Positions 1 to 64,000 of a stretch of DNA of 64,000 nt are shown here, in pieces (position 1 is the first letter of the stretch; every line of letters begins with the position of its first letter). The stretch is taken from contig CAZUGF010000004.1 in the NCBI GenBank assembly GCA_964619705.1, positions 25,481 to 89,480 of the forward strand, read 5' to 3'. Under the pieces are notes generated by a model, which worked only from the letters and a program-made list of their open reading frames with translations, was not told where the DNA came from and did not search any database. The DNA comes from an uncultured Bifidobacteriaceae bacterium (lineage in GTDB: Bacteria; Acidobacteriota; Vicinamibacteria; Vicinamibacterales; UBA2999). The position numbers were made by a program, and so were the translations under genes.

Positions 1-1757
<1,757 letters not shown>

Positions 1758-1767
1758 GGAAGAGGGT

Positions 1768-1821
1768 GGCGGAACTGAAGTTCCGCCCTACTCGCTCGGC
1801 GGAACTGAAGTTCCGCCCTAC
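1768..1821. repeat. Two tandem 30-bp-period copies of a hairpin module (REP-like / terminator-like)
   Basis: GGCGGAACTGAAGTTCCGCCCTAC occurs at 1768-1791 and again at 1798-1821. Each copy contains the perfect stem-loop GGCGGAAC-TGAA-GTTCCGCC. The repeat sits directly 3' of the dnaK stop. Confidence 0.8.
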
Positions 1822-1867
1822 CTACACGGCGTCCGCAGTACTGGAGCCAACACCACGTGCCCTGTAG

Positions 1868-1889
1868 AGGCGACCCTTCAGGGTCGCCT
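1868..1889 (+). terminator. Perfect inverted repeat (stem-loop) between dnaK and hsp20; terminator or 5'UTR structure
   Basis: AGGCGACCCT-TC-AGGGTCGCCT, with 10-bp arms. There is no convincing T-tract afterwards, so its role is uncertain. Confidence 0.35.
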
Positions 1890-1926
1890 GGTTACTGATC
1901 AGAGAGCAACAGAAGGAGAAAGAGCC

Positions 1927-2367
1927 ATGAGCATTGCGCGTTTCGAGCCGTTTCGTGACCTGGCCGTCCTGCAGGACCGGATGAACCGCCTCTTCGGAGA
2001 CAGCTACGGTGCAAGGGAGGAAGGCGTGCTGAGCAACTGGGTGCCCGCCGTGGACATCTTCGAGAACGAGAAGAAGGAACTCGTGCTCAAGGCGGAACTG
2101 CCGGACGTGGCACGTGAGGACGTCTCGGTGACCGTCGAGAACAGCACGCTGACCGTGAGCGGCGAGCGGAAGCTCGACACCGAAATCCGGAAGGAGCAGT
2201 TCCACCGGATCGAGCGCGTCTACGGACGCTTCAGCCGGTCGTTCTCGCTGCCGGCCACGGTGGACGCCGGCAAGATTGCCGCGGAGGTGAAGAACGGTGT
2301 CCTGACCGTCCGCCTGCCGTTCCGCGAGGAAGCCAGGCCGCGGTCGATCGACGTCACGGTCGCCTGA
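1927..2367 (+). CDS. Small heat-shock protein, Hsp20/alpha-crystallin family
   Basis: ATG at 1927 is preceded by GAAGGAGAAAG. The 146-aa product has an alpha-crystallin domain (WVPAVDIFENEKELVLKAELPDV, TLTVSGERK, GRFSRSFSLP, NGVLTVRLP). The longer ORF 1486-2367 has an Arg/Pro-rich non-protein-like N-terminus, so the internal start is preferred. Confidence 0.93.
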   Translation: MSIARFEPFRDLAVLQDRMNRLFGDSYGAREEGVLSNWVPAVDIFENEKKELVLKAELPDVAREDVSVTVENSTLTVSGERKLDTEIRKEQFHRIERVYGRFSRSFSLPATVDAGKIAAEVKNGVLTVRLPFREEARPRSIDVTVA

Positions 2368-2381
2368 GCCGCGACATTGCC

Positions 2382-2424
2382 GCCCGGGGCGCGGCGCCCC
2401 CTCCTGCGAGGGGCTGCCCCGGGC
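2382..2424 (+). terminator. GC-rich hairpin downstream of hsp20
   Basis: GCCCGGGGC (2382-2390) pairs with GCCCCGGGC (2416-2424), with an inner GCCCC/GGGGC pairing. It starts 15 nt after the hsp20 stop. No T-tract. Confidence 0.4.
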
Positions 2425-2525
2425 GTGGCTGCGCGTGTCCGCCCGGTTCGCATCCCGGCGCGCCGCGCCGGATCCACCGCCGCGCCTGTCGGCCGTCGCG
2501 CGCCGAACGTAGTAACCTGCCGCTC

Positions 2526-2873
2526 ATGGGTGCATTCCTCATTCACTGGGTCATCGTCGGTCTGGGGCTCTGGGTGGCCGCCAACCTCGTGTCCGGTGTC
2601 ACGCTCGCGTCGTGGACCTCGCTGGCGATCGGCGCGCTGGTCCTGGGGTTCGTCAACGCCGTCATCCGGCCGATCCTCACCCTTCTCACGCTCCCGTTCA
2701 CGATCCTCACGCTCGGCCTGTTCTACTTCGTCGTCAACGCCGCCGCCTTCGCCCTGGCCGCCGCCCTGGTGCCGGGGTTTACCGTCGGCTCGTTCTGGGC
2801 GGCGCTCTTCGGCGCGCTGGTGGTCAGCCTGGTGTCGTGGGGCGTTGGGAGTTTTGCGGGAGGGAGACGGTAG
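2526..2873 (+). CDS. Phage holin family 4-like (YvlD/DUF360-type) small membrane protein
   Basis: 115 aa with four hydrophobic segments. The pattern FVNAVIRPILTLLTLPFTILTLGLFYFVVNAAAFALAA is typical of the superfamily IV holin / DUF360 family. Confidence 0.65.
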   Translation: MGAFLIHWVIVGLGLWVAANLVSGVTLASWTSLAIGALVLGFVNAVIRPILTLLTLPFTILTLGLFYFVVNAAAFALAAALVPGFTVGSFWAALFGALVVSLVSWGVGSFAGGRR

Positions 2874-2943
2874 GGGCCCCGCCGCCGAAGGCCTGCGGGC
2901 GCCGGGCCGCCTGGCCGGGACCGCCGTGCTACACTGACAGGCT

Positions 2944-3264
2944 ATGTCCGACGTAGAAGTCCAGTCAGACCAGACGGCGGCCGACGAGGCCCCTGTCGTC
3001 GAGCGCGTGCCGGCGCCGCCCATCGAGAGCCGGTTCCTGTACGTGGACGTGGCCGCCCTGCGGGCCAAGCAGCTTCGCCGGGGCGCGAAGTCGCGCCTGG
3101 ACCCGGTGGAGGACGAGGCCGTTCCGGCGTCGCAGGCCGTGGGCGCCGCCGGGCCCGTCACGCCGCGCCGCATCAAGGCCGAGCGCGTGGCGATGCAGGA
3201 GGTCCGCAAGGGGCTCGTGGACTGGGAACTGCCCGACTTCAAGGCCGTCTTCGACACGCGATAG
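2944..3264 (+). CDS. Possible RNA polymerase omega subunit-like protein
   Basis: 106 aa. The core SRFLYVDVAALRAKQLRRGAK resembles the RpoZ helix motif (xRYxLVxxAAxRAxQL). The N-terminus and middle are low-complexity. This call rests on one motif only. Confidence 0.4.
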   Translation: MSDVEVQSDQTAADEAPVVERVPAPPIESRFLYVDVAALRAKQLRRGAKSRLDPVEDEAVPASQAVGAAGPVTPRRIKAERVAMQEVRKGLVDWELPDFKAVFDTR

Positions 3265-3272
3265 GCACGCCG

Positions 3273-3677
3273 ATGGCCGGGATCCTTCCCGGCCTCCGGA
3301 ACCCTCCCGGCCGGGCGTTCGTCCACTCATTCGAGATGATCGAACTCCTGGTGTTCAGCGGGCTCATCCTCGGCGGCCTGGCCCTGGCCGCGGTCCTCGG
3401 GTTCGTGTTCCTGATCCTCAAGATCGTGATCTGGGCGGTGGTCCTGCCGTTCAAGCTCCTCTTCAAACTCCTGATGGTCCCGGTGTGGCTCACGCTCGGG
3501 GCCCTGGGCCTCGCGGCCGGCGCGGTGGCCGTTCCCGCCCTCTTCGTGGTGGTGGCGGCGGTCGTGGCCGTCAGCCTGCTCGGCGCACTCCTCGCGCTGC
3601 TCCTGCCCGCGATCCCGTTCGTGCTCCTCGGCCTGATGCTCTGGGCAATGTTCCGCAGCCGGCCGGCGGTTGCATGA
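3273..3677 (+). CDS. Hypothetical integral membrane protein
   Basis: 134 aa, almost entirely hydrophobic Leu/Val/Ala helices (3-4 TM). The true start may be the internal ATG giving MIELLVF. No recognisable family. Confidence 0.5.
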   Translation: MAGILPGLRNPPGRAFVHSFEMIELLVFSGLILGGLALAAVLGFVFLILKIVIWAVVLPFKLLFKLLMVPVWLTLGALGLAAGAVAVPALFVVVAAVVAVSLLGALLALLLPAIPFVLLGLMLWAMFRSRPAVA

Positions 3678-3682
3678 ACGTT

Positions 3683-3932
3683 GGGGGAGGTGCGGGGGAG
3701 GTGCGGGGGGAGGTTCTGGGGAGGTGCGGGAAGGTTCTGGGAAGGTGCGGGAAGGTTCTGGGGAGGTGCGGGAAGGTTCTGGGGAGGTGCCGGGAAGTGC
3801 GGGAAGTGCGGGAAGTGCGGGAAGGGGCGGCGAAAGAACCTCCCCGAACCTCCCCGAACCCTCCCAGCACCTCCCCAGAACCTCCCCGAACCTTCCCAGC
3901 ACCTCCCCCAGCACCTCCCCCTCACACCCTCC
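3683..3932. repeat. Inverted array of G-rich 11-12-nt tandem units (G-rich arm then complementary C-rich arm)
   Basis: Left arm (about 3683-3825): about 14 units alternating AGGTGCGGG(G/A) and AGGTTCTGGG(G/A), then 3 copies of AAGTGCGGG. Right arm (about 3837-3932): the complement, with units GAACCTCCCC and CAGCACCTCCCC. The array lies between the convergent stops of 3273-3677 (+) and gatA (-). Confidence 0.85.
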
Positions 3933-5391
3933 TGCCGTGCCACGTGGTGTCGGCCTGGAACGCGGCGGCCGCGCCCAGCAGCGTGGCCTCGTCGAACATG
4001 CGTCCCGTCAACTGCGCGCCGATCGGCAGCGACTCCCGGCTGAAGCCGCACGGGAGGCTGATGGCCGGCAATCCCGTCAGGTTGGCGCTCACCGTGAAGA
4101 CGTCGTTCAGGTACATCTGGAGCGGATCGCTCGTCTTCTCCCCGAGCCGGAACGCCGGCGTCGGCGTGGTCGGCGTGGCCACGACGTCGCACGACGCAAA
4201 CGCCTGCTCGTAGTCGCGGCGGAGCAGGGTCCGCACCTGCTGCGCCTTCAGGTAGTACGCATCGTAGTACCCCGCGCTCAGCACGTAGGTGCCGAGCATG
4301 ATGCGCCGCTTCACCTCCGCGCCGAACCCCTCGTCGCGGCTCCTGTCGTACATCGCCTGCAGTCCGTCGCCGGCGCCGAGCGCGGCACGGTGGCCGTAGC
4401 GGACGCCGTCGTAGCGCGCGAGGTTCGACGAGGCTTCCGCCGTCGCGATCAGGTAGTAGACGGGAATCGCGTGGGCCGCATGCGGCAGCTCGATGTCGAC
4501 GACCGCCGCGCCGCGCGCGCGCCATACATCCAGCGCCTCCGCGAACGCCTGCCGCACGTCCGCGTCCACGCCCCGATCGTCCACCAGCGCGCGGGGCACG
4601 CCGATGCGCAGGCCGCGCACGCCGCCGGCCAGGCCTGCCAGGTAGTCCGGGACGGGTTCCGTCGAGGCTGTCGCGTCCTGTGCATCGTGGCCCGCCATCG
4701 CCTGCAGCACGAGCGCGGCATCTTCCGCCGTGCGCGTGAGGGGACCTACCTGATCGAGCGACGAGGCAAAGGCGAGCAGTCCGTACCGGGACACGCGGCC
4801 GTATGTCGGCTTGAGGCCGACCAGGCCGCAGAAGGCCGCGGGCTGACGGACCGATCCGCCGGTGTCGGAGCCCAGGGCCGCGGGCGCCATCCCGGCCGCC
4901 ACGGCCGCGGCGGACCCGCCGCTCGATCCCCCGGGCGCGCGCTCGGGATCCCACGGGTTCCGCGTCACGCCGAGCGCCGAGTTCTCGGTGGACGATCCCA
5001 TCGCGAACTCGTCGAGGTTCGTCTTGCCGAGGACGATGGCGCCGGCCGCTTCGAGACGGGCGACGGCGGTGGCCGTGTAGGGCGGCACGAAGCCGCGCAG
5101 GATGGGCGAGGACGCGGAGGTCGGGATGCCCGCGGTGCAGAGGTTGTCCTTGATGGCGACGGGGACCCCGTGGAGCGGACCGGGCGCCGTGCCCGCCGCG
5201 CGCGCGGCGTCGAGCGCGGCGGCCCGCGTCCGCGCGGCCTCCGCGGCCACCAGGTTGAAGGCGCCGATCTGCGGCTCCGCGGCCTGGACCCGCGCCAGGT
5301 ACGCGTCGCAGACGTCCGCCGCCGATCGGTCACCGGCAATGAGATCCCGCGCGAGCGCGCGGAGTGTGAGGGACGCGACGCCGTCGCTCAT
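3922..5391 (-). CDS. gatA: Glutamyl-tRNA(Gln) amidotransferase subunit A
   Basis: Amidase signature [12 protein letters not shown] and [15 protein letters not shown]. 489 aa from the ATG at 5391 ([10 protein letters not shown]). The upstream part of ORF 3922-5766 overlaps gatC in another frame and was not used. Confidence 0.96.
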
Positions 5392-5684
5392 CCGATGACC
5401 CGTGGCACCTTGAAGAGGCCCGCGCCGGGTGCGGCGTCGGGCGCGTTCGCCAGCGCGTCGGCAGGGGCGAGCGTCGGGCGGATCACGTCGTCCCGTTCGA
5501 CGGGGCGCGCCAGGCCCTGGGACGTGGGCTCGACGCCCGTCGTGTCGAGCGTCCGGATCTGCTCGACGTAGCCGAGGATGTCGCCAAGCTGTCGCGTGAA
5601 GAGATCCACTTCGTCGGGTGTCAGGGCCAGCCGCGCCAGTTCGGCAATGCGCACCACGTCGGCGCGCGTCAGGGTCGTAGACAT
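5388..5684 (-). CDS. gatC: Glutamyl-tRNA(Gln) amidotransferase subunit C
   Basis: 98 aa from the ATG at 5684 ([43 protein letters not shown]). Its stop overlaps the gatA start (ATGA, 5388-5391). Confidence 0.93.
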
Positions 5685-5752
5685 GGGCTCCGAACATCTT
5701 ACAGGGTCGCGCAGGCTTCGGGCGCGAGCGGGCGCGGCCTGATAATACGAAC

Positions 5753-6604
5753 GTGACTCCACCCATCCGGGGCTACAGCCGCGGCATGTATGCCAACTGG
5801 TTCTGGCACCGTCCGCTGCAACTCATCATCGATGCGGGCGAGGGCCTGCAGCTCGCGCTCGGCGCCAGCGTCTTCGCGCCGAACCTCGTCGCCATCACGC
5901 ACGGGCATTCCGATCACGTGCTGGGCCTCCCCGGGTTTGTCGGCGCGCGCCGCTTCGGGAAGGGCGCGGTGGACAAACCGCTGACCGTTCTCTACCCGGA
6001 TGGATCGCGCGGCGTGCTGGCGGTGCGCGAGTGGCTGGAGCGCGCCTATCCCGGCGTGTCGTTCCCCGTCACGTGGACGGCTGTGGGGGACGGCAGCGTC
6101 TTCTCCCTCGGCAAGGGCCGGGACATCGAGGCGTTTGCCGTCCGTCACGCGACAGGGGAGCCGGCCCTGGGCTATCGCGTGGTGGAGACGCGGCGCCGGC
6201 TGCGGGCCGAGTTCGCGGGCCGGCCGCAGGCCGAGATCGAGGCGCTGGCGCGGGACGGTCAGCGGGGCCGGATGACCGAGGCGGTACGCCACGTGCTGTT
6301 CGCCCACAGCGGGGACGCGATGCCCATCGCGCCGGCGCTGGTGCAGGGCGCCGATCTCCTGGTCCACGACGCGACCTTCCTGGTCGAAGCGGACCGGCGC
6401 CATCGCATTCATGCCACGACCGAGGAAGCGTTGGCGGTGGGGCGGGCTGCCGGCGTGGCGGACCTCGTCCTCCAGCACCTGTCCATCCGGTACGACCGCG
6501 CGGCGATCCTGCCGGCGCTGCGGGCGCAGGCGGCGCGCAGCGGCTTCGAGGGCCGCTGCTGGCTGCTCGACGACGACCGGTTGATCCGCATCGAGCCGGA
6601 GTGA
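5753..6604 (+). CDS. MBL-fold metallo-hydrolase (RNase Z/ElaC-like)
   Basis: HxHxDH motif ITHGHSDHV, then later FAHSGD and HDATF...H motifs. 283 aa, GTG start. Confidence 0.8.
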
Positions 6605-6659
6605 CCCGGCCGCGGCGGTCTGATCGGATTCTGGTAGCGCCGGTGTTCGGGGCGGGCGT

Positions 6660-7307
6660 CTACTGGAGGCGTGCGTGCGGACGCAGGGCGGCGCGCGTGC
6701 GTGTCGCGGCGGGACGTGGCGCGCGGTAGGGCAGGATGAGCGTTTCGAGGTCCTCGCGGACCCAGGTGTGCGCCGGGGCCTTCGATCCCGCCGTGCTCCA
6801 GGTGAGGAGCGAGCCCCGTGTGACGGCGATGACGGCGCGGGCCAGCGCGGGGATCGGACAGTCGATGATCTCCCGGGCCTTGCGGGCCTCCCGGAGCAAT
6901 CCCTCGACTTCGCGTGCGAGGGACTCGGTGTGCCGGTGGGCCAGGCGCTGGAACTCCGGGTCCTCGAGGCTCAACTGCAGGAAGGCCAGGGCGTGAGACA
7001 GGGCCTGCGGCCCATCGACGAGCTGGCGCGTCAGGCAGTCCCCCAGGCTGGCGATGGTCTCCAGGGGGGAGGTCTGCCGGGCGCGGCGCGAGGCGAACTG
7101 GGCGTTCATGCAGGTGACGCTGTGGGCGGCGACGGCAAGGAGCAGGTCCCGCTTGCTCTTGAACCGCAGGAGCAGGGTCGAGGGCGACAGGCCGACCTCG
7201 CGGGCGACATCCTCCAGCCTGAGGCGGGCGGGCCCGAGGCGGGCGAGGACACGGGCGGAGGCGTCGAGAATGGCCGCGTCGGATCGGCCTTTGGGTCGCG
7301 GGGACAT
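6660..7307 (-). CDS. TetR/AcrR family transcriptional regulator
   Basis: N-terminal HTH (LRLEDVAREVGLSPSTLLLRFKSKRDLL). It is divergent from the efflux operon. Confidence 0.9.
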   Translation of the reverse strand: MSPRPKGRSDAAILDASARVLARLGPARLRLEDVAREVGLSPSTLLLRFKSKRDLLLAVAAHSVTCMNAQFASRRARQTSPLETIASLGDCLTRQLVDGPQALSHALAFLQLSLEDPEFQRLAHRHTESLAREVEGLLREARKAREIIDCPIPALARAVIAVTRGSLLTWSTAGSKAPAHTWVREDLETLILPYRAPRPAATRTRAALRPHARLQ

Positions 7308-7324
7308 CGTGCGGCTACTTTACA

Positions 7325-7344
7325 ATAAATGAACCTTCATTTAT
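7325..7344. promoter_or_regulatory. Perfect 20-bp palindrome, candidate TetR operator in divergent promoter region
   Basis: ATAAATGAA-CC-TTCATTTAT lies in a striking AT-rich island (7316-7350) between the TetR gene and the MFP gene. It is flanked by -10-like hexamers (TACAAT, TATCAT). Confidence 0.65.
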
Positions 7345-7417
7345 CATCCAGTGTTCCCGAGACTGCGCCGGACCACACCCGTGGCGCCCGGACGAGCCAG
7401 TTCGCCAGCGAGCTTCC

Positions 7418-8578
7418 ATGTCCCAACTGTCCAATCGTGCCTTCGCTCCAGCCCTGATCCTGATCCCCGTCCTTGCCCTCGCGGCCCTGTCGGCGGCGTG
7501 CGGCGGCGGCAATGCCCCGGCCGATGCCGGCGGGACGGGCGGCCCCCCGCCGATGCCCGTCCAGGTGGTGACGCTCGAACCGCGGGATCTGGAGCGGACG
7601 AGCGAGTACGTCGCCAACCTGCGCTCGCGCAGTTCCACGACCATCCAGCCGCAGGTCGAGGGGTTCGTGACCCGGATCGCGGTCCGCTCGGGCGATCGCG
7701 TCCAGCGCGGCGCGGTCCTGTTCGAGATCGACGCGGCCCCGCAGCAGGCGGCGCTGGCCTCGACCGAGTCCCTGCGCGCCGTGCGCACGGCGGAAGTGGA
7801 GTACGCGCGCCAGCAGGCGGACCGCATGCAGGCGCTCTTCACGGCCGGCGCCGTCAGCCAGCAGGAACTCGAGCAGGCGCAGACGGCGCTCCGCACCACG
7901 GAGGCGCAGACGCAGGCGCTCGACGAGCAGCTTCGCGAGCAGCGGGCCCAGCTGGGCTACTTCCGCGTCACGGCGCCGACCGCCGGCATGGTCGGCGACG
8001 TCCCCGTGCGCGTGGGGGATCGCGTGACGGCCTCCACGGTCCTGACGACCGTGTCGGACAACGACCGCCTGGAGGTCTACGTCAGCGTGCCGATTCAGCA
8101 GGCGGCGGATCTCCGCACGGGCCTGCCCGTGCGCATCGTCGACGACCGCAACGAGGTGGTGGCGACCAACCCGGTGACGTTCGTGTCGCCGACGGTGGAG
8201 CCCACGCAGACGGTGCTGGCCAAGGCCCTCCTGGTTGACGGCGAGGGCCGGTTCCGGGCCGAGCAACTGGTGCGCGCGCGCATCGTCTGGCGGTCGGAGC
8301 CCGGCCTGACCATTCCGCTGACGTCGGTGACCCGCATCAACGGGCAGTACTTCGTGTTCGTCGCGGAGGCGCAGGGGGAGGGGACCGTCGCGCGGCAGAA
8401 GCCCGTGGCCCTCGGCGATCTCGTCGGTAACGACTACGTGGTGGAGTCCGGCCTGGAGGCCGGCGAGCGACTCATCGTCGGCGGCGTGCAGAAGATCGGG
8501 GACGGCGCGCCGGTGATGATCGCGCCGCCGGCCGGCGCGGGCCCGGCGGACGCCGCGGCAGAAACGAAGGCGTCCTAG
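7418..8578 (+). CDS. Efflux RND transporter periplasmic adaptor (membrane fusion protein)
   Basis: Lipoprotein-type signal (LAALSAAC). HlyD/AcrA-like lipoyl and coiled-coil regions (IQPQVEGFVTRIAVRSGDRVQRGAVLFEID, and QQELEQAQTAL...). Confidence 0.92.
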   Translation: MSQLSNRAFAPALILIPVLALAALSAACGGGNAPADAGGTGGPPPMPVQVVTLEPRDLERTSEYVANLRSRSSTTIQPQVEGFVTRIAVRSGDRVQRGAVLFEIDAAPQQAALASTESLRAVRTAEVEYARQQADRMQALFTAGAVSQQELEQAQTALRTTEAQTQALDEQLREQRAQLGYFRVTAPTAGMVGDVPVRVGDRVTASTVLTTVSDNDRLEVYVSVPIQQAADLRTGLPVRIVDDRNEVVATNPVTFVSPTVEPTQTVLAKALLVDGEGRFRAEQLVRARIVWRSEPGLTIPLTSVTRINGQYFVFVAEAQGEGTVARQKPVALGDLVGNDYVVESGLEAGERLIVGGVQKIGDGAPVMIAPPAGAGPADAAAETKAS

Positions 8579-8580
8579 CC

Positions 8581-11500
8581 ATGCTCGCGGACGTCTTCAT
8601 CAAGCGGCCGGTCCTCTCGACCGTCTGCTCGCTCATCATCATCCTCGCGGGCGCCATCTCGATCCCGACGCTGCCGATTGCCCGCTATCCGGAGCTGGCG
8701 CCGCCGGCGGTGTCGGTCACGGCGTTCTACACCGGCGCCAACGCCCAGACGGTGGAGAGTGCCGTCACCACGCCGCTCGAGCAGGCCATCAACGGCGTCG
8801 AGGGCATGCTCTACATGCAGTCGTCGAGCACGAACTCCGGCATGTCGACGATCACGGTGACGTTCGACATCTCGCGGGATCAGGACCTGGCGGCGGTGGA
8901 CGTGCAGAACCGCGTCAACTCGGCGCTCGGACGCATGCCCGCCGACGTGCGCACCAACGGCATCATCGTCACGAAGGTGACGGCCGGGTTCATGGGCGGC
9001 CTCGGCTTCTTCAGCCAGGACAACCGCTACTCGAACCAGTTCATCAGCAACTACCTGGACCTGTACGTCCGCGACGCCATCAAGCGTGTGCCGGGCGTGG
9101 GCGACGTCATCATCTTCGGCGAGCGGCGGTTTGCCATGCGGTTGTGGCTGGATCCGACGAAGCTCGCGTCGCGCCGGCTGACGGCGGGCGACGTGCTGAA
9201 CGCGCTCCGGGAGCAGAACGTCCAGGTGGCCGCGGGCGCGCTGGGCGACCAGCCCGCCGAGCCCGGGCAGATGTTCACGATCAGCGTCCGGGCCATGGGC
9301 CGGCTGACGGAGGTGTCGGAGTTCGAGAACGTCGTGGTCCAGGCCGGGCCGGACGGTGCGCTCGTGCGGGTCAGCGACATCGGGCGCGTGGAGCTCGGCG
9401 CCGAGCAGTACGCGGCCAACCTCCGCTTCCTCGGGCTCGAGGCCTCGGGTATCGGCATCACGCTGCTGCCGTCCGCCAACGCGCTGGACGTGTACGACGG
9501 CGTGATGGAGGTCATGGCGCGGCTCGAGCCGAGCTTCCCGCCCGCGCTCGAGTGGCGCATGGCGTTCGACAACGTGAGCGTGGTCCGGGAGTCCATCAGC
9601 GAGGTGGTGTGGACGCTCGGCGAGGCCATCGTGCTGGTGATCATCGTGATGTTCCTCTTCCTCCAGAACTGGCGGAGCACGATCATCCCGGCGGTGACGA
9701 TCCCGGTCTCGCTGATCGGCACCTTCGCGTTCATCCGGCTCTTCGACTTCTCGATCAACACGCTGACGCTCTTCGGCATCGTGCTCGCCACCGGCATCGT
9801 CGTGGACGATGCGATCGTGGTCATCGAGAACATCGAGCGCCACATGCACGACTACAAGAAATCCGCGCGGCGCGCGGCGCTCGACGCGATGCGCGAGGTG
9901 TTCGGGGCGGTCATCGTCATCGGCATCGTGCTGGTGTCGGTGTTCGTGCCTGTCGCGTTCTTCCCCGGGGTGACCGGGCGGCTCTACCAGCAGTTCTCGC
10001 TGACCATCGCGTTTGCCGTGCTGCTCTCCGTGTTCAACGCGGTGACGCTGACGCCCGCGCTGGCGGCGCTGCTGCTGGATCGGGAGAGCCACACGCACGG
10101 GCGGTTCTTCACGCTCGTCAACCGGGTCATCGACGGCGGGACCCACCTCTACGTGCGCCTCCTGCGCGGCGCGCTCCGCTTGCGCTATGCGATGGTGATC
10201 CTCTTCGTCGGCCTCCTGTGGGTCACGTGGACGCTCTTCCAGGTCCTGCCCGCGGCGTTCGTGCCGGAGGAGGACGAGGGCTACTTCATCACGGTCGTGC
10301 AGGCGCCGGCCGGTGCCTCGCTCGAGTACTCGACCGAGATTGCCAAGCAGGCGGAGGCGATTCTCTTCGCGGACCCGGATATCGCCGCCGCGTTTTCGGT
10401 GATGGGCTTCAGCTTCTCGGGCGCCGCGCCCAACAACGGGCTGATCTTCGTCCGGCTCAAGGACTACATCGAGCGCCCGGGCGCCGATCACTCCCTCCGC
10501 GCGGTACTCAACCGGGTCAGCGGTCCGCTGTTCATGATCCCGGGCGCCATCGTCGTGGCGTTCCCGCCGCCGCCCATCCAGGGGCTGTCCACGTTCGGCG
10601 GCTTCCAGTTCGAGGTGCTCGACCAGACCAACAGCACGGACATCAACCAGCTGGCCGGCGCGACCTTCGGGCTGATTGGCGCCGGCAACCAGAGCGGGCG
10701 CGTGCAGGGGCTCTTCAGCTCGTTCCGCGCCGACGATCCGCAGCTCATCGTCGACATCGATCGGGACCGGGCGCAGAGCCTCGGCCTGCCGATCCGCGAG
10801 GTGACCGATGCGCTCCAGGTGTTCCTGGGCTCGTCCTACGTCAACGACTTCGACTTCAACAACCGCGCCTACCGCGTGTACGCGCAGGCCGACCAGCAGT
10901 TCCGCGAGACGCCGACGGACCTGAAGCAGCTCTACGCGCGGGCGATGGACGGCACGATGGTGCCGCTCGACACGGTGGTGCGCCTCCACGAGGTGACGTC
11001 GCCGCAGGTCATCAGCCACTTCAACCTGTTCCGCTCCGCGCAGATCACGGGGAACGCCGCGCCGGGGCAGAGCTCCGGCCAGGCGCTCCAGGCGATGGAG
11101 GAACTGGCGCGCGAGACGCTGCCCGCGGGCTTCGACTTCGCCTGGTCCGGCCAGTCGTTCGAGGAGATCAAGTCCGGCGCGCAGGCCGGCCTGATCTTCG
11201 CGCTCAGCGTCATGCTGGTTTACCTGGTGCTGGCGGCGCAGTACGAGAGCTGGGTGCTGCCGTTCATCATTCTCCTGGGCGTGCCGCTGGCGGTACTTGG
11301 TGCGCTCAGCGCCCAGCTCGTCCGCGGGCTGGCCAACGACGTCTTCTGTCAGGTGGGCCTCGTCCTGCTCGTGGGCCTGGCGGCGAAGAACTCCATCCTG
11401 ATCGTCGAGTTCGCCGAGCAGATGCGGGAGCGCGGGATGTCGATCTTCGATGCGGCGGTCGAGGCCGCCCGCATCCGGCTGCGGCCCATCCTGATGACCT

Positions 11501-13068
11501 CCTTCGCGTTCATCCTGGGCGTGATGCCGCTGGCGCTCGCGACGGGGGCCGGCGCGGCGGCGCGCAACTCCGTCGGCACGGCGGTGGCCGGCGGCATGCT
11601 GGCCTCGACGTTCCTGGCCATCATCTTCATCCCGGTGCTCTACGTGATCCTGCGCACGCTGGTGCCGGGCCGCGCGCACCGCGGCCATGACGAGGACGAG
11701 GACGAGGGACCGGAGACCGGCGGCCACGGGCCCGCGCTCGGGGCGGCCGGCGCCGCCCTCCTGCTGGCCCTCGCCGCCGGCACGCCGGCGATGGCGCAGC
11801 CCCTGACGCAGGCCGCGTTCCAGGCGGGGATGCAGCCGGCGCCAGCCGCGGCGCAGGCGTCACCCGATCCGGCGCCGGAGGCGCTCTCGTTCGACGAGGC
11901 GGTGGCGCGTGCGGTGGCCAACAACCCGACCGTGCAGATTGCCGCGACGAGCGTGCTCCGGGCGGAGGCGATCCTGCAGCAGGTGCGGGCCGGCACGCTC
12001 CCCGCCGTCACGGCGTCCTTCAGCAACACCACGATCGACGGCGCCCGCGGCTTCGACGACCTGGTGACGCAGCCGCAGAACCAGTCACTCATCGCGGGCA
12101 CGGTGTCCATGCCGGTGCTCGCGGCGTCGCGGTGGGCCGCGCGGGCGCAGCAGGGCGATCGCATCGCGCTGGCGCAGCTCAACACGGCCGACGTGCGGCG
12201 GCAGATTGCCGTCTCCGCCGCCACGGCGTATCTGGCCATCATCACGCAGAAGCGGCAGGTCGAGGTGCAGGAGCGTGCCCTCGAGACCTCGCGCGCGCAG
12301 CTCGATTACAACCAGAAGCGGCTCGAGGGCGGCATCGGCAGCCGGCTGAACGCACTCCGGGCCGGGCAGGTGGCGGCCACCGACGAGAGCCTGCTGGAAC
12401 TGGCGCGCCTCAACGTGCGCCGCTCGCAGGAGGCGCTCGGCGTCCTCCTCGGCGAGGACCGGCCCATCGACGCGACGAGCGAGCCGGCCTTCGAGATTCC
12501 CGTCATCGGCGAGGAGTCGGAGTGGATGCCCACGCGTCCGGACATCCAGTTCTTCACCGCCGACCAGCGCCTCAACGAGCGCATCGTGCGCGACAGCTCG
12601 AAGGACTGGTGGCCGACGGCCAGCGTCTCCTTCGACCCGCAGTACGTGACGCCGGCCGGCCTCTTCCAACCCTCGCGGACCTGGCGGCTGACGCTCAGCG
12701 CCGTGCAGCCCATCTTCGACGGCGGCGAGCGCCGGGGCCTGCGGCGGCAGCGCGAGGCCGACCTGCGGGCGAGCGCGCTCACGCTGCAGCAGCGGGAGAT
12801 CCAGGCGCGCGCCGAGGTGCGCAACGCGCGGGCGGCGGTGGAGTTCAACGAGCGGGCCCTGGCAAGCGCGCGGCTGGCCGCGCAGAACGCCAACGAAGTG
12901 CTCCAGATCACCATCCTCGCCTTCGACGCCGGCGCGTCCACGAACATCGAGGTGATCGATGCGCAGCGATCCGCCCGGGACCTGGAGACCGTGGTGACGC
13001 AGACGGAGGATCGCGTCCGCCAGGCGCGGCTGGACCTGCTGGTCGCGCTCGGGCGGTTCCCGCAGTAG
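8581..13068 (+). CDS. RND (HAE1/AcrB-like) inner-membrane permease fused in frame to a TolC-like outer-membrane factor
   Basis: One uninterrupted 1495-codon ORF. Residues 1 to about 1030 are AcrB-like (MLADVFIKRPVLSTV..., 12 TM, two large periplasmic loops). Residues about 1075-1495 are OMF-like (SFDEAVARAVANNPTVQIA..., duplicated coiled halves). The junction has an acidic linker HRGHDEDEDEGPETGG followed by the signal-peptide-like ALGAAGAALLLALAAGTPAMA-QP (nt 11734-11796). Confidence 0.85.
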   Translation: MLADVFIKRPVLSTVCSLIIILAGAISIPTLPIARYPELAPPAVSVTAFYTGANAQTVESAVTTPLEQAINGVEGMLYMQSSSTNSGMSTITVTFDISRDQDLAAVDVQNRVNSALGRMPADVRTNGIIVTKVTAGFMGGLGFFSQDNRYSNQFISNYLDLYVRDAIKRVPGVGDVIIFGERRFAMRLWLDPTKLASRRLTAGDVLNALREQNVQVAAGALGDQPAEPGQMFTISVRAMGRLTEVSEFENVVVQAGPDGALVRVSDIGRVELGAEQYAANLRFLGLEASGIGITLLPSANALDVYDGVMEVMARLEPSFPPALEWRMAFDNVSVVRESISEVVWTLGEAIVLVIIVMFLFLQNWRSTIIPAVTIPVSLIGTFAFIRLFDFSINTLTLFGIVLATGIVVDDAIVVIENIERHMHDYKKSARRAALDAMREVFGAVIVIGIVLVSVFVPVAFFPGVTGRLYQQFSLTIAFAVLLSVFNAVTLTPALAALLLDRESHTHGRFFTLVNRVIDGGTHLYVRLLRGALRLRYAMVILFVGLLWVTWTLFQVLPAAFVPEEDEGYFITVVQAPAGASLEYSTEIAKQAEAILFADPDIAAAFSVMGFSFSGAAPNNGLIFVRLKDYIERPGADHSLRAVLNRVSGPLFMIPGAIVVAFPPPPIQGLSTFGGFQFEVLDQTNSTDINQLAGATFGLIGAGNQSGRVQGLFSSFRADDPQLIVDIDRDRAQSLGLPIREVTDALQVFLGSSYVNDFDFNNRAYRVYAQADQQFRETPTDLKQLYARAMDGTMVPLDTVVRLHEVTSPQVISHFNLFRSAQITGNAAPGQSSGQALQAMEELARETLPAGFDFAWSGQSFEEIKSGAQAGLIFALSVMLVYLVLAAQYESWVLPFIILLGVPLAVLGALSAQLVRGLANDVFCQVGLVLLVGLAAKNSILIVEFAEQMRERGMSIFDAAVEAARIRLRPILMTSFAFILGVMPLALATGAGAAARNSVGTAVAGGMLASTFLAIIFIPVLYVILRTLVPGRAHRGHDEDEDEGPETGGHGPALGAAGAALLLALAAGTPAMAQPLTQAAFQAGMQPAPAAAQASPDPAPEALSFDEAVARAVANNPTVQIAATSVLRAEAILQQVRAGTLPAVTASFSNTTIDGARGFDDLVTQPQNQSLIAGTVSMPVLAASRWAARAQQGDRIALAQLNTADVRRQIAVSAATAYLAIITQKRQVEVQERALETSRAQLDYNQKRLEGGIGSRLNALRAGQVAATDESLLELARLNVRRSQEALGVLLGEDRPIDATSEPAFEIPVIGEESEWMPTRPDIQFFTADQRLNERIVRDSSKDWWPTASVSFDPQYVTPAGLFQPSRTWRLTLSAVQPIFDGGERRGLRRQREADLRASALTLQQREIQARAEVRNARAAVEFNERALASARLAAQNANEVLQITILAFDAGASTNIEVIDAQRSARDLETVVTQTEDRVRQARLDLLVALGRFPQ

Positions 13069-13248
13069 GGACCGCGCCGATCAGGGCGCGATGAAGGGAA
13101 GGCCGCAGCGCTCGAGGATGCCGGAGTCGATCTGGAGGAGCCGCTCGCCCCAGATCAGCGCGCGGTCGTGGTCCCCGAGCTTCGCGTAGCGAGATACGCA
13201 GGTGCGTTTCGCCCGATGGGCCAGCCGGAGCGCGGGTAGTATGGACCG

Positions 13249-14304
13249 ATGACACGACCGGGCCACGACCGCTTCGGCCAGTTGCTCTTCTACGGGATCG
13301 TGCTCCTGGTGGCCTACCTGGCCTACATCGTCATTCAGCCCTTCCTGGCGTCGCTGGCCTGGGCCGCGATCTTTGCCACGAGCCTGAACTCGGTGCAGCA
13401 GCGGTTTGCGGCCCGGATCGGTGCCGGGCGAGCGGCACTCGCGACGACGGCCCTGGCGGCCGCGCTCATCGTCGGACCGGTCGCGACGCTTGTGTCCATG
13501 CTGGCTGCCGACGTGCCCAAGGTCATCGACTTCGTCCAGGGCCTGCCCCAGCATGCGACGCCCGAGCGGATCCAGGAGGTCTGGGACATCATCCGGGATC
13601 GCAGCGCCATCGAACTCCCCGCGGATCCGACAGCGCTGCTGCAACAGGCGGCCCAGGCCGTGCTGACCTACATCGCGCCGCGGCTGGGCGGTCTGGCGGC
13701 CAACCTCGCCTCGATCGTCGGGAGCCTCTTCGTCATGCTCTTCGCGCTCTTCTTCCTCCTGCGCGATGCCGACGGTGTCGCCCGCATGGTGCGGCGCCTG
13801 CTGCCGTTCCCGATGGACGAGCGGGAGCGGCTGATCACGGAGACGCGCGACCTGGTCGTGGCCGGCGTCGGCGCGGCGCTCACGGTGGCCGTGGTCCAGG
13901 GCATTGTCGGGGCCATCTCGTTCTGGGCCCTTGGCGTGGCCGTACCCGCGGCCTGGGGCGCGGCGATTGCCGTGTGCTCGCTCATCCCCGTCGTGGGGAC
14001 GACGCTGGTCTGGCTGCCGGTCGCGGCGTGGTGGCTGCTGTCCGGCGAGATCGTGCGCGGCCTGATCCTCGTGGCGATCGGCGCCGGCGTGATCGGGCTC
14101 GTGGACAACGTGCTCCGGCCCGTCCTGCTGGCGGGACGGACGTCCGCGAACGGACTGGTCGTCTTCATCGGGCTGCTGGGCGGCGTGGCGGCGTTCGGGT
14201 TTGTCGGCCTGGTGCTCGGTCCCATCGTGCTCGTGATTGCCGGCAGCCTGGTCGACGCGCTGACGCGCGAGCGGCGGGCGCCGCAGAAGGCCGCGGTGGA
14301 GTAG
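13249..14304 (+). CDS. AI-2E family transporter (PerM/UPF0118)
   Basis: 351 aa with 7-8 TM. The characteristic C-terminal block is present (IPVVGTTLVWLPVAAWWLL..., GLVDNVLRPVLLAGR, VVFIGLLGGVAAFGFVGLVLGP). Confidence 0.85.
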   Translation: MTRPGHDRFGQLLFYGIVLLVAYLAYIVIQPFLASLAWAAIFATSLNSVQQRFAARIGAGRAALATTALAAALIVGPVATLVSMLAADVPKVIDFVQGLPQHATPERIQEVWDIIRDRSAIELPADPTALLQQAAQAVLTYIAPRLGGLAANLASIVGSLFVMLFALFFLLRDADGVARMVRRLLPFPMDERERLITETRDLVVAGVGAALTVAVVQGIVGAISFWALGVAVPAAWGAAIAVCSLIPVVGTTLVWLPVAAWWLLSGEIVRGLILVAIGAGVIGLVDNVLRPVLLAGRTSANGLVVFIGLLGGVAAFGFVGLVLGPIVLVIAGSLVDALTRERRAPQKAAVE

Positions 14305-14311
14305 CGCGGCG

Positions 14312-15853
14312 TCAGGGGCAGAGGTGCACGCCGGGGACGAGCACCTCGCCGTCCCCGCACGGCCGATCGCTGATCGTCGGCGCGCCGGCGGCGGCCGCCT
14401 CGTCCGCGTAGGCCCGAATCCGGATGAAGTCGTCGGCCGAGACGCGCACGCGCTCCCGTGCGAGGAACGTGACATGGTACGCGACCCTGAACGCGGACCA
14501 CGCGACGGGCACGCCGCGCCGTTCGAGCGCGGTGGCGATGGCCATGCGCTGATCGGCCGGCGGATCGACGAGATACTCCCGCCCGATCGCGACGACGTCG
14601 GCCGTGTTGAGCGCGCACCAGACAATCGCGGCGGCGGCCACGCCGGCCACGGCCGGCGGTGCGGTCCATCCGCGGAGGGCCATCATCAGCGCCCCGGGTA
14701 CGACGAAGACGGCCAGCAGGTTGTAGCGCAGCGTCTCCACGCGGATGTCGCTGCAGGCCGCAAACCCGTAGATGGCCGTGGAGATCAGGCCGGCGAGGAC
14801 GAGGTAGGCCGGGAACGCCGCCGGGCGCGGCGCATCGTGGGCCGGCACCGTGGGCCCGGCGGCCCGGCGTCCGGCGGCCGCGTGCCGCACGCCGGCGGCG
14901 AGGCCCGTCAGCGTGAGCACGGCGGCCCACGGGAACATGCCGGCCGTGCCCGACCAGCCGCGGGCGAGGATGCCGTAGTCGCTGAGGGGCGCCGCCAGGC
15001 CGCCGGTCAGCCGCGGGAGGTGGTTCCCGAACAGCAGCGCGGCGCGCGACGGCCACCGTGACGGATCGAGGCACACGCGACCGCTGAGGAGGTCCACGGT
15101 GCTGGCCAGGAGTGCGGGGTCCGTCCCCGTCGTGCCGGGACCGAGCGCGCTCGCGAACGGCTCCAGTGCCGCGGCCACCGCGCGGACGGCGAGCACCGCC
15201 GCCAGGGCGATGGACCAGCGGCGGACGACGCGCGGAATGTCCGGGCGTGCGCGCGCGCCGCCGGCGACCAGGCGCGCCAGGTCCATGGCGGCAATCGCCA
15301 TCGCGCCGTAGAACGTGAACTCCCGATGGAGGCCTCCCACGCCCAGGACGATGCCGAAGACCCAGGGCCGCGCGCGCGCCGCCCAGAGCAGCAGGATGTA
15401 CAGCAGGGGCTCCACGTTCCCGCCGTTGGCGTCCACGACGCGCGCGGCGACGCCGGCCGCCGGGAGCGCAAGCGGGAGGACGGCGACGGCCGCCAGGGCC
15501 GGCCGGAGCCCGGCGTCGCGGACCGCGAGGCGCAGCAGGAGCAGCACCGCGCCGATGTTGATGGCGACGAGCGGCGTCTTGAGCGCCATGACCGTCGGGC
15601 CGAGCAGCAGCATCACGGGTGCCGCCATCCACGCCTCGACGGCGAGCATGTAGCGCTGCCCGTAGAAGTAGAGGGGAAAGGCTCGCCCCTCGCTGACGTG
15701 CTTCGCCATCAGTCCGACGGTGCCCTGGTCGGCGTCGAACTGCGCGCCGGGCCACCACACGAACGGCCAGGCCCGGAGCAGGACCAGCGCGGACAGCACG
15801 GCGATGACCGCGAGCCATTCGGAGCGGCGTGACACTGGATGTGAGGATAACAA
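14312..15853 (-). CDS. Polytopic membrane protein, possibly GT-C/ArnT-PMT-like glycosyltransferase
   Basis: 513 aa with at least 10 hydrophobic segments and a soluble C-terminal domain. The N-terminal layout (DQGTVGLMAKH...PLYFYGQRYM) is reminiscent of GT39/GT83-type enzymes. The family assignment is tentative. Confidence 0.45.
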   Translation of the reverse strand: MLSSHPVSRRSEWLAVIAVLSALVLLRAWPFVWWPGAQFDADQGTVGLMAKHVSEGRAFPLYFYGQRYMLAVEAWMAAPVMLLLGPTVMALKTPLVAINIGAVLLLLRLAVRDAGLRPALAAVAVLPLALPAAGVAARVVDANGGNVEPLLYILLLWAARARPWVFGIVLGVGGLHREFTFYGAMAIAAMDLARLVAGGARARPDIPRVVRRWSIALAAVLAVRAVAAALEPFASALGPGTTGTDPALLASTVDLLSGRVCLDPSRWPSRAALLFGNHLPRLTGGLAAPLSDYGILARGWSGTAGMFPWAAVLTLTGLAAGVRHAAAGRRAAGPTVPAHDAPRPAAFPAYLVLAGLISTAIYGFAACSDIRVETLRYNLLAVFVVPGALMMALRGWTAPPAVAGVAAAAIVWCALNTADVVAIGREYLVDPPADQRMAIATALERRGVPVAWSAFRVAYHVTFLARERVRVSADDFIRIRAYADEAAAAGAPTISDRPCGDGEVLVPGVHLCP

Positions 15854-15889
15854 CAGACGCGCGGCCGGACACCGTAGAATGACGGCCTG

Positions 15890-18112
15890 ATGCCCGCGCT
15901 CTCGCGCCGGGAGGCCGGCCTCATCGCCGGTGTCGCGATCGTGCTCGCCCTGTGGACGGGCCTGTCGCGTGGATCGGCCATGCCGCCCGTGTCACCCATG
16001 GGCGATCAGCCCACCTACAGCGTTGCGGATCCGCCAGCCGTTGTCCTGATCGAGCCCGTGCTGCACGCGCCGTGGCTCGGACACGTGCCACCGGCCGCCG
16101 CGTCGGCCGCCGCGGTGATCGTGCTCCTCGCCGGCGTGACGGCGGGCCTCGCGGCCGGCGCATCGCCGCTCGCGGCCGTGCTCATCGTCTGCGTGATGGC
16201 AGCCGACCGCGCCTTTGCCGCCGTGCTGGGGCATGGCGGGTGGATGGCCCTCTCGATTGGCGCCATCTGGGCGGCGATGTCCCTTGCCGTGCTCGGCGGG
16301 CTCAGCGGCAGACGCGCGCGCGGCGCCGCGCACCGCTGGGGAGTCCCGCTCGGCGTCGTCGCGGCGTGGGTGCTGGCCGTGTGGTGGTGCTGGTTGTCGC
16401 TGGCGGCGTGGCCCGTGGTCGCGGCGGGGCTGTGGCGCATCGATGACCGCACCGTCAGGTGGACGGCCATCGGGCTCTCCGTGGTGCTCGGCGGGGCGGC
16501 CTTCATGGCGTACTTCGCGTCCATGGCGGCGCACGCGCAGTCGCTGTCGTTCATGCCGGGCTCGCTGTTCGACTGGCGAGACACGCTGGACGTGGCGTTC
16601 GACGCGCGCCCGCGCGTCCCGCCGGACAGTTACGTACCGCCGGCGGTCTCCACGCGCCTGCCGCACCTCGTGGTGTTCCTCATCGCGGTGGGCGGAGCGA
16701 CGGCCGCGCTGCCGAAGGGCGGACGCCGGTCGCTCGCGATCGCCGGCCTCCTGGTGCTCGGCCTTGTCCTCGCGTGGCCCGTGTGGCGCGCGGAGGCCAT
16801 CCGCTTCGCCCTGTGGACGGCCGCGCCGCTGGCGGCAGCCGGACTCACCCGGATGGCCGCGAGCCCGGGACGTCCACGCCTCGGCATGGCCATCGCCGTC
16901 GCGCTCGCCGTGGTGATGGGTGCGGAACGCGTGGCGACCGGGGCGCGCCCGCTGGCCGCGGACGACGCCCGCGGGTTCCGGGATGCACTGCAGCACGCCG
17001 TGGAGTCCCGCGGGGATGGTCCGGTGGCGCTGGTGGCCGAGGATACGCGCATCGACTCCGCCATCGTGTCGTGGATGCCGTCGCGCACGGGCACCTCGCG
17101 CCTCGTCACGGACGGCGCCGTCGTCGCGGCCGCCGCGGAGGACGGACGAGAGGTCCTGGCTGGATGGGGCGCACGCCGGCAGCTGCAGCTCCAGGGGCTG
17201 CACTTCGCCACGCGCGTGGACATCACCGATCCGCTGCCGTACACGCTGTCGTCGGTGGACGCCGCCTACCGCTGCACGCTGGTGCGGTCCGACAGGTGGA
17301 ACATGCTCCCGGGCCTCGAGTACACCGGCCGCCTCGGGATTCAACTGCCGCCCGCCCTGGCCGGCGAGCTCCGGGTCGTCGTCGGCGATACGCTGCCGCT
17401 CCGGCTGCGGACCTCGATGGCGGATGGCCGGCCGTTCCCCGCGAGGCTGGAGATGCTGCTGAGCGGCCCCGCGGCGTCCGCCCCGCCGGCCGACTACTGG
17501 CTCGATGGCGGCGCGCCGGAGGCGGCCCCGGACCGCGTGTCCCTCGTGCACATCGCGCCGCACCCGGTCCTGACGACGCTGGTCAGCCTGCACCTCGGTC
17601 GGCGATCGCCGCACGTGCTGGCCAGGCTTGACGGGTACTCACCATCCGCGCGCGCGCGCATCTGCGCGGCGCCGGTGGCACCGGACCTGGCCACGGCCCG
17701 TGACGTGGACACGGTGGTCCCGCTCGCGGAGGACGGGTACTTCGGGACCGGCTGGTATGGCGTGGAGGGGCAGGACGCGGATCGCTTCCGCTGGGCCGAC
17801 ATGGACGCGGTGGTCCTCGTTCCCGTGACGTCGCGAGGACCGGTGGCCATCGAACTCGTGGCGTCGCCCGCGGACATGTCCGGCCCGGCGGCGATCACGC
17901 TGACGGTGAACGGGATCCCGCTCTCCTCGTCCCGGCCGATGGCGCCGGGGCCGCACGCGCACACGTGGACGGTGCCGGCGGGGACCTGGCTGGCGGGCGT
18001 CAACGAGCTGTGGTTCCACGTATCGCGCGCGGTGCGGCCCGCGGACACGGGCGGCACCGACACGCGTTCGCTGGCCATGGCCGTCACGCGGCTCACCGTC
18101 ACGGCGCAGTGA
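15890..18112 (+). CDS. Large polytopic membrane protein with C-terminal extracytoplasmic beta-rich domain, function unknown
   Basis: 740 aa. The N-terminal ~330 aa has many TM helices. The C-terminal region has GWYGVEGQDADRFRWADMDAVVLVP..., as seen in tails of uncharacterised membrane glycosyltransferase-like proteins. It is divergent (37-bp gap) from 14312-15853. Confidence 0.5.
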   Translation: MPALSRREAGLIAGVAIVLALWTGLSRGSAMPPVSPMGDQPTYSVADPPAVVLIEPVLHAPWLGHVPPAAASAAAVIVLLAGVTAGLAAGASPLAAVLIVCVMAADRAFAAVLGHGGWMALSIGAIWAAMSLAVLGGLSGRRARGAAHRWGVPLGVVAAWVLAVWWCWLSLAAWPVVAAGLWRIDDRTVRWTAIGLSVVLGGAAFMAYFASMAAHAQSLSFMPGSLFDWRDTLDVAFDARPRVPPDSYVPPAVSTRLPHLVVFLIAVGGATAALPKGGRRSLAIAGLLVLGLVLAWPVWRAEAIRFALWTAAPLAAAGLTRMAASPGRPRLGMAIAVALAVVMGAERVATGARPLAADDARGFRDALQHAVESRGDGPVALVAEDTRIDSAIVSWMPSRTGTSRLVTDGAVVAAAAEDGREVLAGWGARRQLQLQGLHFATRVDITDPLPYTLSSVDAAYRCTLVRSDRWNMLPGLEYTGRLGIQLPPALAGELRVVVGDTLPLRLRTSMADGRPFPARLEMLLSGPAASAPPADYWLDGGAPEAAPDRVSLVHIAPHPVLTTLVSLHLGRRSPHVLARLDGYSPSARARICAAPVAPDLATARDVDTVVPLAEDGYFGTGWYGVEGQDADRFRWADMDAVVLVPVTSRGPVAIELVASPADMSGPAAITLTVNGIPLSSSRPMAPGPHAHTWTVPAGTWLAGVNELWFHVSRAVRPADTGGTDTRSLAMAVTRLTVTAQ

Positions 18113-18176
18113 GGATCGCCGATCGGCGACGGCGGTCACCGCGCCGCGCGATCCATCCGCGCCCGCGGCGGCCTGC

Positions 18177-18602
18177 TCAGGGGATGGAGACGAGCTCCAC
18201 TTCGAAGAGGATCGTCGCGTTCGGGGGAATCGGGCCGCTGCCGGACGACCCGTAGGCCAGTTCCGGCGGGATGACGATGCGGCGGAGGCCGCCGACGCGC
18301 ATGCCGGGGATGCCCTGGTCCCATCCGCGAATGACGCTGCCGGCTCCCAGCACGAACTGATAGCGGTTCGATTCGAACTGCGCGCCCTTGTTCTCGGCGG
18401 CCGTGTTGCTGTACAGCCACCCCGTGTAGTTGACGGTGAGCGCCTGTCCCGGTACGGCCGTGGCGCCGGTCCCGACACGCAGGTCCGTCGTGCTGAACGG
18501 CGCCGATCCGGTGGGCGGGGTGGAAGGGGACGTCGGCGAGTCCCCGCCGCACGCGGCGGCGAGCGAGACGGCCAGCAGGGCAACGAGCAGTCGTGTGTGC
18601 AT
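18177..18602 (-). CDS. FKBP-type peptidyl-prolyl cis-trans isomerase, lipoprotein
   Basis: Lipobox LAAAC. FKBP core present (VNYTGWL, FVLGAGSVIRGWDQGIPGMRVGGLRRIVIPPELAYG, ILFEVELV). Confidence 0.93.
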   Translation of the reverse strand: MHTRLLVALLAVSLAAACGGDSPTSPSTPPTGSAPFSTTDLRVGTGATAVPGQALTVNYTGWLYSNTAAENKGAQFESNRYQFVLGAGSVIRGWDQGIPGMRVGGLRRIVIPPELAYGSSGSGPIPPNATILFEVELVSIP

Positions 18603-18640
18603 AAGTGTCTGAAGCAGGCGCTCGTCCGATCATAAACGAA

Positions 18641-18670
18641 GGGCGGCGCGGGAGTTCCTCCCGGCCGCCC
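18641..18670 (-). terminator. Intrinsic terminator-like hairpin after glnN
   Basis: GGGCGGC-G-CGGGA-gttcc-TCCCG-GCCGCCC. On the minus strand it is followed by TTCGTTTAT. It lies between the glnN stop (18698) and the FKBP gene start (18602). Confidence 0.55.
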
Positions 18671-18697
18671 TCGAAGCGCTGGCGCCGGACCCGGCGC

Positions 18698-20908
18698 CTA
18701 CTTGACGAACAGCATCTCGCGATAGGTCGGCAGCGGGTAGATCTCGTGCGGGATCACGACCTCCAGCTGATCGCCGAGGTCGCGCAGCGCGGCCATGGCC
18801 GGGACGATGGTGTCCCGCATGTACTTCGCGTGCCGGGCGGCCGAGCTGCTCGAGTGGTCCAGTGCGGCGGCCAGCGCATCCGTCCGGCTGCGGAACCGGT
18901 CCACCAGCCCGACGATGCGGCCGAGGTGCTTGGTGCCTTCGCGGCTGGGGACGCCGCCGGCCTTGGCGGCGGCCACGGCCTCGCCCACGCGCCGCTGGAA
19001 CTCCAGGGCCGCCGGCAGCAGGTAGCGGTTGGCCATCAGGACCATCAGCTGGGCCTCGACGTTGATGGTCTTGGCGTAGCTCTCCAGGTTGATCTCGCAC
19101 CGCGCGTGCAGTTCGCGCTCGGTGAGCACCTTGTACTGCGAGAACAGGCGGACCACCGCCGGCTTGACGATCTCCGGCAGCGCGTCCACGGTGTTCTTGA
19201 GGTTGAGCAGCCCGCGCCGGCCGGCCTCCTTCTGCCACTCATCGGCGTAGCCGTTGCCGTTGAAGATGATCCGCTTGTGCGCCTTGATCGTCTTCTGCAG
19301 CAGCGCGCCCACCGCCTCGTTGAAGCGCTCCCGGCGCGTGCCGGCCTTCCGTCTGCCGCCGGGGCCCGCTTCCATCATCGCTTCCAGTTCCGTGGCGAGC
19401 ACGTCCAGCGACTCGGCCACGGCCAGGTTCAGGCAGGTGGCGGAGAAGGCCACGCTCTGGCTCGACCCGACCGCGCGGAACTCGAACTTGTTGCCGGTGA
19501 ACGCGAAGGGCGACGTGCGGTTGCGATCCCCCGCGTCGCGCGGCAGCTTCGGCAGGACGGAGACGCCGATGTCCAGGAGGCCGCCGTTCTTCGAGCGCTT
19601 GGCGCGCCCCGTCTCCACCTGCTCGAAGACGTCCGTCAGCATGTCGCCGAGGAAGACCGACAGGATGGCCGGCGGCGCCTCGTTGGCGCCCAGGCGGTGA
19701 TCGTTGCCGGCGTGGGCAATCGTCATCCGCAGCAGCCCCTGGAACGTGTCCACCGCGCGGATGACGGCCGCGCAGAAGAACAGGAACTGCATGTTGTCGT
19801 GCGGCGTGTCGCCCGGGTTGAGCAGGTTGTTGCCGAGGTCGTCGCAGATGCTCCAGTTGAGGTGCTTGCCCGAGCCGTTGACGCCGGCAAACGGCTTCTC
19901 GTGCGTCAGGCATGCCAGGCCGAAGCGCGGCGCCACGCGCTTGAGCGTCTCCATCGTCATCATCTGGTGATCGACGGCGACGTTGGCGCTCTCGAAGATC
20001 GGCGCGACCTCGTACTGCGACGGCGCCACCTCGTTGTGGCGTGTCCGGATGGGCACGCCCACGCGGTAGAGCTCCGCCTCGACCTCGGCCATGCACGCGA
20101 GCACGCGCTCGGGAATGGCGCCGAAGTACTGATCCTCCAGCTCCTGCCCCTTGGGCGGGCGCGCGCCGAAGAGCGTGCGCCCGGCGTTGATGAGGTCCGG
20201 ACGCGCGAAGTAGAAGTGGCGATCGATGAGGAAGTACTCCTGCTCCGGCCCGCAGGTGGACGTGACGCGCGTCGCGCTCGACCCGAAGAGCCGGAGGACG
20301 CGGACGGCCTGCGCGGAGAGCACTTCCATCGAGCGCAGGAGCGGCGTCTTCTTGTCCAGGGCCTCGCCGGTCCAGCTCACGAAGGCGGTCGGGATGACCA
20401 GGGTGGTGCTGTTGCCGTTGTCGAGCAGCCACGGCGCGCTCGTCGGGTCCCACGCCGTGTAGCCGCGCGCCTCGAAGGTGCTGCGCATGCCGCCGGACGG
20501 GAAGCTCGAGGCATCCGGCTCGCCGCGCACGAGCTCCCGGCCGCTGAACTCGGCCACCGCGCGGCCGTCACCGGTCGGCGCGTAGAAGCTGTCGTGCTTC
20601 TCCGCGGTGATGCCGGTCATGGGCTGGAACCAGTGCGTGAAGTGCGAGGCGCCGTGCTCGACGGCCCAGTCCTTGAGCGCCGTCGCCACGGCGTCGGCCG
20701 TGGAGATATCCAGCGGCTTGCCGTGCGTGATGGTGTCCCGCAGGGACTTGTACACCGGGCGGGGGAGCCGGGCCTGCTGGACCTGGTCGGTGAACGCGCG
20801 CGACCCGAAGATCTCGCCGACGTTCACGGGCGCGCTCAACTGCTGCATGCCCTTCCGTGCCCATTCGTCGATGCCCTTGATCGCCTCACCCAGCGCTGCG
20901 GATCCCAT
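18698..20908 (-). CDS. glnN: Glutamine synthetase type III
   Basis: 736 aa, the length typical of GSIII. N-terminal [10 protein letters not shown]...LPRPVYKSL and [11 protein letters not shown], with a central GS catalytic region ([21 protein letters not shown]). Confidence 0.93.
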
Positions 20909-21139
20909 GATGCTGTCCCTCCTGTTGGCCGGTCACGCCCGCCGGATCTACCAGTCGTCCAACGCGGCGTGCCGGAGAACTTGCAGATTATGCACGAAAC
21001 AGATGGCACTCTGCAAGAATTGAGGGTTATGCCTGGCTAGTGCTGGCAGATAACTGCAAAACAGAGCCAATTTCGACGCGGCACGGTTGATCCAGGGCGC
21101 CCTGGGAGGCGCGCGCGCGGCCGGCTTCTTTGGCCTCGT

Positions 21140-22015
21140 TCAGAAGACGGGGACGAGGGTCCGGCCGGGGCAGGAGGCGGCGGGAGGCGGGGCGCCGCCG
21201 GTGAGGGCGGGGTAGGCCAGCTCGGCCATCAGGGCGTAGCCGGCGTCGCTCGGATGGAAGCCGTCGCCCGAGAAGCTGGAGGGCTGGACGATCCGCGGGT
21301 CGCACATCAGGTCCACCACGCCCACGTTCTGGCCCGCCAGCGCGTTCACGCGGTCGGCCAGGCCGGTCGCGATTCGCTGCATGATGCTGCGCTCCTGCAC
21401 GGGCCGCCCCGCCAGGTAGGGTGCGCCGGCCAGGTTCGGCAGGTTGAAGGCCACGATGCGCGCGCCGGGCGCGCGCCGGCGGACCCGGGACACCAGCTCG
21501 CCGAGATCGTCACCCCACCGACGGACCTGTCCGTCGATGTAGGCGCGGACGTCGCCCCCGCCCAGGCCCTGCGTGACGGCCGTGCCGATGATGTTGGCGT
21601 CGTTGCCGCCGACGAAGATCGTGACGTGTGTCGTGGTCGGCGGCACGAACGGCGGGTAGCGCTCCAGGAACGAGCCCGGGTTGTCCGTGCGCCCGATCTG
21701 CCGCGCCAGGTCCACGATGGCGTCCGACAGCACGTAGCCCGGGACCGACAGGTTTGCGTACAGCACCGTCCGCCCGTCGGCGCGCCACCGCCGGCGCAAG
21801 GTCTGCGCGTAGCCGGTCCCGTTGTCGCACCCGGCATCGAACGGCGCGCACACGACGGCCCCGCCGAAGCCGATGCCGTCACTCGCGCCGAGGACCGTAT
21901 AGCCCACGGTATTGCCATCGGGTGTCGGTGCGGTGGGTACTTTTTGCTCGCTGCACGAGGCCAGAAGGGCGGCAAACGGCAGGATCAGGAGGGACAGGCG
22001 GCGCACGCAGGACAT
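21140..22015 (-). CDS. SGNH/GDSL-family hydrolase lipoprotein
   Basis: Start at the ATG at 22015 (MSCVRRLSLLILPFAALLASC, a lipobox). Block I LGASDGIGFG, block III GGNDAN, block V DGFHPSDAGY. The extended ORF to 22198 has a non-protein-like N-terminus. Confidence 0.85.
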   Translation of the reverse strand: MSCVRRLSLLILPFAALLASCSEQKVPTAPTPDGNTVGYTVLGASDGIGFGGAVVCAPFDAGCDNGTGYAQTLRRRWRADGRTVLYANLSVPGYVLSDAIVDLARQIGRTDNPGSFLERYPPFVPPTTTHVTIFVGGNDANIIGTAVTQGLGGGDVRAYIDGQVRRWGDDLGELVSRVRRRAPGARIVAFNLPNLAGAPYLAGRPVQERSIMQRIATGLADRVNALAGQNVGVVDLMCDPRIVQPSSFSGDGFHPSDAGYALMAELAYPALTGGAPPPAASCPGRTLVPVF

Positions 22016-22077
22016 TCCATCTGCATTGTGCAAGAACAGGGCCGCGCTTTGCACTTTGAACTTCGAGCCTGTATCGT

Positions 22078-23790
22078 GTGCTCGTGCAGCGCCCCTGGAC
22101 TGAGTTCTATCATCCCCAGACTGCCAGGGACCTCCCGCCGCTCGGGCATCCGCACCTTCCGGCGCGCGTCCGCGAGGCGATCGCGCGGTTCGGTCCACAG
22201 ACGGCCTTCACGCTCGGCCTGCCCGGCGGCTCGCAGGGCGGCCTCACCTACGACGAGGTTGATAGACGGTCGGACGAGTTCGCGGTGTACCTGCGGGAGG
22301 TGGCCGGACTGGCGGCGGGGGATCGCGTGGCGATCCTCATGCCCAACTGCCTGGCCTACCCGGTCGTCGTGTTCGCGTGCCTCAAGGCCGGCGTGGTCAT
22401 GGTGAACACCAACCCGCTGTACACGGCCCCCGAGATGGTGCACCAGTTTGCCGACAGCGGTGCCGTGCTGCTGGTGACGATCGATCTCTTCGCGAAGAAG
22501 GTGGCCGAGGCGCTGCCGAAGACCCCCATCCGCTCGGTCATCATCGTCAACGTCGGGGATCTCCTGCCGCCGCTCCGGCGGTTCGTGGTCCGCAGCGTGC
22601 AGAAGTACGTGCAGCGGACGATCCCGTCCATTCCGTTCGCGCACACGGCCTTTCCTCGCGCGCTCGCGGAGGGGGCGCTGCGGCTGTCTTCCGGAGCGGA
22701 CCCGCTCGTCTACCAGGCCGCGCTCACGCAGGACTCGATTGCCGCGCTGCAGTACACCGGCGGCACGACGGGCGTGGCCAAGGGCGCCGTGCTGACGCAC
22801 GGCAACCTGCTCGCCAACATCGAGCAGAGCCTGCAGGTCTGGAAGCCGTGGCTGCGCGCGGGGCAGGAAGTGATGCTGACGGCGCTGCCGCTCTATCACG
22901 TGTTCGCGTTCACCGCGAACCTGATGCTCTTCTTCGTCAGCGGCGGGCGCAACATCCTCGTGCCGAGCCCGCGGCCGGTCTCCAACCTCCGGAACGTGAT
23001 GGAGAAGGAACCGATCACGTGGTTCACGGGCGTCAACACGCTCTTCGCGGGTCTGATGCACGAGCCGTGGTTCCAGCAGCGGACCGGGTGGACGCTGCGC
23101 GGCACGGTGGCCGGCGGCATGGCCCTGGTGCCGGCGGTCGGCGAGCGCTGGGAGCAGATGACGAAGACGCCGATCTACCAGGGGTACGGCCTGACCGAGA
23201 CCTCGCCCGTGGTGACGCTCAACCCGTTCCACCGGGTCAAGGCGGCCTCGATCGGCGTGCCGATTCCCGGTACGGACGTCAGGATCGTGGACGACGACGG
23301 CCGGGACGTGCCTGGCGGGCAGCCCGGGGAACTGCTGGTGCGCGGCCCGCAGGTGATGCCGGGCTACTGGAAGCGGCCCGACGAGACCGCGCAGGTCCTG
23401 CGCGACGGCTGGCTGTACACCGGGGACATCGCCACGATGGACGACGAGGGGTACCTCTTCATCGTCGATCGGAAGAAGGACATGATCCTCGTGAGCGGGT
23501 TCAACGTGTACCCGAACGAGGTGGAGGCGGTGATAGCCGCGCACCCGGGCGTGAAGGACTGCGCCGTGGTCGGCGTGCCCGATGAGGACACGGGCGAGTG
23601 GGTGGTGGCCTACGTGGTCCGCAAGGACCCCGCCCTGACGATGGACGCCGTGCGCGCCTACTGCAAGCAGACGCTGACCCCGTACAAGGTGCCGAAGCTC
23701 GTCATCTTCCGCGACGATCTCCCGAAGTCGCCGGTCGGCAAGGTCCTGCGGAAGGACCTGCGCGAAGACGCGGCCGCCGCCAGGACCTGA
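22078..23790 (+). CDS. fadD: Long-chain fatty acid-CoA ligase (AMP-binding enzyme)
   Basis: AMP-binding motif LQYTGGTTGVAKGAVLTH, plus GYGLTE, TGDIATMDDEGYLFIVDRKKD and the C-terminal PKSPVGKVLRKDL. Confidence 0.92.
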   Translation: MLVQRPWTEFYHPQTARDLPPLGHPHLPARVREAIARFGPQTAFTLGLPGGSQGGLTYDEVDRRSDEFAVYLREVAGLAAGDRVAILMPNCLAYPVVVFACLKAGVVMVNTNPLYTAPEMVHQFADSGAVLLVTIDLFAKKVAEALPKTPIRSVIIVNVGDLLPPLRRFVVRSVQKYVQRTIPSIPFAHTAFPRALAEGALRLSSGADPLVYQAALTQDSIAALQYTGGTTGVAKGAVLTHGNLLANIEQSLQVWKPWLRAGQEVMLTALPLYHVFAFTANLMLFFVSGGRNILVPSPRPVSNLRNVMEKEPITWFTGVNTLFAGLMHEPWFQQRTGWTLRGTVAGGMALVPAVGERWEQMTKTPIYQGYGLTETSPVVTLNPFHRVKAASIGVPIPGTDVRIVDDDGRDVPGGQPGELLVRGPQVMPGYWKRPDETAQVLRDGWLYTGDIATMDDEGYLFIVDRKKDMILVSGFNVYPNEVEAVIAAHPGVKDCAVVGVPDEDTGEWVVAYVVRKDPALTMDAVRAYCKQTLTPYKVPKLVIFRDDLPKSPVGKVLRKDLREDAAAART

Positions 23791-23796
23791 ACCGTC

Positions 23797-24765
23797 GTGG
23801 ATAACATCTGCCACACGCTGGCCGGCGCGGCCCTGGGGCGCGCGGGCCTGGCGGACCGGACCCGGTACGGCATGGCCACGCTGATCATCGCGTCCAACCT
23901 GCCGGACATCGACGTCGCCGTCTTCCTGACCGACACCCTCGCCATGTCGTTCCGCCGCGGCTGGACGCACGGCGTGCTCGCGCAGGCGACGCTGCCCGTG
24001 GCGCTCGCGGGTGTGATGTGGGCCGTGGCCCGGATCCGTCCGGCGCCCGTGGCCGGCCGCGAGCCGGAGGCGGGCAGGCCCGCGGTACCCGCGCGGTTCT
24101 CCCAGTTGCTCCTGCTGTCGTTCATCGGCCTCTACTCGCACATCCTGCTGGACCTGCTCAACAGCTACGGCCTGCGGATCCTGATGCCGCTCTCCGGCCG
24201 CTGGTTCTACGGCGACGCGCTGTTCATCGTCGATCCGTGGATGTACGTCGTGCTGGGCGCGGGCCTCTGGCTGTCGCGGCGCGCGCGGCGCCGCGGTGAG
24301 GACGCCCCGTGGCGTCCGGCGCGGGTAGCGCTGCTCGTGGCGGCCGGCTACCTGGCGGCGATGTACGGGTCCAACCTGTGGGCGCGGGCCGTCGTGCGGG
24401 ACGGGCTTGTCCGCGCGGGCCAGCCGGCGGACACCCGGTTCATGGTCACGCCGGTCCTGGCCAATCCCTTCCGGCGCGAGGTACTGGTCGACGTGGGCGA
24501 TCGGTACGAGAAGGGCCAGTTGTGGTTCGAGCCGGCGCCGCGGTTCCGGCCGGCCGGCTACGGGGTGCCGAAGGGCTTCGACCTGCCGGAGGCCGCGGCC
24601 GCGCTGGCGACGCCGCGGGCGCAGGCGTACCTCGGGTGGTCGCGCTTCCCGTTCTTCGTCGTGGACCGGTCGGTGGCGCCGCCCCGGCTGCTCCTCAACG
24701 ACTACCGGTACACGGACTCGACGGGCCGCTTCGGGTGGGCCACGATGGTGGTCACGGCCGAGTAG
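23797..24765 (+). CDS. Membrane-bound metal-dependent hydrolase (YdjM/DUF457-like)
   Basis: N-terminal CHTLAGAALG, PDIDV and RGWTHG motifs typical of the YdjM family. Several TM segments plus a C-terminal soluble extension. GTG start 6 nt after the fadD stop. Confidence 0.65.
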   Translation: MDNICHTLAGAALGRAGLADRTRYGMATLIIASNLPDIDVAVFLTDTLAMSFRRGWTHGVLAQATLPVALAGVMWAVARIRPAPVAGREPEAGRPAVPARFSQLLLLSFIGLYSHILLDLLNSYGLRILMPLSGRWFYGDALFIVDPWMYVVLGAGLWLSRRARRRGEDAPWRPARVALLVAAGYLAAMYGSNLWARAVVRDGLVRAGQPADTRFMVTPVLANPFRREVLVDVGDRYEKGQLWFEPAPRFRPAGYGVPKGFDLPEAAAALATPRAQAYLGWSRFPFFVVDRSVAPPRLLLNDYRYTDSTGRFGWATMVVTAE

Positions 24766-24780
24766 ATCGGAGCAGGTAGA

Positions 24781-25680
24781 ATGACCTCCATGGTGCGCGT
24801 GTTCCTGCTGGCCGCGGCGTTGGTCTTCCTGCCGGTCTCCGCGTCCGCATGGGGGTTCGATGCCCATCGGTTCATCGTGGACCAGGCGCTCTCGCAGTTG
24901 CCGCCGGAGCTGAAGGCGTTCTTCGAGCAGCGCCGCCCGTTCATCGTCGAGCGCGCGGTGGATCCCGACCTGTGGCGCACGGCGGGGTGGGAGACCGAGC
25001 CGCCGAATCACTTTCTCGATCTGGATCACCAGGCGTTCGGGCCGTACCCCTTCGACGGGCTGCCGCGCGACTACGGGGACGCGGTCCAGAAGTTCGGCCG
25101 GACCTTCGTGCACAGCCAGGGCCTGCTGCCGTGGCGGACGCAGGAGTTCTACGGGCGCCTGCAGCGGGCCTTCGAGTCCCTTGCGCGCGCCACGCCGCCG
25201 CAGTACGTCCTGGACGACATCGCCTACTACTCCGCCATCCTCGCGCACTACGTCTCCGACGGCCACGTGCCGCTGCACGCCGTCGTCAACTACGACGGCC
25301 AGTTGACCGGCCAGCAGGGGCTGCACTCGCGCTGGGAGTCGGAGCTCTTCACGCGCAACCGCGACAGGATTGCCGTCGTCCCCCGTCCCCTGGCGCCGGT
25401 GGCCAATCCCCGGGACTTCATGTTCGAGGTGCTGCTCGCGAGCAACCGGCTCGTGCCGGGCGTGCTGGCGGCGGACCGGGAGGCGGCGGAGGGACGCGAG
25501 TTCTACGACGCGGCGTACTTCGATGCCTTTGCCGAGCGCAGCCTGGACGTGGTGCGGCAGCGCATCAACGACTCGGCGGCGGCGGTGGCCTCGATGATCA
25601 CCGGCGCCTGGGAACAGGCGGGCCGTCCGGCGGTCCCCGTCGAACTGCCGCGAACCCCGCGCCGGATTCGACGTCAATAG
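24781..25680 (+). CDS. S1/P1 nuclease / zinc phospholipase C-like secreted protein
   Basis: The signal peptide ends ASA-WGFDAH, so the mature N-terminal Trp and His are as in S1/P1 nucleases. A later AHYVSDGHVPLH metal-ligand block is present. Confidence 0.7.
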   Translation: MTSMVRVFLLAAALVFLPVSASAWGFDAHRFIVDQALSQLPPELKAFFEQRRPFIVERAVDPDLWRTAGWETEPPNHFLDLDHQAFGPYPFDGLPRDYGDAVQKFGRTFVHSQGLLPWRTQEFYGRLQRAFESLARATPPQYVLDDIAYYSAILAHYVSDGHVPLHAVVNYDGQLTGQQGLHSRWESELFTRNRDRIAVVPRPLAPVANPRDFMFEVLLASNRLVPGVLAADREAAEGREFYDAAYFDAFAERSLDVVRQRINDSAAAVASMITGAWEQAGRPAVPVELPRTPRRIRRQ

Positions 25681-25684
25681 GATC

Positions 25685-26365
25685 GTGAACGTCTACTTCG
25701 TCCCGCTCGGCGCCGGGCGCCTGGAGCCGTACTTCGAGCACGAGGACGGCGAGGTGCCGGAGGAACTGCCGGCAGGGACCGGGTTCCTGGGCCGGATGCG
25801 GGCGCGGTTTGCCGAGACGCTCCGTGAGGCGGAACGTCAGCGCCACGAACGGACGCACCAGCCGCCCGCGAGCGCCCTGGCGCGACTGCAGCGATCCCTG
25901 ATGCGCTGGATTGCCGAGCGCGTCGCCGAGCAGCGGCTCCTCTGGAACCTGCGGAGCGTGGACGACGCCGTGCTCCACGTTCCGGACGACATGGATCTGC
26001 AGGCGGCGGAGCAGGCGTTCCGCCAGTCGCTCCAGCGTGACGGCGATCGGCACCTGCGCCTGCTGGCGCTCCACTCGCTGGGCCTCATCGCCTCGGCGCC
26101 GGTGGCCCTCATCCCGGGGCCCAACGTCTTCGGCTACCTCTTCACGTTCACCGTGGTCGGGCACTTCCTGTCTTACCGCGGGGCACGGCGGGGCAACGGG
26201 ACGGTACGATGGCGCGTGGTGGCCAACGCGGACCTGAGCGAGGTCGGGCGTGCCCTGACGGCCACGCCGCCCGAACGGCGCCGGCTCCTGCACGACGTGT
26301 CGCAGCGCCTGCACCTGCCGCGGCTGGTGCCCTTTGTCGAGCGGATGACCGTCCCGACCGCGTGA
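25685..26365 (+). CDS. Hypothetical protein with central hydrophobic hairpin
   Basis: 226 aa with normal, protein-like composition. There is one long hydrophobic region (LLALHSLGLIASAPVALIPGPNVFGYLFTFTVVGHFL). No recognisable motif. It starts 4 nt after the preceding gene. Confidence 0.55.
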   Translation: MNVYFVPLGAGRLEPYFEHEDGEVPEELPAGTGFLGRMRARFAETLREAERQRHERTHQPPASALARLQRSLMRWIAERVAEQRLLWNLRSVDDAVLHVPDDMDLQAAEQAFRQSLQRDGDRHLRLLALHSLGLIASAPVALIPGPNVFGYLFTFTVVGHFLSYRGARRGNGTVRWRVVANADLSEVGRALTATPPERRRLLHDVSQRLHLPRLVPFVERMTVPTA

Positions 26366-26377
26366 TATTCTCGACCG

Positions 26378-27394
26378 GTGACGCTTGGCGACCTGGCCGC
26401 CGCCCTGGGCTGGCCGCTCGAAGGTGATGGCCGCCTCGACATCGTGCGGGTGGCCCGGATCGAGCAGGCGGGACCCGGCGATCTCACCTTCCTCGCGAAC
26501 ATGAAGTACGCGCGCGCGCTCGAGTTGACGCGCGCCTCCGCCGTCATTGCCGCGCCCGGCGTCACTGGCGCGCCGTGCGCCGTCATCCGGAGCCCCGAGC
26601 CCTACGTGACCTACGCGCTGGCGGCGACGCTCCTGGCGCCCCGCACCGAGCACGTGCCCGGCGTTCACCCGCAGGCCTCCGTCGACCCCTCGGCCGATGT
26701 CGATCCATCCGCCTCGATCGGCCCCTTTGCCGTCGTCGGCGCGCGCGCGCGTGTCGGCGCGCGGTCCGTCCTCCACCCGCACGCGGTGGTGGGCCCAGGG
26801 GCCGAGATCGGGACGGACTGCGTGATTCACGCGCACGTGTCCATCCGTGAGCGGTGTACGCTCGGGGCGCGTGTGGTCGTGCAGGACGGGGCCGTGATCG
26901 GCGGCGACGGCTACGGGTTTGCGACGCGCGCCGACGGCACGCACGTCAAGATCCCGCAGACGGCGCCGGTCGTCATCGAGGACGACGTGGAGATCGGCGC
27001 CAACACGACGATCGACAGGCCGGCGGTGGGGGAGACGCGCGTCCGTGCGGGGACGAAGATCGACAACCTCGTCCAGATCGGCCACGGGGTCGTGCTCGGC
27101 CGGCACGTGCTCCTCGCGGCCCAGGTCGGCATTGCGGGCAGCACGGTCCTCGGCGACGCGGTGGTGCTCGGCGGCCAGGTGGGCGTCGGCGGGCACCTGA
27201 CGCTCGGCGATCGGGTCAAGGCGGTGGGACAATCCGGGATCACGAGCTCGGTGGACGCGGACCGGTTCGTCTCCGGCTACCCGGCCATCGACAACACGGA
27301 GTGGCGCAAGGCGTCGGCGGTGTACCGGCGGCTTCCCGAGTTGCGGAAGCGCGTGGCGGCCATCGAGCGGCGCCTGAAGGACGAGGGGTCGTGA
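26378..27394 (+). CDS. lpxD: UDP-3-O-(3-hydroxyacyl)glucosamine N-acyltransferase
   Basis: N-terminal LpxD domain (LGDLAAALG...[23 protein letters not shown]), followed by hexapeptide left-handed beta-helix repeats and a C-terminal helix. Confidence 0.93.
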
Positions 27395-27398
27395 AGCA

Positions 27399-28792
<1,394 letters not shown>

Positions 28793-28796
<4 letters not shown>

Positions 28797-30253
28797 AGAC
28801 GTTCAGTGTCGCGGCGTTCGTCCTGACGACGCTCACGTCGCTGGCGGTCGGGCAGGTCCGATCGGCGTGGCCCACGGAGCTGCCGCCGCGTCCCCTGGCG
28901 CCGACGGCCGTCACGTTCCCCCCGTTCGACGTGCGCACGCTGCCCAACGGCCTGACCGTCGTCCTGGTGAGCCAGAACGAGCAGCCGGCCGTCAGCATCC
29001 GCATGATCGTCCGCGCGGGCGCCGCGCAGGACCCGAAGGCGAAGATGGGCGTGGCGATGCTCACGGCCACGCTGCTGGATCAGGGCGCCGGCACGCGCAC
29101 CGCCGAGCAGCTCGCCGACGAGATCGACTTCCTGGGCGGCGTGCTCAGCACGGGGGCCGGGACGGACCTGAGCTACGTGAACACGATCGTCATGAAGGAC
29201 GACTACGACGCCGGGCTCGCGCTGATGGCCGACGTCGTCCGCCGGCCGACGTTCCTGCCGGCGGAGATCGATCGGCAGCGGCAGCAGGCGCTCTCCGGCC
29301 TGAAGGTGGCCGCGGAGGATCCGGACGCGATCGCGGGCCGGGTGATCGATCGGCTGATCTTCGGGTTCCATCCCTACGGGATGCCGGGATCCGGCACCAC
29401 GGAGTCCCTGTCGTCGCTCACCCGCGACGACTTCGTCGGCTTCCACCGCACCTACTTCGTCCCGAACAATGCGATCGTCGCCGTGGTCGGCGACATCACG
29501 CACGAGCAGGCGATCGCCGGCCTCGAGAAGCACTTCGGGGACTGGGCGCGCGGCGAGATCCCGCCGTTCGATCCCATCGCGGCGCCGGAGCCGACCAAGC
29601 GCGTCATCGTGATCGACAGGCCGGATGCGGTGCAGACCGAGATTCGCGTCGGCCAGCTCGCCATCCCGCGCAAGCACGATGACTACGAGGCGCTGAACCA
29701 GACCGTGAAGATCCTGGGCGGCGAGGGCGCCAACCGGCTCCAGCAGGTGCTCCGCTCGCAGCGGCAGCTCACCTACGGCGCGTCGGCGGATCTCGAGACG
29801 TTCAAGTGGGCGGGCGCCATCATCGCCGACACGGACACGCAGACCGCGACGACGGCCGAAGCGCTGCGCGTGGTTGCGGAGGAGTTCTCCCGGCTGCAGC
29901 GCGAGCGCGTGGGCGAGAACGAGCTGCGGAGCGCGCAGGACTACGCGGTGGGGAGCTACCCGCTGACGCTCGAGACGCCGGACCAGCTCGCCACGCAGGT
30001 GCTCAACCAGCTCTTCTACGAGCTCCCGGTGGACGACCTGCCGAAGTTCCGCGAGCGGCTCCTCGGCGTGTCGCCCGACGATGTGCAGCGCGTGGCGCGG
30101 TGGTTCCTCCGGCCGGATCGGCTGTCCGTCGTGCTGGTGGGCAACGCCGATCAGTTCGTCGACAGCCTCAAGGGTGTCGGCTTCGGCGACTTCGAGCGCA
30201 TCCCGATGGACCAGGTGGACCTGTTGTCCGCGGATCTCAGACGACACGAGTGA
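28793..30253 (+). CDS. M16 family peptidase, non-catalytic (HxxEH-less) partner subunit type
   Basis: The ATG at 28793 overlaps the previous stop (ATGA). Signal peptide MKTFSVAAFVLTTLTSLAVG. The fold is M16-like (LPNGLTVVLVSQNEQPAVSIRMIVRAGA), but the position equivalent to HxxEH reads MLTATLL. Confidence 0.85.
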
Positions 30254-31374
30254 AGGTCATGATCTCGTGCGGCGAGCCGTCCGGCGATCTCTACGCCGGC
30301 GCGCTCGTTCGCGCGCTCCGGGACCTCGATCCCGGCCTCGACGCGTTCGGCCTCGGCGGCGAGCGGATGGCGGCGGCCGGGGCGCGGCTGCTCGCGGACT
30401 TCCGCGGACTGTCCGTGACCGGCCTCGTCGAGGCGCTCAAGGTCCTGCCCAAGTCGTGGCGCACCTATCGCGCGCTGGTCCGCGCCGCGCGCGAGGAGCG
30501 GCCGGACGTGCTGGTGCTCGTCGACTACCCGGACTTCAACTTCCGCCTCATGAAGGCCGTCCGCGCGCTGGGCGTGCCGGTCGTCTACTACATCAGCCCG
30601 CAGCTCTGGGCCTGGCGTCCCGGCCGGATGCGGACGATGAAGGCCGGCGTCGATCGCGTGCTGGTCATCTTCCCGTTCGAGCGCGAGATCTACGCCCGCG
30701 AGGGCGTGGCGGTGGACTTCGTCGGCCACCCGCTGCTGGACCTGTCCACGGACCCGGTGGACCGCGAAGCGCTCGCGGCGGCGTGGGGGCTGGACGCGCG
30801 GCGGCCGATTGTCGCAATGCTGCCGGGGAGCCGGCCGAACGAGCTGGAGCGCCTGGCGCCGGTGCTCGCGTCGGCGGCGCGGCGCGTGGCGGAGCGCGTG
30901 CCGGGCGTGCAGTTTGTCGTGGCGCGCGCGCCGCATCTCGGTGACGGACTGTTCACGCCGTTCGGCGATGGCGCGGACGTCCGCGTCATCGAGGGACGGA
31001 CGGACGACGTGCTCGCGATCAGCGACGTGGTCCTGACCGCGTCCGGGACCGCGACCGTGCAGACGGCGATTCACGGTAAGCCGATGGTGGTCCTCTACAA
31101 GCTCGCGCCGCTGACCTACACGCTCGGCAAGCCGCTCGCGAAGGTGGACATGTACGCGATGGTCAACCTGATTGCCGGGCGGCGGCTCGTGCGCGAGCTC
31201 ATCCAGGACGCGTGTACGCCGGAGGCGGTGGCGGACGAGGCGGTCCGGCTCCTGACGGATGCCGCCGCGCGTGCGCAGATGGTCGACGGCCTCCGCGATG
31301 TCGTCTCCGCGCTCGGCGGCCCCGGCGCGAGCGCCCGCGCCGCCGCCGCCGTCGCGCAGGTCGCGCGAGTGTAA
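30250..31374 (+). CDS. lpxB: Lipid-A-disaccharide synthase
   Basis: The GTG at 30250 overlaps the previous stop (GTGA); an alternative ATG lies at 30259. Motifs: ISCGEPSGDLYAGALVRAL, DYPDFNFRL, YYISPQLWAWR. Confidence 0.92.
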   Translation: MKVMISCGEPSGDLYAGALVRALRDLDPGLDAFGLGGERMAAAGARLLADFRGLSVTGLVEALKVLPKSWRTYRALVRAAREERPDVLVLVDYPDFNFRLMKAVRALGVPVVYYISPQLWAWRPGRMRTMKAGVDRVLVIFPFEREIYAREGVAVDFVGHPLLDLSTDPVDREALAAAWGLDARRPIVAMLPGSRPNELERLAPVLASAARRVAERVPGVQFVVARAPHLGDGLFTPFGDGADVRVIEGRTDDVLAISDVVLTASGTATVQTAIHGKPMVVLYKLAPLTYTLGKPLAKVDMYAMVNLIAGRRLVRELIQDACTPEAVADEAVRLLTDAAARAQMVDGLRDVVSALGGPGASARAAAAVAQVARV

Positions 31375-31400
31375 AGGGGCCGGCCCGTTTACACTTGGGC

Positions 31401-31937
31401 ATGCGACCTCTTGTCCTCGTGCTCGTCCTGGCGCTCAGCGCGCCGTTGTCGGCCATTGTCGTCCGGCCGATGTCGTTCACCGAACTCGTCGCCGACTCCG
31501 CGGCGATCGTGTACGCCCGCGTCGCGGACGTGCGCGGGCAGTGGACGGCCGACCGGCAGGGCATCGACAGCCTGCTGACCCTCGACGCGATCGAGTACTT
31601 CAAGGGCGGGCTCGGCGACGCCGTGACGGTGCGCGTGCCGGGCGGGCAGGTCGGGAACCGCGTGCACGTGCTCCCCGGTGCGCCGACGTTCCGGCCCGGC
31701 GACGTGGTCGTCCTCTTCCTCAAGGCCAACGGTCCCGCCATTCCCATCGTGACGGGCACGACGCAGGGCGTCTTCCGCGTCCGTCGCGATCCCCGCACCG
31801 GCGACGCGGTCGTGGTCCCGCCCGTGACGCACGCGGCGGGCGCGCCGGTGCGCCTCGTCCGCGGCGACCCCGCGCGCCGTCCGCTGCCGATCGACGTCTT
31901 CGCCTCGGCGGTGCACGACGCGGGGATCGGCCGATGA
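31401..31937 (+). CDS. Secreted hypothetical protein
   Basis: The ATG at 31401 gives the signal peptide MRPLVLVLVLALSAPLSA. The 178-aa protein is beta-rich and has no known motif. Its stop overlaps the next start. Confidence 0.6.
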   Translation: MRPLVLVLVLALSAPLSAIVVRPMSFTELVADSAAIVYARVADVRGQWTADRQGIDSLLTLDAIEYFKGGLGDAVTVRVPGGQVGNRVHVLPGAPTFRPGDVVVLFLKANGPAIPIVTGTTQGVFRVRRDPRTGDAVVVPPVTHAAGAPVRLVRGDPARRPLPIDVFASAVHDAGIGR

Positions 31938-32935
31938 GGCGCGCCGCACTCCTGACGGCCGCCCTGATGCTGGTCCTGGCGCGGCCCGTGCCGGTCGACG
32001 CGTACCTCAAGTTCGGTTTCGGCATCGACGACCGCACGGTGGACGTCCGCTGGGACACGATGCCCATCCGCTACTTCGTCCACGAGCGGGACGTCCCCGG
32101 CGTCACCGCCGGCGACTTCCGCGCCGCCATCAGCCGCGCCGCGGCCGCGTGGCAGTCGGCGGCGGGCTCGCAGGTCGTGTTCGAGTTCCTCGGCACCACC
32201 GGCTCCTCGCCCGCCAGCATCGACGGCCGCACGACCCTGGGCTTCCTGGACCGGCCGGACCTGGATCGCGTGCTCGGCTCGACGAGCTTCATCCTCGATT
32301 CCTCGACGGGCGCGATCGTCGAGGCCGACATCCTCTTCAATGCCGCGTTCCCCTGGTCGGTGGCGCCGCAGGGGGAACCGGGACGCGTGGACGTGGAATC
32401 GATCGCGCTGCACGAGCTGGGCCACCTGATCGGCCTCGGCCACTCCGCCATCGGCGAGACCGTTCACTCGGACAGCGGCGGGCGTCGCGTGCTCGGGAGC
32501 GGCACGGTGATGTTCCCGATCGCGATGACGCCGGGCGCGATTGCGGATCGGGTCCTCCAGCCGGACGACATGGCCGGCGCCGCCGATCTCTACCCGGACA
32601 CCGACCACCGCGCGCAGACCGGCAGCGTCCGCGGACGCGTGACCCTCAACGGCCGCGGCGTCTACGGTGCGCACGTCGTGGCCTTCAACCCGGCAACCGG
32701 CGCGCTGACGGGCGGGTTCACTCTCAGCGCGGCGGGGGAGTTCGTGATTGCCGGCCTGACGCCGGGGCCGCACGTGCTGCGCGTGGAACCGCTCGACGAC
32801 GGGGACGTGGAGAGCTTCCTCGGCGGGAACGAGGCCGTGGACGTGGACTTCCGCGCCGCCTACGCCCCGCGCATGGTGGTGGCGCCGCGCGGGGGCACCT
32901 CGATGGAGGTCGAGATCCCGGTGGTGCCGAAGTGA
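31934..32935 (+). CDS. Matrixin (M10) family zinc metalloprotease with C-terminal carboxypeptidase-regulatory-like domain
   Basis: ATGA overlap at 31934. Signal peptide present. Zinc motif HELGHLIGLGHS with a downstream Met-turn (GTVMFP). The C-terminus (GSVRGRVTLNGRGVYGAHVVAF...GEFVIAGLTPGPHVLRVE) is CarboxypepD_reg-like. Confidence 0.85.
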   Translation: MRRAALLTAALMLVLARPVPVDAYLKFGFGIDDRTVDVRWDTMPIRYFVHERDVPGVTAGDFRAAISRAAAAWQSAAGSQVVFEFLGTTGSSPASIDGRTTLGFLDRPDLDRVLGSTSFILDSSTGAIVEADILFNAAFPWSVAPQGEPGRVDVESIALHELGHLIGLGHSAIGETVHSDSGGRRVLGSGTVMFPIAMTPGAIADRVLQPDDMAGAADLYPDTDHRAQTGSVRGRVTLNGRGVYGAHVVAFNPATGALTGGFTLSAAGEFVIAGLTPGPHVLRVEPLDDGDVESFLGGNEAVDVDFRAAYAPRMVVAPRGGTSMEVEIPVVPK

Positions 32936-33627
32936 GGGCGGCCGGCGCGACGCTCCTGGCCTGCCTGATCGGTCTCGCTCCAGTCCCGGCCTCGGCCCAG
33001 GACGCCGGGCCATCGCCGCGGCAGGGCCGGCTGACTCTCAGCGGCGGGATGACCTGGCTCGGCGGCTATCCCATCGGGGACTCGTCCGCGCTCCTGCGAT
33101 CGAACGCACGCGGCAGCACGCCACCGCCTTTCACGCTCTTCCGCGCGGAGACGTCCGTGGACCGCACCGTCGGCGGGGAAGCGCGCGTCGGGTTCGCCCT
33201 CACGCGGTCCCTGACCGTCGAGACGGGCGTGAGCGTGAGCCGTCCGTCCCTGACGGTCCGCCTCTCGCAGGACGACGAGGCGCAGCCGGCCACGCTCGAC
33301 GCCGAGCAGTTGTCCCAGTTCATCGTGGATGCGGGCGTGGTGTGGCAACTGCCGGCGCCCGTCCTCGCCGCGCGCCTGCGCCCCTTCGTCTCCGGCGGCG
33401 GCGGCTACCTCCGCCAGTTGTACGACGAGCACACGCTCGTGGAGACCGGGCAGGTGTACTACGTGGGAGGCGGCATGCGCTATTGGATCCGCGGCGGCGA
33501 CGGCGTGAGCCGCGGCCTGGGCGTGCGAGGCGACGTGCGCGCGCTATGGCGCCGGGATGGCGTCGAGTTCGAGGGCCAGTCCCGCGTGGCCCCGACCGTC
33601 ACGCTGATGCTGTTCTGGGAGCCGTGA
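32932..33627 (+). CDS. Putative outer-membrane beta-barrel protein
   Basis: GTGA overlap at 32932. Signal peptide ends PASA-QD. Alternating hydrophobic beta-strand pattern with Gly/aromatic-rich strands (YYVGGGMRYW, GVRGDVRALW). Aromatic residue near the C-terminus (MLFWEP). Confidence 0.5.
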   Translation: MRAAGATLLACLIGLAPVPASAQDAGPSPRQGRLTLSGGMTWLGGYPIGDSSALLRSNARGSTPPPFTLFRAETSVDRTVGGEARVGFALTRSLTVETGVSVSRPSLTVRLSQDDEAQPATLDAEQLSQFIVDAGVVWQLPAPVLAARLRPFVSGGGGYLRQLYDEHTLVETGQVYYVGGGMRYWIRGGDGVSRGLGVRGDVRALWRRDGVEFEGQSRVAPTVTLMLFWEP

Positions 33628-34355
33628 TCGCCTTTCACGACGTCACGTTCGCCTGGCCTCACACGCGCGTCCTGGAGGGCGTCTCGCTGACCGTCGCCCG
33701 TGGCGAGGTAGTGGCTCTCGTCGGGCGGAGCGGCAGCGGCAAGACGACGCTCCTGCGGCTGGTCAACAGGATGTTCAGCCCGACGGCCGGGCGGATCGAG
33801 GTCGACGGCCGCGACGTCGTCGACTGGGATGCGGTGGACCTGCGGCGGCAGACCGGCTACGTCATCCAGGACGTCGGCCTCTTCCCGCACTGGACCGTCG
33901 CGGACAACGTGGCGACCGTCCCGCGCCTGATGGCCTGGCCCGAGGCTCGTGTGCGCGCGCGGGTGGACGAGCTGCTCGCCCTCGTGGACCTGCCGCCGGC
34001 GGCGTTCCGCGATCGGTGGCCGGATCAGTTGTCGGGCGGCCAGCGGCAGCGCGTGGGTCTCGCGCGCGCGCTCGCGGCCGATCCGCCGATCGTCCTGATG
34101 GACGAGCCCTTCGGCGCGGTGGATCCCATCACGCGCGTCGAGCTGCACCGCGAGTTCCAGCGGCTCCAGCGCCAGTTCCCGCGCACGGTCCTGCTGGTCA
34201 CGCACGACCTCGACGAGGCGTGGGCGCTCGCGGATCGCATCGCGGTACTGGACGAGGGTGTGCTGATCGCGTGCGGGGAGCCGGAGGCGCTGGCCGCGTC
34301 GCCGCACCCCGCGGTCCGCCGCCTGCTGGAGAGCCGGTCCGGCCGTCATGCTTGA
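33624..34355 (+). CDS. ABC transporter ATP-binding protein (osmoprotectant/glycine-betaine-choline type, short form)
   Basis: GTGA overlap at 33624. Walker A GRSGSGKTT, signature LSGGQRQR, Walker B IVLMDEPF, H-loop THD. Only 243 aa, with no C-terminal CBS module. Confidence 0.88.
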   Translation: MIAFHDVTFAWPHTRVLEGVSLTVARGEVVALVGRSGSGKTTLLRLVNRMFSPTAGRIEVDGRDVVDWDAVDLRRQTGYVIQDVGLFPHWTVADNVATVPRLMAWPEARVRARVDELLALVDLPPAAFRDRWPDQLSGGQRQRVGLARALAADPPIVLMDEPFGAVDPITRVELHREFQRLQRQFPRTVLLVTHDLDEAWALADRIAVLDEGVLIACGEPEALAASPHPAVRRLLESRSGRHA

Positions 34356-35874
34356 GGACCTCGTCCGCTTCATCGTCGAGCACCGCGCGGAGTTCCTGAC
34401 CCGGACGCTGGAGCACGTCCGGCTTGTCGTCTACTCCGGCGTGCTGGCGGCGCTGATCGGCATCCCGTTCGGTCTGGTGGCCGCACGCCGGCCCGGCCTC
34501 GCGCGCCCCATTGTCGGGCTGGCCAACCTGGCGCAGACCATCCCGAGCCTGGCCCTGTTCGGGTTCCTGATCCCGCTGCCGGTGCTCGGCGGCATCGGGA
34601 CGCGGACGGCGCTCGTCGCCCTCACGCTGTATGCCGTGCTGCCGATTCTGCGCGGCACGATCACCGGCGTCCAGGGGGTGGACCGCGCTGTCGTCGAGTG
34701 CGCGCGGGCCATGGGCATGACGCCGCGCCAGGTGCTCTGGCAGGTCGAGTGGCCGCTCGCGCAGCCGGCCATCCAGGCCGGCGTCCGCGTGGCCGTGGTC
34801 ATCAGCGTCGGCACGGCGACCATCGCGTCCGCCATTGGCGCGGGCGGGCTCGGCGACTATATCTTCCGCGGCCTCGCGATGGTCGACACCACGGTGATCC
34901 TTGCCGGCGCGCTTCCGGCCGCGCTCCTCGCGCTCGGCGCCGACGCGCTGCTGGCCGCGTTCGGCCGCTGGTCGGACCCGCGGCACGGGCGGCGGCCGAT
35001 CGTGGCCGGTGCCGTGGCCGCCGGCCTGGCGCTGGCGCTGCTGTTGTCCTCGCTCGCCGGCCCCGGCGCCGCACGGCCCGTCGTCGTCGCGTCCAAGAAC
35101 TTCACCGAGCAGATCGTGCTGGGCGAGATCCTCGCGCAGCAGATCGAGGACGTCACCGGCGCACGCGTGGAGCGGCGCTTCAACCTCGGCGGCACGGCCA
35201 TCGCGCACGGCGCGCTGGTGGCGGGCGACATCGACGTCTACGTGGAGTACACCGGCACGGCGCTGACGGCCATCTTCGGCGAGCCCGTCTCGTCGGACGG
35301 TGACACGGTGCTGGCGCGCGTCGCGGCACGGTACGCGGATCTCGGGGTGACGGCCTTGCCGCGGCTCGGGTTCAACAACACGTTTGCGATCCTGGTCCGG
35401 GCGGACGCCGCGGCGCGCGAGGGGTTGGCGCGCATCAGCGACCTGGCCCGCGTCGCGCCCCGATGGACGGCGGGCTTCGGCTACGAGTTCCTCGAGCGGC
35501 CGGACGGGTTTGCGGGACTGGCCGCCGCGTACGGGCTGCGGTTTGCCGCGCCGCCGCGCGTGATGGACCTGAACCTGATCTACCGGGCGCTCTCCGCCGG
35601 TGAGATCGACGTGACGGCCGGGGACGCCACGAGCGGCCTCATCGATGCCCTGGATCTCGTCGTCCTCGATGACGACCGGCAGTACTTCCCCGTCTACGAC
35701 GCGGTCCCCGTCGCGCGGGCCGCGCTGCTGCGGGAGCGCCCCGACGTGGAGGCGGCCCTCCGCGCGCTCGGTGGCCGGATCACCGCCTCGGCCATGCGCC
35801 GCATGAACGCCGCCGTGGACAACGAGCGGCGGACGCCGGCTGCCGTGGCGCGGGACTTCCTCGCGGACCGGTAG
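34348..35874 (+). CDS. ABC transporter permease fused to OpuAC/OsmX-type substrate-binding domain
   Basis: The N-terminal ~215 aa is a BPD-type permease (EAA-like ARAMGMTPRQVLWQVEWPLA). The C-terminal ~270 aa is a glycine-betaine-type SBP (VVVASKNFTEQIVLGEILAQ..., DVYVEYTGTAL, GFNNTFAILV). It overlaps the ATPase gene by 8 nt. Confidence 0.85.
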   Translation: MLEDLVRFIVEHRAEFLTRTLEHVRLVVYSGVLAALIGIPFGLVAARRPGLARPIVGLANLAQTIPSLALFGFLIPLPVLGGIGTRTALVALTLYAVLPILRGTITGVQGVDRAVVECARAMGMTPRQVLWQVEWPLAQPAIQAGVRVAVVISVGTATIASAIGAGGLGDYIFRGLAMVDTTVILAGALPAALLALGADALLAAFGRWSDPRHGRRPIVAGAVAAGLALALLLSSLAGPGAARPVVVASKNFTEQIVLGEILAQQIEDVTGARVERRFNLGGTAIAHGALVAGDIDVYVEYTGTALTAIFGEPVSSDGDTVLARVAARYADLGVTALPRLGFNNTFAILVRADAAAREGLARISDLARVAPRWTAGFGYEFLERPDGFAGLAAAYGLRFAAPPRVMDLNLIYRALSAGEIDVTAGDATSGLIDALDLVVLDDDRQYFPVYDAVPVARAALLRERPDVEAALRALGGRITASAMRRMNAAVDNERRTPAAVARDFLADR

Positions 35875-36163
35875 CGCCCGCCGGCGCGCCGGTCCCTGGC
35901 CGGTGGGGGGCGGTCTCGCCCGTGCTCATCCGCCCCATCCCTGTGGGGTTCGCTGCTCCGTGTCCGATCGGGCCTGTGGCGGCCTCGTTACCCGGGGCTC
36001 CGAGCCCGGAACCTCAGCCGTAGGGGCCCGTTGTAACGCTCCCCGAGCCCCGCGACACCATCCTCCAGGCTGCGCTTTTTCGTGTGTCCGGCCGGATGGG
36101 TTTTGTGCTCTGATCCGCTGACCCCCGGCGTTCGCACCACTTGCTATCAAGGAGCGGGTTGCC

Positions 36164-38110
36164 GTGACCGACACACCTCGCCGTCGCGCGTCGAGCGCCC
36201 TCGTTGGTCTTTCCGTTCTCGTCTTCACCGGCGCTCTCGCCTGGACCGCCGTGGCTCCTGGAGTGCCGCTCCATGCCCAGCCGCAACCGGCGGACGACTA
36301 CGGCTACGGCGGCCGCTACCTGACGCCCGAACAGCGTGAGGGCCGTGACACCTGGTACTTCTGGACCGGCGGCAACGAGACGTTCTGGGTCGAGATGAAC
36401 CGGATCACCGAGGGCAACGTCAGCCTGATCAACTACGTGGACAGCCGGCGGCACGGCCGCCGCTTCCGCGAGCTCGGCGCCATCACGCAGCCGGGCTGCG
36501 AGGCCGCCACCGCGCCGGACCAGTACGGGTTGTGGATGGACACCTGCGATCAGCCGCCCGTGCCGGGCATCCCCGGCGAGGCCAGCGGCATCGTCGGGCT
36601 GCGCAAGTTCCCGAACCCCAGGTTCGATGCCGCGAACTGGGATGCGGCGCAGTACCTCGCGCACCCCGGCGACATGCAGCCGCCCTACCTGCTGGGGCTG
36701 ACGTGCGGGTTCTGCCACATCGGGTTCAACCCGCTCGATCCGCCGGAGGACCCCGAGCGGCCGACGTGGGACAACCTGGCGGGCACCATCGGCAACCAGT
36801 ACTGGGAAGAGGGCAAGCTCTTCAGCCTGAACATGAAGCCGGACGACTTCCGCTGGCACGTGGCGGCGCGGCAGGCGCCGGGGACGTCGGACACCTCGCG
36901 CTTCGCGACGGATCACATCAACAACCCGAACGCGATCAACACCATCTTCAACCTCGGCTCGCGCCCGACCACCGAGGAGCGCATGCGCGACGGCACGATG
37001 CGGGCCGTCCATCACATCCTGAAGGACGGGTCGGACTCCGTGGGCGTGGCCGGCGCGTCGCTCCGCGTCTACGTGAACATCGGGATGTGCGGGGACTACT
37101 GGGTGACGCTCCACGATCCCGTGCTCGGCATCGCGCGCCCGCAGGCGCCGTTCGACATGGACCACGCGCGCCAGCACTGCCCGGACTGGGTGGCCACCGA
37201 GGCGCGGATGGACAACGCCGAGGCGTTCCTGAAGACGATGAAGCCGCTGCGCCTGGAGGAGGCCAGGGGCGGCGCGGCGCACCTGACGGCCTCGGCCGAG
37301 ACGCTGGCAGCCGGCCGCCGCGCGTTTGCGGATACGTGCGCCCGGTGCCATTCCAGCAAGCAGCCGCCTGCGGGTACCGCGGACGCCGCGGCCTGGTTCC
37401 GCGAGGCCGTCGAGCGCGAGGACTTCCTCGCCGACAACTTTCTTTCGGACGATCGCCGCTACAGCGTCACCGAGCTCGGGACCAACTCGGCGCGCGCGCT
37501 GGGCACCAACGCGGGGCGCGGCAGCATCTGGGATCAGTTCTCGTCGGAGTCCTACAAGGAGCTGCCGTCGGCCGGCCGCCTGACGGGCCTGTACAACCCG
37601 CAGAACCCCACGAAGCCGATTGACATGGACCTGCCGGGCGGCGGCCGCGGCTACTACCGCACGGCCTCGCTGACCAGCATCTGGGCCACGGCGCCGTACC
37701 TGCACAACAACTCCGTCGGCATCTACGTGAAGGATCCCTCGGTGCGGGGGCGGCTCACCGCGTTCGAGGACGGGATGCGGAAGCTGCTGTGGCCGGAGCA
37801 GCGCCTCGGCGCGCAGTCGATTCCCGTGACCACGGTGGACAGCTGGGTGACGATCAGCGGATCGAGCCGCCGCGTGCGCATCCCCGCGGGCACGCCCGTG
37901 GACTACGTCGCGCGCGTCGACCCGACACGCCTGCCCGACATCATCCGGAACAGCTCGCTCCTCAACCTGTTCTCGGACGAGGCGATCTTCCGCCGCATGC
38001 TGCGGAACAACCGGGCGCCGGACTTCATCCTGGATCGCGGCCACACCTTCGGCGCCGGGCTGCCCGACGCCGACAAGTGGGCGCTCATCGAGTACCTGCG
38101 GACGTTCTGA
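36164..38110 (+). CDS. Large di-haem c-type cytochrome, CCP/MauG/RoxA-like (648 aa)
   Basis: GTG start with AAGGAG 10 nt upstream. N-terminal signal-like segment. Exactly two CxxCH motifs (CGFCH at aa 181-185, nt 36704-36718; CARCH at aa 392-396). Distal motif APYLHNNSV and C-terminal ALIEYLRTF are shared with the two downstream paralogs. Confidence 0.8.
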   Translation: MTDTPRRRASSALVGLSVLVFTGALAWTAVAPGVPLHAQPQPADDYGYGGRYLTPEQREGRDTWYFWTGGNETFWVEMNRITEGNVSLINYVDSRRHGRRFRELGAITQPGCEAATAPDQYGLWMDTCDQPPVPGIPGEASGIVGLRKFPNPRFDAANWDAAQYLAHPGDMQPPYLLGLTCGFCHIGFNPLDPPEDPERPTWDNLAGTIGNQYWEEGKLFSLNMKPDDFRWHVAARQAPGTSDTSRFATDHINNPNAINTIFNLGSRPTTEERMRDGTMRAVHHILKDGSDSVGVAGASLRVYVNIGMCGDYWVTLHDPVLGIARPQAPFDMDHARQHCPDWVATEARMDNAEAFLKTMKPLRLEEARGGAAHLTASAETLAAGRRAFADTCARCHSSKQPPAGTADAAAWFREAVEREDFLADNFLSDDRRYSVTELGTNSARALGTNAGRGSIWDQFSSESYKELPSAGRLTGLYNPQNPTKPIDMDLPGGGRGYYRTASLTSIWATAPYLHNNSVGIYVKDPSVRGRLTAFEDGMRKLLWPEQRLGAQSIPVTTVDSWVTISGSSRRVRIPAGTPVDYVARVDPTRLPDIIRNSSLLNLFSDEAIFRRMLRNNRAPDFILDRGHTFGAGLPDADKWALIEYLRTF

Positions 38111-38121
38111 GGGCCGGTGCC

Positions 38122-39453
38122 ATGCCGCAGGACATCATCTTCACCCCGCTGGCCTTCCGGAGCCTCGCGGTCAAGAACCGCATCTTCCGCTCCAACATCT
38201 CGGGGCGGCTCGACAACTACGACGGCTCCGGCAACCAGGCGCGGATCAACTGGGAGACCAAGTTCGCCCGCGGCGGCGTCGGCGCCATCATCTCGTCGTT
38301 CGTGCCGGTCCACCTCCGCGGGCGCATCCTTCCGAACTACGCGATGATCCACGACGACGGGACGATCCCCTTCTGGCGGGCGCTCGGCCGCGCCGTGCAC
38401 GAGCACGACTGCCGCTACATCCTGCAACTGAGCCACGGCGGCCGGCAGCGGGACATCAACGGCATCGAGTACCCGACCGGGTTGAGCTCCACGGACAAGG
38501 CGGATCCCATCCACGGCTTCCGCTGCGAGCGCATGAGCGTCGCGCAGATCGGCGAGGTGGTCGCGCAGTTCGCGGAGGGCGCGCGGCGCGCACGGGAGGC
38601 GGGCCTGGACGGCGTGGAGCTGCATGGGGCCAACGGCTACCTGATCACGCAGTTCCTGAGTTCCGCCATCAACGATCGGACCGACGACTACGGCGGCAGT
38701 CTCGAGAACCGCGCGCGGTTCGTGCTCGACATCGTGCGCGCCATCCGGCAGCGCGTCGGCCGCGACTTCCACCTCCAGGTCAAGATCAGCGCCGTGGATC
38801 ACGACAATGTGCTCCGGCGCGTGCACCGCGGTTCGGCGGGGAACACGCTGAGCGAGTCGGTGCAGGTGTGCCGCTGGCTGGAGGCGGCGGGCGTGGATGC
38901 GATCCACGTGTCCACGGGCAGCTTCTTCCCCCACCCGAAGAACCCGCTCGGCCGCGACCTGCCGGTCGACGACCTGGCGGCGTCCTACGACACGATGCTG
39001 TCGAGCGGGGAGCGAACGTTCCTCAACTACCTGCTCTTCCGGGGCCTGACCGGCCAGATCGCGCGCAACGCCTGGAACGAGGCCGCGGGCGATCGGGATC
39101 ACATCGAGGGATCCAACCTCGGGTACGCGAAGTCCATCCGGACGGCCGTCGGCATCCCGGTCATCTGCACGGGCGGGTTCCAGACCGCCTCGTTCATCCG
39201 CGACGCCATCACGCGCGGCGACTGCGATGCGGTGAGCGCGGCCCGTCCGCTCGTCGCGAACAACGATCTCGTGCTGCAGTTCGCGCGCGGGCGTGACCAG
39301 GCCGAGAAGCCCTGCACCTACTGCAACCGCTGCCTCGTCAACGCCGTGGAGAACCCGATCGGGTGCTACGACGTCTCGCGGTTCGCCTCGCGGGAAGCCA
39401 TGGTGGAGGAGATCATGTCCGTCTTCCAGCCCCCGCCCTTCACGGAGGCCTGA
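38122..39453 (+). CDS. Old Yellow Enzyme-family NADH:flavin oxidoreductase domain protein with C-terminal Cys cluster
   Basis: OYE TIM-barrel motifs (LQLSHGGRQ, GVELHGANGYLITQFLSSAINDRTDDYGGSLENRARF, ICTGGF, DAVSAARPLVANNDL). It ends with CTYCNRCLVNAVENPIGC (C-x2-C-x2-C-x10-C). 443 aa, no signal peptide. Confidence 0.88.
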   Translation: MPQDIIFTPLAFRSLAVKNRIFRSNISGRLDNYDGSGNQARINWETKFARGGVGAIISSFVPVHLRGRILPNYAMIHDDGTIPFWRALGRAVHEHDCRYILQLSHGGRQRDINGIEYPTGLSSTDKADPIHGFRCERMSVAQIGEVVAQFAEGARRAREAGLDGVELHGANGYLITQFLSSAINDRTDDYGGSLENRARFVLDIVRAIRQRVGRDFHLQVKISAVDHDNVLRRVHRGSAGNTLSESVQVCRWLEAAGVDAIHVSTGSFFPHPKNPLGRDLPVDDLAASYDTMLSSGERTFLNYLLFRGLTGQIARNAWNEAAGDRDHIEGSNLGYAKSIRTAVGIPVICTGGFQTASFIRDAITRGDCDAVSAARPLVANNDLVLQFARGRDQAEKPCTYCNRCLVNAVENPIGCYDVSRFASREAMVEEIMSVFQPPPFTEA

Positions 39454-39455
39454 TC

Positions 39456-40901
39456 GTGAATCCCACGCGTCCCGGGCTCACGCGGATTGCCTGGGCTGCC
39501 GCCTGGGCGGCGGCCGCCACGGGGCTCTGCGCCGCGCTCGCGGCGGCGGGCGCCACGGCGCGCGTGTCGGCGCAGGACGACATCGTCGCGCACTTCAAGT
39601 ACGGGTCCGTCGGCACGGAGGCGACCGTCGGCGTGCCGTACGCGCTGTGGCGCGTCCTCCCGATTGTGTTCGCGGACAAGCTTCCGGCCCGGCCCGGCGA
39701 GGGCTACGAGCGCCTCGGATTCGTCTACGAGCCGGATGCCCCGCGCGGACGGCCCATCGGGACCACCTATGTCGAGGCGCGCGTACCGCTCGTGGGCCTC
39801 AACTGCGCGACGTGCCACACGGGGACGCTCCGCGAGTCGCCATCGGGACCCAGGCGGATCATCCCGGGCATGCCGGCCCACCAGATGGACCTGCAGGCCT
39901 ATGCGAACTTCCTGACCGCGTGCGCCAGCGACCCGCGGTTCGACGCGGCGACCCTGATTGAGGCGATGCGGGCGCAGGATCCGGCGTTCTCGTGGCTGAG
40001 CTCGCTGCTCTACCGGTTCGTCGTCATCAAGCGCACGCGTGACGGGATCCTGGAGCGGGCGCAGATGAACGCGTGGTTCGACGCGCGGCCGCCGCAGGGC
40101 CCGGGGCGCGTGGACACGTTCAATCCCTACAAGCGCCTCTTCGGCTTCGACATGGGGGCCGACGCCACGGTGGGAACCGCCGACCTGCCGCCGCTCTTCA
40201 ACCAGCGGCCGCGGCAGGGCATGTGGCTCCACTGGGACGGCAACAACGACAGCGTGGAGGAGCGCAACAAGAGTGCGGCCATCGGCGCGGGGGCCACCGA
40301 GGCGTCGCTGGACCTCGCGTCGCTCGATCGTGTCGCGGCGTGGACGCTGGACCTGAAGGCGCCGGTCTACCCGGCGGACCGCATCGACCAGCTGCGCGCG
40401 GCCGAGGGCGCCGCCATCTACGCGCGTGCGTGCGCGCGCTGCCACGCGATGGACGGCGAGGCGGTCGGGCAGGTGACACCGCTGACGGAGATCGGGACCG
40501 ATCCCGAGCGGGTCCAGTCCTTCACGGCCGCGCTCGCCGCGCGCATGAACACGATCGGCACGGGACGGCCCTGGCAGTTCGCGCACTTCCGCAAGACGGA
40601 CGGCTACGCGAACATGCCGCTCGACGGTGTCTGGCTGCGCGCCCCCTACCTGCACAACGGGTCCGTGCCCACGCTGCGCGCGCTCCTGTTCCCGAGCGAG
40701 CGTCCGCGCGTCTTCTATCGCGGGTACGACGTGTATGACTGGGACCGCGTCGGCTTCGTCGCGGAAGGGCCGGAGGCGGAGGCCAACGGCGTCCGCTTCG
40801 ACACGAGCCTTCGCGGCAACGGGAACGGCGGCCACACCTACGGGCAGGAACTGTCGGCGACCGAGCGCGGCGCGCTCATCGAGTTCCTGAAGACGCAATG
40901 A
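39456..40901 (+). CDS. Di-haem c-type cytochrome, CCP/MauG-like paralog
   Basis: The GTG at 39456 has GGAGG 7 nt upstream. Signal peptide ends ARVSA-QD. CATCH and CARCH motifs; APYLHNGSVPTLRALL; C-terminal ALIEFLKTQ. The N-terminal HFKYGSVGTEA..GVPYALWRVLP is shared with the next gene. Confidence 0.82.
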   Translation: MNPTRPGLTRIAWAAAWAAAATGLCAALAAAGATARVSAQDDIVAHFKYGSVGTEATVGVPYALWRVLPIVFADKLPARPGEGYERLGFVYEPDAPRGRPIGTTYVEARVPLVGLNCATCHTGTLRESPSGPRRIIPGMPAHQMDLQAYANFLTACASDPRFDAATLIEAMRAQDPAFSWLSSLLYRFVVIKRTRDGILERAQMNAWFDARPPQGPGRVDTFNPYKRLFGFDMGADATVGTADLPPLFNQRPRQGMWLHWDGNNDSVEERNKSAAIGAGATEASLDLASLDRVAAWTLDLKAPVYPADRIDQLRAAEGAAIYARACARCHAMDGEAVGQVTPLTEIGTDPERVQSFTAALAARMNTIGTGRPWQFAHFRKTDGYANMPLDGVWLRAPYLHNGSVPTLRALLFPSERPRVFYRGYDVYDWDRVGFVAEGPEAEANGVRFDTSLRGNGNGGHTYGQELSATERGALIEFLKTQ

Positions 40902-42289
40902 TCATCGTCCGTACCGCGGCCCTCGTCAGCCTCACCCTGCTCCTGTGGAGCGTGCCGGGGGACGCGCAGCCGGACCCGGTGGATCCCGCCGAGCACTTCA
41001 AGTACGGCTCCGTCGGTATCGAGGCCGAGGAGGGCCTGCCGTACTGGGTCTGGCAGGTGCTGCCGCAGATGTTTCCCGAGAAGCTGCCCGGTCCCGGCGG
41101 CTACGCCTCGTTCGGCATCGTCTGGGAGCCGGGCCGCGAGCTGCCGGTCGGGTTCTCCAGGAAGGACGTGCTCGGCTCGGCGCGCGTGGCCGTCAACTGC
41201 GCCTTCTGCCACACGGCCACGTACCGCACGGCACCGGATGCGGACCGCCGGATCGTACCCGGCGGCGCGGCCGGCATGCTGCGGCCGCAGGCCTACTCGC
41301 GCTTCCTCGAGGCGGCGGCCGCCGACGATCGCTTCAATGCCTCCACGGTGCTCGAGGCCATCGGGCGCATGGGCACGCTCTCGTGGACGGAGTCGCTGGC
41401 GTATCGCTTCCTCCTCATTCCCGGCACGAAGCGGGCGCTGCTGCGGCACCGCCGGGAGTTTGCGTGGATGGACTCGCGGCCGGACTGGGGGCCCGGGCGG
41501 ATCGACCCACTCAACCCGTTCAAGTTCCGGCAGCTCCGGCAGCCCGTCGACGACAGCATCGGCAATGCCGACATGACGCCGCTGTGGTCCCTCGGCCTCC
41601 GCGACGGCCGGGCGCTGCACTGGGACGGCCTCAACCCCTCGCTCGACGAGGTGCTCATCAGCTCCGCCATCGGGAACGGCGCGAGTGCGAAGTCCGTGGA
41701 TCGCGACAGCCTCGAGAAGGTCGGCCGCTGGGTGCGCGGCCTCGAGCCGCCGCGCTTCCCGTTCGGCATCGACGAGGTGCTGGCCGCGCGCGGCGAGCCG
41801 ATCTTCACCCAGGCCTGCGCCTCGTGTCACGCCGACGGAGGCGCGCGCACGGGCACGGTCATCGCGGTGGAGGAAGTGGGTACGGACCGTCACCGCCTGG
41901 ACGCGTGGAACGCCGCGTCCGCGGAGGCGTTCAATGCCGTCGCGGCGGGGAGGCCCTGGCAGTTCCGCCGGTTCCGCACGACCGGCGGGTACGTCGCGAT
42001 GCCGCTCGCGGGCGTCTGGCTCAACGCGCCGTACCTGCACAACGGATCCGTGCCGTCGCTCGCGGACCTGCTCCAGCCCGAGGAGCGCAGGCCGGTCCGC
42101 TTCCACCGCGGCTACGACGTGTACGACCCGATCGCCGTCGGCTTCGTCTCGCGCGGTGCCGCCGCCGAGCACGAGGGTGAGCTGTACGACACGAGCCTGC
42201 CGGGCAACGCCCGCGCCGGCCACGCCTACGGCACGACGCTGGCGCCGGAGGAGAAGGCGGCCCTGCTGGAGTACCTGAAGACCCGGTGA
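40898..42289 (+). CDS. Di-haem c-type cytochrome, CCP/MauG-like paralog
   Basis: ATGA overlap with the previous stop. Signal peptide MIIVRTAALVSLTLLLWSVPGDA. CAFCH and CASCH motifs; APYLHNGSVPSLADLL; ALLEYLKTR; HFKYGSVGIEA..GLPYWVWQVLP. Confidence 0.85.
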   Translation: MIIVRTAALVSLTLLLWSVPGDAQPDPVDPAEHFKYGSVGIEAEEGLPYWVWQVLPQMFPEKLPGPGGYASFGIVWEPGRELPVGFSRKDVLGSARVAVNCAFCHTATYRTAPDADRRIVPGGAAGMLRPQAYSRFLEAAAADDRFNASTVLEAIGRMGTLSWTESLAYRFLLIPGTKRALLRHRREFAWMDSRPDWGPGRIDPLNPFKFRQLRQPVDDSIGNADMTPLWSLGLRDGRALHWDGLNPSLDEVLISSAIGNGASAKSVDRDSLEKVGRWVRGLEPPRFPFGIDEVLAARGEPIFTQACASCHADGGARTGTVIAVEEVGTDRHRLDAWNAASAEAFNAVAAGRPWQFRRFRTTGGYVAMPLAGVWLNAPYLHNGSVPSLADLLQPEERRPVRFHRGYDVYDPIAVGFVSRGAAAEHEGELYDTSLPGNARAGHAYGTTLAPEEKAALLEYLKTR

Positions 42290-42301
42290 GCAAGGAGGCC
42301 C

Positions 42302-42868
42302 GTGATGGAAGACCCCCGCATCGTTCTGTATTTCCTGAGCTCGATCGCCGGGATGGTGATGGTCATCGGCGGCATCTGGCTGATCTACAAGGAGAAGATC
42401 TACATCGATCGCGAGTCGCAGCAGCCCATCGAGATCCGGACGCCGTTCGGCGGGTTCAGGAACAACTACCCGGCGCTGACGCTCTTCGCGCTCGGCTTCT
42501 TCCCGCTCATCTACCCGCTCTACGCCATCAAGGACATCCAGGACGGGCGGGTGAGCGTGGCGACGGTGCGGCTCTCGGGGCCGGTGAAGATGAAGGCCTA
42601 CCCGGTCGCCATCTACGCGTCGGCCGAGGACTACTTCGTCGAGCGGGACGGGTCATTCACCGTCGAGGTCCCGACCTTCGGCGGCCGGGCCAGGGACTAC
42701 AAGGTGCTCCTCGTGGTGAACGGGCAGGTGCTCGACACGCAGCGCGTGCGCGTGGACCCCGACACCCTCGAACAGGAGGTGGCCTTCATGCCGCCGGAGA
42801 TCGAGGAGAGCCCCTTCCAGCCGACATTGCTCCCGGTCCCGTCGGACTACGGGGTGATCCGGCCATGA
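42302..42868 (+). CDS. Hypothetical 2-TM membrane protein with C-terminal beta-sandwich-like region
   Basis: 188 aa. Two N-terminal TM helices (IVLYFLSSIAGMVMVIGGIWLI; ALTLFALGFFPLIYPLYAI). The following VRLSGPVKMKAYPVAIYAS...DGSFTVEVP...YKVLLVVNG resembles a carboxypeptidase-regulatory-like fold. The gene looks slightly less GC-rich than its neighbours. Confidence 0.6.
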   Translation: MMEDPRIVLYFLSSIAGMVMVIGGIWLIYKEKIYIDRESQQPIEIRTPFGGFRNNYPALTLFALGFFPLIYPLYAIKDIQDGRVSVATVRLSGPVKMKAYPVAIYASAEDYFVERDGSFTVEVPTFGGRARDYKVLLVVNGQVLDTQRVRVDPDTLEQEVAFMPPEIEESPFQPTLLPVPSDYGVIRP

Positions 42869-43206
42869 CCCGGCGCGCTGTGTTTGCCGTCGCCGCGGCC
42901 CCCCTGCTTGCCGCCGTCGTCCCGGCGCGGCCGGCCGCGCAGGGGACCGTGGACTTCCGCGGGCGTGTCTACGACGCGGCGTCCAAGACCGGCGTGCAGA
43001 ACCTGGAGGTCAAGCTGACGCCGCCGCGGCAGGTCAAGATCCCCGCGCGCATTGCCCGCACGGACCGCGACGGGGTGTTTGCCTTCCCGCGCCTGGTGCG
43101 CGGCCGCTACCTGCTGGAGGTCTCCCAGGGCGTCTCGCTGCTCTACCGCGCCGAACTGGACGCCACGAGCACGGACAGCGTGGAGGTGCCCCTCAGGCGA
43201 CGATGA
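42865..43206 (+). CDS. Small secreted carboxypeptidase-regulatory-like (CarboxypepD_reg) domain protein
   Basis: ATGA overlap at 42865. Signal peptide ends [24 protein letters not shown]...[21 protein letters not shown] matches the canonical pattern of this domain. Confidence 0.7.
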
Positions 43207-43243
43207 GGGTCCCGGGATCCTTGATATGATCGACGGGATCGTC

Positions 43244-45934
43244 ATGTCCAGCGTCAACTCATTCAAGACACGCACCGCTCTGAGCCTTGCCGGCGAGACG
43301 GTGGATTATTACAGCCTGCCCGCGCTCGAAAAGCAGGGGTTCCCCGGGGTGGCGCGGCTGCCGTACTCCCTGAAGATCCTGCTGGAGAACCTGCTGCGCC
43401 GCGAGGACAACCGCTTCGTCAAGGCGGCGGACATCCGCGCCCTGGCCGGCTGGGAGCCGGGCACGGCGGGGGAGAAGGAGATCTCCTTCATGCCGGCGCG
43501 CGTCCTCCTGCAGGACTTCACCGGCGTGCCCTGTGTCGTGGATCTGGCGGCCATGCGCGACGGGATCGTCGCGCTCGGCGGCGATCCGGACATGGTGAAC
43601 CCGCTCCAACCCGTGGAACTGGTGATCGATCACTCCGTGCAGGTGGACCACTTCGGCACTGCGATGGCCATGGGCCTCAACTCGGAGCTGGAGTACCACC
43701 GCAATCGCGAGCGCTACGTGTTCCTCCGCTGGGGACAGACGGCCTTCCGCAACTTCCGCGTCGTGCCCCCGGAGACGGGCATCGTGCACCAGGTGAACAT
43801 CGAGTACCTGGCGCGCGTGGTCTGTCGGGACGAGCAGGACGGCCGGGCCCTCGCGTACCCCGATACGGTGTTCGGGACCGACTCGCACACCACGATGGTC
43901 AACGGGCTGGGCGTGGTCGGCTGGGGCGTGGGCGGCATCGAGGCCGAGGCCGCCATGCTCGGCCAGCCGAGCTCGATGCTCATTCCCTCCGTGCTCGGGT
44001 ACCGCCTGTCCGGACGGCTCCCCGAGGGCGCCACGGCGACGGACCTCGTGCTGACGATCACCGAGGCCCTGCGCCGGCAGGGCGTGGTCGGCCAGTTCGT
44101 CGAGTTCTACGGGCCGGGGCTGGCGCACCTGACGATCGCGGATCGCGTGACGCTCGGGAACATGTGCCCGGAGTACGGGGCGACGGTCGCCATCTTCCCG
44201 ATCGACGGCATGACGCTCGACTACATGCGGCTGACCGGCCGTGACGAGGCGCAGATCGCGCTGGTCGAGGCGTACGCGCGCGCACAGGGGCTCTTCCGCC
44301 TGGATGACGCGCCGGACGCGGTCTACAGCCAGACGATCGAGCTGGACCTGTCGACGGTGGAGCCGAGCCTGGCCGGTCCGCGGCGGCCGCAGGACCGCGT
44401 GCCGCTGAAGCACGCGAAGGCGTCCTTTGCCAGCACCCTGGATGATCTCAAGAAAGGCATCAAGACGGCGCCGGCTGCGGGCGGTACCGCCGTGGCCGTC
44501 GAGACGCAGCTCGAGCACGGCTCGGTGGTGATCGCGGCCATCACGAGCTGCACCAACACGTCGAACCCGAGCGTGATGATCGGCGCCGGCCTGCTCGCGA
44601 AGAAGGCGGTGGAGAAGGGGCTGGTCAGCCAGCCATGGGTCAAGACCTCGCTCGCGCCAGGCTCCAAGGTGGTGACGGATTACCTGACGCGCTCCGGCCT
44701 GCAGCCCTACCTCGACCAGCTCGGGTTCAACCTCGTCGGGTACGGCTGCACGACCTGCATCGGCAACAGCGGACCGCTGCCGGAGGATGTCTCCGCGGAG
44801 ATTCGCGAGCGGGGGCTCGTGGTGGCATCCGTCCTGAGCGGCAACCGCAACTTCGAGGGCCGCATCCAGCAGGACGTGCGGGCCAACTACCTGGCATCGC
44901 CGCCGCTCGTCGTCGCCTACGCGCTGGCCGGCTCGATGAACGTGGACGTGGCCACCGAGCCGCTGGGCACCGGGACCGACGGGCAACCGGTGTACCTCCG
45001 GGACATCTGGCCGACCGAGCAGGAGATCCAGGCGGCGATGCTGACGAGCGTGACGGCGGACGCCTTCCGCGCGCAGTATGCGAGCGTCTTCGACGGCGAC
45101 AGCCGCTGGCAGCAGCTGCCCGTGCCGACGGGGGACCGGTTCCAGTGGGAGGGGGATTCCACCTACATCCGCCGGCCGCCGTTCCTCGAGGACCTCTCGA
45201 TGACGCCGCAGGCTCCGGCCGACATCACCGGGGCACGTGCGCTCGCGCTGCTCGGCGACAGCATCACGACGGACCACATCTCGCCGGCCGGCAACATCCG
45301 GGCGGACAGCCCGGCGGGGCGCTACCTCGTCGAGCACGGGGTCGAGCCGAAGGAGTTCAACTCCTACGGCGCGCGGCGCGGCAACCACGAGGTGATGATG
45401 CGCGGCACGTTCGCGAACCCGCGCATCCGCAACCAGATGGTCCCCGGCATCGAGGGCGGCGTCACCGCCTGCCTGCCCGGCGGCGAGATCCTCCCGATCT
45501 ACGACGCGGCCATGCAGTACCAGGATGCCGGCGTGCCGCTGATCGTCCTGGCGGGCAAGGAGTACGGCTCGGGCTCGTCGCGCGACTGGGCCGCCAAGGG
45601 GACGATGCTGCTGGGGGTGAAGGCGGTGATTGCGGAGAGCTTCGAGCGCATCCACCGCAGCAACCTGGTCAACATGGGCGTCCTGCCGCTGCAGTTCTCG
45701 GCGGGCGAGACCGCCGCGACGCTCGGGCTGACGGGCCGCGAGCTGTTCTCGCTCGCGGGCTCCGGCCCCGGGCTCAAGGCACGGTCCTCCGTGTCCGTCA
45801 CGGCCACGGCGGAGGACGGATCGGTGACCACGTTCACGGTGGTCGTCCGGATCGACACGCCCGAGGAGCTGGCGGCCTTTGTCAACGGCGGCATCCTGCC
45901 CTACGTGCTGCGGCAGCTCGTCGCGAAGGCGTAG
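43244..45934 (+). CDS. acnA: Aconitate hydratase A
   Basis: [10 protein letters not shown]...[41 protein letters not shown], cluster-ligand region [17 protein letters not shown], and the swivel domain. An alternative start at 43226 exists. The ORF extension back to 43052 overlaps the previous gene and was not used. Confidence 0.95.
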
Positions 45935-45961
45935 CCGGACCGCGGGGCGAGGGCCTCACCG

Positions 45962-47020
45962 GTGATCACGGCGCAGGCGGTCAAGGCGCGCGCGGCGGAG
46001 CTGGGCTTCGATGCCTGCGGCGTCGCGCCGGCGGCCGCGCTGCCGGAGCTCCAGTACCTGCCGGAGTGGCTCGCCAGCGGCTACGCGGGCGAGATGGTCT
46101 ACATGCACAAGTCCGCGGCCACCCGCGCGGACATCCGCCACTTCCTGCCGTCCGCGCGCTCGGTCATCGTCACCGGGACGGTGTACGCGACGCGGGAGGC
46201 ACGCGCCTCCGCGCCCCCGCCGGACCCCGACGACCGCGTGCAGGTCGCGCGCTATGCCAGGGGCCAGGACTACCACCACGTGCTCGCGGAGCGGCTCGAG
46301 GCGCTCGTGGCCTGGATGCAGAAGGAGTGCGGAGAGCCCCTGGAAGCCGCGATCTTCGTCGACAAGCACCACGTGCAGGAGCGGGTCTACGCGCGCCATG
46401 CCGGCATCGGGTGGATTGGCAAGAACAGCTGCGTCATCAACCCGGACCTCGGGTCGTGGCTGCTGCTGGCCGGCGTCGCGACGAGTCTGCCGCTCGAGCC
46501 GGATGCCCCGGCGCTTGATCAGTGCGGGTCCTGCACGCTCTGTCTCGACAGCTGCCCGACGGGCGCCCTGGTGGAGCCGCACGTCCTCGACGCGACGAAG
46601 TGCATCTCCTACCTGACGATCGAGCTCGAGGGCCCGATCCCCGAGCGGCAGCGCCCCGATGTCGGCACGCACCTCTTCGGCTGTGACATCTGCCAGGAAG
46701 TGTGTCCGTGGAACCTCGCGCCGGCGACCACGGACGATCCGGCCTGGCAGCCGCGCGCCCGCGACGGCGCACGCGCCGCGGCGCTGTGGCAGCAGACGGA
46801 CCAGGAACTCCACGGCTTCGTCCGCGGCAGTGCGATGACGCACACCTCGCTCGCCCGCCTGCGGCGCAACCTCGCGCTCGTGATCGGGAACACGGGCGAT
46901 CCGTCGCTGGCGCCGGTGCTCGATGCGCCCGGCCACGGCGTGCGGAACGCGGCGCACAGCGCGCACACGGCCGTGGTGCGCGAGGCGGTCGAGTGGGCGA
47001 GGACGCGGCTGTCGGGCTAG
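45962..47020 (+). CDS. queG: Epoxyqueuosine reductase
   Basis: GYAGEMVYM motif. Two 4Fe-4S ferredoxin motifs (CGSCTLCLDSCP, CDICQEVCPWN). C-terminal HEAT-like repeat. 352 aa. Confidence 0.9.
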   Translation: MITAQAVKARAAELGFDACGVAPAAALPELQYLPEWLASGYAGEMVYMHKSAATRADIRHFLPSARSVIVTGTVYATREARASAPPPDPDDRVQVARYARGQDYHHVLAERLEALVAWMQKECGEPLEAAIFVDKHHVQERVYARHAGIGWIGKNSCVINPDLGSWLLLAGVATSLPLEPDAPALDQCGSCTLCLDSCPTGALVEPHVLDATKCISYLTIELEGPIPERQRPDVGTHLFGCDICQEVCPWNLAPATTDDPAWQPRARDGARAAALWQQTDQELHGFVRGSAMTHTSLARLRRNLALVIGNTGDPSLAPVLDAPGHGVRNAAHSAHTAVVREAVEWARTRLSG

Positions 47021-47072
47021 CGGCGGTGTCGCATTTCACCACGACCTGCTGGGGGCCTGCTAGGATGGCAGC

Positions 47073-47627
47073 ATGTCCGATGCGCCCTCCCTCGCGCCCC
47101 TGCTGCTCGTCTCGATGCCGCAGATGCTCGATCCCAACTTTGCCAGGACCGTCGTGCTGCTCGCGGAGTACGGGCCGCAGGGGGCGTTCGGCCTGGTCGT
47201 CAACCGCCTGATGGAAGACAGCGCGGCGGACGTGGTGCGCGTGGATCCGCCCCTGTCGATCCAGCCCGACCTCCACCTGTTCGTCGGCGGCCCGGTGGAG
47301 CCGTCGCGCGCGTGGGTGCTGACGCGCGAGAAGGCGCTCGACGGCGATGCGATGGAGGTGGCGGACGGGGTGTACCTGTCGGCGGCGCCGGAGCTCATCC
47401 GGCGGACGCTCGGCCTCCCGCCGGACCCGGGCATCCGCGTCGTCGTCGGCTACGCCGGGTGGAGCGCGGGCCAGCTCGACGTGGAGCTGGCGGAGTCCGC
47501 GTGGCTGATGGCGCCGGTCCAGCCGGACCTGATCTTCTCCACGCCGCTCGACGAGATGTGGGAGACGGCGATCAGGCGCCTCGGCGCGGAGCCGTCCGCG
47601 CTCCAGGGAAGCTCGGGCATCCACTAG
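47073..47627 (+). CDS. YqgE/AlgH family (UPF0301) protein
   Basis: LLVSMPQMLDPNFARTVVLLAEYGPQGAFGLVVNR and GYAGWSAGQLDVEL are hallmark blocks of the family. Confidence 0.9.
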   Translation: MSDAPSLAPLLLVSMPQMLDPNFARTVVLLAEYGPQGAFGLVVNRLMEDSAADVVRVDPPLSIQPDLHLFVGGPVEPSRAWVLTREKALDGDAMEVADGVYLSAAPELIRRTLGLPPDPGIRVVVGYAGWSAGQLDVELAESAWLMAPVQPDLIFSTPLDEMWETAIRRLGAEPSALQGSSGIH

Positions 47628-47644
47628 CCCGCACCCGGGCCCGC

Positions 47645-47666
47645 ACACTGAGCGAACGCTCAGTGT
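47645..47666. terminator. Bidirectional terminator-like perfect hairpin between convergent genes
   Basis: ACACTGAGCG-AA-CGCTCAGTGT, with 10-bp perfect arms. It lies between the stop of 47073-47627 (+) and the stop of 47685-48599 (-). Confidence 0.5.
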
Positions 47667-47684
47667 CTGTGCACCGTTCGCCGC

Positions 47685-48599
47685 TCAGGGCGCCGGCTTG
47701 TACGGTGTCGCGCCTGGCGGCGGCAGGCGCGGCGATCCGGAGCTGACCCACGCATCGTAGCGAAGCCGGAGCGTCTTGACCGGGTTGGCGCTTTCCCCCG
47801 GCCGGATGGCATCGTCGCCCACCGCGATGTAGGCGTAGTACTGGCCGTCGTTGTGCGTGACGCCCCGCGCGTCGGCCTTGTCCGCGATGGCGATGTAGGC
47901 GACGTGCGCCGTCTTGTCGTCGCACGGCACGTGCTCGAGGGGATTGTTCCCGCAGTTGCAGCGATGGTCGCCGCCGTTCGCGTCCGCGGCTTCCATGGCG
48001 GCCATCACGCGATCCGCGAGCGTGCCCGTGGTGCGCGTGAAGGCCAGCGCCGCCAGGTAGACCACCTGGTCGCCGAGCAGCGTGTTGCCCTGCACCTGGT
48101 AGAAGATGTCCGGTCCCACCTGGCCGCCGAAGTAGAGGGACGAGCGCGAGTTGTTGGCCCCGTTGAAGCCCACGCGGTTGGTCGACGGCGTAATGGTGCC
48201 GCCGTTGGGAATGGCGACGATGCCGAACTGGCGCCGTTCGACGTTGGGATCCTGCTTCAGCATCTCCAGGATCTGCGCGGGGGGCGTGCCCTTCTGCATC
48301 TCGGCGTAGACGAGCATCTGGTTCTCGCGCGTGTTGTCCACGCCTGCCTGGCACGCGGCGACGCCGACGCCGGGCACGATGACCGCCTGGACGTCCATGA
48401 GATCGCGCGCGCCGTTGGGCTGCCGCTGCGAGAAGCCGGCCTGCCGCACGCAGGTGGCGGAGGCGATGATGACCTGTCCGGTCCTGGCGTCCACGGCAAT
48501 CACCGACCAGGTGGCCCAGGCCGTCGAGTGCGCCGTCATGACCAGCGCCAGTGCCCAGAGGATGCGTCGTGCGCCGAAGAGGTGTGCCGCGTATGTCAT
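47685..48599 (-). CDS. Secreted DUF1028-like (Ntn-hydrolase fold) protein
   Basis: Start at the ATG at 48599 (MTYAAHLFGARRILWALALVMTAHSTAWA, a signal peptide). The mature N-terminus TWSVIAVDARTGQVIIASATC resembles the DUF1028 N-terminal block. The extended ORF to 49019 is antisense to the neighbouring gene start and has implausible composition. Confidence 0.6.
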   Translation of the reverse strand: MTYAAHLFGARRILWALALVMTAHSTAWATWSVIAVDARTGQVIIASATCVRQAGFSQRQPNGARDLMDVQAVIVPGVGVAACQAGVDNTRENQMLVYAEMQKGTPPAQILEMLKQDPNVERRQFGIVAIPNGGTITPSTNRVGFNGANNSRSSLYFGGQVGPDIFYQVQGNTLLGDQVVYLAALAFTRTTGTLADRVMAAMEAADANGGDHRCNCGNNPLEHVPCDDKTAHVAYIAIADKADARGVTHNDGQYYAYIAVGDDAIRPGESANPVKTLRLRYDAWVSSGSPRLPPPGATPYKPAP

Positions 48600-48732
48600 T
48601 GCCGGCAGAGTGTAGCAGACGCCCGGACGTGCGCGCGAGAGGTGCCCGCGTCGTCGCTGCGCGGGGCACTTGTGGCCGGCCTGGCCGCCGGTCCGGGCTG
48701 ACTGGCGTAAACTGCCATGAGGTAACGGTCCC

Positions 48733-50457
48733 ATGACCCCCATGCGCGCACTCACCATGATCACCCTGACCTCCACGCTCGCGGCCGCAGCGGCCGCCTG
48801 CTCGACGCCGCCTTCCACGACCACGCCGCCCGCGGCGCCGGACGCCGCCGTGCCTGCCGAAGCCGCCGCGCTCCAGCGGTCGGTGGCCCGGTACGAGCCG
48901 ACCGACCTGACCGCGGACATCTCCGCGCTCCCGCCGGGCGAGCGTACGGCGCTGGCGCACCTCGTGCGGGCCGCGCAGGTGATGGACGCGATCTTCCTGG
49001 AGCAGGTCTGGGCCGGCAACCCCGCGCTGCTCTACGAGCTGATCGGCGACGAGTCTCCGCTCGGGCGCGCCCGCCTGCACGCGTTCCTCGTCAACAAGGG
49101 GCCGTGGTCACGCCTGGATCACAACGAGCCGATCCTGCCGGGGGTGCCGGCCCGGCCGCCGTCCGCGAACTTCTATCCCGCGGATGCGACGAAGGCGGAG
49201 GTCGAGCAGTGGATCGGGACGCTGGCGCCGGCCGAGCGTGCCCGTGCGACGGGGTTCTTCACCACCATCCGGCGCGGCGCCGGCGGGGCGCTGACGGCCG
49301 TGCCGTACAGCCTCGAGTACCAGGGGCAGCTCGCGCTGGCGGCCAGCCATCTCCGGGAGGCCGCGGCGGCAACGGCGCAGCCGACGCTGCGGGCGTTCCT
49401 CGAGGCGCGTGCGGACGCGTTCCTCTCCAACGACTACTACGCGAGCGACGTGCGCTGGATGGAGCTCGATGCGTCCATCGAGCCGACCATCGGCCCCTAC
49501 GAGGTCTACGAGGACGAGTGGTTCAACTACAAGGCGGCCTTCGAGGCGTTCATCACCGTCAAGGACGCCGCCGAGTCCGCGCAGCTGCAGACGCTGACCG
49601 CCGCGCTGCAGGACATCGAGGACAACCTGCCGATCGACCCGAAGTACATCAACCGCCAGCTCGGAGCGATGGCGCCGATCGCGGTGGTCAACACGGTGTT
49701 CTCCGCGGGTGACGCCAACCGGGGCGTGCAGACGGCCGCGTTCAACCTGCCCAACGACGAGCGTGTCATCCGCGAGAAGGGCAGCAAGCGCGTGATGCTC
49801 AAGAACAACCAGCAGGCCAAGTTCGACAAGGTGCTGGTGCCCATTTCCCGCGTGGCGCTGTCCACGGCGGATCAGGGGCGCGTGGCCTTCGACGCCTTCT
49901 TCACGCACATCCTGATGCACGAGCTGATGCACGGCCTGGGACCGCACGACATCACCGTCGCCGGCCGCGTGACGACGGTCCGGCAGGAGCTCAAGGAGAC
50001 CTACAGCGCCATCGAGGAGGCCAAGGCCGACGTGTCCGGCCTCTTCGCGCTCCAGTTTCTCGTGGACAGGGGCCAGCTCTCGCGCTCCTTCGAGGACACG
50101 ATGTACACGACGTTCCTGGCCTCGGCGTTCCGGTCGATCCGCTTCGGGATCAATGAGGCGCACGGCCGCGGGCAGGCCGTTCAGGTGAACTACCTGCTCG
50201 ATCGCGGCGCCTTCGTCGTCAACGGCGACGGCACGTTCTCGGTGGACGCGGCGAAGATCCGGGAAGGCGTCATCGCGCTGACGCGCGACATCATGACGCT
50301 GCAGGCGGAGGGGAGCTACGAGAAGGCGCGGGCCATGCTCGAGACGCTCGGCGTCGTGCGGCGGGAGACACAGGCCGTGCTGGACAAGCTGGCCGACGTG
50401 CCCGTGGACATCGAGCCCCGCTTCGTGACGGCGGCCGCGTTACTCGCGGCGCCCTGA
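48733..50457 (+). CDS. Zinc metallopeptidase-like lipoprotein (DPP III / M49-like family)
   Basis: Lipobox LAAAAAAC. HELMHGLGPH with downstream EEAKADV gives an HExxH ... EExxAD arrangement as in M49-like hydrolases. 574 aa. Confidence 0.6.
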   Translation: MTPMRALTMITLTSTLAAAAAACSTPPSTTTPPAAPDAAVPAEAAALQRSVARYEPTDLTADISALPPGERTALAHLVRAAQVMDAIFLEQVWAGNPALLYELIGDESPLGRARLHAFLVNKGPWSRLDHNEPILPGVPARPPSANFYPADATKAEVEQWIGTLAPAERARATGFFTTIRRGAGGALTAVPYSLEYQGQLALAASHLREAAAATAQPTLRAFLEARADAFLSNDYYASDVRWMELDASIEPTIGPYEVYEDEWFNYKAAFEAFITVKDAAESAQLQTLTAALQDIEDNLPIDPKYINRQLGAMAPIAVVNTVFSAGDANRGVQTAAFNLPNDERVIREKGSKRVMLKNNQQAKFDKVLVPISRVALSTADQGRVAFDAFFTHILMHELMHGLGPHDITVAGRVTTVRQELKETYSAIEEAKADVSGLFALQFLVDRGQLSRSFEDTMYTTFLASAFRSIRFGINEAHGRGQAVQVNYLLDRGAFVVNGDGTFSVDAAKIREGVIALTRDIMTLQAEGSYEKARAMLETLGVVRRETQAVLDKLADVPVDIEPRFVTAAALLAAP

Positions 50458-50723
50458 CACAGGGCGGCGCGCTCCGGTCCGCGCGCACCCGTCCGCGCGG
50501 TGCGGGCCTGAACCGCACTCGTGCCACGGAGGCGATTGGAGGCTCGCGCCCTGTCCTTCAATGTCCCTGAGAGGCGACGGCCGAGCGGTCGAAGCGGGGC
50601 ATGGCCCCGAATGGCGCAGTCGGTGGGCCGTCGACGTGTCACGGGATGAGTTCAAGCAGCAAGCCGTTCGCGTAGTCCTGGACGAACGGTGGCCCGCGAC
50701 CTGGACTTGGAGACAGGCGCCAG

Positions 50724-51161
50724 CTAGCGCCGGTTTGTCGGCGGAACGATCAGGACGGGGATTTCCGCGCGGCCCAGGACGTACTCGCTCGTGGATCCGA
50801 GGAACATCTTCGCCGCGCCCCCGATGCCGCGCATCCCCATCACGATGACGTCGGCATTGCACTCCTCCGCCTGGCTGATGATGCGCTCGCCCGGCTTGCC
50901 GACGGCCACGACCACCGCCGGCACGCCCGAGGCGGCCAGGCCGGGGGCGCTCCGTTCGAGCAGGGACTGCAGTTCCGCCTGCGTCTGGTTGTCGAGCACC
51001 CGGTTGGCGCCCGCGGCGTCGGCGCCGGCCCGGAGCAGCGGATCGATGACGGTCAGGAGCGTGAGGCGCCCGCCGGTGACGCGGGCCATGGAGACGGCGA
51101 CCGCCAGCGCCCGCTCGGAATCGGCGGAGAAGTCGACCGGGCAGAGGATGTTCGTGAACAC
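50724..51161 (-). CDS. Universal stress protein (UspA family)
   Basis: 145 aa. ILCPVDFS N-terminus and the C-terminal ATP-binding motif DVIVMGMRGIGGAAKMFLGSTSEYVLGRAEIPVLIV. Confidence 0.92.
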   Translation of the reverse strand: MFTNILCPVDFSADSERALAVAVSMARVTGGRLTLLTVIDPLLRAGADAAGANRVLDNQTQAELQSLLERSAPGLAASGVPAVVVAVGKPGERIISQAEECNADVIVMGMRGIGGAAKMFLGSTSEYVLGRAEIPVLIVPPTNRR

Positions 51162-51237
51162 GGGACGATCCTAGCCCGGACCCTTGATCAAGGGAAGGAG
51201 AGTCCGGCGGTTGACAGGCGGACGCGGGGGACGCGCC

Positions 51238-51567
51238 TCATCGCAGGTGCCGGTAGACCAGGTCCAGCAGTTCGTCGTAGGTGCGATCCGCCTCCGCGGA
51301 ACCCCGCGCGATGGCGTCCGTGGCGCAGTGCTTCAGGTGGTTCCGGAGCAGCTGCCGGCCGACGCCGCGCAGCGCCTGCTGCACGGCGGCCACCTGCGTG
51401 ATGATGTCCGGGCAGTAGCGATCGGCCTCCACCATCTTCTGCAGCCCGCGAATCTGGCCCTCGATCCGCTTCAACCGGCGCAGGTTGCCGGCCTTGATGG
51501 CGGGGTCCACGGCCGCCGCATGCGACGGCGTCCCCGCCTTCCTCGTGTGCGCGCTCGTTCGGTTCAT
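51238..51567 (-). CDS. csoR: CsoR/RcnR-family metal-sensing transcriptional repressor
   Basis: LKRIEGQIRGLQKMVEADRYCPDIITQVAAVQQAL...HLKHC carries the C-H-C ligand pattern of copper-sensing CsoR. It sits immediately downstream of copA. Confidence 0.88.
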   Translation of the reverse strand: MNRTSAHTRKAGTPSHAAAVDPAIKAGNLRRLKRIEGQIRGLQKMVEADRYCPDIITQVAAVQQALRGVGRQLLRNHLKHCATDAIARGSAEADRTYDELLDLVYRHLR

Positions 51568-51619
51568 CGCGATGCTCGTCCTCCCGTCCAGGAAGCCCGG
51601 CCGGGCCGGGCACGTTTCG

Positions 51620-53977
51620 TCACCCGCGCCGCAGGCGGAGGCTGTTCGACACCACGCTGACGGAGCTGAGGGCCATGGCGGCGCTGGCGACGACAGGGCT
51701 CAACAGCACGCCGAACGCGGGGTAGAGGACGCCGGCCGCGATCGGGATGCCGATCACGTTGTAGGCGAACGCCCAGAACAGGTTCTGCTTCATCGTCCGC
51801 ATGGTGCGCCGCGCGAGCGCGATCGCCTGCAGGACGCCCCGGAGATCGGAGCGCATCAGCGTCACGTCCGCCGCTTCGGACGCGATGTCCGTGCCCGAGG
51901 CCATGGCCATGCCCACGTCGGCGCGTGCAAGCGCCGGTGCGTCGTTCAGGCCGTCGCCGACCATCGCGACGACCCGGCCCCGCTCCTGCAGGTCCCGGAT
52001 GGCGGCTACCTTGCCGTCGGGCAGGACCTCCGCGATGACCGTCCGCACGCCCGCGGCGCCGGCCACGGCGTCTGCCGTCTGCCGCCTGTCGCCCGTCAGC
52101 ATGACCACCTCGATGCCGAGCGTGCCGAGGGCGCCGACGACCTCGGCGGCTTCCGCGCGCAGCGCGTCCCCGATCCCGAACACGGCGGCGGGGACGCCGT
52201 CGATGCTCACGAAGACCGGCGTCTGGCCGCGCGCGGCCCACGCCTCCGCTGACGCCCCCAGGAGGCCGGCGTCCACGCCCGCGTCCTGGAGCATCCGCTC
52301 CGTGCCGGCGAGCACGCGCCGGTCGTCGACGGTGGCGGCCACGCCGCGGCCGGGTTCGGCGGCGAACGCCGTGACGGTGCCGCCCTCGCGGGCCCGGACA
52401 CCGCGGCCCTCCGCAAACCGGACGATCGCGGCGGCCAGCGGGTGCTCGGAGCGTGCCTCCGCGGCCGCGGCGGCGCGCAGGACGGCCTGTTCGTCGATCC
52501 CCGCCGCCGTCTCCATGGACATCACGGCCGGCACTCCCTCCGTCAGCGTGCCGGTCTTGTCGAACACGACGGTATCCACGTCCGCCAGCCGCTCGAGCGG
52601 CGCGCCGCCCTTGATCAGCACGCCCTCCGCGGCGCCGCGTCCGCTGGCCACCATCACCGCCGTCGGCACCGCCAGGCCCATGGCGCACGGGCAGGCGATG
52701 ATCAAGACACTGACGGCCGCCGTGACGGCCCGCAGGAGCGAGGGCTCGGCGGGCACGAACCACCACACCGCGAACGTGATGGCCGCGATCGCGACGACCA
52801 CGGGCACGAATACGGCCGAGATGCGATCGGCCAGGCGCTGGATGGGTGCCTGCGAGCCCTGCGCCTCGCGCATCAGCCGGACGATCTGCGCCAGCACGCT
52901 GGCCGTCCCGACGGCCGTCGCCTCGACCTCGAGAGCCCCGGTCCTGTTGATCGTCGCGCCGAAGACACGGTCGCCCTCGCGCCGCTCGACAGGCAGGGAC
53001 TCGCCGGTCAGCATCGACTCATCGACCGCGCCGGCCCCGGAGACAATGCGGCCGTCCACCGGGATGCGCTCGCCGGGCCGCACAAGGACGATGTCGCCGG
53101 GACGCACCTGGGCGATCGGCAGGTCGTGATCGCCGGCGGCGCCCCGCACCCGGGCCGTGGCCGGCTGGAGCTGTGCCATCGCCCGCAGCGCGCGCGTGGT
53201 CTGGCCCTTGGCGCGGGCCTCCATCGCGTTGCCGAGGAGCACCAGCGCGATGATGAGGATGACCGCCTCGTAGTACACGTCCGGCGCGACGCCGCCGGAC
53301 TGCAGCAGGCCGGGCGCCAGCGTCGCCGTGGCGGAGTAGAGGAAGGCGGCCCCCGTGCCGATGGCGACGAGCGTGTTCATGTCCGCCGTCCGGTGGCGGA
53401 AGGCGGACCAGGCGCGCTGGTAGAAGTGGCGGCCGGCCCAGCCCATCACGAGCAGGGTGGAGGCCAGGAGGACGGCGTGAAGGATGCCGTGGTCGATTGC
53501 GTACACCCACGGCAGCGCCGTCCGCAGCGGCGGATCCAGCACGCGCATCGTCCAGTCCAGGAGCGGGTCGCCGCCGTGGCTGCCGTGCGGCCCGGCCATC
53601 AGCGGCATCGAGAGCACCATGGCCGCCGCGCCGAGTGCAACGCTTGTCAGCGCCTTGACGAGGAGCGTCCGGTACTCGGTCCGCTGCCGCGCGTCGCGTG
53701 CCGCGTCCTCGGCGAGGACGTCGGCGTCGGGCACGGGCAGGCGGGCCTGGTATCCCGTCTGGTTGATCGCGGAGACGAGGCCGTCCGGGGAGAGGACGCG
53801 CGGGTCGTACTCGATCGTGGCCTCGTGCATCATCAGGTTGACGGCCGCGTCCGACACGCCCGGCGTCGCGCGCAGCGCGCGCTGCACGTTGGCCTGGCAG
53901 GCGGCGCAGGTCATCCCCTCGACGGGCAGCGTGACACGCTGGACCGGGGGTGCCATGTCGGCGGCGGGCGTGGCCAT
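51620..53977 (-). CDS. copA: Copper-translocating P1B-type ATPase
   Basis: One N-terminal HMA domain (GMTCAAC), the CPC motif in [20 protein letters not shown], and [10 protein letters not shown]. 785 aa. Confidence 0.96.
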
Positions 53978-53991
53978 GGCCGGCTCCCTGC

Positions 53992-54213
53992 CTATCCCGC
54001 GTCCCCGGTGGCCTCGTACCCCGCGCGCGTCAGCGCCTCGCGCGCGGTCTCGACAGTGGACACGCCCGTGTCAATGCGGACGGTCGCGCGCCCGATCTCG
54101 ACATGCACGGCCTCCACGCCCGGCACGGTGTCGAGCACGCGCGTCACGCTCGTGACGCACCCCGAGCAGGACATGCCCTTGATGGCAAGCGTGGCTTCCA
54201 GGATGTTCGGCAT
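53992..54213 (-). CDS. copZ: Copper chaperone, HMA domain
   Basis: 73 aa. GMSCSGC metal-binding motif with a ferredoxin-like fold pattern. 14 nt upstream of copA. Confidence 0.9.
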
Positions 54214-54290
54214 GAATACCCCCCTCCCCTATATATGACTGCATCGTATACCCCCTGACCGTACCCGGTCAATGGTCCATAATTCCTTCC
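54214..54290 (-). promoter_or_regulatory. Candidate copZ-copA-csoR promoter/operator region
   Basis: Relatively AT-rich 77-bp divergent gap. Read on the minus strand: TTGACC (plus-strand 54267-54272), a 16-nt spacer, then TATACG. Two direct copies of ATACCCCC (54216-54223 and 54248-54255) flank TATATAT, and C/G-tract-plus-TA motifs are typical of CsoR sites. No clean dyad is seen. Confidence 0.35.
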
Positions 54291-55397
54291 ATGCCCGTCG
54301 TCGCCGCCGTCATGCCGGCTCCGCTCGCCCCGATCGAGCTGCGCGAGTTCCCCGAACCCTCCCTCCCGCCGGGCGGGATGCTCCTCGAGACGCTCTACTC
54401 CGAGGTCTGCGGCACGGACGTGCACCTCTGGCACGGACGCCTGGCCGGCGTGCCGTATCCGATCATTCCGGGCCACGTCTCCGTCGGCCGGCTGGCCAGG
54501 GTCCGTGGTCCCGTCGTGCTGGCCGACGGCCGTCAGGCGCGCGAGGGCGATCGCCTCGTGTTCTACGACGTCCACCGCGCCTGCGGGCGCTGCCACGCGT
54601 GCGCGGTGACCGGCACGCCGACCCGGTGTCCGCACCGCCGCGTCTACGGGATCACGGACGGGGCCGCCGACGGCCTGTTCGGCGGCTGGAGCGAGGCCAT
54701 CTACCTCGAGCCGGGCGTGGTGGCGGCGGTGCTGCCGGACGCCGTCAGCGAAGCGGACTATATCGGCGGCGGCTGCGGGCTCATCACCGCCGTCCACGCC
54801 CTCGATCGCGCCGCCCCGCGCCTGGCCGACAGCGTGATGGTGCAGGGCACCGGCGCCGTCGGGCTCTCGGCCATCGCGCTGGCGCGCCTGTCCGGCGCCT
54901 CCACCATCATCGCGCTCGGCGCGCCGGCGGACCGGCTGGATCTGGCCGTGCGGATGGGCGCGGACATCACGCTCGACGTCACGGCCACGACGGCGGCGGA
55001 GCGGGAGGCGCAGGTGAAGGCGGCGACCGGCGGGCGCGGGCCTGATATCGGGATTGAGGCGTCCGGGTCCCCGCGCGCGGTGGAGGAGGGCCTGTCCCTC
55101 GTGCGCGACGGCGGGCGGTATGTCATCGCGGGCCACTACACCGATGCGGGCCCGAGCCAGGTGAACGCGCACCAGCAGATCAACCGCAAGCACCTGGAGA
55201 TCCGCGGGTGCTGGGGCAGTGAGGCGGGCCACTTCCTGCGGGCGCTGACGGTGCTCGAGCGCCACGCGGGCCGCGTGCCGTTCCACGCCATCGGCGCGCG
55301 CGTCTACCCGCTGGACCGGCTCAACGAGGCCCTGGCGGATGCGGAGGCCATGCGCCTGCCGAAGGCGCTGGTGGACCCGCGCCGCCGCTCCGCCTAG
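54291..55397 (+). CDS. Zinc-dependent alcohol dehydrogenase family (MDR) oxidoreductase
   Basis: CGTDVHLWHG and PGHVSVG catalytic-zinc region, structural zinc Cys cluster CGRCHACAVTGTPTRC, Rossmann motif VQGTGAVGL. Confidence 0.88.
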   Translation: MPVVAAVMPAPLAPIELREFPEPSLPPGGMLLETLYSEVCGTDVHLWHGRLAGVPYPIIPGHVSVGRLARVRGPVVLADGRQAREGDRLVFYDVHRACGRCHACAVTGTPTRCPHRRVYGITDGAADGLFGGWSEAIYLEPGVVAAVLPDAVSEADYIGGGCGLITAVHALDRAAPRLADSVMVQGTGAVGLSAIALARLSGASTIIALGAPADRLDLAVRMGADITLDVTATTAAEREAQVKAATGGRGPDIGIEASGSPRAVEEGLSLVRDGGRYVIAGHYTDAGPSQVNAHQQINRKHLEIRGCWGSEAGHFLRALTVLERHAGRVPFHAIGARVYPLDRLNEALADAEAMRLPKALVDPRRRSA

Positions 55398-55545
55398 CGG
55401 GCCGGGGTGAACGCGACACGGCCAGCGAGACGGTTCGGGAGAGTCGGCACTTCTGAGCCGCGCCGCAGGCCGCCGCGGGCCTCGCGCGGGCGTCCCCTCG
55501 CACTTCCCGGCCGGGCGCGGCGCCGTCACGCCGTATACTGGTGAG

Positions 55546-57381
55546 ATGCCTGTGCGCCAGACCGCTCCACCTGTGGCCAACCCGCTTCGACGGAACGTCG
55601 CCATCATCGCCCACGTCGATCACGGGAAGACCACGCTCGTGGACGCCCTGTTCCGCCAGGCCGGCGTCTACCGGTCGAACGAGCGGGTGACCGAGCGCGC
55701 GATGGACAGCAACGAGCTCGAGCGCGAGCGGGGCATCACCATCCTCGCCAAGAACACCGCCGTGCACTACGGCGACATCCTCATCAACATCGTGGACACG
55801 CCGGGCCACGCGGACTTCGGCGGGGAGGTCGAGCGCGTCCTGTCGATGGTCGACGGCGTGGTCCTGCTGGTGGACGCGGCCGAGGGCCCGCTGCCGCAGA
55901 CGCGCTTCGTCCTGCGCAAGGCCTTCGAGCGCGGCCTCCCGCCGGTTGTCGTCATCAACAAGATCGATCGCGCCGACGCGCGGGCGAAGGAGGTCCTGAA
56001 CGAGGTCTACGACCTGTTCATCGACCTGGATGCGACGGAGGAGCAGATCGAGTTCCCCGTGCTCTTCACGAGCGGCCGGGCCGGCACGGCGTCCGTGGAT
56101 CTGGACACGCCCGGCGAGGACCTCCGCCCGCTCTTCGACGCCATCGTCCGGCACGTGCCGCCGCCGGCCGGCGATGCCGACGCGCCGCTGCAGATGCTGG
56201 TCGCCAACCTGGACTCGAGCGAGTACCTCGGCCGCATCGCGATCGGCCGGATCTTCAACGGCCGCGTCAAGCTGAACGATCCCATCGTCGTGCTCAAGCT
56301 GGACGGCACGGCGCAGGAGACGCGCGTCACCAAGCTCTTCTCCTTCGACGGCCTCAAGCGCGTCGAGAACACCGACGCGGCGGCGGGCGACATCATCTGC
56401 CTGGCGGGGATCGAGGACATCAACATCGGGGAGACGATTGCCGATCCCGAGCACCGCATGGCGATGCCCGCCATCGCCGTGGACGAGCCGACCGTCTCCA
56501 TGGTCTTCGGCATCAACACGTCGCCGATGGCCGGACGTGAGGGGCAGTACCTGACCTCGCGCCACCTCCGGGAGCGGCTCGAGCGCGAGCTGCTGGGCAA
56601 CGTGTCGCTGCGCGTCGAGGGCACGGACACGCCGGAGCAGTTCAAGGTGCTCGGGCGGGGCGAACTGCAGCTGGCGATCCTCATCGAGATGATGCGGCGC
56701 GAAGGGTTCGAGCTGCAGGTCTCGCGCCCGGAGATCGTGGTCCGCGAGATCGACGGCCAGCGCATGGAGCCGGTGGAGGACCTCGTCATCGACGTGGCGG
56801 AGGAGTTCCAGGGCGTGGTCATCTCCATGTGCGGCACCCGGCGCGGCACCATGACGCGGATGGTGAACCACGGCAGCGGCCGGGCACGCCTGGAGTTCCG
56901 CATCCCCGCCCGCGGCCTCATCGGCTTCCGCTCCCAGTTCCTCACCGACACCAAGGGCACCGGCATCCTGAACCACATCTTCGCGGGCTGGGAGCCCTGG
57001 CACGGCCCGATTCCGGCGCGGGCCACCGGCGTGCTCGTCTCGGACCGGGCAGGCGCGGCGACCGCCTACGCGATGGCCAACCTCCAGGAGCGCGGCACGA
57101 TGCTCATCGAGCCGCAGACGCCTGTCTACGAGGGCATGATCGTCGCCGAGCACTCGCGGACCAACGACCTCGACGTCAACATCACCAAGGAAAAGAAGCA
57201 GACGAACATGCGGGCCTCCACCGCCGACGAGGCCATCCGCATCGTCCCGCCCCGGCTGCTCGGCCTCGAGACCGCCATCGAGTTCATCAACGACGACGAG
57301 CTGGTCGAGGTGACGCCGGCGAACATCCGGCTGCGGAAGAAGATCCTCCACCACGGGCTCCGGCCGAAGAAGGAAGAGTAG
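55546..57381 (+). CDS. typA: Translational GTPase TypA/BipA
   Basis: [37 protein letters not shown]. 611 aa with a BipA-type C-terminal domain. Confidence 0.96.
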
Positions 57382-57585
57382 CGGCTCCGGCAGCCAAGTT
57401 GCAGCGACGCCCTTCATGGGCCACGTCGCATGCGTTCGATGCCGTGTCCGGCCGCGGACTGGGTATCCCTCTCGCTACAGACGGCAGTGCGGTTCCCAGA
57501 ATCGGCACCTCGTGCGCGCCCGCGCGCGGGCCGGCCAGGGTCAGCCGTGCCGGTCCTGCCGGCTCAGCCTCGCCGTGGAGGCGGG

Positions 57586-57996
57586 ATGACGCCGGCGGTG
57601 CCCGGCGGCGCCCCCGGCCCTGGCGGCCGCGGGCACCACCACCGCGTGCTGGTGGCGGACGACAACGTGGACGCCGCCACGAGCCTGGCCCTGCTGCTCG
57701 AGGTGCTGGGCCACGACGTACGGACCGCGTTCAACGGCGTGGACGCGGTCAGGTCGGCCGCGGAGTTCCATCCGGCGCTGGTCCTGCTCGACATCGGGAT
57801 GCCGAGGCTCAACGGCTACGAGGCGGCGCGGCGGATCCGCGCGCAGCCGTGGGCGGCGCACGCGATGATCGTCGCGGTGACCGGACAGGGACGCGACGAG
57901 GATCGACGCCGGGCCGCAGCCGCGGGCTTCGATCGCCACTTCACCAAGCCGATCAGCCCGGACGAGATCGGCCAGTTGCTGGACGAGCTGCCGTGA
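57586..57996 (+). CDS. Orphan single-domain response regulator (CheY-like receiver)
   Basis: The ATG at 57586 is preceded by GGAGG. VLVADDN, the phospho-acceptor context LVLLDIGMPRLNG, and the conserved TKP. No output domain, and no kinase gene in the window. Confidence 0.8.
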   Translation: MTPAVPGGAPGPGGRGHHHRVLVADDNVDAATSLALLLEVLGHDVRTAFNGVDAVRSAAEFHPALVLLDIGMPRLNGYEAARRIRAQPWAAHAMIVAVTGQGRDEDRRRAAAAGFDRHFTKPISPDEIGQLLDELP

Positions 57997-58173
57997 TGCC
58001 GGCGCGCGATCGCGCACCCGGCACCGGGCAGCGGCGTGCGACGATGAGCCTGCGAGGAGTCGCGCCGGCGCCGCGTGCCGGAGACAATAGACACCTGAGA
58101 CGCAGACTGGTCCACGTGATGACAGGGATTCCCCTCTCGGGGACGGGCATCGAATCTTGCAGCGATCACTGAC

Positions 58174-58467
58174 ATGGTGCCGTCGCGACTCGTGCTGCTG
58201 CTGTTTCTGACCGCCCAGGCGTGGGATGGCATCTTCACGTTCGTCGCGGTCGGCGTGCACGGCATCGCGGCGGAGGGCAACATCCTGCTGGCATCGTGGA
58301 TGTGGCTGGTCGGGCCGGCGCCCGCGCTCGTCGGCGCCAAGCTGCTCGCCTCCGGCGGCGGCATCCTCCTCTACGTCTGCGGTGTGCACCGCCTCCTGGC
58401 CGGGCTCACGCTGCTGTACGCGGTGGCGGCCATCGTGCCCTGGCTGATCGTGTTCCGCCACGCCTGA
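58174..58467 (+). CDS. Small hypothetical membrane protein (3 TM)
   Basis: 97 aa, hydrophobic throughout, with plausible codon usage. No motif recognised. Confidence 0.5.
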   Translation: MVPSRLVLLLFLTAQAWDGIFTFVAVGVHGIAAEGNILLASWMWLVGPAPALVGAKLLASGGGILLYVCGVHRLLAGLTLLYAVAAIVPWLIVFRHA

Positions 58468-58735
58468 TCCGGTACGCCACGGCGCCCGAGCCGTCCGCAC
58501 CCGCCTCGCGTGTCCGATCGAGTCGAAGGGATCCCCGGACCACGCCGGCCCGGCCGCCTGCCCCCATCACGCCCCGCCACCCCGTATCCGCCCCCCGACC
58601 GTCGCACGGTTCACATCGTCGCACGTGGGCACAATATGTAGTGACGCCGACCCCGGAAACCGCTAGTATCTGTTACCACCCCACCCGGGGGGGACGAACG
58701 GCGCCCATTGAAGATTGGCGTCGAAGGAGACCTAG

Positions 58736-59098
58736 ATGGCCAAGAAAGCCGCGAAGAAGAAGACCGCCAGGAAGGCAGCCACGAAGAAGGCTGCGAAGAA
58801 GAAGCCGGCCGCCAAGAAGAAGGCTGCTGCGAAGAAGAAGTCCGGCCGCAAGCCGAACGCCGCCTTCATGCGTCCCGTGACCCCGAGCGCGGACCTGGCT
58901 GCCGTGATTGGCGCCAAGCCGATGCCGCGGACCGAGGTGACGAAGAAGCTCTGGGACTACATCAAGAAGAACGGCCTGCAGGACGCGAAGAACCGCCGCA
59001 ACATCAACGCCGACGACAAGCTCAAGGTCGTCTTCGGCGGCAAGAAGACGGTCAGCATGTTCGACATGACCAAGCTGGTGGGCAAGCACCTCAAGTAG
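58736..59098 (+). CDS. SWIB/MDM2-domain protein with N-terminal Lys/Ala-rich histone H1-like tail
   Basis: The N-terminal ~38 aa reads AKKAAKKKTARKAATKKAAKKKPAAKKKAAAKKK. The C-terminal part (VTPSADLAAVIGAKPMPRTEVTKKLWDYIKKNGLQD....I..DDKLKVVFG) is a canonical SWIB domain. GGAGA lies upstream of the ATG. Confidence 0.9.
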   Translation: MAKKAAKKKTARKAATKKAAKKKPAAKKKAAAKKKSGRKPNAAFMRPVTPSADLAAVIGAKPMPRTEVTKKLWDYIKKNGLQDAKNRRNINADDKLKVVFGGKKTVSMFDMTKLVGKHLK

Positions 59099-59263
59099 GT
59101 CCCCGGGCGCTCTCGCTCTGGTGAGGCACAGAGAGGCCCGCGGGCGGCCGCCCTCTCTGTGTCTCGGCTCTTCGCTCTTCCCCCATCCCTCCCACCCGCC
59201 GCTCGTCCCATTTCTTCCCGCCCTCGGGCCGCCGTGGTTTACGCTCGGTGCCGGGGAGTCACC

Positions 59264-61744
59264 ATGGGCACGATCCTGAACGACCTGCGGTTTGCCGTCC
59301 GTCTCGCCTGGCGTGCGCCGTCGCTCACCCTCGTGGCCGTGCTGTCGCTCGGCCTGGGCATCGGCGCCAACACCACCATCTTCTCGCTCGTCAACGAGGT
59401 CTTCCTGACGCCGCTGCCCATGCGCGACGCGGGACGGCTCGTGACCGTGTTCACGTCCACCGATCCGGCGCGCGCGGTTGCCGGCGCCGTCGGCAGTGCG
59501 CTGCCGATGTCGCGCCTCAACTACGAGGACTACCGCGACAGGAACGCCGTCTTCGACGGCCTGAGCGCGGTCGGCTTCACGGGGCTGAGCCTGTCGAGCG
59601 GGCAGGGCGAGCCGGAGCAGGTCGCCGGCCAGGTCGTCACCAGCAACTACTTCGCCGTGATGCAGCCACCGATGGCGGCCGGCAGCGGCTTCACGGCGCA
59701 CGACGATGCGGCGCTCGGGGCCTCGCCGATGACGGTGCTCAGCTACGGGCTGTGGCAGCGGCGCTTCGGCGGCGCGCCATCCATCGTGGGCGAGTCCATC
59801 ACGCTCAACGGCCGCGCGTTCACGGTCGTGGGTGTGGCGGGCGCGGCGTTCCGCGGCGCCGGCGTGATCGGCGGTCCCGATCTCTGGGTGCCGTTCGCCA
59901 TGTACCGGGAGACCACGAGCGGCTTTCTCCGGGAGAACTGGGACTCGCGCCGGGCTCTGGTCTTCCAGGTGCTCGGCCGCCTGAAGCCGGGTGTGTCGAT
60001 CGACACGGCCACCGCCAACCTTGCGACAATTGCCGCCGCCCTGTCGACGGATCACCCCGTCGAGAACGACGGGCGCGGCATCGCGCTGGCGCCGCTCGCG
60101 GAGACGGCGCTGTCGCCGAACCCGGCCCAGCGCCAGCAGTTCACGACCGCGGGCGCCCTGCTCATGGTGGTCGTCGGACTCGTGCTGCTGATCGCCTGTG
60201 CCAACGTGGCCAACCTGCTGCTGTCACGCGCGGCCGCCCGCCGGCAGGAGATTGCCATCCGGCTGTCGCTCGGCGCCGGACGCGGCCGGCTCGTCCGGCA
60301 ACTGCTGGTCGAGAGCGGCCTCCTCGGCGTCATGGGCGGCCTGACCGGCCTGCTCATCGCTTCGTGGGCCCGGGCCGCGCTCCTGATGCTCCGGCCGCCC
60401 TTCCTGGACGACGGGGCGCTGGCGATGCCGATCGACATGCGGGTGCTGGCGTTCACGGCGCTGGTGGCCATCGGCACGGGCCTGCTGTTCGGGCTCGTCC
60501 CGGCGCTGCAGTTCTCGCGTCCCGACCTCGTCGTCGAGCTCAAGGATCGATCCAGCCAGCCGGGCGGCGGGCGTCGCCTTACCATCCGCAACGCGCTCGT
60601 GGTCGGACAGGTGGCGCTCTCGCTGGTGGCGCTCATCGGCGCCGGGCTCTTCATCCGGAGCCTCGGGAACGCGCGCGCGATCGATCCGGGCTTCGATGCC
60701 TCGGCGCTCGGCGTGCTGTCGTTCAACCTGACGGCCCAGGGTCTGCCGCTCGAGGCCGCGGCCGATCGGCAGCGCGACATCCTCGAGCGGGCGCGGGGCA
60801 TTCCCGGTGTCGACCAGGTGACCCTCGCCAGCCGGCCGCCCCTCGGCGGCGGCGGGTTCGCGCGCTCGGTGTTCCTGGAGGGGCAGGACACCGCGGACCC
60901 GCGAAACGGCCGGTTCGTGCCCATTGCCGTGATCGGCGACGCGTACTTCGAGGCGGCGGGCATCCCGCTGCTGCGCGGCCGCACCTTCGGCCCGGCGGAC
61001 AGGCCGGGGTCACCGCAGGTGGTCGTGATCAACGAGACCATGGCCGAACGGTTCTGGCCGGACCGCGACGCCGTCGGGCAGCGCTTTCATTTTTTCGGCC
61101 AGCCGAGCGCCACGGAAGTGGTCGGGATCGCGCGGAACAGCAAGTACAACGCGATCGGCGAGGAGCCGCAGCCCTACATCTATCAATCGCTCGACCAGGT
61201 CCCGCAGGCGGGCATCACGCTCATCGTGCGGAGCCAGGCGCCCGAGACCGCGCTCGGCGCCGTTCGCGCGGCCGTCCAGCAGATGGAGCCGGCCATGCCG
61301 ATCACGGGCGTGTTCACGATGGAGGCGCTCTTCGACCAGGGCCTCTGGGCGCCGCGCATGGGGGCCACGCTGCTCGGTGTGTTCGGCGGGCTCGCGCTCC
61401 TGCTCGCGGCCGTGGGCGTGTACGGCGTGATGGCCTACGCGGTCGGCCAGCGCAGCCGGGAGATCGGCGTGCGGCTCGCGCTCGGGGCCACGCGGCGCGA
61501 TATCTGGCGGCTGGTGTTCCGGCAGGGCCTGCTGCTCACGGCCTCCGGGGTCATCTGCGGCCTGGCCGTCGCGGCCGTCGCGGCCCGGCTGATCGTGGGC
61601 CTGCTCTACGACGTCGGCGCGTTCGATCCGATCACCTTTGTCGTGATCCCCGGCATCCTGCTCGCCGTGGCCGCCGTCGCCATCTACATTCCCGCGCGGC
61701 GCGCCAGCCGTGTCGATCCCGTGATCGCGCTGCGATCGAGCTGA
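59264..61744 (+). CDS. Duplicated MacB/FtsX-type ABC permease (ADOP-like orphan permease)
   Basis: The ATG at 59264 is preceded by GGGGAG. N-terminal LNDLRFAVRLAWRAPSLTLVAVLSLGLGIGANTTIFS. Two MacB periplasmic domains plus two FtsX 4-TM modules, ending PARRASRVDPVIALRS. No adjacent ATPase gene. Confidence 0.88.
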   Translation: MGTILNDLRFAVRLAWRAPSLTLVAVLSLGLGIGANTTIFSLVNEVFLTPLPMRDAGRLVTVFTSTDPARAVAGAVGSALPMSRLNYEDYRDRNAVFDGLSAVGFTGLSLSSGQGEPEQVAGQVVTSNYFAVMQPPMAAGSGFTAHDDAALGASPMTVLSYGLWQRRFGGAPSIVGESITLNGRAFTVVGVAGAAFRGAGVIGGPDLWVPFAMYRETTSGFLRENWDSRRALVFQVLGRLKPGVSIDTATANLATIAAALSTDHPVENDGRGIALAPLAETALSPNPAQRQQFTTAGALLMVVVGLVLLIACANVANLLLSRAAARRQEIAIRLSLGAGRGRLVRQLLVESGLLGVMGGLTGLLIASWARAALLMLRPPFLDDGALAMPIDMRVLAFTALVAIGTGLLFGLVPALQFSRPDLVVELKDRSSQPGGGRRLTIRNALVVGQVALSLVALIGAGLFIRSLGNARAIDPGFDASALGVLSFNLTAQGLPLEAAADRQRDILERARGIPGVDQVTLASRPPLGGGGFARSVFLEGQDTADPRNGRFVPIAVIGDAYFEAAGIPLLRGRTFGPADRPGSPQVVVINETMAERFWPDRDAVGQRFHFFGQPSATEVVGIARNSKYNAIGEEPQPYIYQSLDQVPQAGITLIVRSQAPETALGAVRAAVQQMEPAMPITGVFTMEALFDQGLWAPRMGATLLGVFGGLALLLAAVGVYGVMAYAVGQRSREIGVRLALGATRRDIWRLVFRQGLLLTASGVICGLAVAAVAARLIVGLLYDVGAFDPITFVVIPGILLAVAAVAIYIPARRASRVDPVIALRSS

Positions 61745-61749
61745 CGCGT

Positions 61750-61791
61750 GGCCGGCGCGCGGTCCGGCGGGATCCGCGCGCCCTGCCGGCC
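61750..61791. terminator. GC-rich hairpin between convergent permease and gdh genes
   Basis: GGCCGGCGCGCG ... CGCGC-CCT-GCCGGCC. The arms are read directly from the sequence. No T-tract. Confidence 0.35.
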
Positions 61792-61799
61792 GCACGGCA

Positions 61800-63215
<1,416 letters not shown>

Positions 63216-63300
63216 GCGCGAATACTACCCCGGGCGCGGGCCTGGCGCGAAGGGCGCACATCCGCCGGGTGCCGCGGGCAGAGATTCGGCGCAGGTGCGT

Positions 63301-64000
<700 letters not shown>

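Follow-up and report, generated by a model that had tools for sequence, protein, structure and literature searches.

Canonical HAE1-type RND efflux operons, typified by MexAB-OprM of Pseudomonas aeruginosa and by AcrAB of Escherichia coli with its unlinked TolC, contain a TetR-type regulator, a lipoprotein adaptor (MFP), a permease of 12 TM helices whose proton relay is intact, and an outer membrane factor (OMF) channel of the TolC/OprM fold. All of these features are shared by the operon described here, the gene order of which is that of mexA-mexB-oprM. The C-terminus of AcrB is cytoplasmic, and the OMF of these systems is encoded as a polypeptide of its own. In the present operon, by contrast, the RND permease and the OMF constitute one ORF, such that the predicted signal peptide of the OMF is internal.

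Two described systems bear on this arrangement. The cytochrome b/c1 polyprotein FbcH of Bradyrhizobium japonicum reportedly carries an internal signal sequence following a polytopic inner-membrane portion that ends in the cytoplasm. Its downstream moiety is said to be exported and the chain to be split after translation into two subunits of the same complex, with the cleavage reportedly demonstrated and both products remaining in the inner membrane. Within the RND superfamily, separately encoded partners are naturally fused in the single-chain SecDF proteins, such as that of Thermus thermophilus (PMC8277102). Unlike the precursor proposed here, SecDF is one uncleaved inner-membrane protein, and it has neither an internal signal peptide nor an outer-membrane part. 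No published description of an RND-OMF fusion with an internal signal was found.

Organization of the operon

The window (the whole stretch of 64,000 nucleotides that was analysed) derives from an uncultured soil acidobacterium, and a single RND-OMF gene is also present in many of its relatives. A divergent gene for a TetR-family regulator (6660..7307, reverse strand; Pfam TetR_N, 5.9e-11) likely encodes the repressor of the efflux operon. On the forward strand, a promoter-like site, TTTACA-17-TATCAT (7319..7347), was recognized by consensus match only. Because this was the sole such site found by consensus matching on that strand between positions 7250 and 13400, no internal promoter-like site lies near the RND-OMF junction. 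The site is followed by a gene for a 386-residue HlyD/AcrA-like periplasmic adaptor (7418..8578, forward strand; Pfam HlyD_D23, HlyD_3 and Biotin_lipoyl_2) with a lipoprotein-type N-terminus (LSAAC), the stop codon of which is situated 2 nt upstream of the fused gene.

The fused gene itself (8581..13068, forward strand) is the only long sense frame in its interval and encodes a precursor of 1495 residues and 161.3 kDa. As the preliminary description had stated, no stop codon separates the RND and OMF parts, and translation is continuous over all 1495 residues. Third-position GC content (GC3) in this frame is 0.87–1.0 over the junction, compared with 0.95–0.96 in both halves. Within this ORF, a complete RND permease of the AcrB/MexB type (residues 1–1027) is followed by a complete OMF of the TolC/OprM fold (residues ~1102–1495).

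The permease and channel portions

The RND part (8581..11661, forward strand) is spanned from residue 3 to 1024 by Pfam ACR_tran (PF00873; 1129 bits) and scores above the cut-offs of NCBIfam RND_permease_1 (NF000282; 1281.8 vs 1250 bits) and TIGR00915 (1257 vs 940 bits). It aligns to solved AcrB-type pumps (E=1.6e-268), including the VVDDAIVV motif, and its proton relay residues D409/D410 and K936 are invariant among 39 homologues. Hydropathy peaks fall at the positions expected for 12 TM helices, with TM12 at approximately 1003–1027, and the two large periplasmic loops, the Asp pair in TM4 and the Lys in TM10 that define RND membership are all present. Because its scores of 923–927 bits lie far below the cut-offs (1854–2150) of the equivalog models for AcrB, AcrD, OqxB and MdtB/C, the RND part is, by these models, a generic HAE1 member and the orthologue of no named pump.

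The OMF domain (L1102–Q1495; 11884..13065, forward strand) is recognized by two stretches of Pfam OEP (PF02321; 9.7e-40) that extend to residue 1491. Its AF2 model (pLDDT >90) contains four β-strands and two helices of about 69 residues. The top 39 Foldseek matches in the PDB are all OMFs at a probability of 1.0, albeit with TM-scores of merely 0.34–0.41, and phmmer searches with this part retrieve OprJ, OprM, OprN and MtrE. NCBIfam models of the TolC and NodT types align across residues 1101–1492 at about 79 bits, which, unlike the channels of canonical operons, leaves the domain below the curated cut-offs for both subfamilies (TIGR01844, TolC type I, 78.7 vs 225 bits; TIGR01845, NodT, 79.7 vs 210 bits). 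A further difference from the canonical operons is the lack of a lipobox Cys after the hydrophobic segment that precedes the OMF. The OMF part is accordingly classed, from its sequence, as a divergent, non-lipoprotein OMF. Ahead of the domain lies a Pro/Ala/Gln-rich extension of 29 residues (Q1073–A1101; 11797..11883, forward strand), the predicted N-terminus of the mature OMF, which has low pLDDT and is probably disordered. The corresponding spacer between the predicted cleavage site and the OMF domain measures 3–48 residues across homologues, and 3–10 residues in many.

The linker and putative internal signal peptide

Between the two parts lies a predicted cytoplasmic linker (V1028–P1051; 11662..11733, forward strand) consisting of a basic patch, PGRAHRGH, and then an acidic, Gly- and Pro-containing stretch. 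The acidic sequence noted earlier at the junction, HRGHDEDEDEGPETGG, corresponds to residues 1033–1048. The linker has a pLDDT below 50, and its counterparts in homologues vary in sequence and range from 18 to 51 residues. Near its end, a His-Gly pair (CAC GGG; 11725..11730, forward strand) is a relic of an ancestral 'cATGg' overlap, in which the OMF began at an ATG within the tail of the RND gene; this ATG is now destroyed. In many fused homologues, GHG or GHA still stands directly ahead of the hydrophobic core.

The hydrophobic segment with an AxA motif that the preliminary description had recognized, ALGAAGAALLLALAAGTPAMA, occupies residues A1052–A1072 (11734..11796, forward strand) and is followed by Q1073-P1074. 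Hydropathy, structure models and homology identify it as the h- and c-regions of a putative internal signal peptide. Its hydropathy (KD19 1.67) is below that of TM1–12, and its core, AALLLALAA, followed by P1069, A1070, A1072 and then Q1073, forms a helix of just 10–14 residues in structure models; the core is thus short and signal-peptide-like. An AF2 model of the RND part together with this segment was poor (mean pLDDT 53.7) and uninformative on the fate of the 13th helix. The predicted signal peptidase I site, P1069-A1070-M1071-A1072/Q1073 (11785..11799, forward strand), rests on alignment conservation and a position logo, and it has the attributes usual for such sites: a short core, a helix-breaking residue within −4 to −6, small side chains at −3 and −1 and a residue other than Pro at +1. 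The genome contains genes for two type I signal peptidases (TIGR02227; 171 and 169 bits). The segment is internal rather than N-terminal and lacks a classical positively charged n-region, the 24 residues before A1052 being net acidic with two Lys/Arg and seven Asp/Glu. Its orientation would instead be set by TM12.

Among 103 fused proteins, the site has Ala at −3 in 97, Ala at −1 in 102, Gln at +1 in 88 and Pro at −4 in 78, whereas variation is seen at position −2, in the sequence of the h-region and in the linkers and their lengths. The sites were called by simple rules that favour small residues, a bias mitigated by an independent MAFFT alignment, in which A1072 alone is invariant within the junction, and P1069 and Q1073 each reach a conservation of at least 90%. 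In the N-terminal signal peptides of 42 unfused orthologues, the corresponding figures for the motif are 32/42, 37/42 and 28/42, and the fused motif is conserved at least as well. Judged by this conservation, the A-x-A/Q cleavage motif is under selection.

Conservation and origin of the fusion

In all, 211 proteins of at least 822 residues match the junction and the OMF part, and the matches listed include more than 100 full-length fused clusters of 1466–1516 residues and 54–73% identity, drawn from independent metagenomes and assemblers. The in-frame fusion occurs in 20 of 80 species-representative genomes, whether assembled with SPAdes, MEGAHIT or from long reads. On the OMF tree, 29 fused rows, among them that of the window, fall into a single clade (support 100/99), which is nested among orthologues encoded by two separate genes. 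No intact two-gene orthologue falls within this clade, where three rows stand outside the count of fused and separate genes: two are frameshifted (G013, G225), and in the third (G263) the contig ends before the junction is reached. Fusions with different junctions occur in G167, G116 (two species) and G153, giving at least three independent origins besides that of the window clade. The same genome also encodes a second fused paralogue family (P0122), which has Ala at both −3 and −1 in 63/63 members, and all of these additional fusions retain a hydrophobic core with A-x-A/Q or S.

The comparison with orthologous loci, proposed at the outset to look for a stop codon at this position, revealed that fused homologues have no stop at the junction and that their unfused relatives are two genes, which mostly overlap. 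The unfused Vicinamibacterales pairs (e.g. L013–L021, L055, L058) encode orthologous proteins with 43–61% identity in the OMF, and the A-x-A/Q signature and His-ending RND tail are shared. They differ from the fused gene in that the start of the second gene overlaps the stop of the first by 8 nt (cATGnnTAG) or, in a few, an in-frame stop separates the two, and in having a signal peptide with a Met and a basic n-region. Their RND ends in xH[AEG]*, the OMF ATG precedes the RND stop by 5 nt in 32/42 orthologues, and the N-terminal signal peptide of their OMFs ends in A-x-A/Q. By sequence comparison, the internal segment of the fused protein is the OMF's own signal peptide, homologous to this N-terminal one. 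Between the His codon and the point at which conserved DNA first appears in the core, the nearest unfused orthologue has 10 nt (3n+1) more than the window. The ancestral pair were translationally coupled genes with the 8-nt overlap, and a net deletion of 3n+1 brought the two frames together.

Proposed processing of the precursor

The product of the gene is probably a polyprotein, the precursor of a tripartite RND pump, which is cut after A1072 to yield an RND of 115 kDa with a 13th helix and an OMF of 46 kDa. We infer the following topology, Sec export, cleavage and assembly. The ribosome would produce a single 161-kDa chain, the 12-helix RND part of which would be inserted co-translationally with its end in the cytoplasm. 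After a short cytoplasmic loop, A1052–A1072 would form a 13th hydrophobic segment, be taken up by the Sec translocon in the N-in/C-out orientation and, as a signal peptide, drive the 423-residue OMF part across the membrane. The 161-kDa product is most likely split after membrane insertion, with signal peptidase I cutting behind A1070-M-A1072. The 46-kDa OMF, with the N-terminus QPLTQ..., would be freed into the periplasm to form an outer-membrane trimer, and the 115-kDa RND would keep the loop and, as an additional helix at its C-terminus, the signal peptide; canonical permeases lack such a helix. As for FbcH, the locus has an upstream part with a predicted cytoplasmic end, by AcrB topology, and a putative internal signal peptide, and it may be processed into two subunits. 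It differs in that the released part would go on to the outer membrane and in that cleavage, reportedly demonstrated for FbcH, is here a prediction.

Of the three explanations offered in the preliminary description, release of the OMF by signal peptidase from an internal signal or 13th TM is favoured because of the signal-peptide homology and because P-A-x-A/Q is conserved as well as or better than in unfused orthologues. A fusion that stays uncleaved, with a permanent 13th TM helix and the OMF tethered to the RND, either as one chain in both membranes or as an OMF-like periplasmic extension, is conceivable given the continuous frame and the 1:1 RND:OMF stoichiometry of such pumps, yet seems unlikely. 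The hydrophobic core is short, and A-x-A/Q and the Pro at −4, a motif that a mere anchor would not require, are nearly invariant amid drifting surroundings. In assembled pumps, the distance between the inner membrane and the N-terminus of a TolC-type protomer comfortably exceeds 100 Å, and a spacer of 29 residues reaches at most ~100 Å when extended. Given the known AcrAB-TolC geometry, such a spacer, let alone the 3–10 residues present in many homologues, would be too short to connect the inner membrane with an OMF in place in the outer one, which argues against a tether. In the P0122 family the hydrophobic segment is unusually conserved (LVGWFLS), hinting at a role for the helix itself, but this is equally compatible with cleavage, since the helix remains on the RND.

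That translation of the OMF mostly begins internally, as it did when the two genes were separate and coupled, with the read-through fusion a by-product, is likewise rated unlikely. The ancestral RND tail is SD-like and GAGG-rich, GAGGA/GAGGG strings remain at 11692–11708, the OMF Met is still in frame in the independent fusion of G167, and V-R-R precedes the core in some homologues. In the window gene, however, GTG 11662 (V1028) is, as had been noted, the only in-frame ATG, GTG or TTG (or CTG/ATH) in 11662–11790 apart from two CTG within the core, so that no start or near-cognate codon follows it up to the core; the next ATG, at 11791, already belongs to the cleavage motif, where it encodes M1071 at −2. 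No Shine-Dalgarno-like sequence precedes the GTG, V1028 is not conserved, and a product started there would bear a 45-residue leader with a net charge of about −5. The relic ATG is mutated to CAC here and, where retained, is out of the OMF frame. Elsewhere, L004 has no in-frame start either, L005, L008 and L009 have only a GTG directly after PG(K/R) without an SD, and the entire linker is free of Met and Val in 58/103 fused proteins. The absence of a promoter-like site near the junction also speaks against an internal start, a suggestion that thus finds no support for this gene. Loss of the stop codon did occur, as an old, fixed deletion that fused the frames. That the fusion is instead an artefact of assembly or sequencing, or an inactivating mutation that arose recently in this genome only, is extremely improbable because more than 100 protein clusters and ~20 species representatives share it. 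The genome is admittedly a 170-contig MAG-like assembly, and a few relatives (G013, G225, G002, L110, L112), mostly long-read assemblies, have frameshifts in this gene. The identical in-frame junction nevertheless recurs across unrelated projects and assemblers, the fused clade is old (to ~55% identity) and monophyletic, GC3 over the junction speaks against error, and the RND and OMF domains are both under strong purifying selection.

Implications

With cleavage as the preferred reading, the mature parts would join the upstream lipoprotein adaptor, under the divergent TetR regulator, as an ordinary, conventional MFP-RND-OMF pump. What is unusual, and apparently undescribed, is the route by which this three-part pump would be made. 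The fusion would fix RND and OMF at 1:1 (3:3), and would free each channel beside its own pump.

Pump and channel in one reading frame

The reading frame at 8581-13068 (+ strand) encodes 1495 residues without interruption, in which an RND inner-membrane pump is continuous with an outer-membrane factor (OMF) of the TolC/OprM type. Residues 3-1024 match the Pfam ACR_tran model at 1129 bits, and two OEP stretches extend to residue 1491. The NCBIfam model RND_permease_1 scores 1281.8, above its curated cut-off of 1250, while the TolC and NodT models align over residues 1101-1492, well under their cut-offs. Translation and both model collections bear out the single uninterrupted frame reported in the preliminary description, whose coordinates for the junction also match the sequence exactly. 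GC3 along the junction is 0.87-1.0 in the fused frame, similar to the remainder of the gene. An antisense open frame of 1050 codons opposite the RND gene (8575-11727, - strand) is a by-product of 96% GC3 and not a gene.

Judged by sequence and predicted structure, each half looks functional. The RND moiety aligns to solved AcrB/MexB-type pumps (E=1.6e-268), the Asp pair of TM4 being in register, and D409, D410 and K936 are invariant among its fused homologues (family 1). The AF2 model of residues 1001-1495 (mean pLDDT 80.4) runs from the TM12 helix through an unstructured linker, a short hydrophobic helix and a second unstructured stretch to an OMF protomer, which begins at about residue 1100 and is composed, with high confidence, of four strands and two 69-residue helices. 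Foldseek comparison with the PDB returns OMFs for all of the top 39 matches at probability 1.0, including OprJ, OprM, VceC, OprN, TolC, CmeC, CusC, MtrE and SilC; the TM-scores of only 0.34-0.41 are expected when an elongated trimer is modelled as a monomer. The AF2 model of the RND part with the hydrophobic segment is unusable (mean pLDDT 53.7), likely because its 39-row alignment lacks depth and diversity (about 80% identity). A lipoprotein OMF was considered and rejected, as there is no lipobox Cys.

Just 2 nt separate the fused gene from the end of an upstream adaptor gene, whose HlyD/AcrA-type product has a lipoprotein-like N-terminus. A TetR regulator is divergent from these two genes, and on the + strand the interval 7250-13400 contains a single promoter-like site, located ahead of the adaptor gene. 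The arrangement is therefore that of a regulator-adaptor-RND-OMF operon with its last two genes merged into one, and its product should work as a pump similar to MexAB-OprM. The operon is followed, after a gap of 180 nt in which no terminator-like site was found, by a gene for an AI-2E family transporter (13249-14304, + strand; PF01594, 5.2e-43).

Distribution of the fusion

A collection of 5.8 billion proteins was searched with residues 1000-1495, taking only proteins of at least 822 aa, and gave 211 matches. Among the clusters listed, more than 100 have lengths of 1466-1516 aa, both Pfam domains and identities of 54-73%. Their hosts are almost all Vicinamibacterales or Acidobacteriota MAGs; no cultured organism with the fusion was found among the related loci and cluster members, where all matches are MAGs. 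NCBI names the fused proteins only as "multidrug efflux RND transporter permease subunit". In a protein-representative search with residues 961-1495, the best 150 matches are all of 690 aa or less, being fragments or stand-alone OMFs.

Among 80 species-representative genomes fetched by similarity, the in-frame fusion is present in 20, and the source projects used different assemblers. Together with the more than 100 listed fused clusters, this contradicts the earlier suggestion of a stop codon lost through sequencing error, which was rejected. In the window's own genus, open frames of 1500-1900 aa span the junction in most genomes. Long open frames are by themselves unreliable evidence of fusion in this high-GC clade; frames of 1585 aa (genome G112) and 781 aa (G028) enclose an OMF that is separately encoded. 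The junctions of divergent loci were placed by tblastn anchoring.

Frameshift-broken copies of the fused gene occur at loci L022 (G013), L035/L061 (G225), L110 and L112 and at G002:C4:837599-839165, chiefly where an assembly consists of a small number of long contigs (long-read "MFD" bins), and are probably indel errors rather than pseudogenes. Ten loci (L044, L052, L053, L054, L058, L059, L061, L072, L088 and L101) hold a Vicinamibacterales-type gene at 46-69% identity in species-representative MAGs whose records are labelled Cyanobacteriota, Bifidobacteriaceae or Acidimicrobiia; these bins are likely mislabelled or chimeric.

The junction as a signal peptide

The junction reads ...FIPVLYVILRTL-VPGRAHRGHDEDEDEGPETGGHGP-ALGAAGAALLLALAAGTPAMA|QPLTQ..., with the bar marking the putative cut between A1072 and Q1073. 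From one to another of the 103 fused family-1 proteins, differences are found in the cytoplasmic linker (18-51 aa), in the hydrophobic-core sequence and in the spacer that follows the site (3-48 aa), but not in the site itself, a signal-peptide motif on which selection acts. Under site-calling rules that favour small residues, Ala occupies position -3 in 97/103 fused proteins and 32/42 unfused orthologues, and position -1 in 102/103 and 37/42, respectively. Gln is found at +1 in 88/103 and 28/42, position -2 is variable in both sets, and Pro at -4 (78/103 when fused) has no clear counterpart in the unfused set (Pro 8, Ala 8, Gly 7; n=42). Thus, the motif is at least as conserved as in the genuine N-terminal signal peptides of these orthologues. 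In an independent MAFFT alignment of 39 proteins, A1072 is the sole invariant column of the whole junction, with P1069 and Q1073 conserved in at least 90%.

The hydrophobic core forms a helix of 10-14 residues in models, with a KD19 hydropathy score of 1.67 as against 1.9-2.9 for real TM helices. As modelled, so short and weak a core is typical of cleavable signal peptides and not of membrane anchors. The genome has two genes for type I signal peptidases. An internal signal was among the possibilities first proposed for this segment, and the A-x-A|Q site conserved across the 103 fused proteins supports it.

The +1 position, Q1073 (nt 11797) in the window, shows a strong preference for Gln in fused and unfused OMFs alike, and the genome holds a glutaminyl cyclase homologue (G000:C23:47457-48191; PF05096, 328 bits). 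Exported proteins of the Bacteroidota bear pyroglutamate N-termini under a "Q-rule"; by analogy, a similar rule may apply in the Vicinamibacterales.

Origins of the fusion

Comparison of orthologous loci, which the preliminary description had proposed as a check, finds the in-frame fusion common to the 20 representatives and two separate genes in sister genera and families. The unfused RND protein ends 10-25 residues beyond TM12. In 32 of 42 unfused cases, counted as species, the ATG of the OMF lies 5 nt ahead of the first base of the RND stop, in an 8-nt start/stop overlap (cATGnnTAG or cATGnnTGA) that follows a GAGG-rich sequence. As a result of this overlap (L013-L021, L055-L107), almost all of these RND proteins end in x-His-(Ala/Glu/Gly). 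Such translational coupling is strikingly fixed throughout an order. In a small number of genomes, both genes share a frame and a stop separates them. The separate OMFs have a normal N-terminal signal peptide ending in A-x-A|Q, which in the closest unfused relative is MGSLRHTLGVAVAVVGLATATAVA|QP.

Gly-His-Gly or Gly-His-Ala is often retained directly ahead of the hydrophobic core in fused proteins and is a relic of the cATGg overlap. The relic codons in the window are CAC GGG (11725-11730), so the old start codon is gone. The interval that separates the His codon from the first stretch of conserved DNA in the core (CTCGGnGnGGCC) measures 12 nt in the window and 22 nt in the unfused relative. 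In an approximate reconstruction, a net loss of 10 nt (3n+1) would have deleted the stop and the n-region and joined the frames.

A maximum-likelihood tree of OMF domains (LG+C20, 51 rows) unites 29 of 32 fused sequences, the window among them, in one clade with 100/99 support. This clade also contains three rows outside the fused/separate count, namely the frameshifted G013 and G225 and G263, whose contig ends upstream of the junction. It is nested among unfused orthologues and includes no intact two-gene orthologue. Three more fused genes (G167, G116 and G153) are placed separately among unfused ones, and the supported branches require at least four state changes. The junctions of these three differ in build: ...SRNH-MERTAVFFIGILLLGATTAFA|QS keeps the OMF Met in frame, ...QTLRGGSARAAAVVASVLVIGAGSLAPSVASA|QD is found in two species, and the third form is ...RSVGRGGRHVAAALVVVGLLGGLAAPVAA|QD.

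A second RND-OMF fusion, P0122, lies elsewhere in the same genome (L024, contig C80, 3264-7742; 1492 aa, junction at residues about 1010-1075) and is only 26% identical. Its 409 matches include more than 100 listed fused homologues, and a sample of 301 genomes of the phylum yielded nine orthologues, every one of them fused and from the Vicinamibacterales. The site of this second family has Ala at both -3 and -1 in 63/63. Homologues preserve its internal hydrophobic segment (IAGIVLVLALVGWFLS..AFA|Q) much more closely than is the case in family 1, which suggests that the retained helix may have gained a distinct role. Two of the genome's eight RND loci are fused; at the non-fused loci on contigs C3 and C60, a separately framed OMF match lies just downstream of the RND gene on the same strand.

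Export and processing of the OMF

The fused gene probably encodes a polyprotein whose internal signal peptide exports the OMF, with a predicted signal peptidase I cut after A1072. Downstream of the RND part with its 12 TM helices, the retained signal peptide would insert N-in/C-out and drive export of the OMF part. Cleavage by signal peptidase I after A1072 would then yield an RND protein of 115.3 kDa that keeps an additional C-terminal helix, and an OMF of 46.1 kDa that would move on to the outer membrane. The nearest known mechanistic precedent is cytochrome b/c1 (FbcH) of Bradyrhizobium, a polyprotein with an internal signal sequence.

Were the precursor left intact, pump and channel would be permanently tethered. 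Established structures of assembled pumps place the N-terminus of the TolC-type protomer at a distance of well over 100 Å from the inner membrane, whereas the spacer from the site to the first OMF helix is only 3-10 residues in many homologues and 29 here; a permanent tether is unlikely because the spacer is short for this distance. It is very improbable that the signal peptide stays uncleaved in at least some molecules or in long-linker forms, or, in a milder variant, that it is cleaved and the retained helix serves as a functional 13th RND helix. An uncleaved chain would combine an inner-membrane alpha-helical proton-driven transporter with part of an outer-membrane beta-barrel channel, as a covalently pre-assembled trans-envelope pump. 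A 13th helix might, for example, dock on the TM bundle, and would account for the strong conservation in the second fusion family. For this gene, the OMF cannot be supplied by internal initiation, as had also been entertained. GTG 11662 (V1028) is indeed the sole in-frame start codon near the junction; no ATG, GTG, TTG or near-cognate codon lies in frame between it and the hydrophobic core. It is not preceded by a Shine-Dalgarno-like sequence, and its product would have a 45-residue leader with 2 K/R against 7 D/E. Internal initiation is likewise rejected as a general route, since 58 of the 103 fused proteins lack Met or Val in the linker.

Implications

Tripartite efflux pumps are textbook machines of three separately made proteins, and debate continues over how the OMF channel is matched with its cognate partner in the inner membrane and over the ratio of the two. 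No description of a natural RND-OMF fusion was found in the literature searched. The passages of a 2021 Chem Rev review (PMC8277102) that contain fusion-related phrases include no such fusion, and the gene fusions mentioned there are confined to SecDF, MacB NBDs and C39 peptidase domains. Fusions of 1500 residues are labelled simply "RND permease subunit" in databases, and therefore OMF counts and pump inventories for the Acidobacteriota are underestimated. The relevance to specialists in efflux and protein export is moderate to good, tempered by hosts that are all uncultured and by processing that is predicted from sequence. The fusions offer a genetic handle on internal signal-peptide processing downstream of a 12-TM protein, on what becomes of a signal peptide that has to be kept, and on the transition from translationally coupled overlapping genes to fusions. 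Pump and channel in one natural, repeatedly evolved precursor would be a rare example, among bacteria, of a single translation product that supplies two different membranes, and such a precursor would set a 1:1 stoichiometry and place the channel beside its own pump.

Follow-up and report, generated by a model that had tools for sequence, protein, structure and literature searches.

Positions 36164-43206 of the analysed window (a 64-kb stretch of DNA) form one operon-like unit with a conserved core of four genes, g1-g4, an uncharacterised set that is met with again in no fewer than five bacterial phyla. Because this set is often found beside genes for fatty-acid oxygenases and lipases, the module probably represents a bacterial pathway of lipid oxidation (oxylipin-type) that has not been described before. 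No paper on this gene module was found in the literature. The source organism is a soil Acidobacterium.

The unit comprises six co-directional, tightly packed genes on the forward strand (Table 1), and the coordinates and gaps of the earlier note (11, 2, -4, 12 and -4 nt from g1 to g6) were confirmed, the leader measuring 289 nt. Upstream of the leader lies an OpuAC-type ABC permease gene, which ends at 35874. In an alignment with five relatives, a leader block comprising TTTTGTGCTCTGATCC (36101-36116) and CCCCCGGCG (36122-36130) is kept in the closest relatives, and a Shine-Dalgarno sequence (AAGGAG, 36149-36154) is located 5' of the GTG start of g1. Neither a sigma-70-type promoter nor a terminator was detected in the leader, and Rfam gave no match. 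The GC content at codon position 3 is 0.91-0.95 in all six frames; long antisense ORFs were rejected as genes and are regarded as shadows, since their codon-position GC mirrors that of g1-g6. For a public contig (L037) whose sequence is identical, an independent gene caller gave proteins of 648/443/481/463/187/113 aa. One N-terminal hydrophobic segment is present in each of g1, g3, g4 and g6, none in g2, and two in g5; the di-haem proteins g1, g3 and g4 are assigned to Sec-type export.

Table 1. Features of the g1-g6 unit, numbered by position in the window.
Feature	Position	Strand	Description	Basis
leader	35875..36163	+	non-coding, 289 nt	between OpuAC-type ABC permease and g1
g1	36164..38110	+	648 aa, exported di-haem c-type protein	haem motifs, PF21419, profile-profile comparison
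g2	38122..39453	+	443 aa, predicted cytoplasmic OYE-family FMN barrel	Oxidored_FMN 208 bits
g3	39456..40901	+	481 aa, exported RoxA-like di-haem enzyme, g3-type clade	NF040606, PF21419
g4	40898..42289	+	463 aa, exported RoxA-like di-haem enzyme, g4-type clade	NF040606, AF2 model
g5	42302..42868	+	188 aa, two N-terminal hydrophobic segments and a C-terminal domain	hydrophobicity
g6	42865..43206	+	113 aa, exported, CarboxypepD_reg-like (transthyretin-like) domain	PF13620

Exactly two CxxCH motifs were found, as previously noted, in g1 (CGFCH181-185, CARCH392-396), g3 (CATCH117, CARCH326) and g4 (CAFCH101, CASCH307), and all three proteins have APYLHN(N/G)SV (APYLHNNSV510-518 in g1, which also carries GH627) and AL(I/L)E(Y/F)L(K/R)T in common. 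That g3 and g4 are tandem paralogues was borne out by their identity of 48% and their shared HFKYGSVG...VLP; the start of g4 overlaps the stop of g3 (ATGA). The proposed placement in the bCCP/MauG/RoxA superfamily also held. PF21419 matched in all three proteins (63.5 bits for g3, 28.4 bits for g1), g3 (188 bits) and g4 (178 bits) exceeded the cutoff of 150 for NF040606, a family carrying the NCBIfam name 'di-heme-cytochrome C peroxidase', and the AF2 model of g1 (pLDDT 75) gave no more than weak matches to MauG (E=0.026).

The three proteins fall outside the CcpA orthogroups, membership of which had been set beforehand as a refuting test: Pfam CCP_MauG was absent or below cutoff (15.1 vs 25.6 bits), and the AF2 model of g4 (pLDDT 86.4) had RoxA as its sole significant PDB match (4b2n, E=4.5e-10, TMq 0.55), which rules out ordinary CcpA peroxidases. 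The equivalog models of RoxA, RoxB and RoxC scored 56-87 bits against cutoffs of 900-1000. In a phmmer alignment, C101xxC104H105, W242, H381 and H442 of g4 correspond to C191xxC194H195, W302, H517 and H641 of RoxA. Residues aligned with the RoxA haem-1 motif, the inter-haem Trp, the MauG-motif His and the distal His641 are conserved in 90% or more of the sequences in both the g3-type and g4-type clades, and a RoxA-type His/His pattern is predicted for the C-terminal haem of both proteins. The g4/RoxA alignment is weak in the distal-pocket segment (4.1 bits), where the position of RoxA F317 is occupied by Ile. The helix aligned with the RoxA distal pocket carries conserved, clade-specific polar residues in g3 (R270 and N271) and is hydrophobic in the g4-type. 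The two types form separate clades, each holding several phyla, and are ancient and non-redundant paralogues.

The description of g1, g3 and g4 as three paralogous cytochromes was correct for the close pair g3/g4, whereas g1 is not a close paralogue: its BLASTP match to g4 reached E=2e-5 only, and its homology to the g3/g4 family, detected by hhalign for residues 349-648 (probability 98.6), is confined to the C-terminal half. It scored 52.8 bits with NF040606, under the cutoff of 150, and gave no PDB match by sequence. We assign g1, by profile comparison, as a divergent member of the RoxA/MauG/CCP superfamily and remote homologue of g3/g4.

The view of g2 as an OYE-type FMN barrel without signal peptide agrees with its Oxidored_FMN match and the absence of hydrophobic segments, but the supposed truncation does not stand, because the short form is the norm of a family with lengths of 441-449 aa, and g2 is not degenerate. 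No FAD/NAD(P)H domain was found in it. Its H168-x2-N171-x-Y173 motif is the classical OYE substrate-binding and proton-donor site, and a Cys motif of the [4Fe-4S] type, C398-x2-C401-x2-C404-x10-C415, was missed in the first reading. In 27 sequences drawn from several phyla, these seven residues (His/Asn/Tyr and four Cys) never vary. Among PDB entries, FadH scores best (1ps9, E=4.8e-42), with an alignment that takes in the Cys-cluster segment of FadH; the Cys4 motif of g2 sits where FadH binds its 4Fe-4S cluster, whereas FadH has Met/Glu at the His/Asn positions and g2 keeps the classical OYE residues. Hence g2 is a predicted cytoplasmic FMN ene-reductase with a putative 4Fe-4S Cys4 motif.

The 2-TM character suggested for g5 was supported by two hydrophobic stretches (about 5-30 and 58-76); the protein, for which a beta-sandwich fold is no more than putative, gave no Pfam, NCBIfam or PADLOC match and has no similarity to g6, the start of which overlaps the g5 stop. 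For g6, secretion is in line with its N-terminal segment, but the CarboxypepD_reg match (PF13620) was just below cutoff (31.5 vs 32.3 bits), albeit precomputed Pfam data for an identical protein also give CarboxypepD_reg. Among 41 loci, and apart from the identical contig L037, only L005 and L007 have homologues of g5 and g6. Both genes are thus lineage-specific and confined to the nearest relatives, and of the six-gene cluster proposed earlier only g1-g4 is conserved as a unit.

This core extends far beyond close relatives, as anticipated for a conserved neighbourhood. All 41 loci have both g3 and g4, while 35 have g2 and 26 have a g1-type gene; the gene order is kept across loci, and the carriers belong to Acidobacteriota, Cyanobacteria, Alphaproteobacteria, Planctomycetota and Gemmatimonadota. 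In many lineages a small membrane protein is inserted between g3 and g4, and nine 50%-identity clusters have a small-TM domain fused N-terminally to the di-haem domain. A natural fusion, P0419 on locus L047, known from a single metagenomic contig, consists of OYE, TM helix and g3-type di-haem domain; its codon statistics are of the coding type throughout the junction. This domain order strengthens the earlier suggestion of an envelope oxidation with cytoplasmic follow-up chemistry.

At least one lipid-type neighbour gene was found in 20 of the 41 loci (about half are without any), although these loci are often related to each other and represent some five independent lineages, not twenty. The neighbours encode alpha-dioxygenase, lipoxygenase (a Nostoc locus), catalase-related hydroperoxide peroxidase (homologous to MAP_2744c, 3e4w), P450 (with SDR genes near a Moorena locus), GMC oxidoreductases (at some loci directly 3' of the g1-type gene), SDR and lipases (Patatin, Lipase_3, PGAP1-like). 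A full-length plant-type fatty-acid alpha-dioxygenase (4kvj, E=2.6e-113, YRMH motif) adjoins or overlaps a g2 homologue. The products of such enzymes, 2-hydroperoxy acids that give aldehydes, do not lead to enones in any obvious way, a point against the pathway proposed below. An OsmC gene adjoins L047, and an AhpC-TSA/DsbD_N protein is also among the neighbours. None of the lipid genes was found within the 64-kb window, and no carotenoid or terpenoid genes among the neighbours of the loci. By association, the substrate class can be narrowed to unsaturated fatty acids or lipids. The module encodes no small electron-donor cytochrome or cupredoxin, so O2-dependent oxygenase/isomerase chemistry fits better than peroxidase turnover.

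We see an even chance that the module is a membrane-associated pathway in which unsaturated lipids are oxygenated outside the cytoplasm and enones reduced inside. The substrate would be a lipophilic alkene, with unsaturated fatty acids or acyl lipids, or hydroperoxides of these, as the most probable candidates. At the periplasmic face, O2 bound at the N-terminal haem of the g4-type enzyme would oxygenate a C=C or allylic position, a step modelled on RoxA and the P. aeruginosa 10S-dioxygenase PA2077. The g3-type enzyme, with Arg/Asn on its distal helix, might then isomerise or reduce the hydroperoxide like the 7,10-diol synthase PA2078, a division of labour that rests on a few clade-specific residues. 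Further oxidation or cleavage could be carried out by g1, and in other lineages the GMC oxidoreductase or SDR may convert allylic alcohols to enones. In the cytoplasm, g2 would reduce the alpha,beta-unsaturated carbonyl, with His/Asn binding the carbonyl and Tyr donating the proton, in a step likened to that of OPR3 in the jasmonate pathway; a separate donor, for example ferredoxin or flavodoxin, would supply the FMN of g2 with electrons via the Fe-S cluster. Presumably g5 and g6 have accessory functions in the envelope of this lineage, where g5 may stand in as membrane partner for the small 4-TM protein of other lineages.

The module might alternatively detoxify lipid peroxides and electrophiles for membrane protection, without defined products, if periplasmic di-haem peroxidases reduced lipid or other organic hydroperoxides to alcohols and the OYE reduced toxic 2-alkenals and enones in the cytoplasm. 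OYEs do reduce lipid-derived electrophiles, and the NCBIfam name of the g3/g4 family, the MAP_2744c, OsmC and AhpC-TSA/DsbD_N neighbours and the carriers themselves (Cyanobacteria and MAGs apparently mostly from soil or other environments, presumably exposed to oxygen) would suit this role. We nevertheless find it rather unlikely, as the module has no electron-donor cytochrome or cupredoxin, the predicted C-terminal His/His pattern is of the RoxA type, the fold matches RoxA and not CCP, and CCP_MauG is under cutoff. Moreover, hydroperoxide-making alpha-DOX/LOX with lipases alongside suggest a pathway, not scavenging, and three distinct conserved paralogues exceed a scavenger's needs. A purely electron-shuttling role of the cytochromes in a respiratory or extracytoplasmic chain, fed by g2 as cytoplasmic dehydrogenase, is the least probable reading: the enzyme-sized RoxA-like fold has conserved pocket residues, and no membrane-spanning redox module (quinol dehydrogenase, b-type cytochrome) is present, the sole links being one TM helix or a small-TM domain without cofactors, even if three exported proteins carry six haems and g2 resembles TMADH-type dehydrogenases in its putative Fe-S cluster and its lack of an NAD(P)H domain.

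Hardly more probable is a MauG-like maturation in which residues of g5, g6 or the small membrane protein are oxidised or cross-linked. The MauG motif, the co-encoded small proteins and the MauG matches of the g1 model, its best though weak, point that way, but the module has no conserved companion gene for a quinoprotein dehydrogenase or of precursor type, g5 and g6 themselves lack conservation, the small membrane protein takes the place of an N-terminal anchor in the fusions, unlike a substrate, and the invariant cytoplasmic ene-reductase would be left without a role. Carotenoid and isoprenoid lipids are common in the carrier phyla. Cleavage of C=C in carotenoids, polyprenols or similar polyenes to aldehydes and ketones, with the OYE saturating conjugated products, would make the enzymes akin to RoxA, the only structural match of the g4 model, and to RoxB, with which RoxA forms a synergistic paralogue pair (PMC6311187). 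We judge this improbable considering the low equivalog scores, the F317 to Ile replacement, the shorter g3 and g4 chains, and a neighbourhood of fatty-acid enzymes and lipases in place of carotenoid or terpenoid genes.

The preferred reading, oxygenation of unsaturated lipids outside the cytoplasm, draws support from the two characterised kinds of RoxA-branch enzymes, RoxA/RoxB and PA2077/PA2078, both of which act as oxygenases on lipophilic substrates with C=C bonds, either in the periplasm or extracellularly (PMC4496055, PMC5155153, PMC6311187). The haem-1 motif, the Trp and two His are common to RoxA and g4, whereas F317 of RoxA is Ile in g4 and RoxA is about 200 residues longer than g3 and g4. 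PA2077 and PA2078 are a tandem paralogue pair of 43% identity (PMC4496055, PMC5155153, PMC6311187), and it is this pair, by its published description, that the g3/g4 tandem with its 48% identity resembles.

The six genes at 36164-43206 (g1-g6) very probably represent, instead of a CcpA peroxidase operon, a conserved oxidative module of the RoxA type that includes a dedicated ene-reductase. Two of the three di-haem proteins, g3 and g4, are 48% identical over their full length and score 188.1 and 178.3 bits on the NCBIfam subfamily NF040606 (whole-protein cutoff 150 bits), and thus both belong to a subfamily whose name, 'di-heme-cytochrome C peroxidase', is an annotation and not a tested function. 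The Pfam domain RoxA-like_Cyt-c (PF21419) is present in both. On the CCP_MauG model (PF03150, gathering score 25.6 bits) g4 stayed below the cutoff with 15.1 bits, and neither g1 nor g3 was matched. The haem-free AlphaFold2 model of g4 (pLDDT 86.4, pTM 0.85) exhibited a single significant PDB match, RoxA (4b2n; E=4.5e-10, probability 1.00, query TM 0.55, 17% identity), with MauG next at E=0.14, and the E values of Foldseek matches to MauG or CCP were at least 0.026. An ordinary CcpA or MauG assignment of the haem proteins was accordingly rejected on the evidence of Pfam, NCBIfam and Foldseek, in line with the earlier note, which had regarded the cluster as a candidate uncharacterised oxidative system. 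Orthology to RoxA, RoxB or RoxC was also rejected, as g3 and g4 score 56-87 bits on the NCBIfam equivalogs (cutoffs 1000, 900 and 900, respectively), i.e. 10-fold or more below cutoff; the best scores were 87 for g3 (RoxC), 76 for g4 and 24 for g1.

Each of g1, g3 and g4 contains exactly two CxxCH haem-attachment motifs, and the MauG motif, PY(F/L/M)HNGSVP, reads PYLHNGSVP in g3 and g4 and PYLHNNSVG in g1. In the phmmer alignment of g4 with RoxA, the first haem motif, C101xxC104H105, is paired with C191xxC194H195 of RoxA. The inter-haem W302 of RoxA corresponds to W242, its 'MauG motif' residue H517 to H381, and H641, which is the second axial ligand of the C-terminal haem, to H442; I258 coincides with F317, the Phe of the distal O2 pocket, in a weak local segment (4.1 bits). 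All of these g4 residues except I258 are kept in at least 90% of the sequences of both the g3-type and the g4-type clade, i.e. the homologues of the respective genes in other genomes. The family alignment shows no variation at the distal His (H442 in g4), which both clades conserve, and H627 of g1 is invariant. Clade-specific residues cluster in the helix aligned with the RoxA distal pocket, where the g3-type clade keeps R270, N271, A274 and A278 and the g4-type clade is hydrophobic and variable. The family comprises 1,575 clusters (50% identity) at E<=1e-30 and 6,739 at E<=1e-3.

The third di-haem protein, g1, is related to g3 and g4 through its C-terminal half only (hhalign probability 98.6, E=9e-16, g1 349-648 versus g4 272-463). 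With 52.8 bits it is not a member of NF040606, its sequence gave no PDB match, and its haem-free model (pLDDT 75) gave only weak matches to MauG, hydrazine synthase and CCP (E of at least 0.026). The earlier description of three paralogous di-haem cytochromes is therefore valid at the superfamily level only, and g1 forms a distinct, very divergent family.

The flavoprotein g2 is an OYE barrel (PF00724, 208 bits) with E. coli 2,4-dienoyl-CoA reductase FadH as its closest solved relative (1ps9, E=4.8e-42), and the alignment extends into the Cys-cluster segment of FadH (C334/C337/C341 region). Like FadH, g2 combines an FMN TIM barrel with a Cys cluster where FadH binds its 4Fe-4S; unlike FadH, it has no FAD/NADPH domains and carries His and Asn in place of Met and Glu. 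The motif H168-x2-N171-x-Y173 is that of classical OYEs, and OPR3 and PETNR are among the PDB matches. Both FadH-type Fe-S OYEs and classical ene-reductases differ from g2 in its CxxCxxC spacing (C398-x2-C401-x2-C404-x10-C415) and in an insertion of ~50 aa after barrel residue 266. The four Cys and H168, N171 and Y173 are all invariant among 27 homologues from several phyla. These homologues are uniformly 441-449 aa long and g2 ends 28 residues past its last Cys; what had been called a truncated OYE is in fact a stable short form that lacks FAD/NAD(P)H domains, and electrons must hence come from, or go to, a separate partner. No hydrophobic segment was found in g2, in agreement with the reported lack of a signal peptide, and the protein is therefore cytoplasmic. 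It falls far below each cutoff of the NCBIfam equivalogs BaiCD, mycofactocin-OYE, BilR and NamA, with ~90-180 bits versus cutoffs of 628-825 for the long-form models (BaiCD, mycofactocin OYEs, long-form BilR). The module consists of exported RoxA-type di-haem enzymes and a cytoplasmic Cys4 (4Fe-4S-type) OYE with a classical ene-reductase site.

The starts, stops, gaps (11, 2, -4, 12 and -4 nt) and motifs of the six plus-strand ORFs were reproduced as first described, and independent gene calls on the identical public contig gave 648/443/481/463/187/113 aa. The window has a G+C content of about 70%, with GC at codon position 3 of 0.91-0.95 in g1-g6; long antisense and alternative-frame ORFs mirror the codon-position GC pattern and were discarded as shadow ORFs. 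The 289-nt leader of g1 has a Shine-Dalgarno AAGGAG ahead of the GTG start and contains three blocks (see table) common to the loci L001, L004, L005 and L006 of other contigs and not kept in relatives further away; they may act as promoter or operator. Consensus scans, which were not tuned for Acidobacteria, revealed no sigma-70-like promoter or intrinsic terminator in or between the genes, and Rfam (E<=1) no family there. The absence of internal promoter and terminator signals is compatible with a predicted single transcript for the six genes.

Two hydrophobic segments are located N-terminally in the g5 protein, for which no family was detected. Its gene has a GC of 0.38 at codon position 2, versus 0.46-0.54 in the other five genes, and of 0.95 at position 3, and the protein is rich in Ile, Tyr, Lys and Phe, a composition atypical for the genome. 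The g6 protein is exported, with a borderline CarboxypepD_reg match. No similarity was found between g5 and g6, nor between either of them and a small membrane protein of other loci, and homology was rejected in all of these cases. The flanking genes for an OpuAC ABC transporter and aconitase, syntenic only in the closest relatives, were treated as unrelated and not as functional partners, and PADLOC gave no match for g1-g6 as a defence system. Elsewhere in the window, a 1545-codon stop-to-stop ORF combines an AcrB-type RND transporter (residues 53-1074) with an outer-membrane efflux domain (1370-1541); it represents two adjacent genes in the same frame or else a fusion.

Positions of features in the window and in loci (L) carrying module homologues in other genomes or contigs
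Feature	Sequence	Position	Strand	Remark
Cluster g1-g6	window	36164-43206	+	
Leader blocks	window	36030-36130		GTTGTAACG, TTTTGTGCTCTGATCC, CCCCCGGCG
g5	window	42302-42868	+	
RND/efflux ORF	window	8431-13065	+	
Small membrane protein	L011	9402-9839		WFGRVxWLGI...FYIPGAxDPxRY
Small membrane protein	L014	9350-9787		same motif
Small membrane protein	L012	9413-9838		same motif
Small membrane protein	L026	9457-9888		same motif
~440-aa protein	L029	11323-12645		
~440-aa protein	L001	11407-12705		
~440-aa protein	L043	11438-12754		
OYE::di-haem fusion P0419	L047	2857-5934		1025 aa
Bacterial gasdermin	L029	7599-8447	+	PADLOC bGSDM, E=2.9e-67
g3 homologue	L029	8451-9923	+	
g4 homologue	L029	9908-11314	+	

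A scan with g4 of one genome per species yielded 36 loci, and with further loci from public contigs the total was 41 non-redundant ones. The g3-type and g4-type genes occur together in all 41, g2 in 35 and a g1-type gene in 26, several absences of g2 and g1-type genes being due to contig ends. The pair, mostly together with g2 and a g1-type gene, is thus kept across several phyla. Of the six-gene synteny put forward in the earlier note, the part from g1 to g4 was found in relatives; g5 and g6 were seen only in the nearest ones, L005 and L007. By their labels, which are imperfect for MAGs, the carriers are Acidobacteriota (Vicinamibacterales, Pyrinomonadaceae), Cyanobacteria (Nostoc, Moorena, Limnofasciculus, Coleofasciculaceae), Alphaproteobacteria (Defluviicoccus vanus with a complete genome, Rhodopila, Kiloniellaceae), Planctomycetota and Gemmatimonadota, and the nearest relatives of the window are mostly labelled Vicinamibacterales (Acidobacteriota). 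Two loci labelled 'uncultured Bifidobacteriaceae' (L001) and 'uncultured Acidimicrobiia' (L003) encode module proteins 68-84% identical to those of the window, as in Vicinamibacterales MAGs, and their taxonomy or binning labels are probably wrong.

In a neighbour-joining tree the pair splits into a g3-type and a g4-type clade, each spanning Acidobacteriota, Cyanobacteria, Alphaproteobacteria and Gemmatimonadota. The pair thus goes back to an old duplication and has kept both its copies, which argues for non-redundant roles or a heteromer. Longer g1-type proteins (815-1059 aa), directly followed by a GMC oxidoreductase, are encoded in Alphaproteobacteria and some Acidobacteriota. In 15 of the 41 loci the g3 and g4 homologues are separated by a gene, absent from the window, for a multi-TM protein of ~140 aa without Pfam family. 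In three loci a ~440-aa protein, also without Pfam family, is encoded directly downstream of the g4 homologue; it is possibly another accessory component.

Neighbouring genes were scored by targeted tblastn, since single-linkage clustering of stop-to-stop ORFs was confounded by high-GC shadow ORFs. In Acidobacteriota (L023, L029, L032 and a JGI contig) the g2 homologue is adjoined or overlapped by a gene for a ~600-aa protein that is homologous to plant fatty-acid alpha-dioxygenase over its full length (rice 4kvj, E=2.6e-113; Arabidopsis 4hhr, E=7.6e-111) and has a YRMH motif at the position of the catalytic Tyr; in Moorena such a homologue lies ~3.5 kb from g2, and a P450 and an SDR are also near the module. 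Five loci (L023, L026, L029, L031 and L032) encode a ~330-aa catalase-related protein matching Mycobacterium MAP_2744c (3e4w, E=9e-11), which we take to be a peroxidase acting on hydroperoxides of fatty acids and other organic compounds. A lipoxygenase (PF00305, E=2.7e-62) is located two genes past g4 in Nostoc (L011), together with an SDR and a PGAP1/LCAT-like lipase, and a patatin phospholipase and two GMC oxidoreductases were found in Pyrinomonadaceae (L012), Lipase_3 in L040 and L032, and a divergent OsmC in L047. At least one lipid-type gene of these kinds occurs in 20 of the 41 loci, corresponding roughly to five independent lineages when related genomes are allowed for. The 64-kb window itself contains no lipoxygenase, alpha-dioxygenase, catalase-related, GMC or lipase gene at E<=1e-3, which weakens the inference from association.

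Membrane tethering is evident in fused forms. Among the best 150 representatives of a search over 1.84 billion proteins, nine 50%-identity clusters have one or two copies of the small membrane domain fused N-terminally to a g3/g4-type di-haem domain. In P0419 a g2-type OYE is joined through a linker and a single TM helix to a g3-type di-haem domain downstream, and the gene order of its locus, L047, is [g2::g3]-[smallTMx2::g4]-g1long-GMC, with the OsmC gene divergently upstream. The codon-position GC at the junction equals that of the remaining gene, and stops abound in the other frames; these codon statistics support a real fusion, present on a single metagenomic contig. By these fusions the reductase is set at the cytoplasmic side of a membrane and the di-haem enzymes at its outer side, and the fusions argue for a lipophilic or membrane-borne substrate.

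In L029 and the JGI contig the g3-g4 pair is preceded, at a distance of 3-6 nt and on the same strand, by a bacterial gasdermin gene (Bact_GSDM in Pfam on the JGI contig), which is flanked by a subtilase. The JGI contig also carries TIR, TPR-S/MAP3K_TRAF_bd, Trypsin_2 and Endonuclease_NS genes, with an OYE-alpha-dioxygenase pair 4-5 kb off. From these gasdermin, TIR, subtilase and trypsin-like surroundings it follows that the putative lipid-oxidising genes of this Vicinamibacterales lineage sit in a conflict or cell-death island.

We consider the chances even that the module is a lipid or oxylipin pathway. Unsaturated fatty acids or acyl lipids would then be oxygenated, and the hydroperoxides transformed, on the periplasmic face, with the g4-type protein as the oxygenase and the g3-type protein as a hydroperoxide isomerase or peroxidase. 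A further oxidation or cleavage would be due to g1, assisted elsewhere by GMC or SDR alcohol oxidation, and g2 would reduce the resulting alpha,beta-unsaturated carbonyl in the cytoplasm, with electrons passing via its Fe-S cluster. The main rival, detoxification of lipid hydroperoxides and enals, shares the substrate class and differs in purpose; we regard it as rather unlikely. No partner cytochrome is encoded in the module, which suits an oxygenase or isomerase that works without a reductant better than the turnover of a peroxidase. Less likely are plain electron transfer, isoprenoid cleavage and protein maturation of the MauG kind. The haem proteins share with CcpA and MauG the di-haem architecture at superfamily level and the 'MauG motif', and the g1 model is weakly MauG-like, but they are larger, with RoxA-type His/His at the C-terminal haem, and the module includes neither the partner cytochrome nor a pre-MADH-type substrate of CcpA/MauG systems.

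Animals and plants couple oxylipins to immunity. It would be a very long shot to see in the module an ancient prokaryotic oxylipin system at the membrane, with oxidised lipids as signals or effectors of membrane damage, cell-death or immunity programmes; what points to it is that in some Vicinamibacterales the pair directly follows a gasdermin gene, inside the conflict island and with the OYE-alpha-dioxygenase pair nearby. If true, bacteria would couple lipid oxygenation to gasdermin-type pore formation.

Full-text literature searches gave no description of this gene set and retrieved only work on RoxA and PA2077/PA2078. In the source annotations the homologues are termed 'hypothetical protein', 'mono/diheme cytochrome c family protein', 'cytochrome c5', 'NADH:flavin oxidoreductase' or '2,4-dienoyl-CoA reductase'. 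The protein families (Pfam, NCBIfam) and the chemical precedents are already known; new are the phyletic breadth of the module, its lipid-enzyme neighbourhood and its architecture, in which a short Fe-S OYE and a small membrane partner accompany three di-haem proteins, two of them ancient paralogues and the third divergent. RoxA-type di-haem oxygenases are regarded as rare specialists. Here, members of a RoxA-like family and a dedicated Fe-S ene-reductase together make up a fixed multi-enzyme module, whose carriers include abundant, poorly studied soil Acidobacteriota, in addition to Cyanobacteria, Alphaproteobacteria, Planctomycetota and Gemmatimonadota. To our knowledge, very few enzymes underlie what is established on bacterial oxylipins, namely the diol synthase pair of P. 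aeruginosa and a handful of lipoxygenases. Should the lipid assignment be true, the module would represent a new and widespread way in which bacteria oxygenate lipids enzymatically, would offer biocatalysis new cofactor-independent C=C or allylic oxygenases and an unusual ene-reductase, and would give thousands of 'hypothetical' or 'cytochrome c family' annotations a testable function.

Among known systems, the oleate-diol synthase of P. aeruginosa ('FadCcp' subfamily) consists of PA2077 (10S-dioxygenase) and PA2078 (7,10-diol synthase), a tandem pair of RoxA-related, periplasmic, 43% identical proteins that convert oleate to the 10S-hydroperoxide and further to the 7,10-diol; it is described as a two-gene operon, with no mention of an OYE, a third di-haem protein or a small membrane protein (PMC4496055; PMC5155153). 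Similarly, g3 and g4 are tandem RoxA-like paralogues (48% versus 43% identity) with predicted type I signal peptides and a putative periplasmic location, and a comparison through the published motif table shows two CxxCH, PY(F/L)HNGSVP and a C-terminal distal His in both pairs. On the other hand, PA2077 and PA2078 are larger (634 and 624 aa versus 481 for g3 and 463 for g4), and F317 is kept in them and replaced by Ile in g3 and g4. RoxA (4b2n) and RoxB of Steroidobacter cummioxidans 35Y are secreted paralogues that work together and cleave polyisoprene with O2 bound at the N-terminal haem (PMC6311187). With RoxA, g4 shares fold and secretion and, among the features listed in that study, the first CxxCH, W302, H517 (MauG motif) and H641; it differs in its low identity, in the replaced F317 and, like g3, in being ~200 residues shorter. 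The module further has a cytoplasmic reductase partner and lacks rubber-degradation neighbours. Both kinds of enzyme characterised in the RoxA branch oxygenate alkenes of lipophilic substrates.
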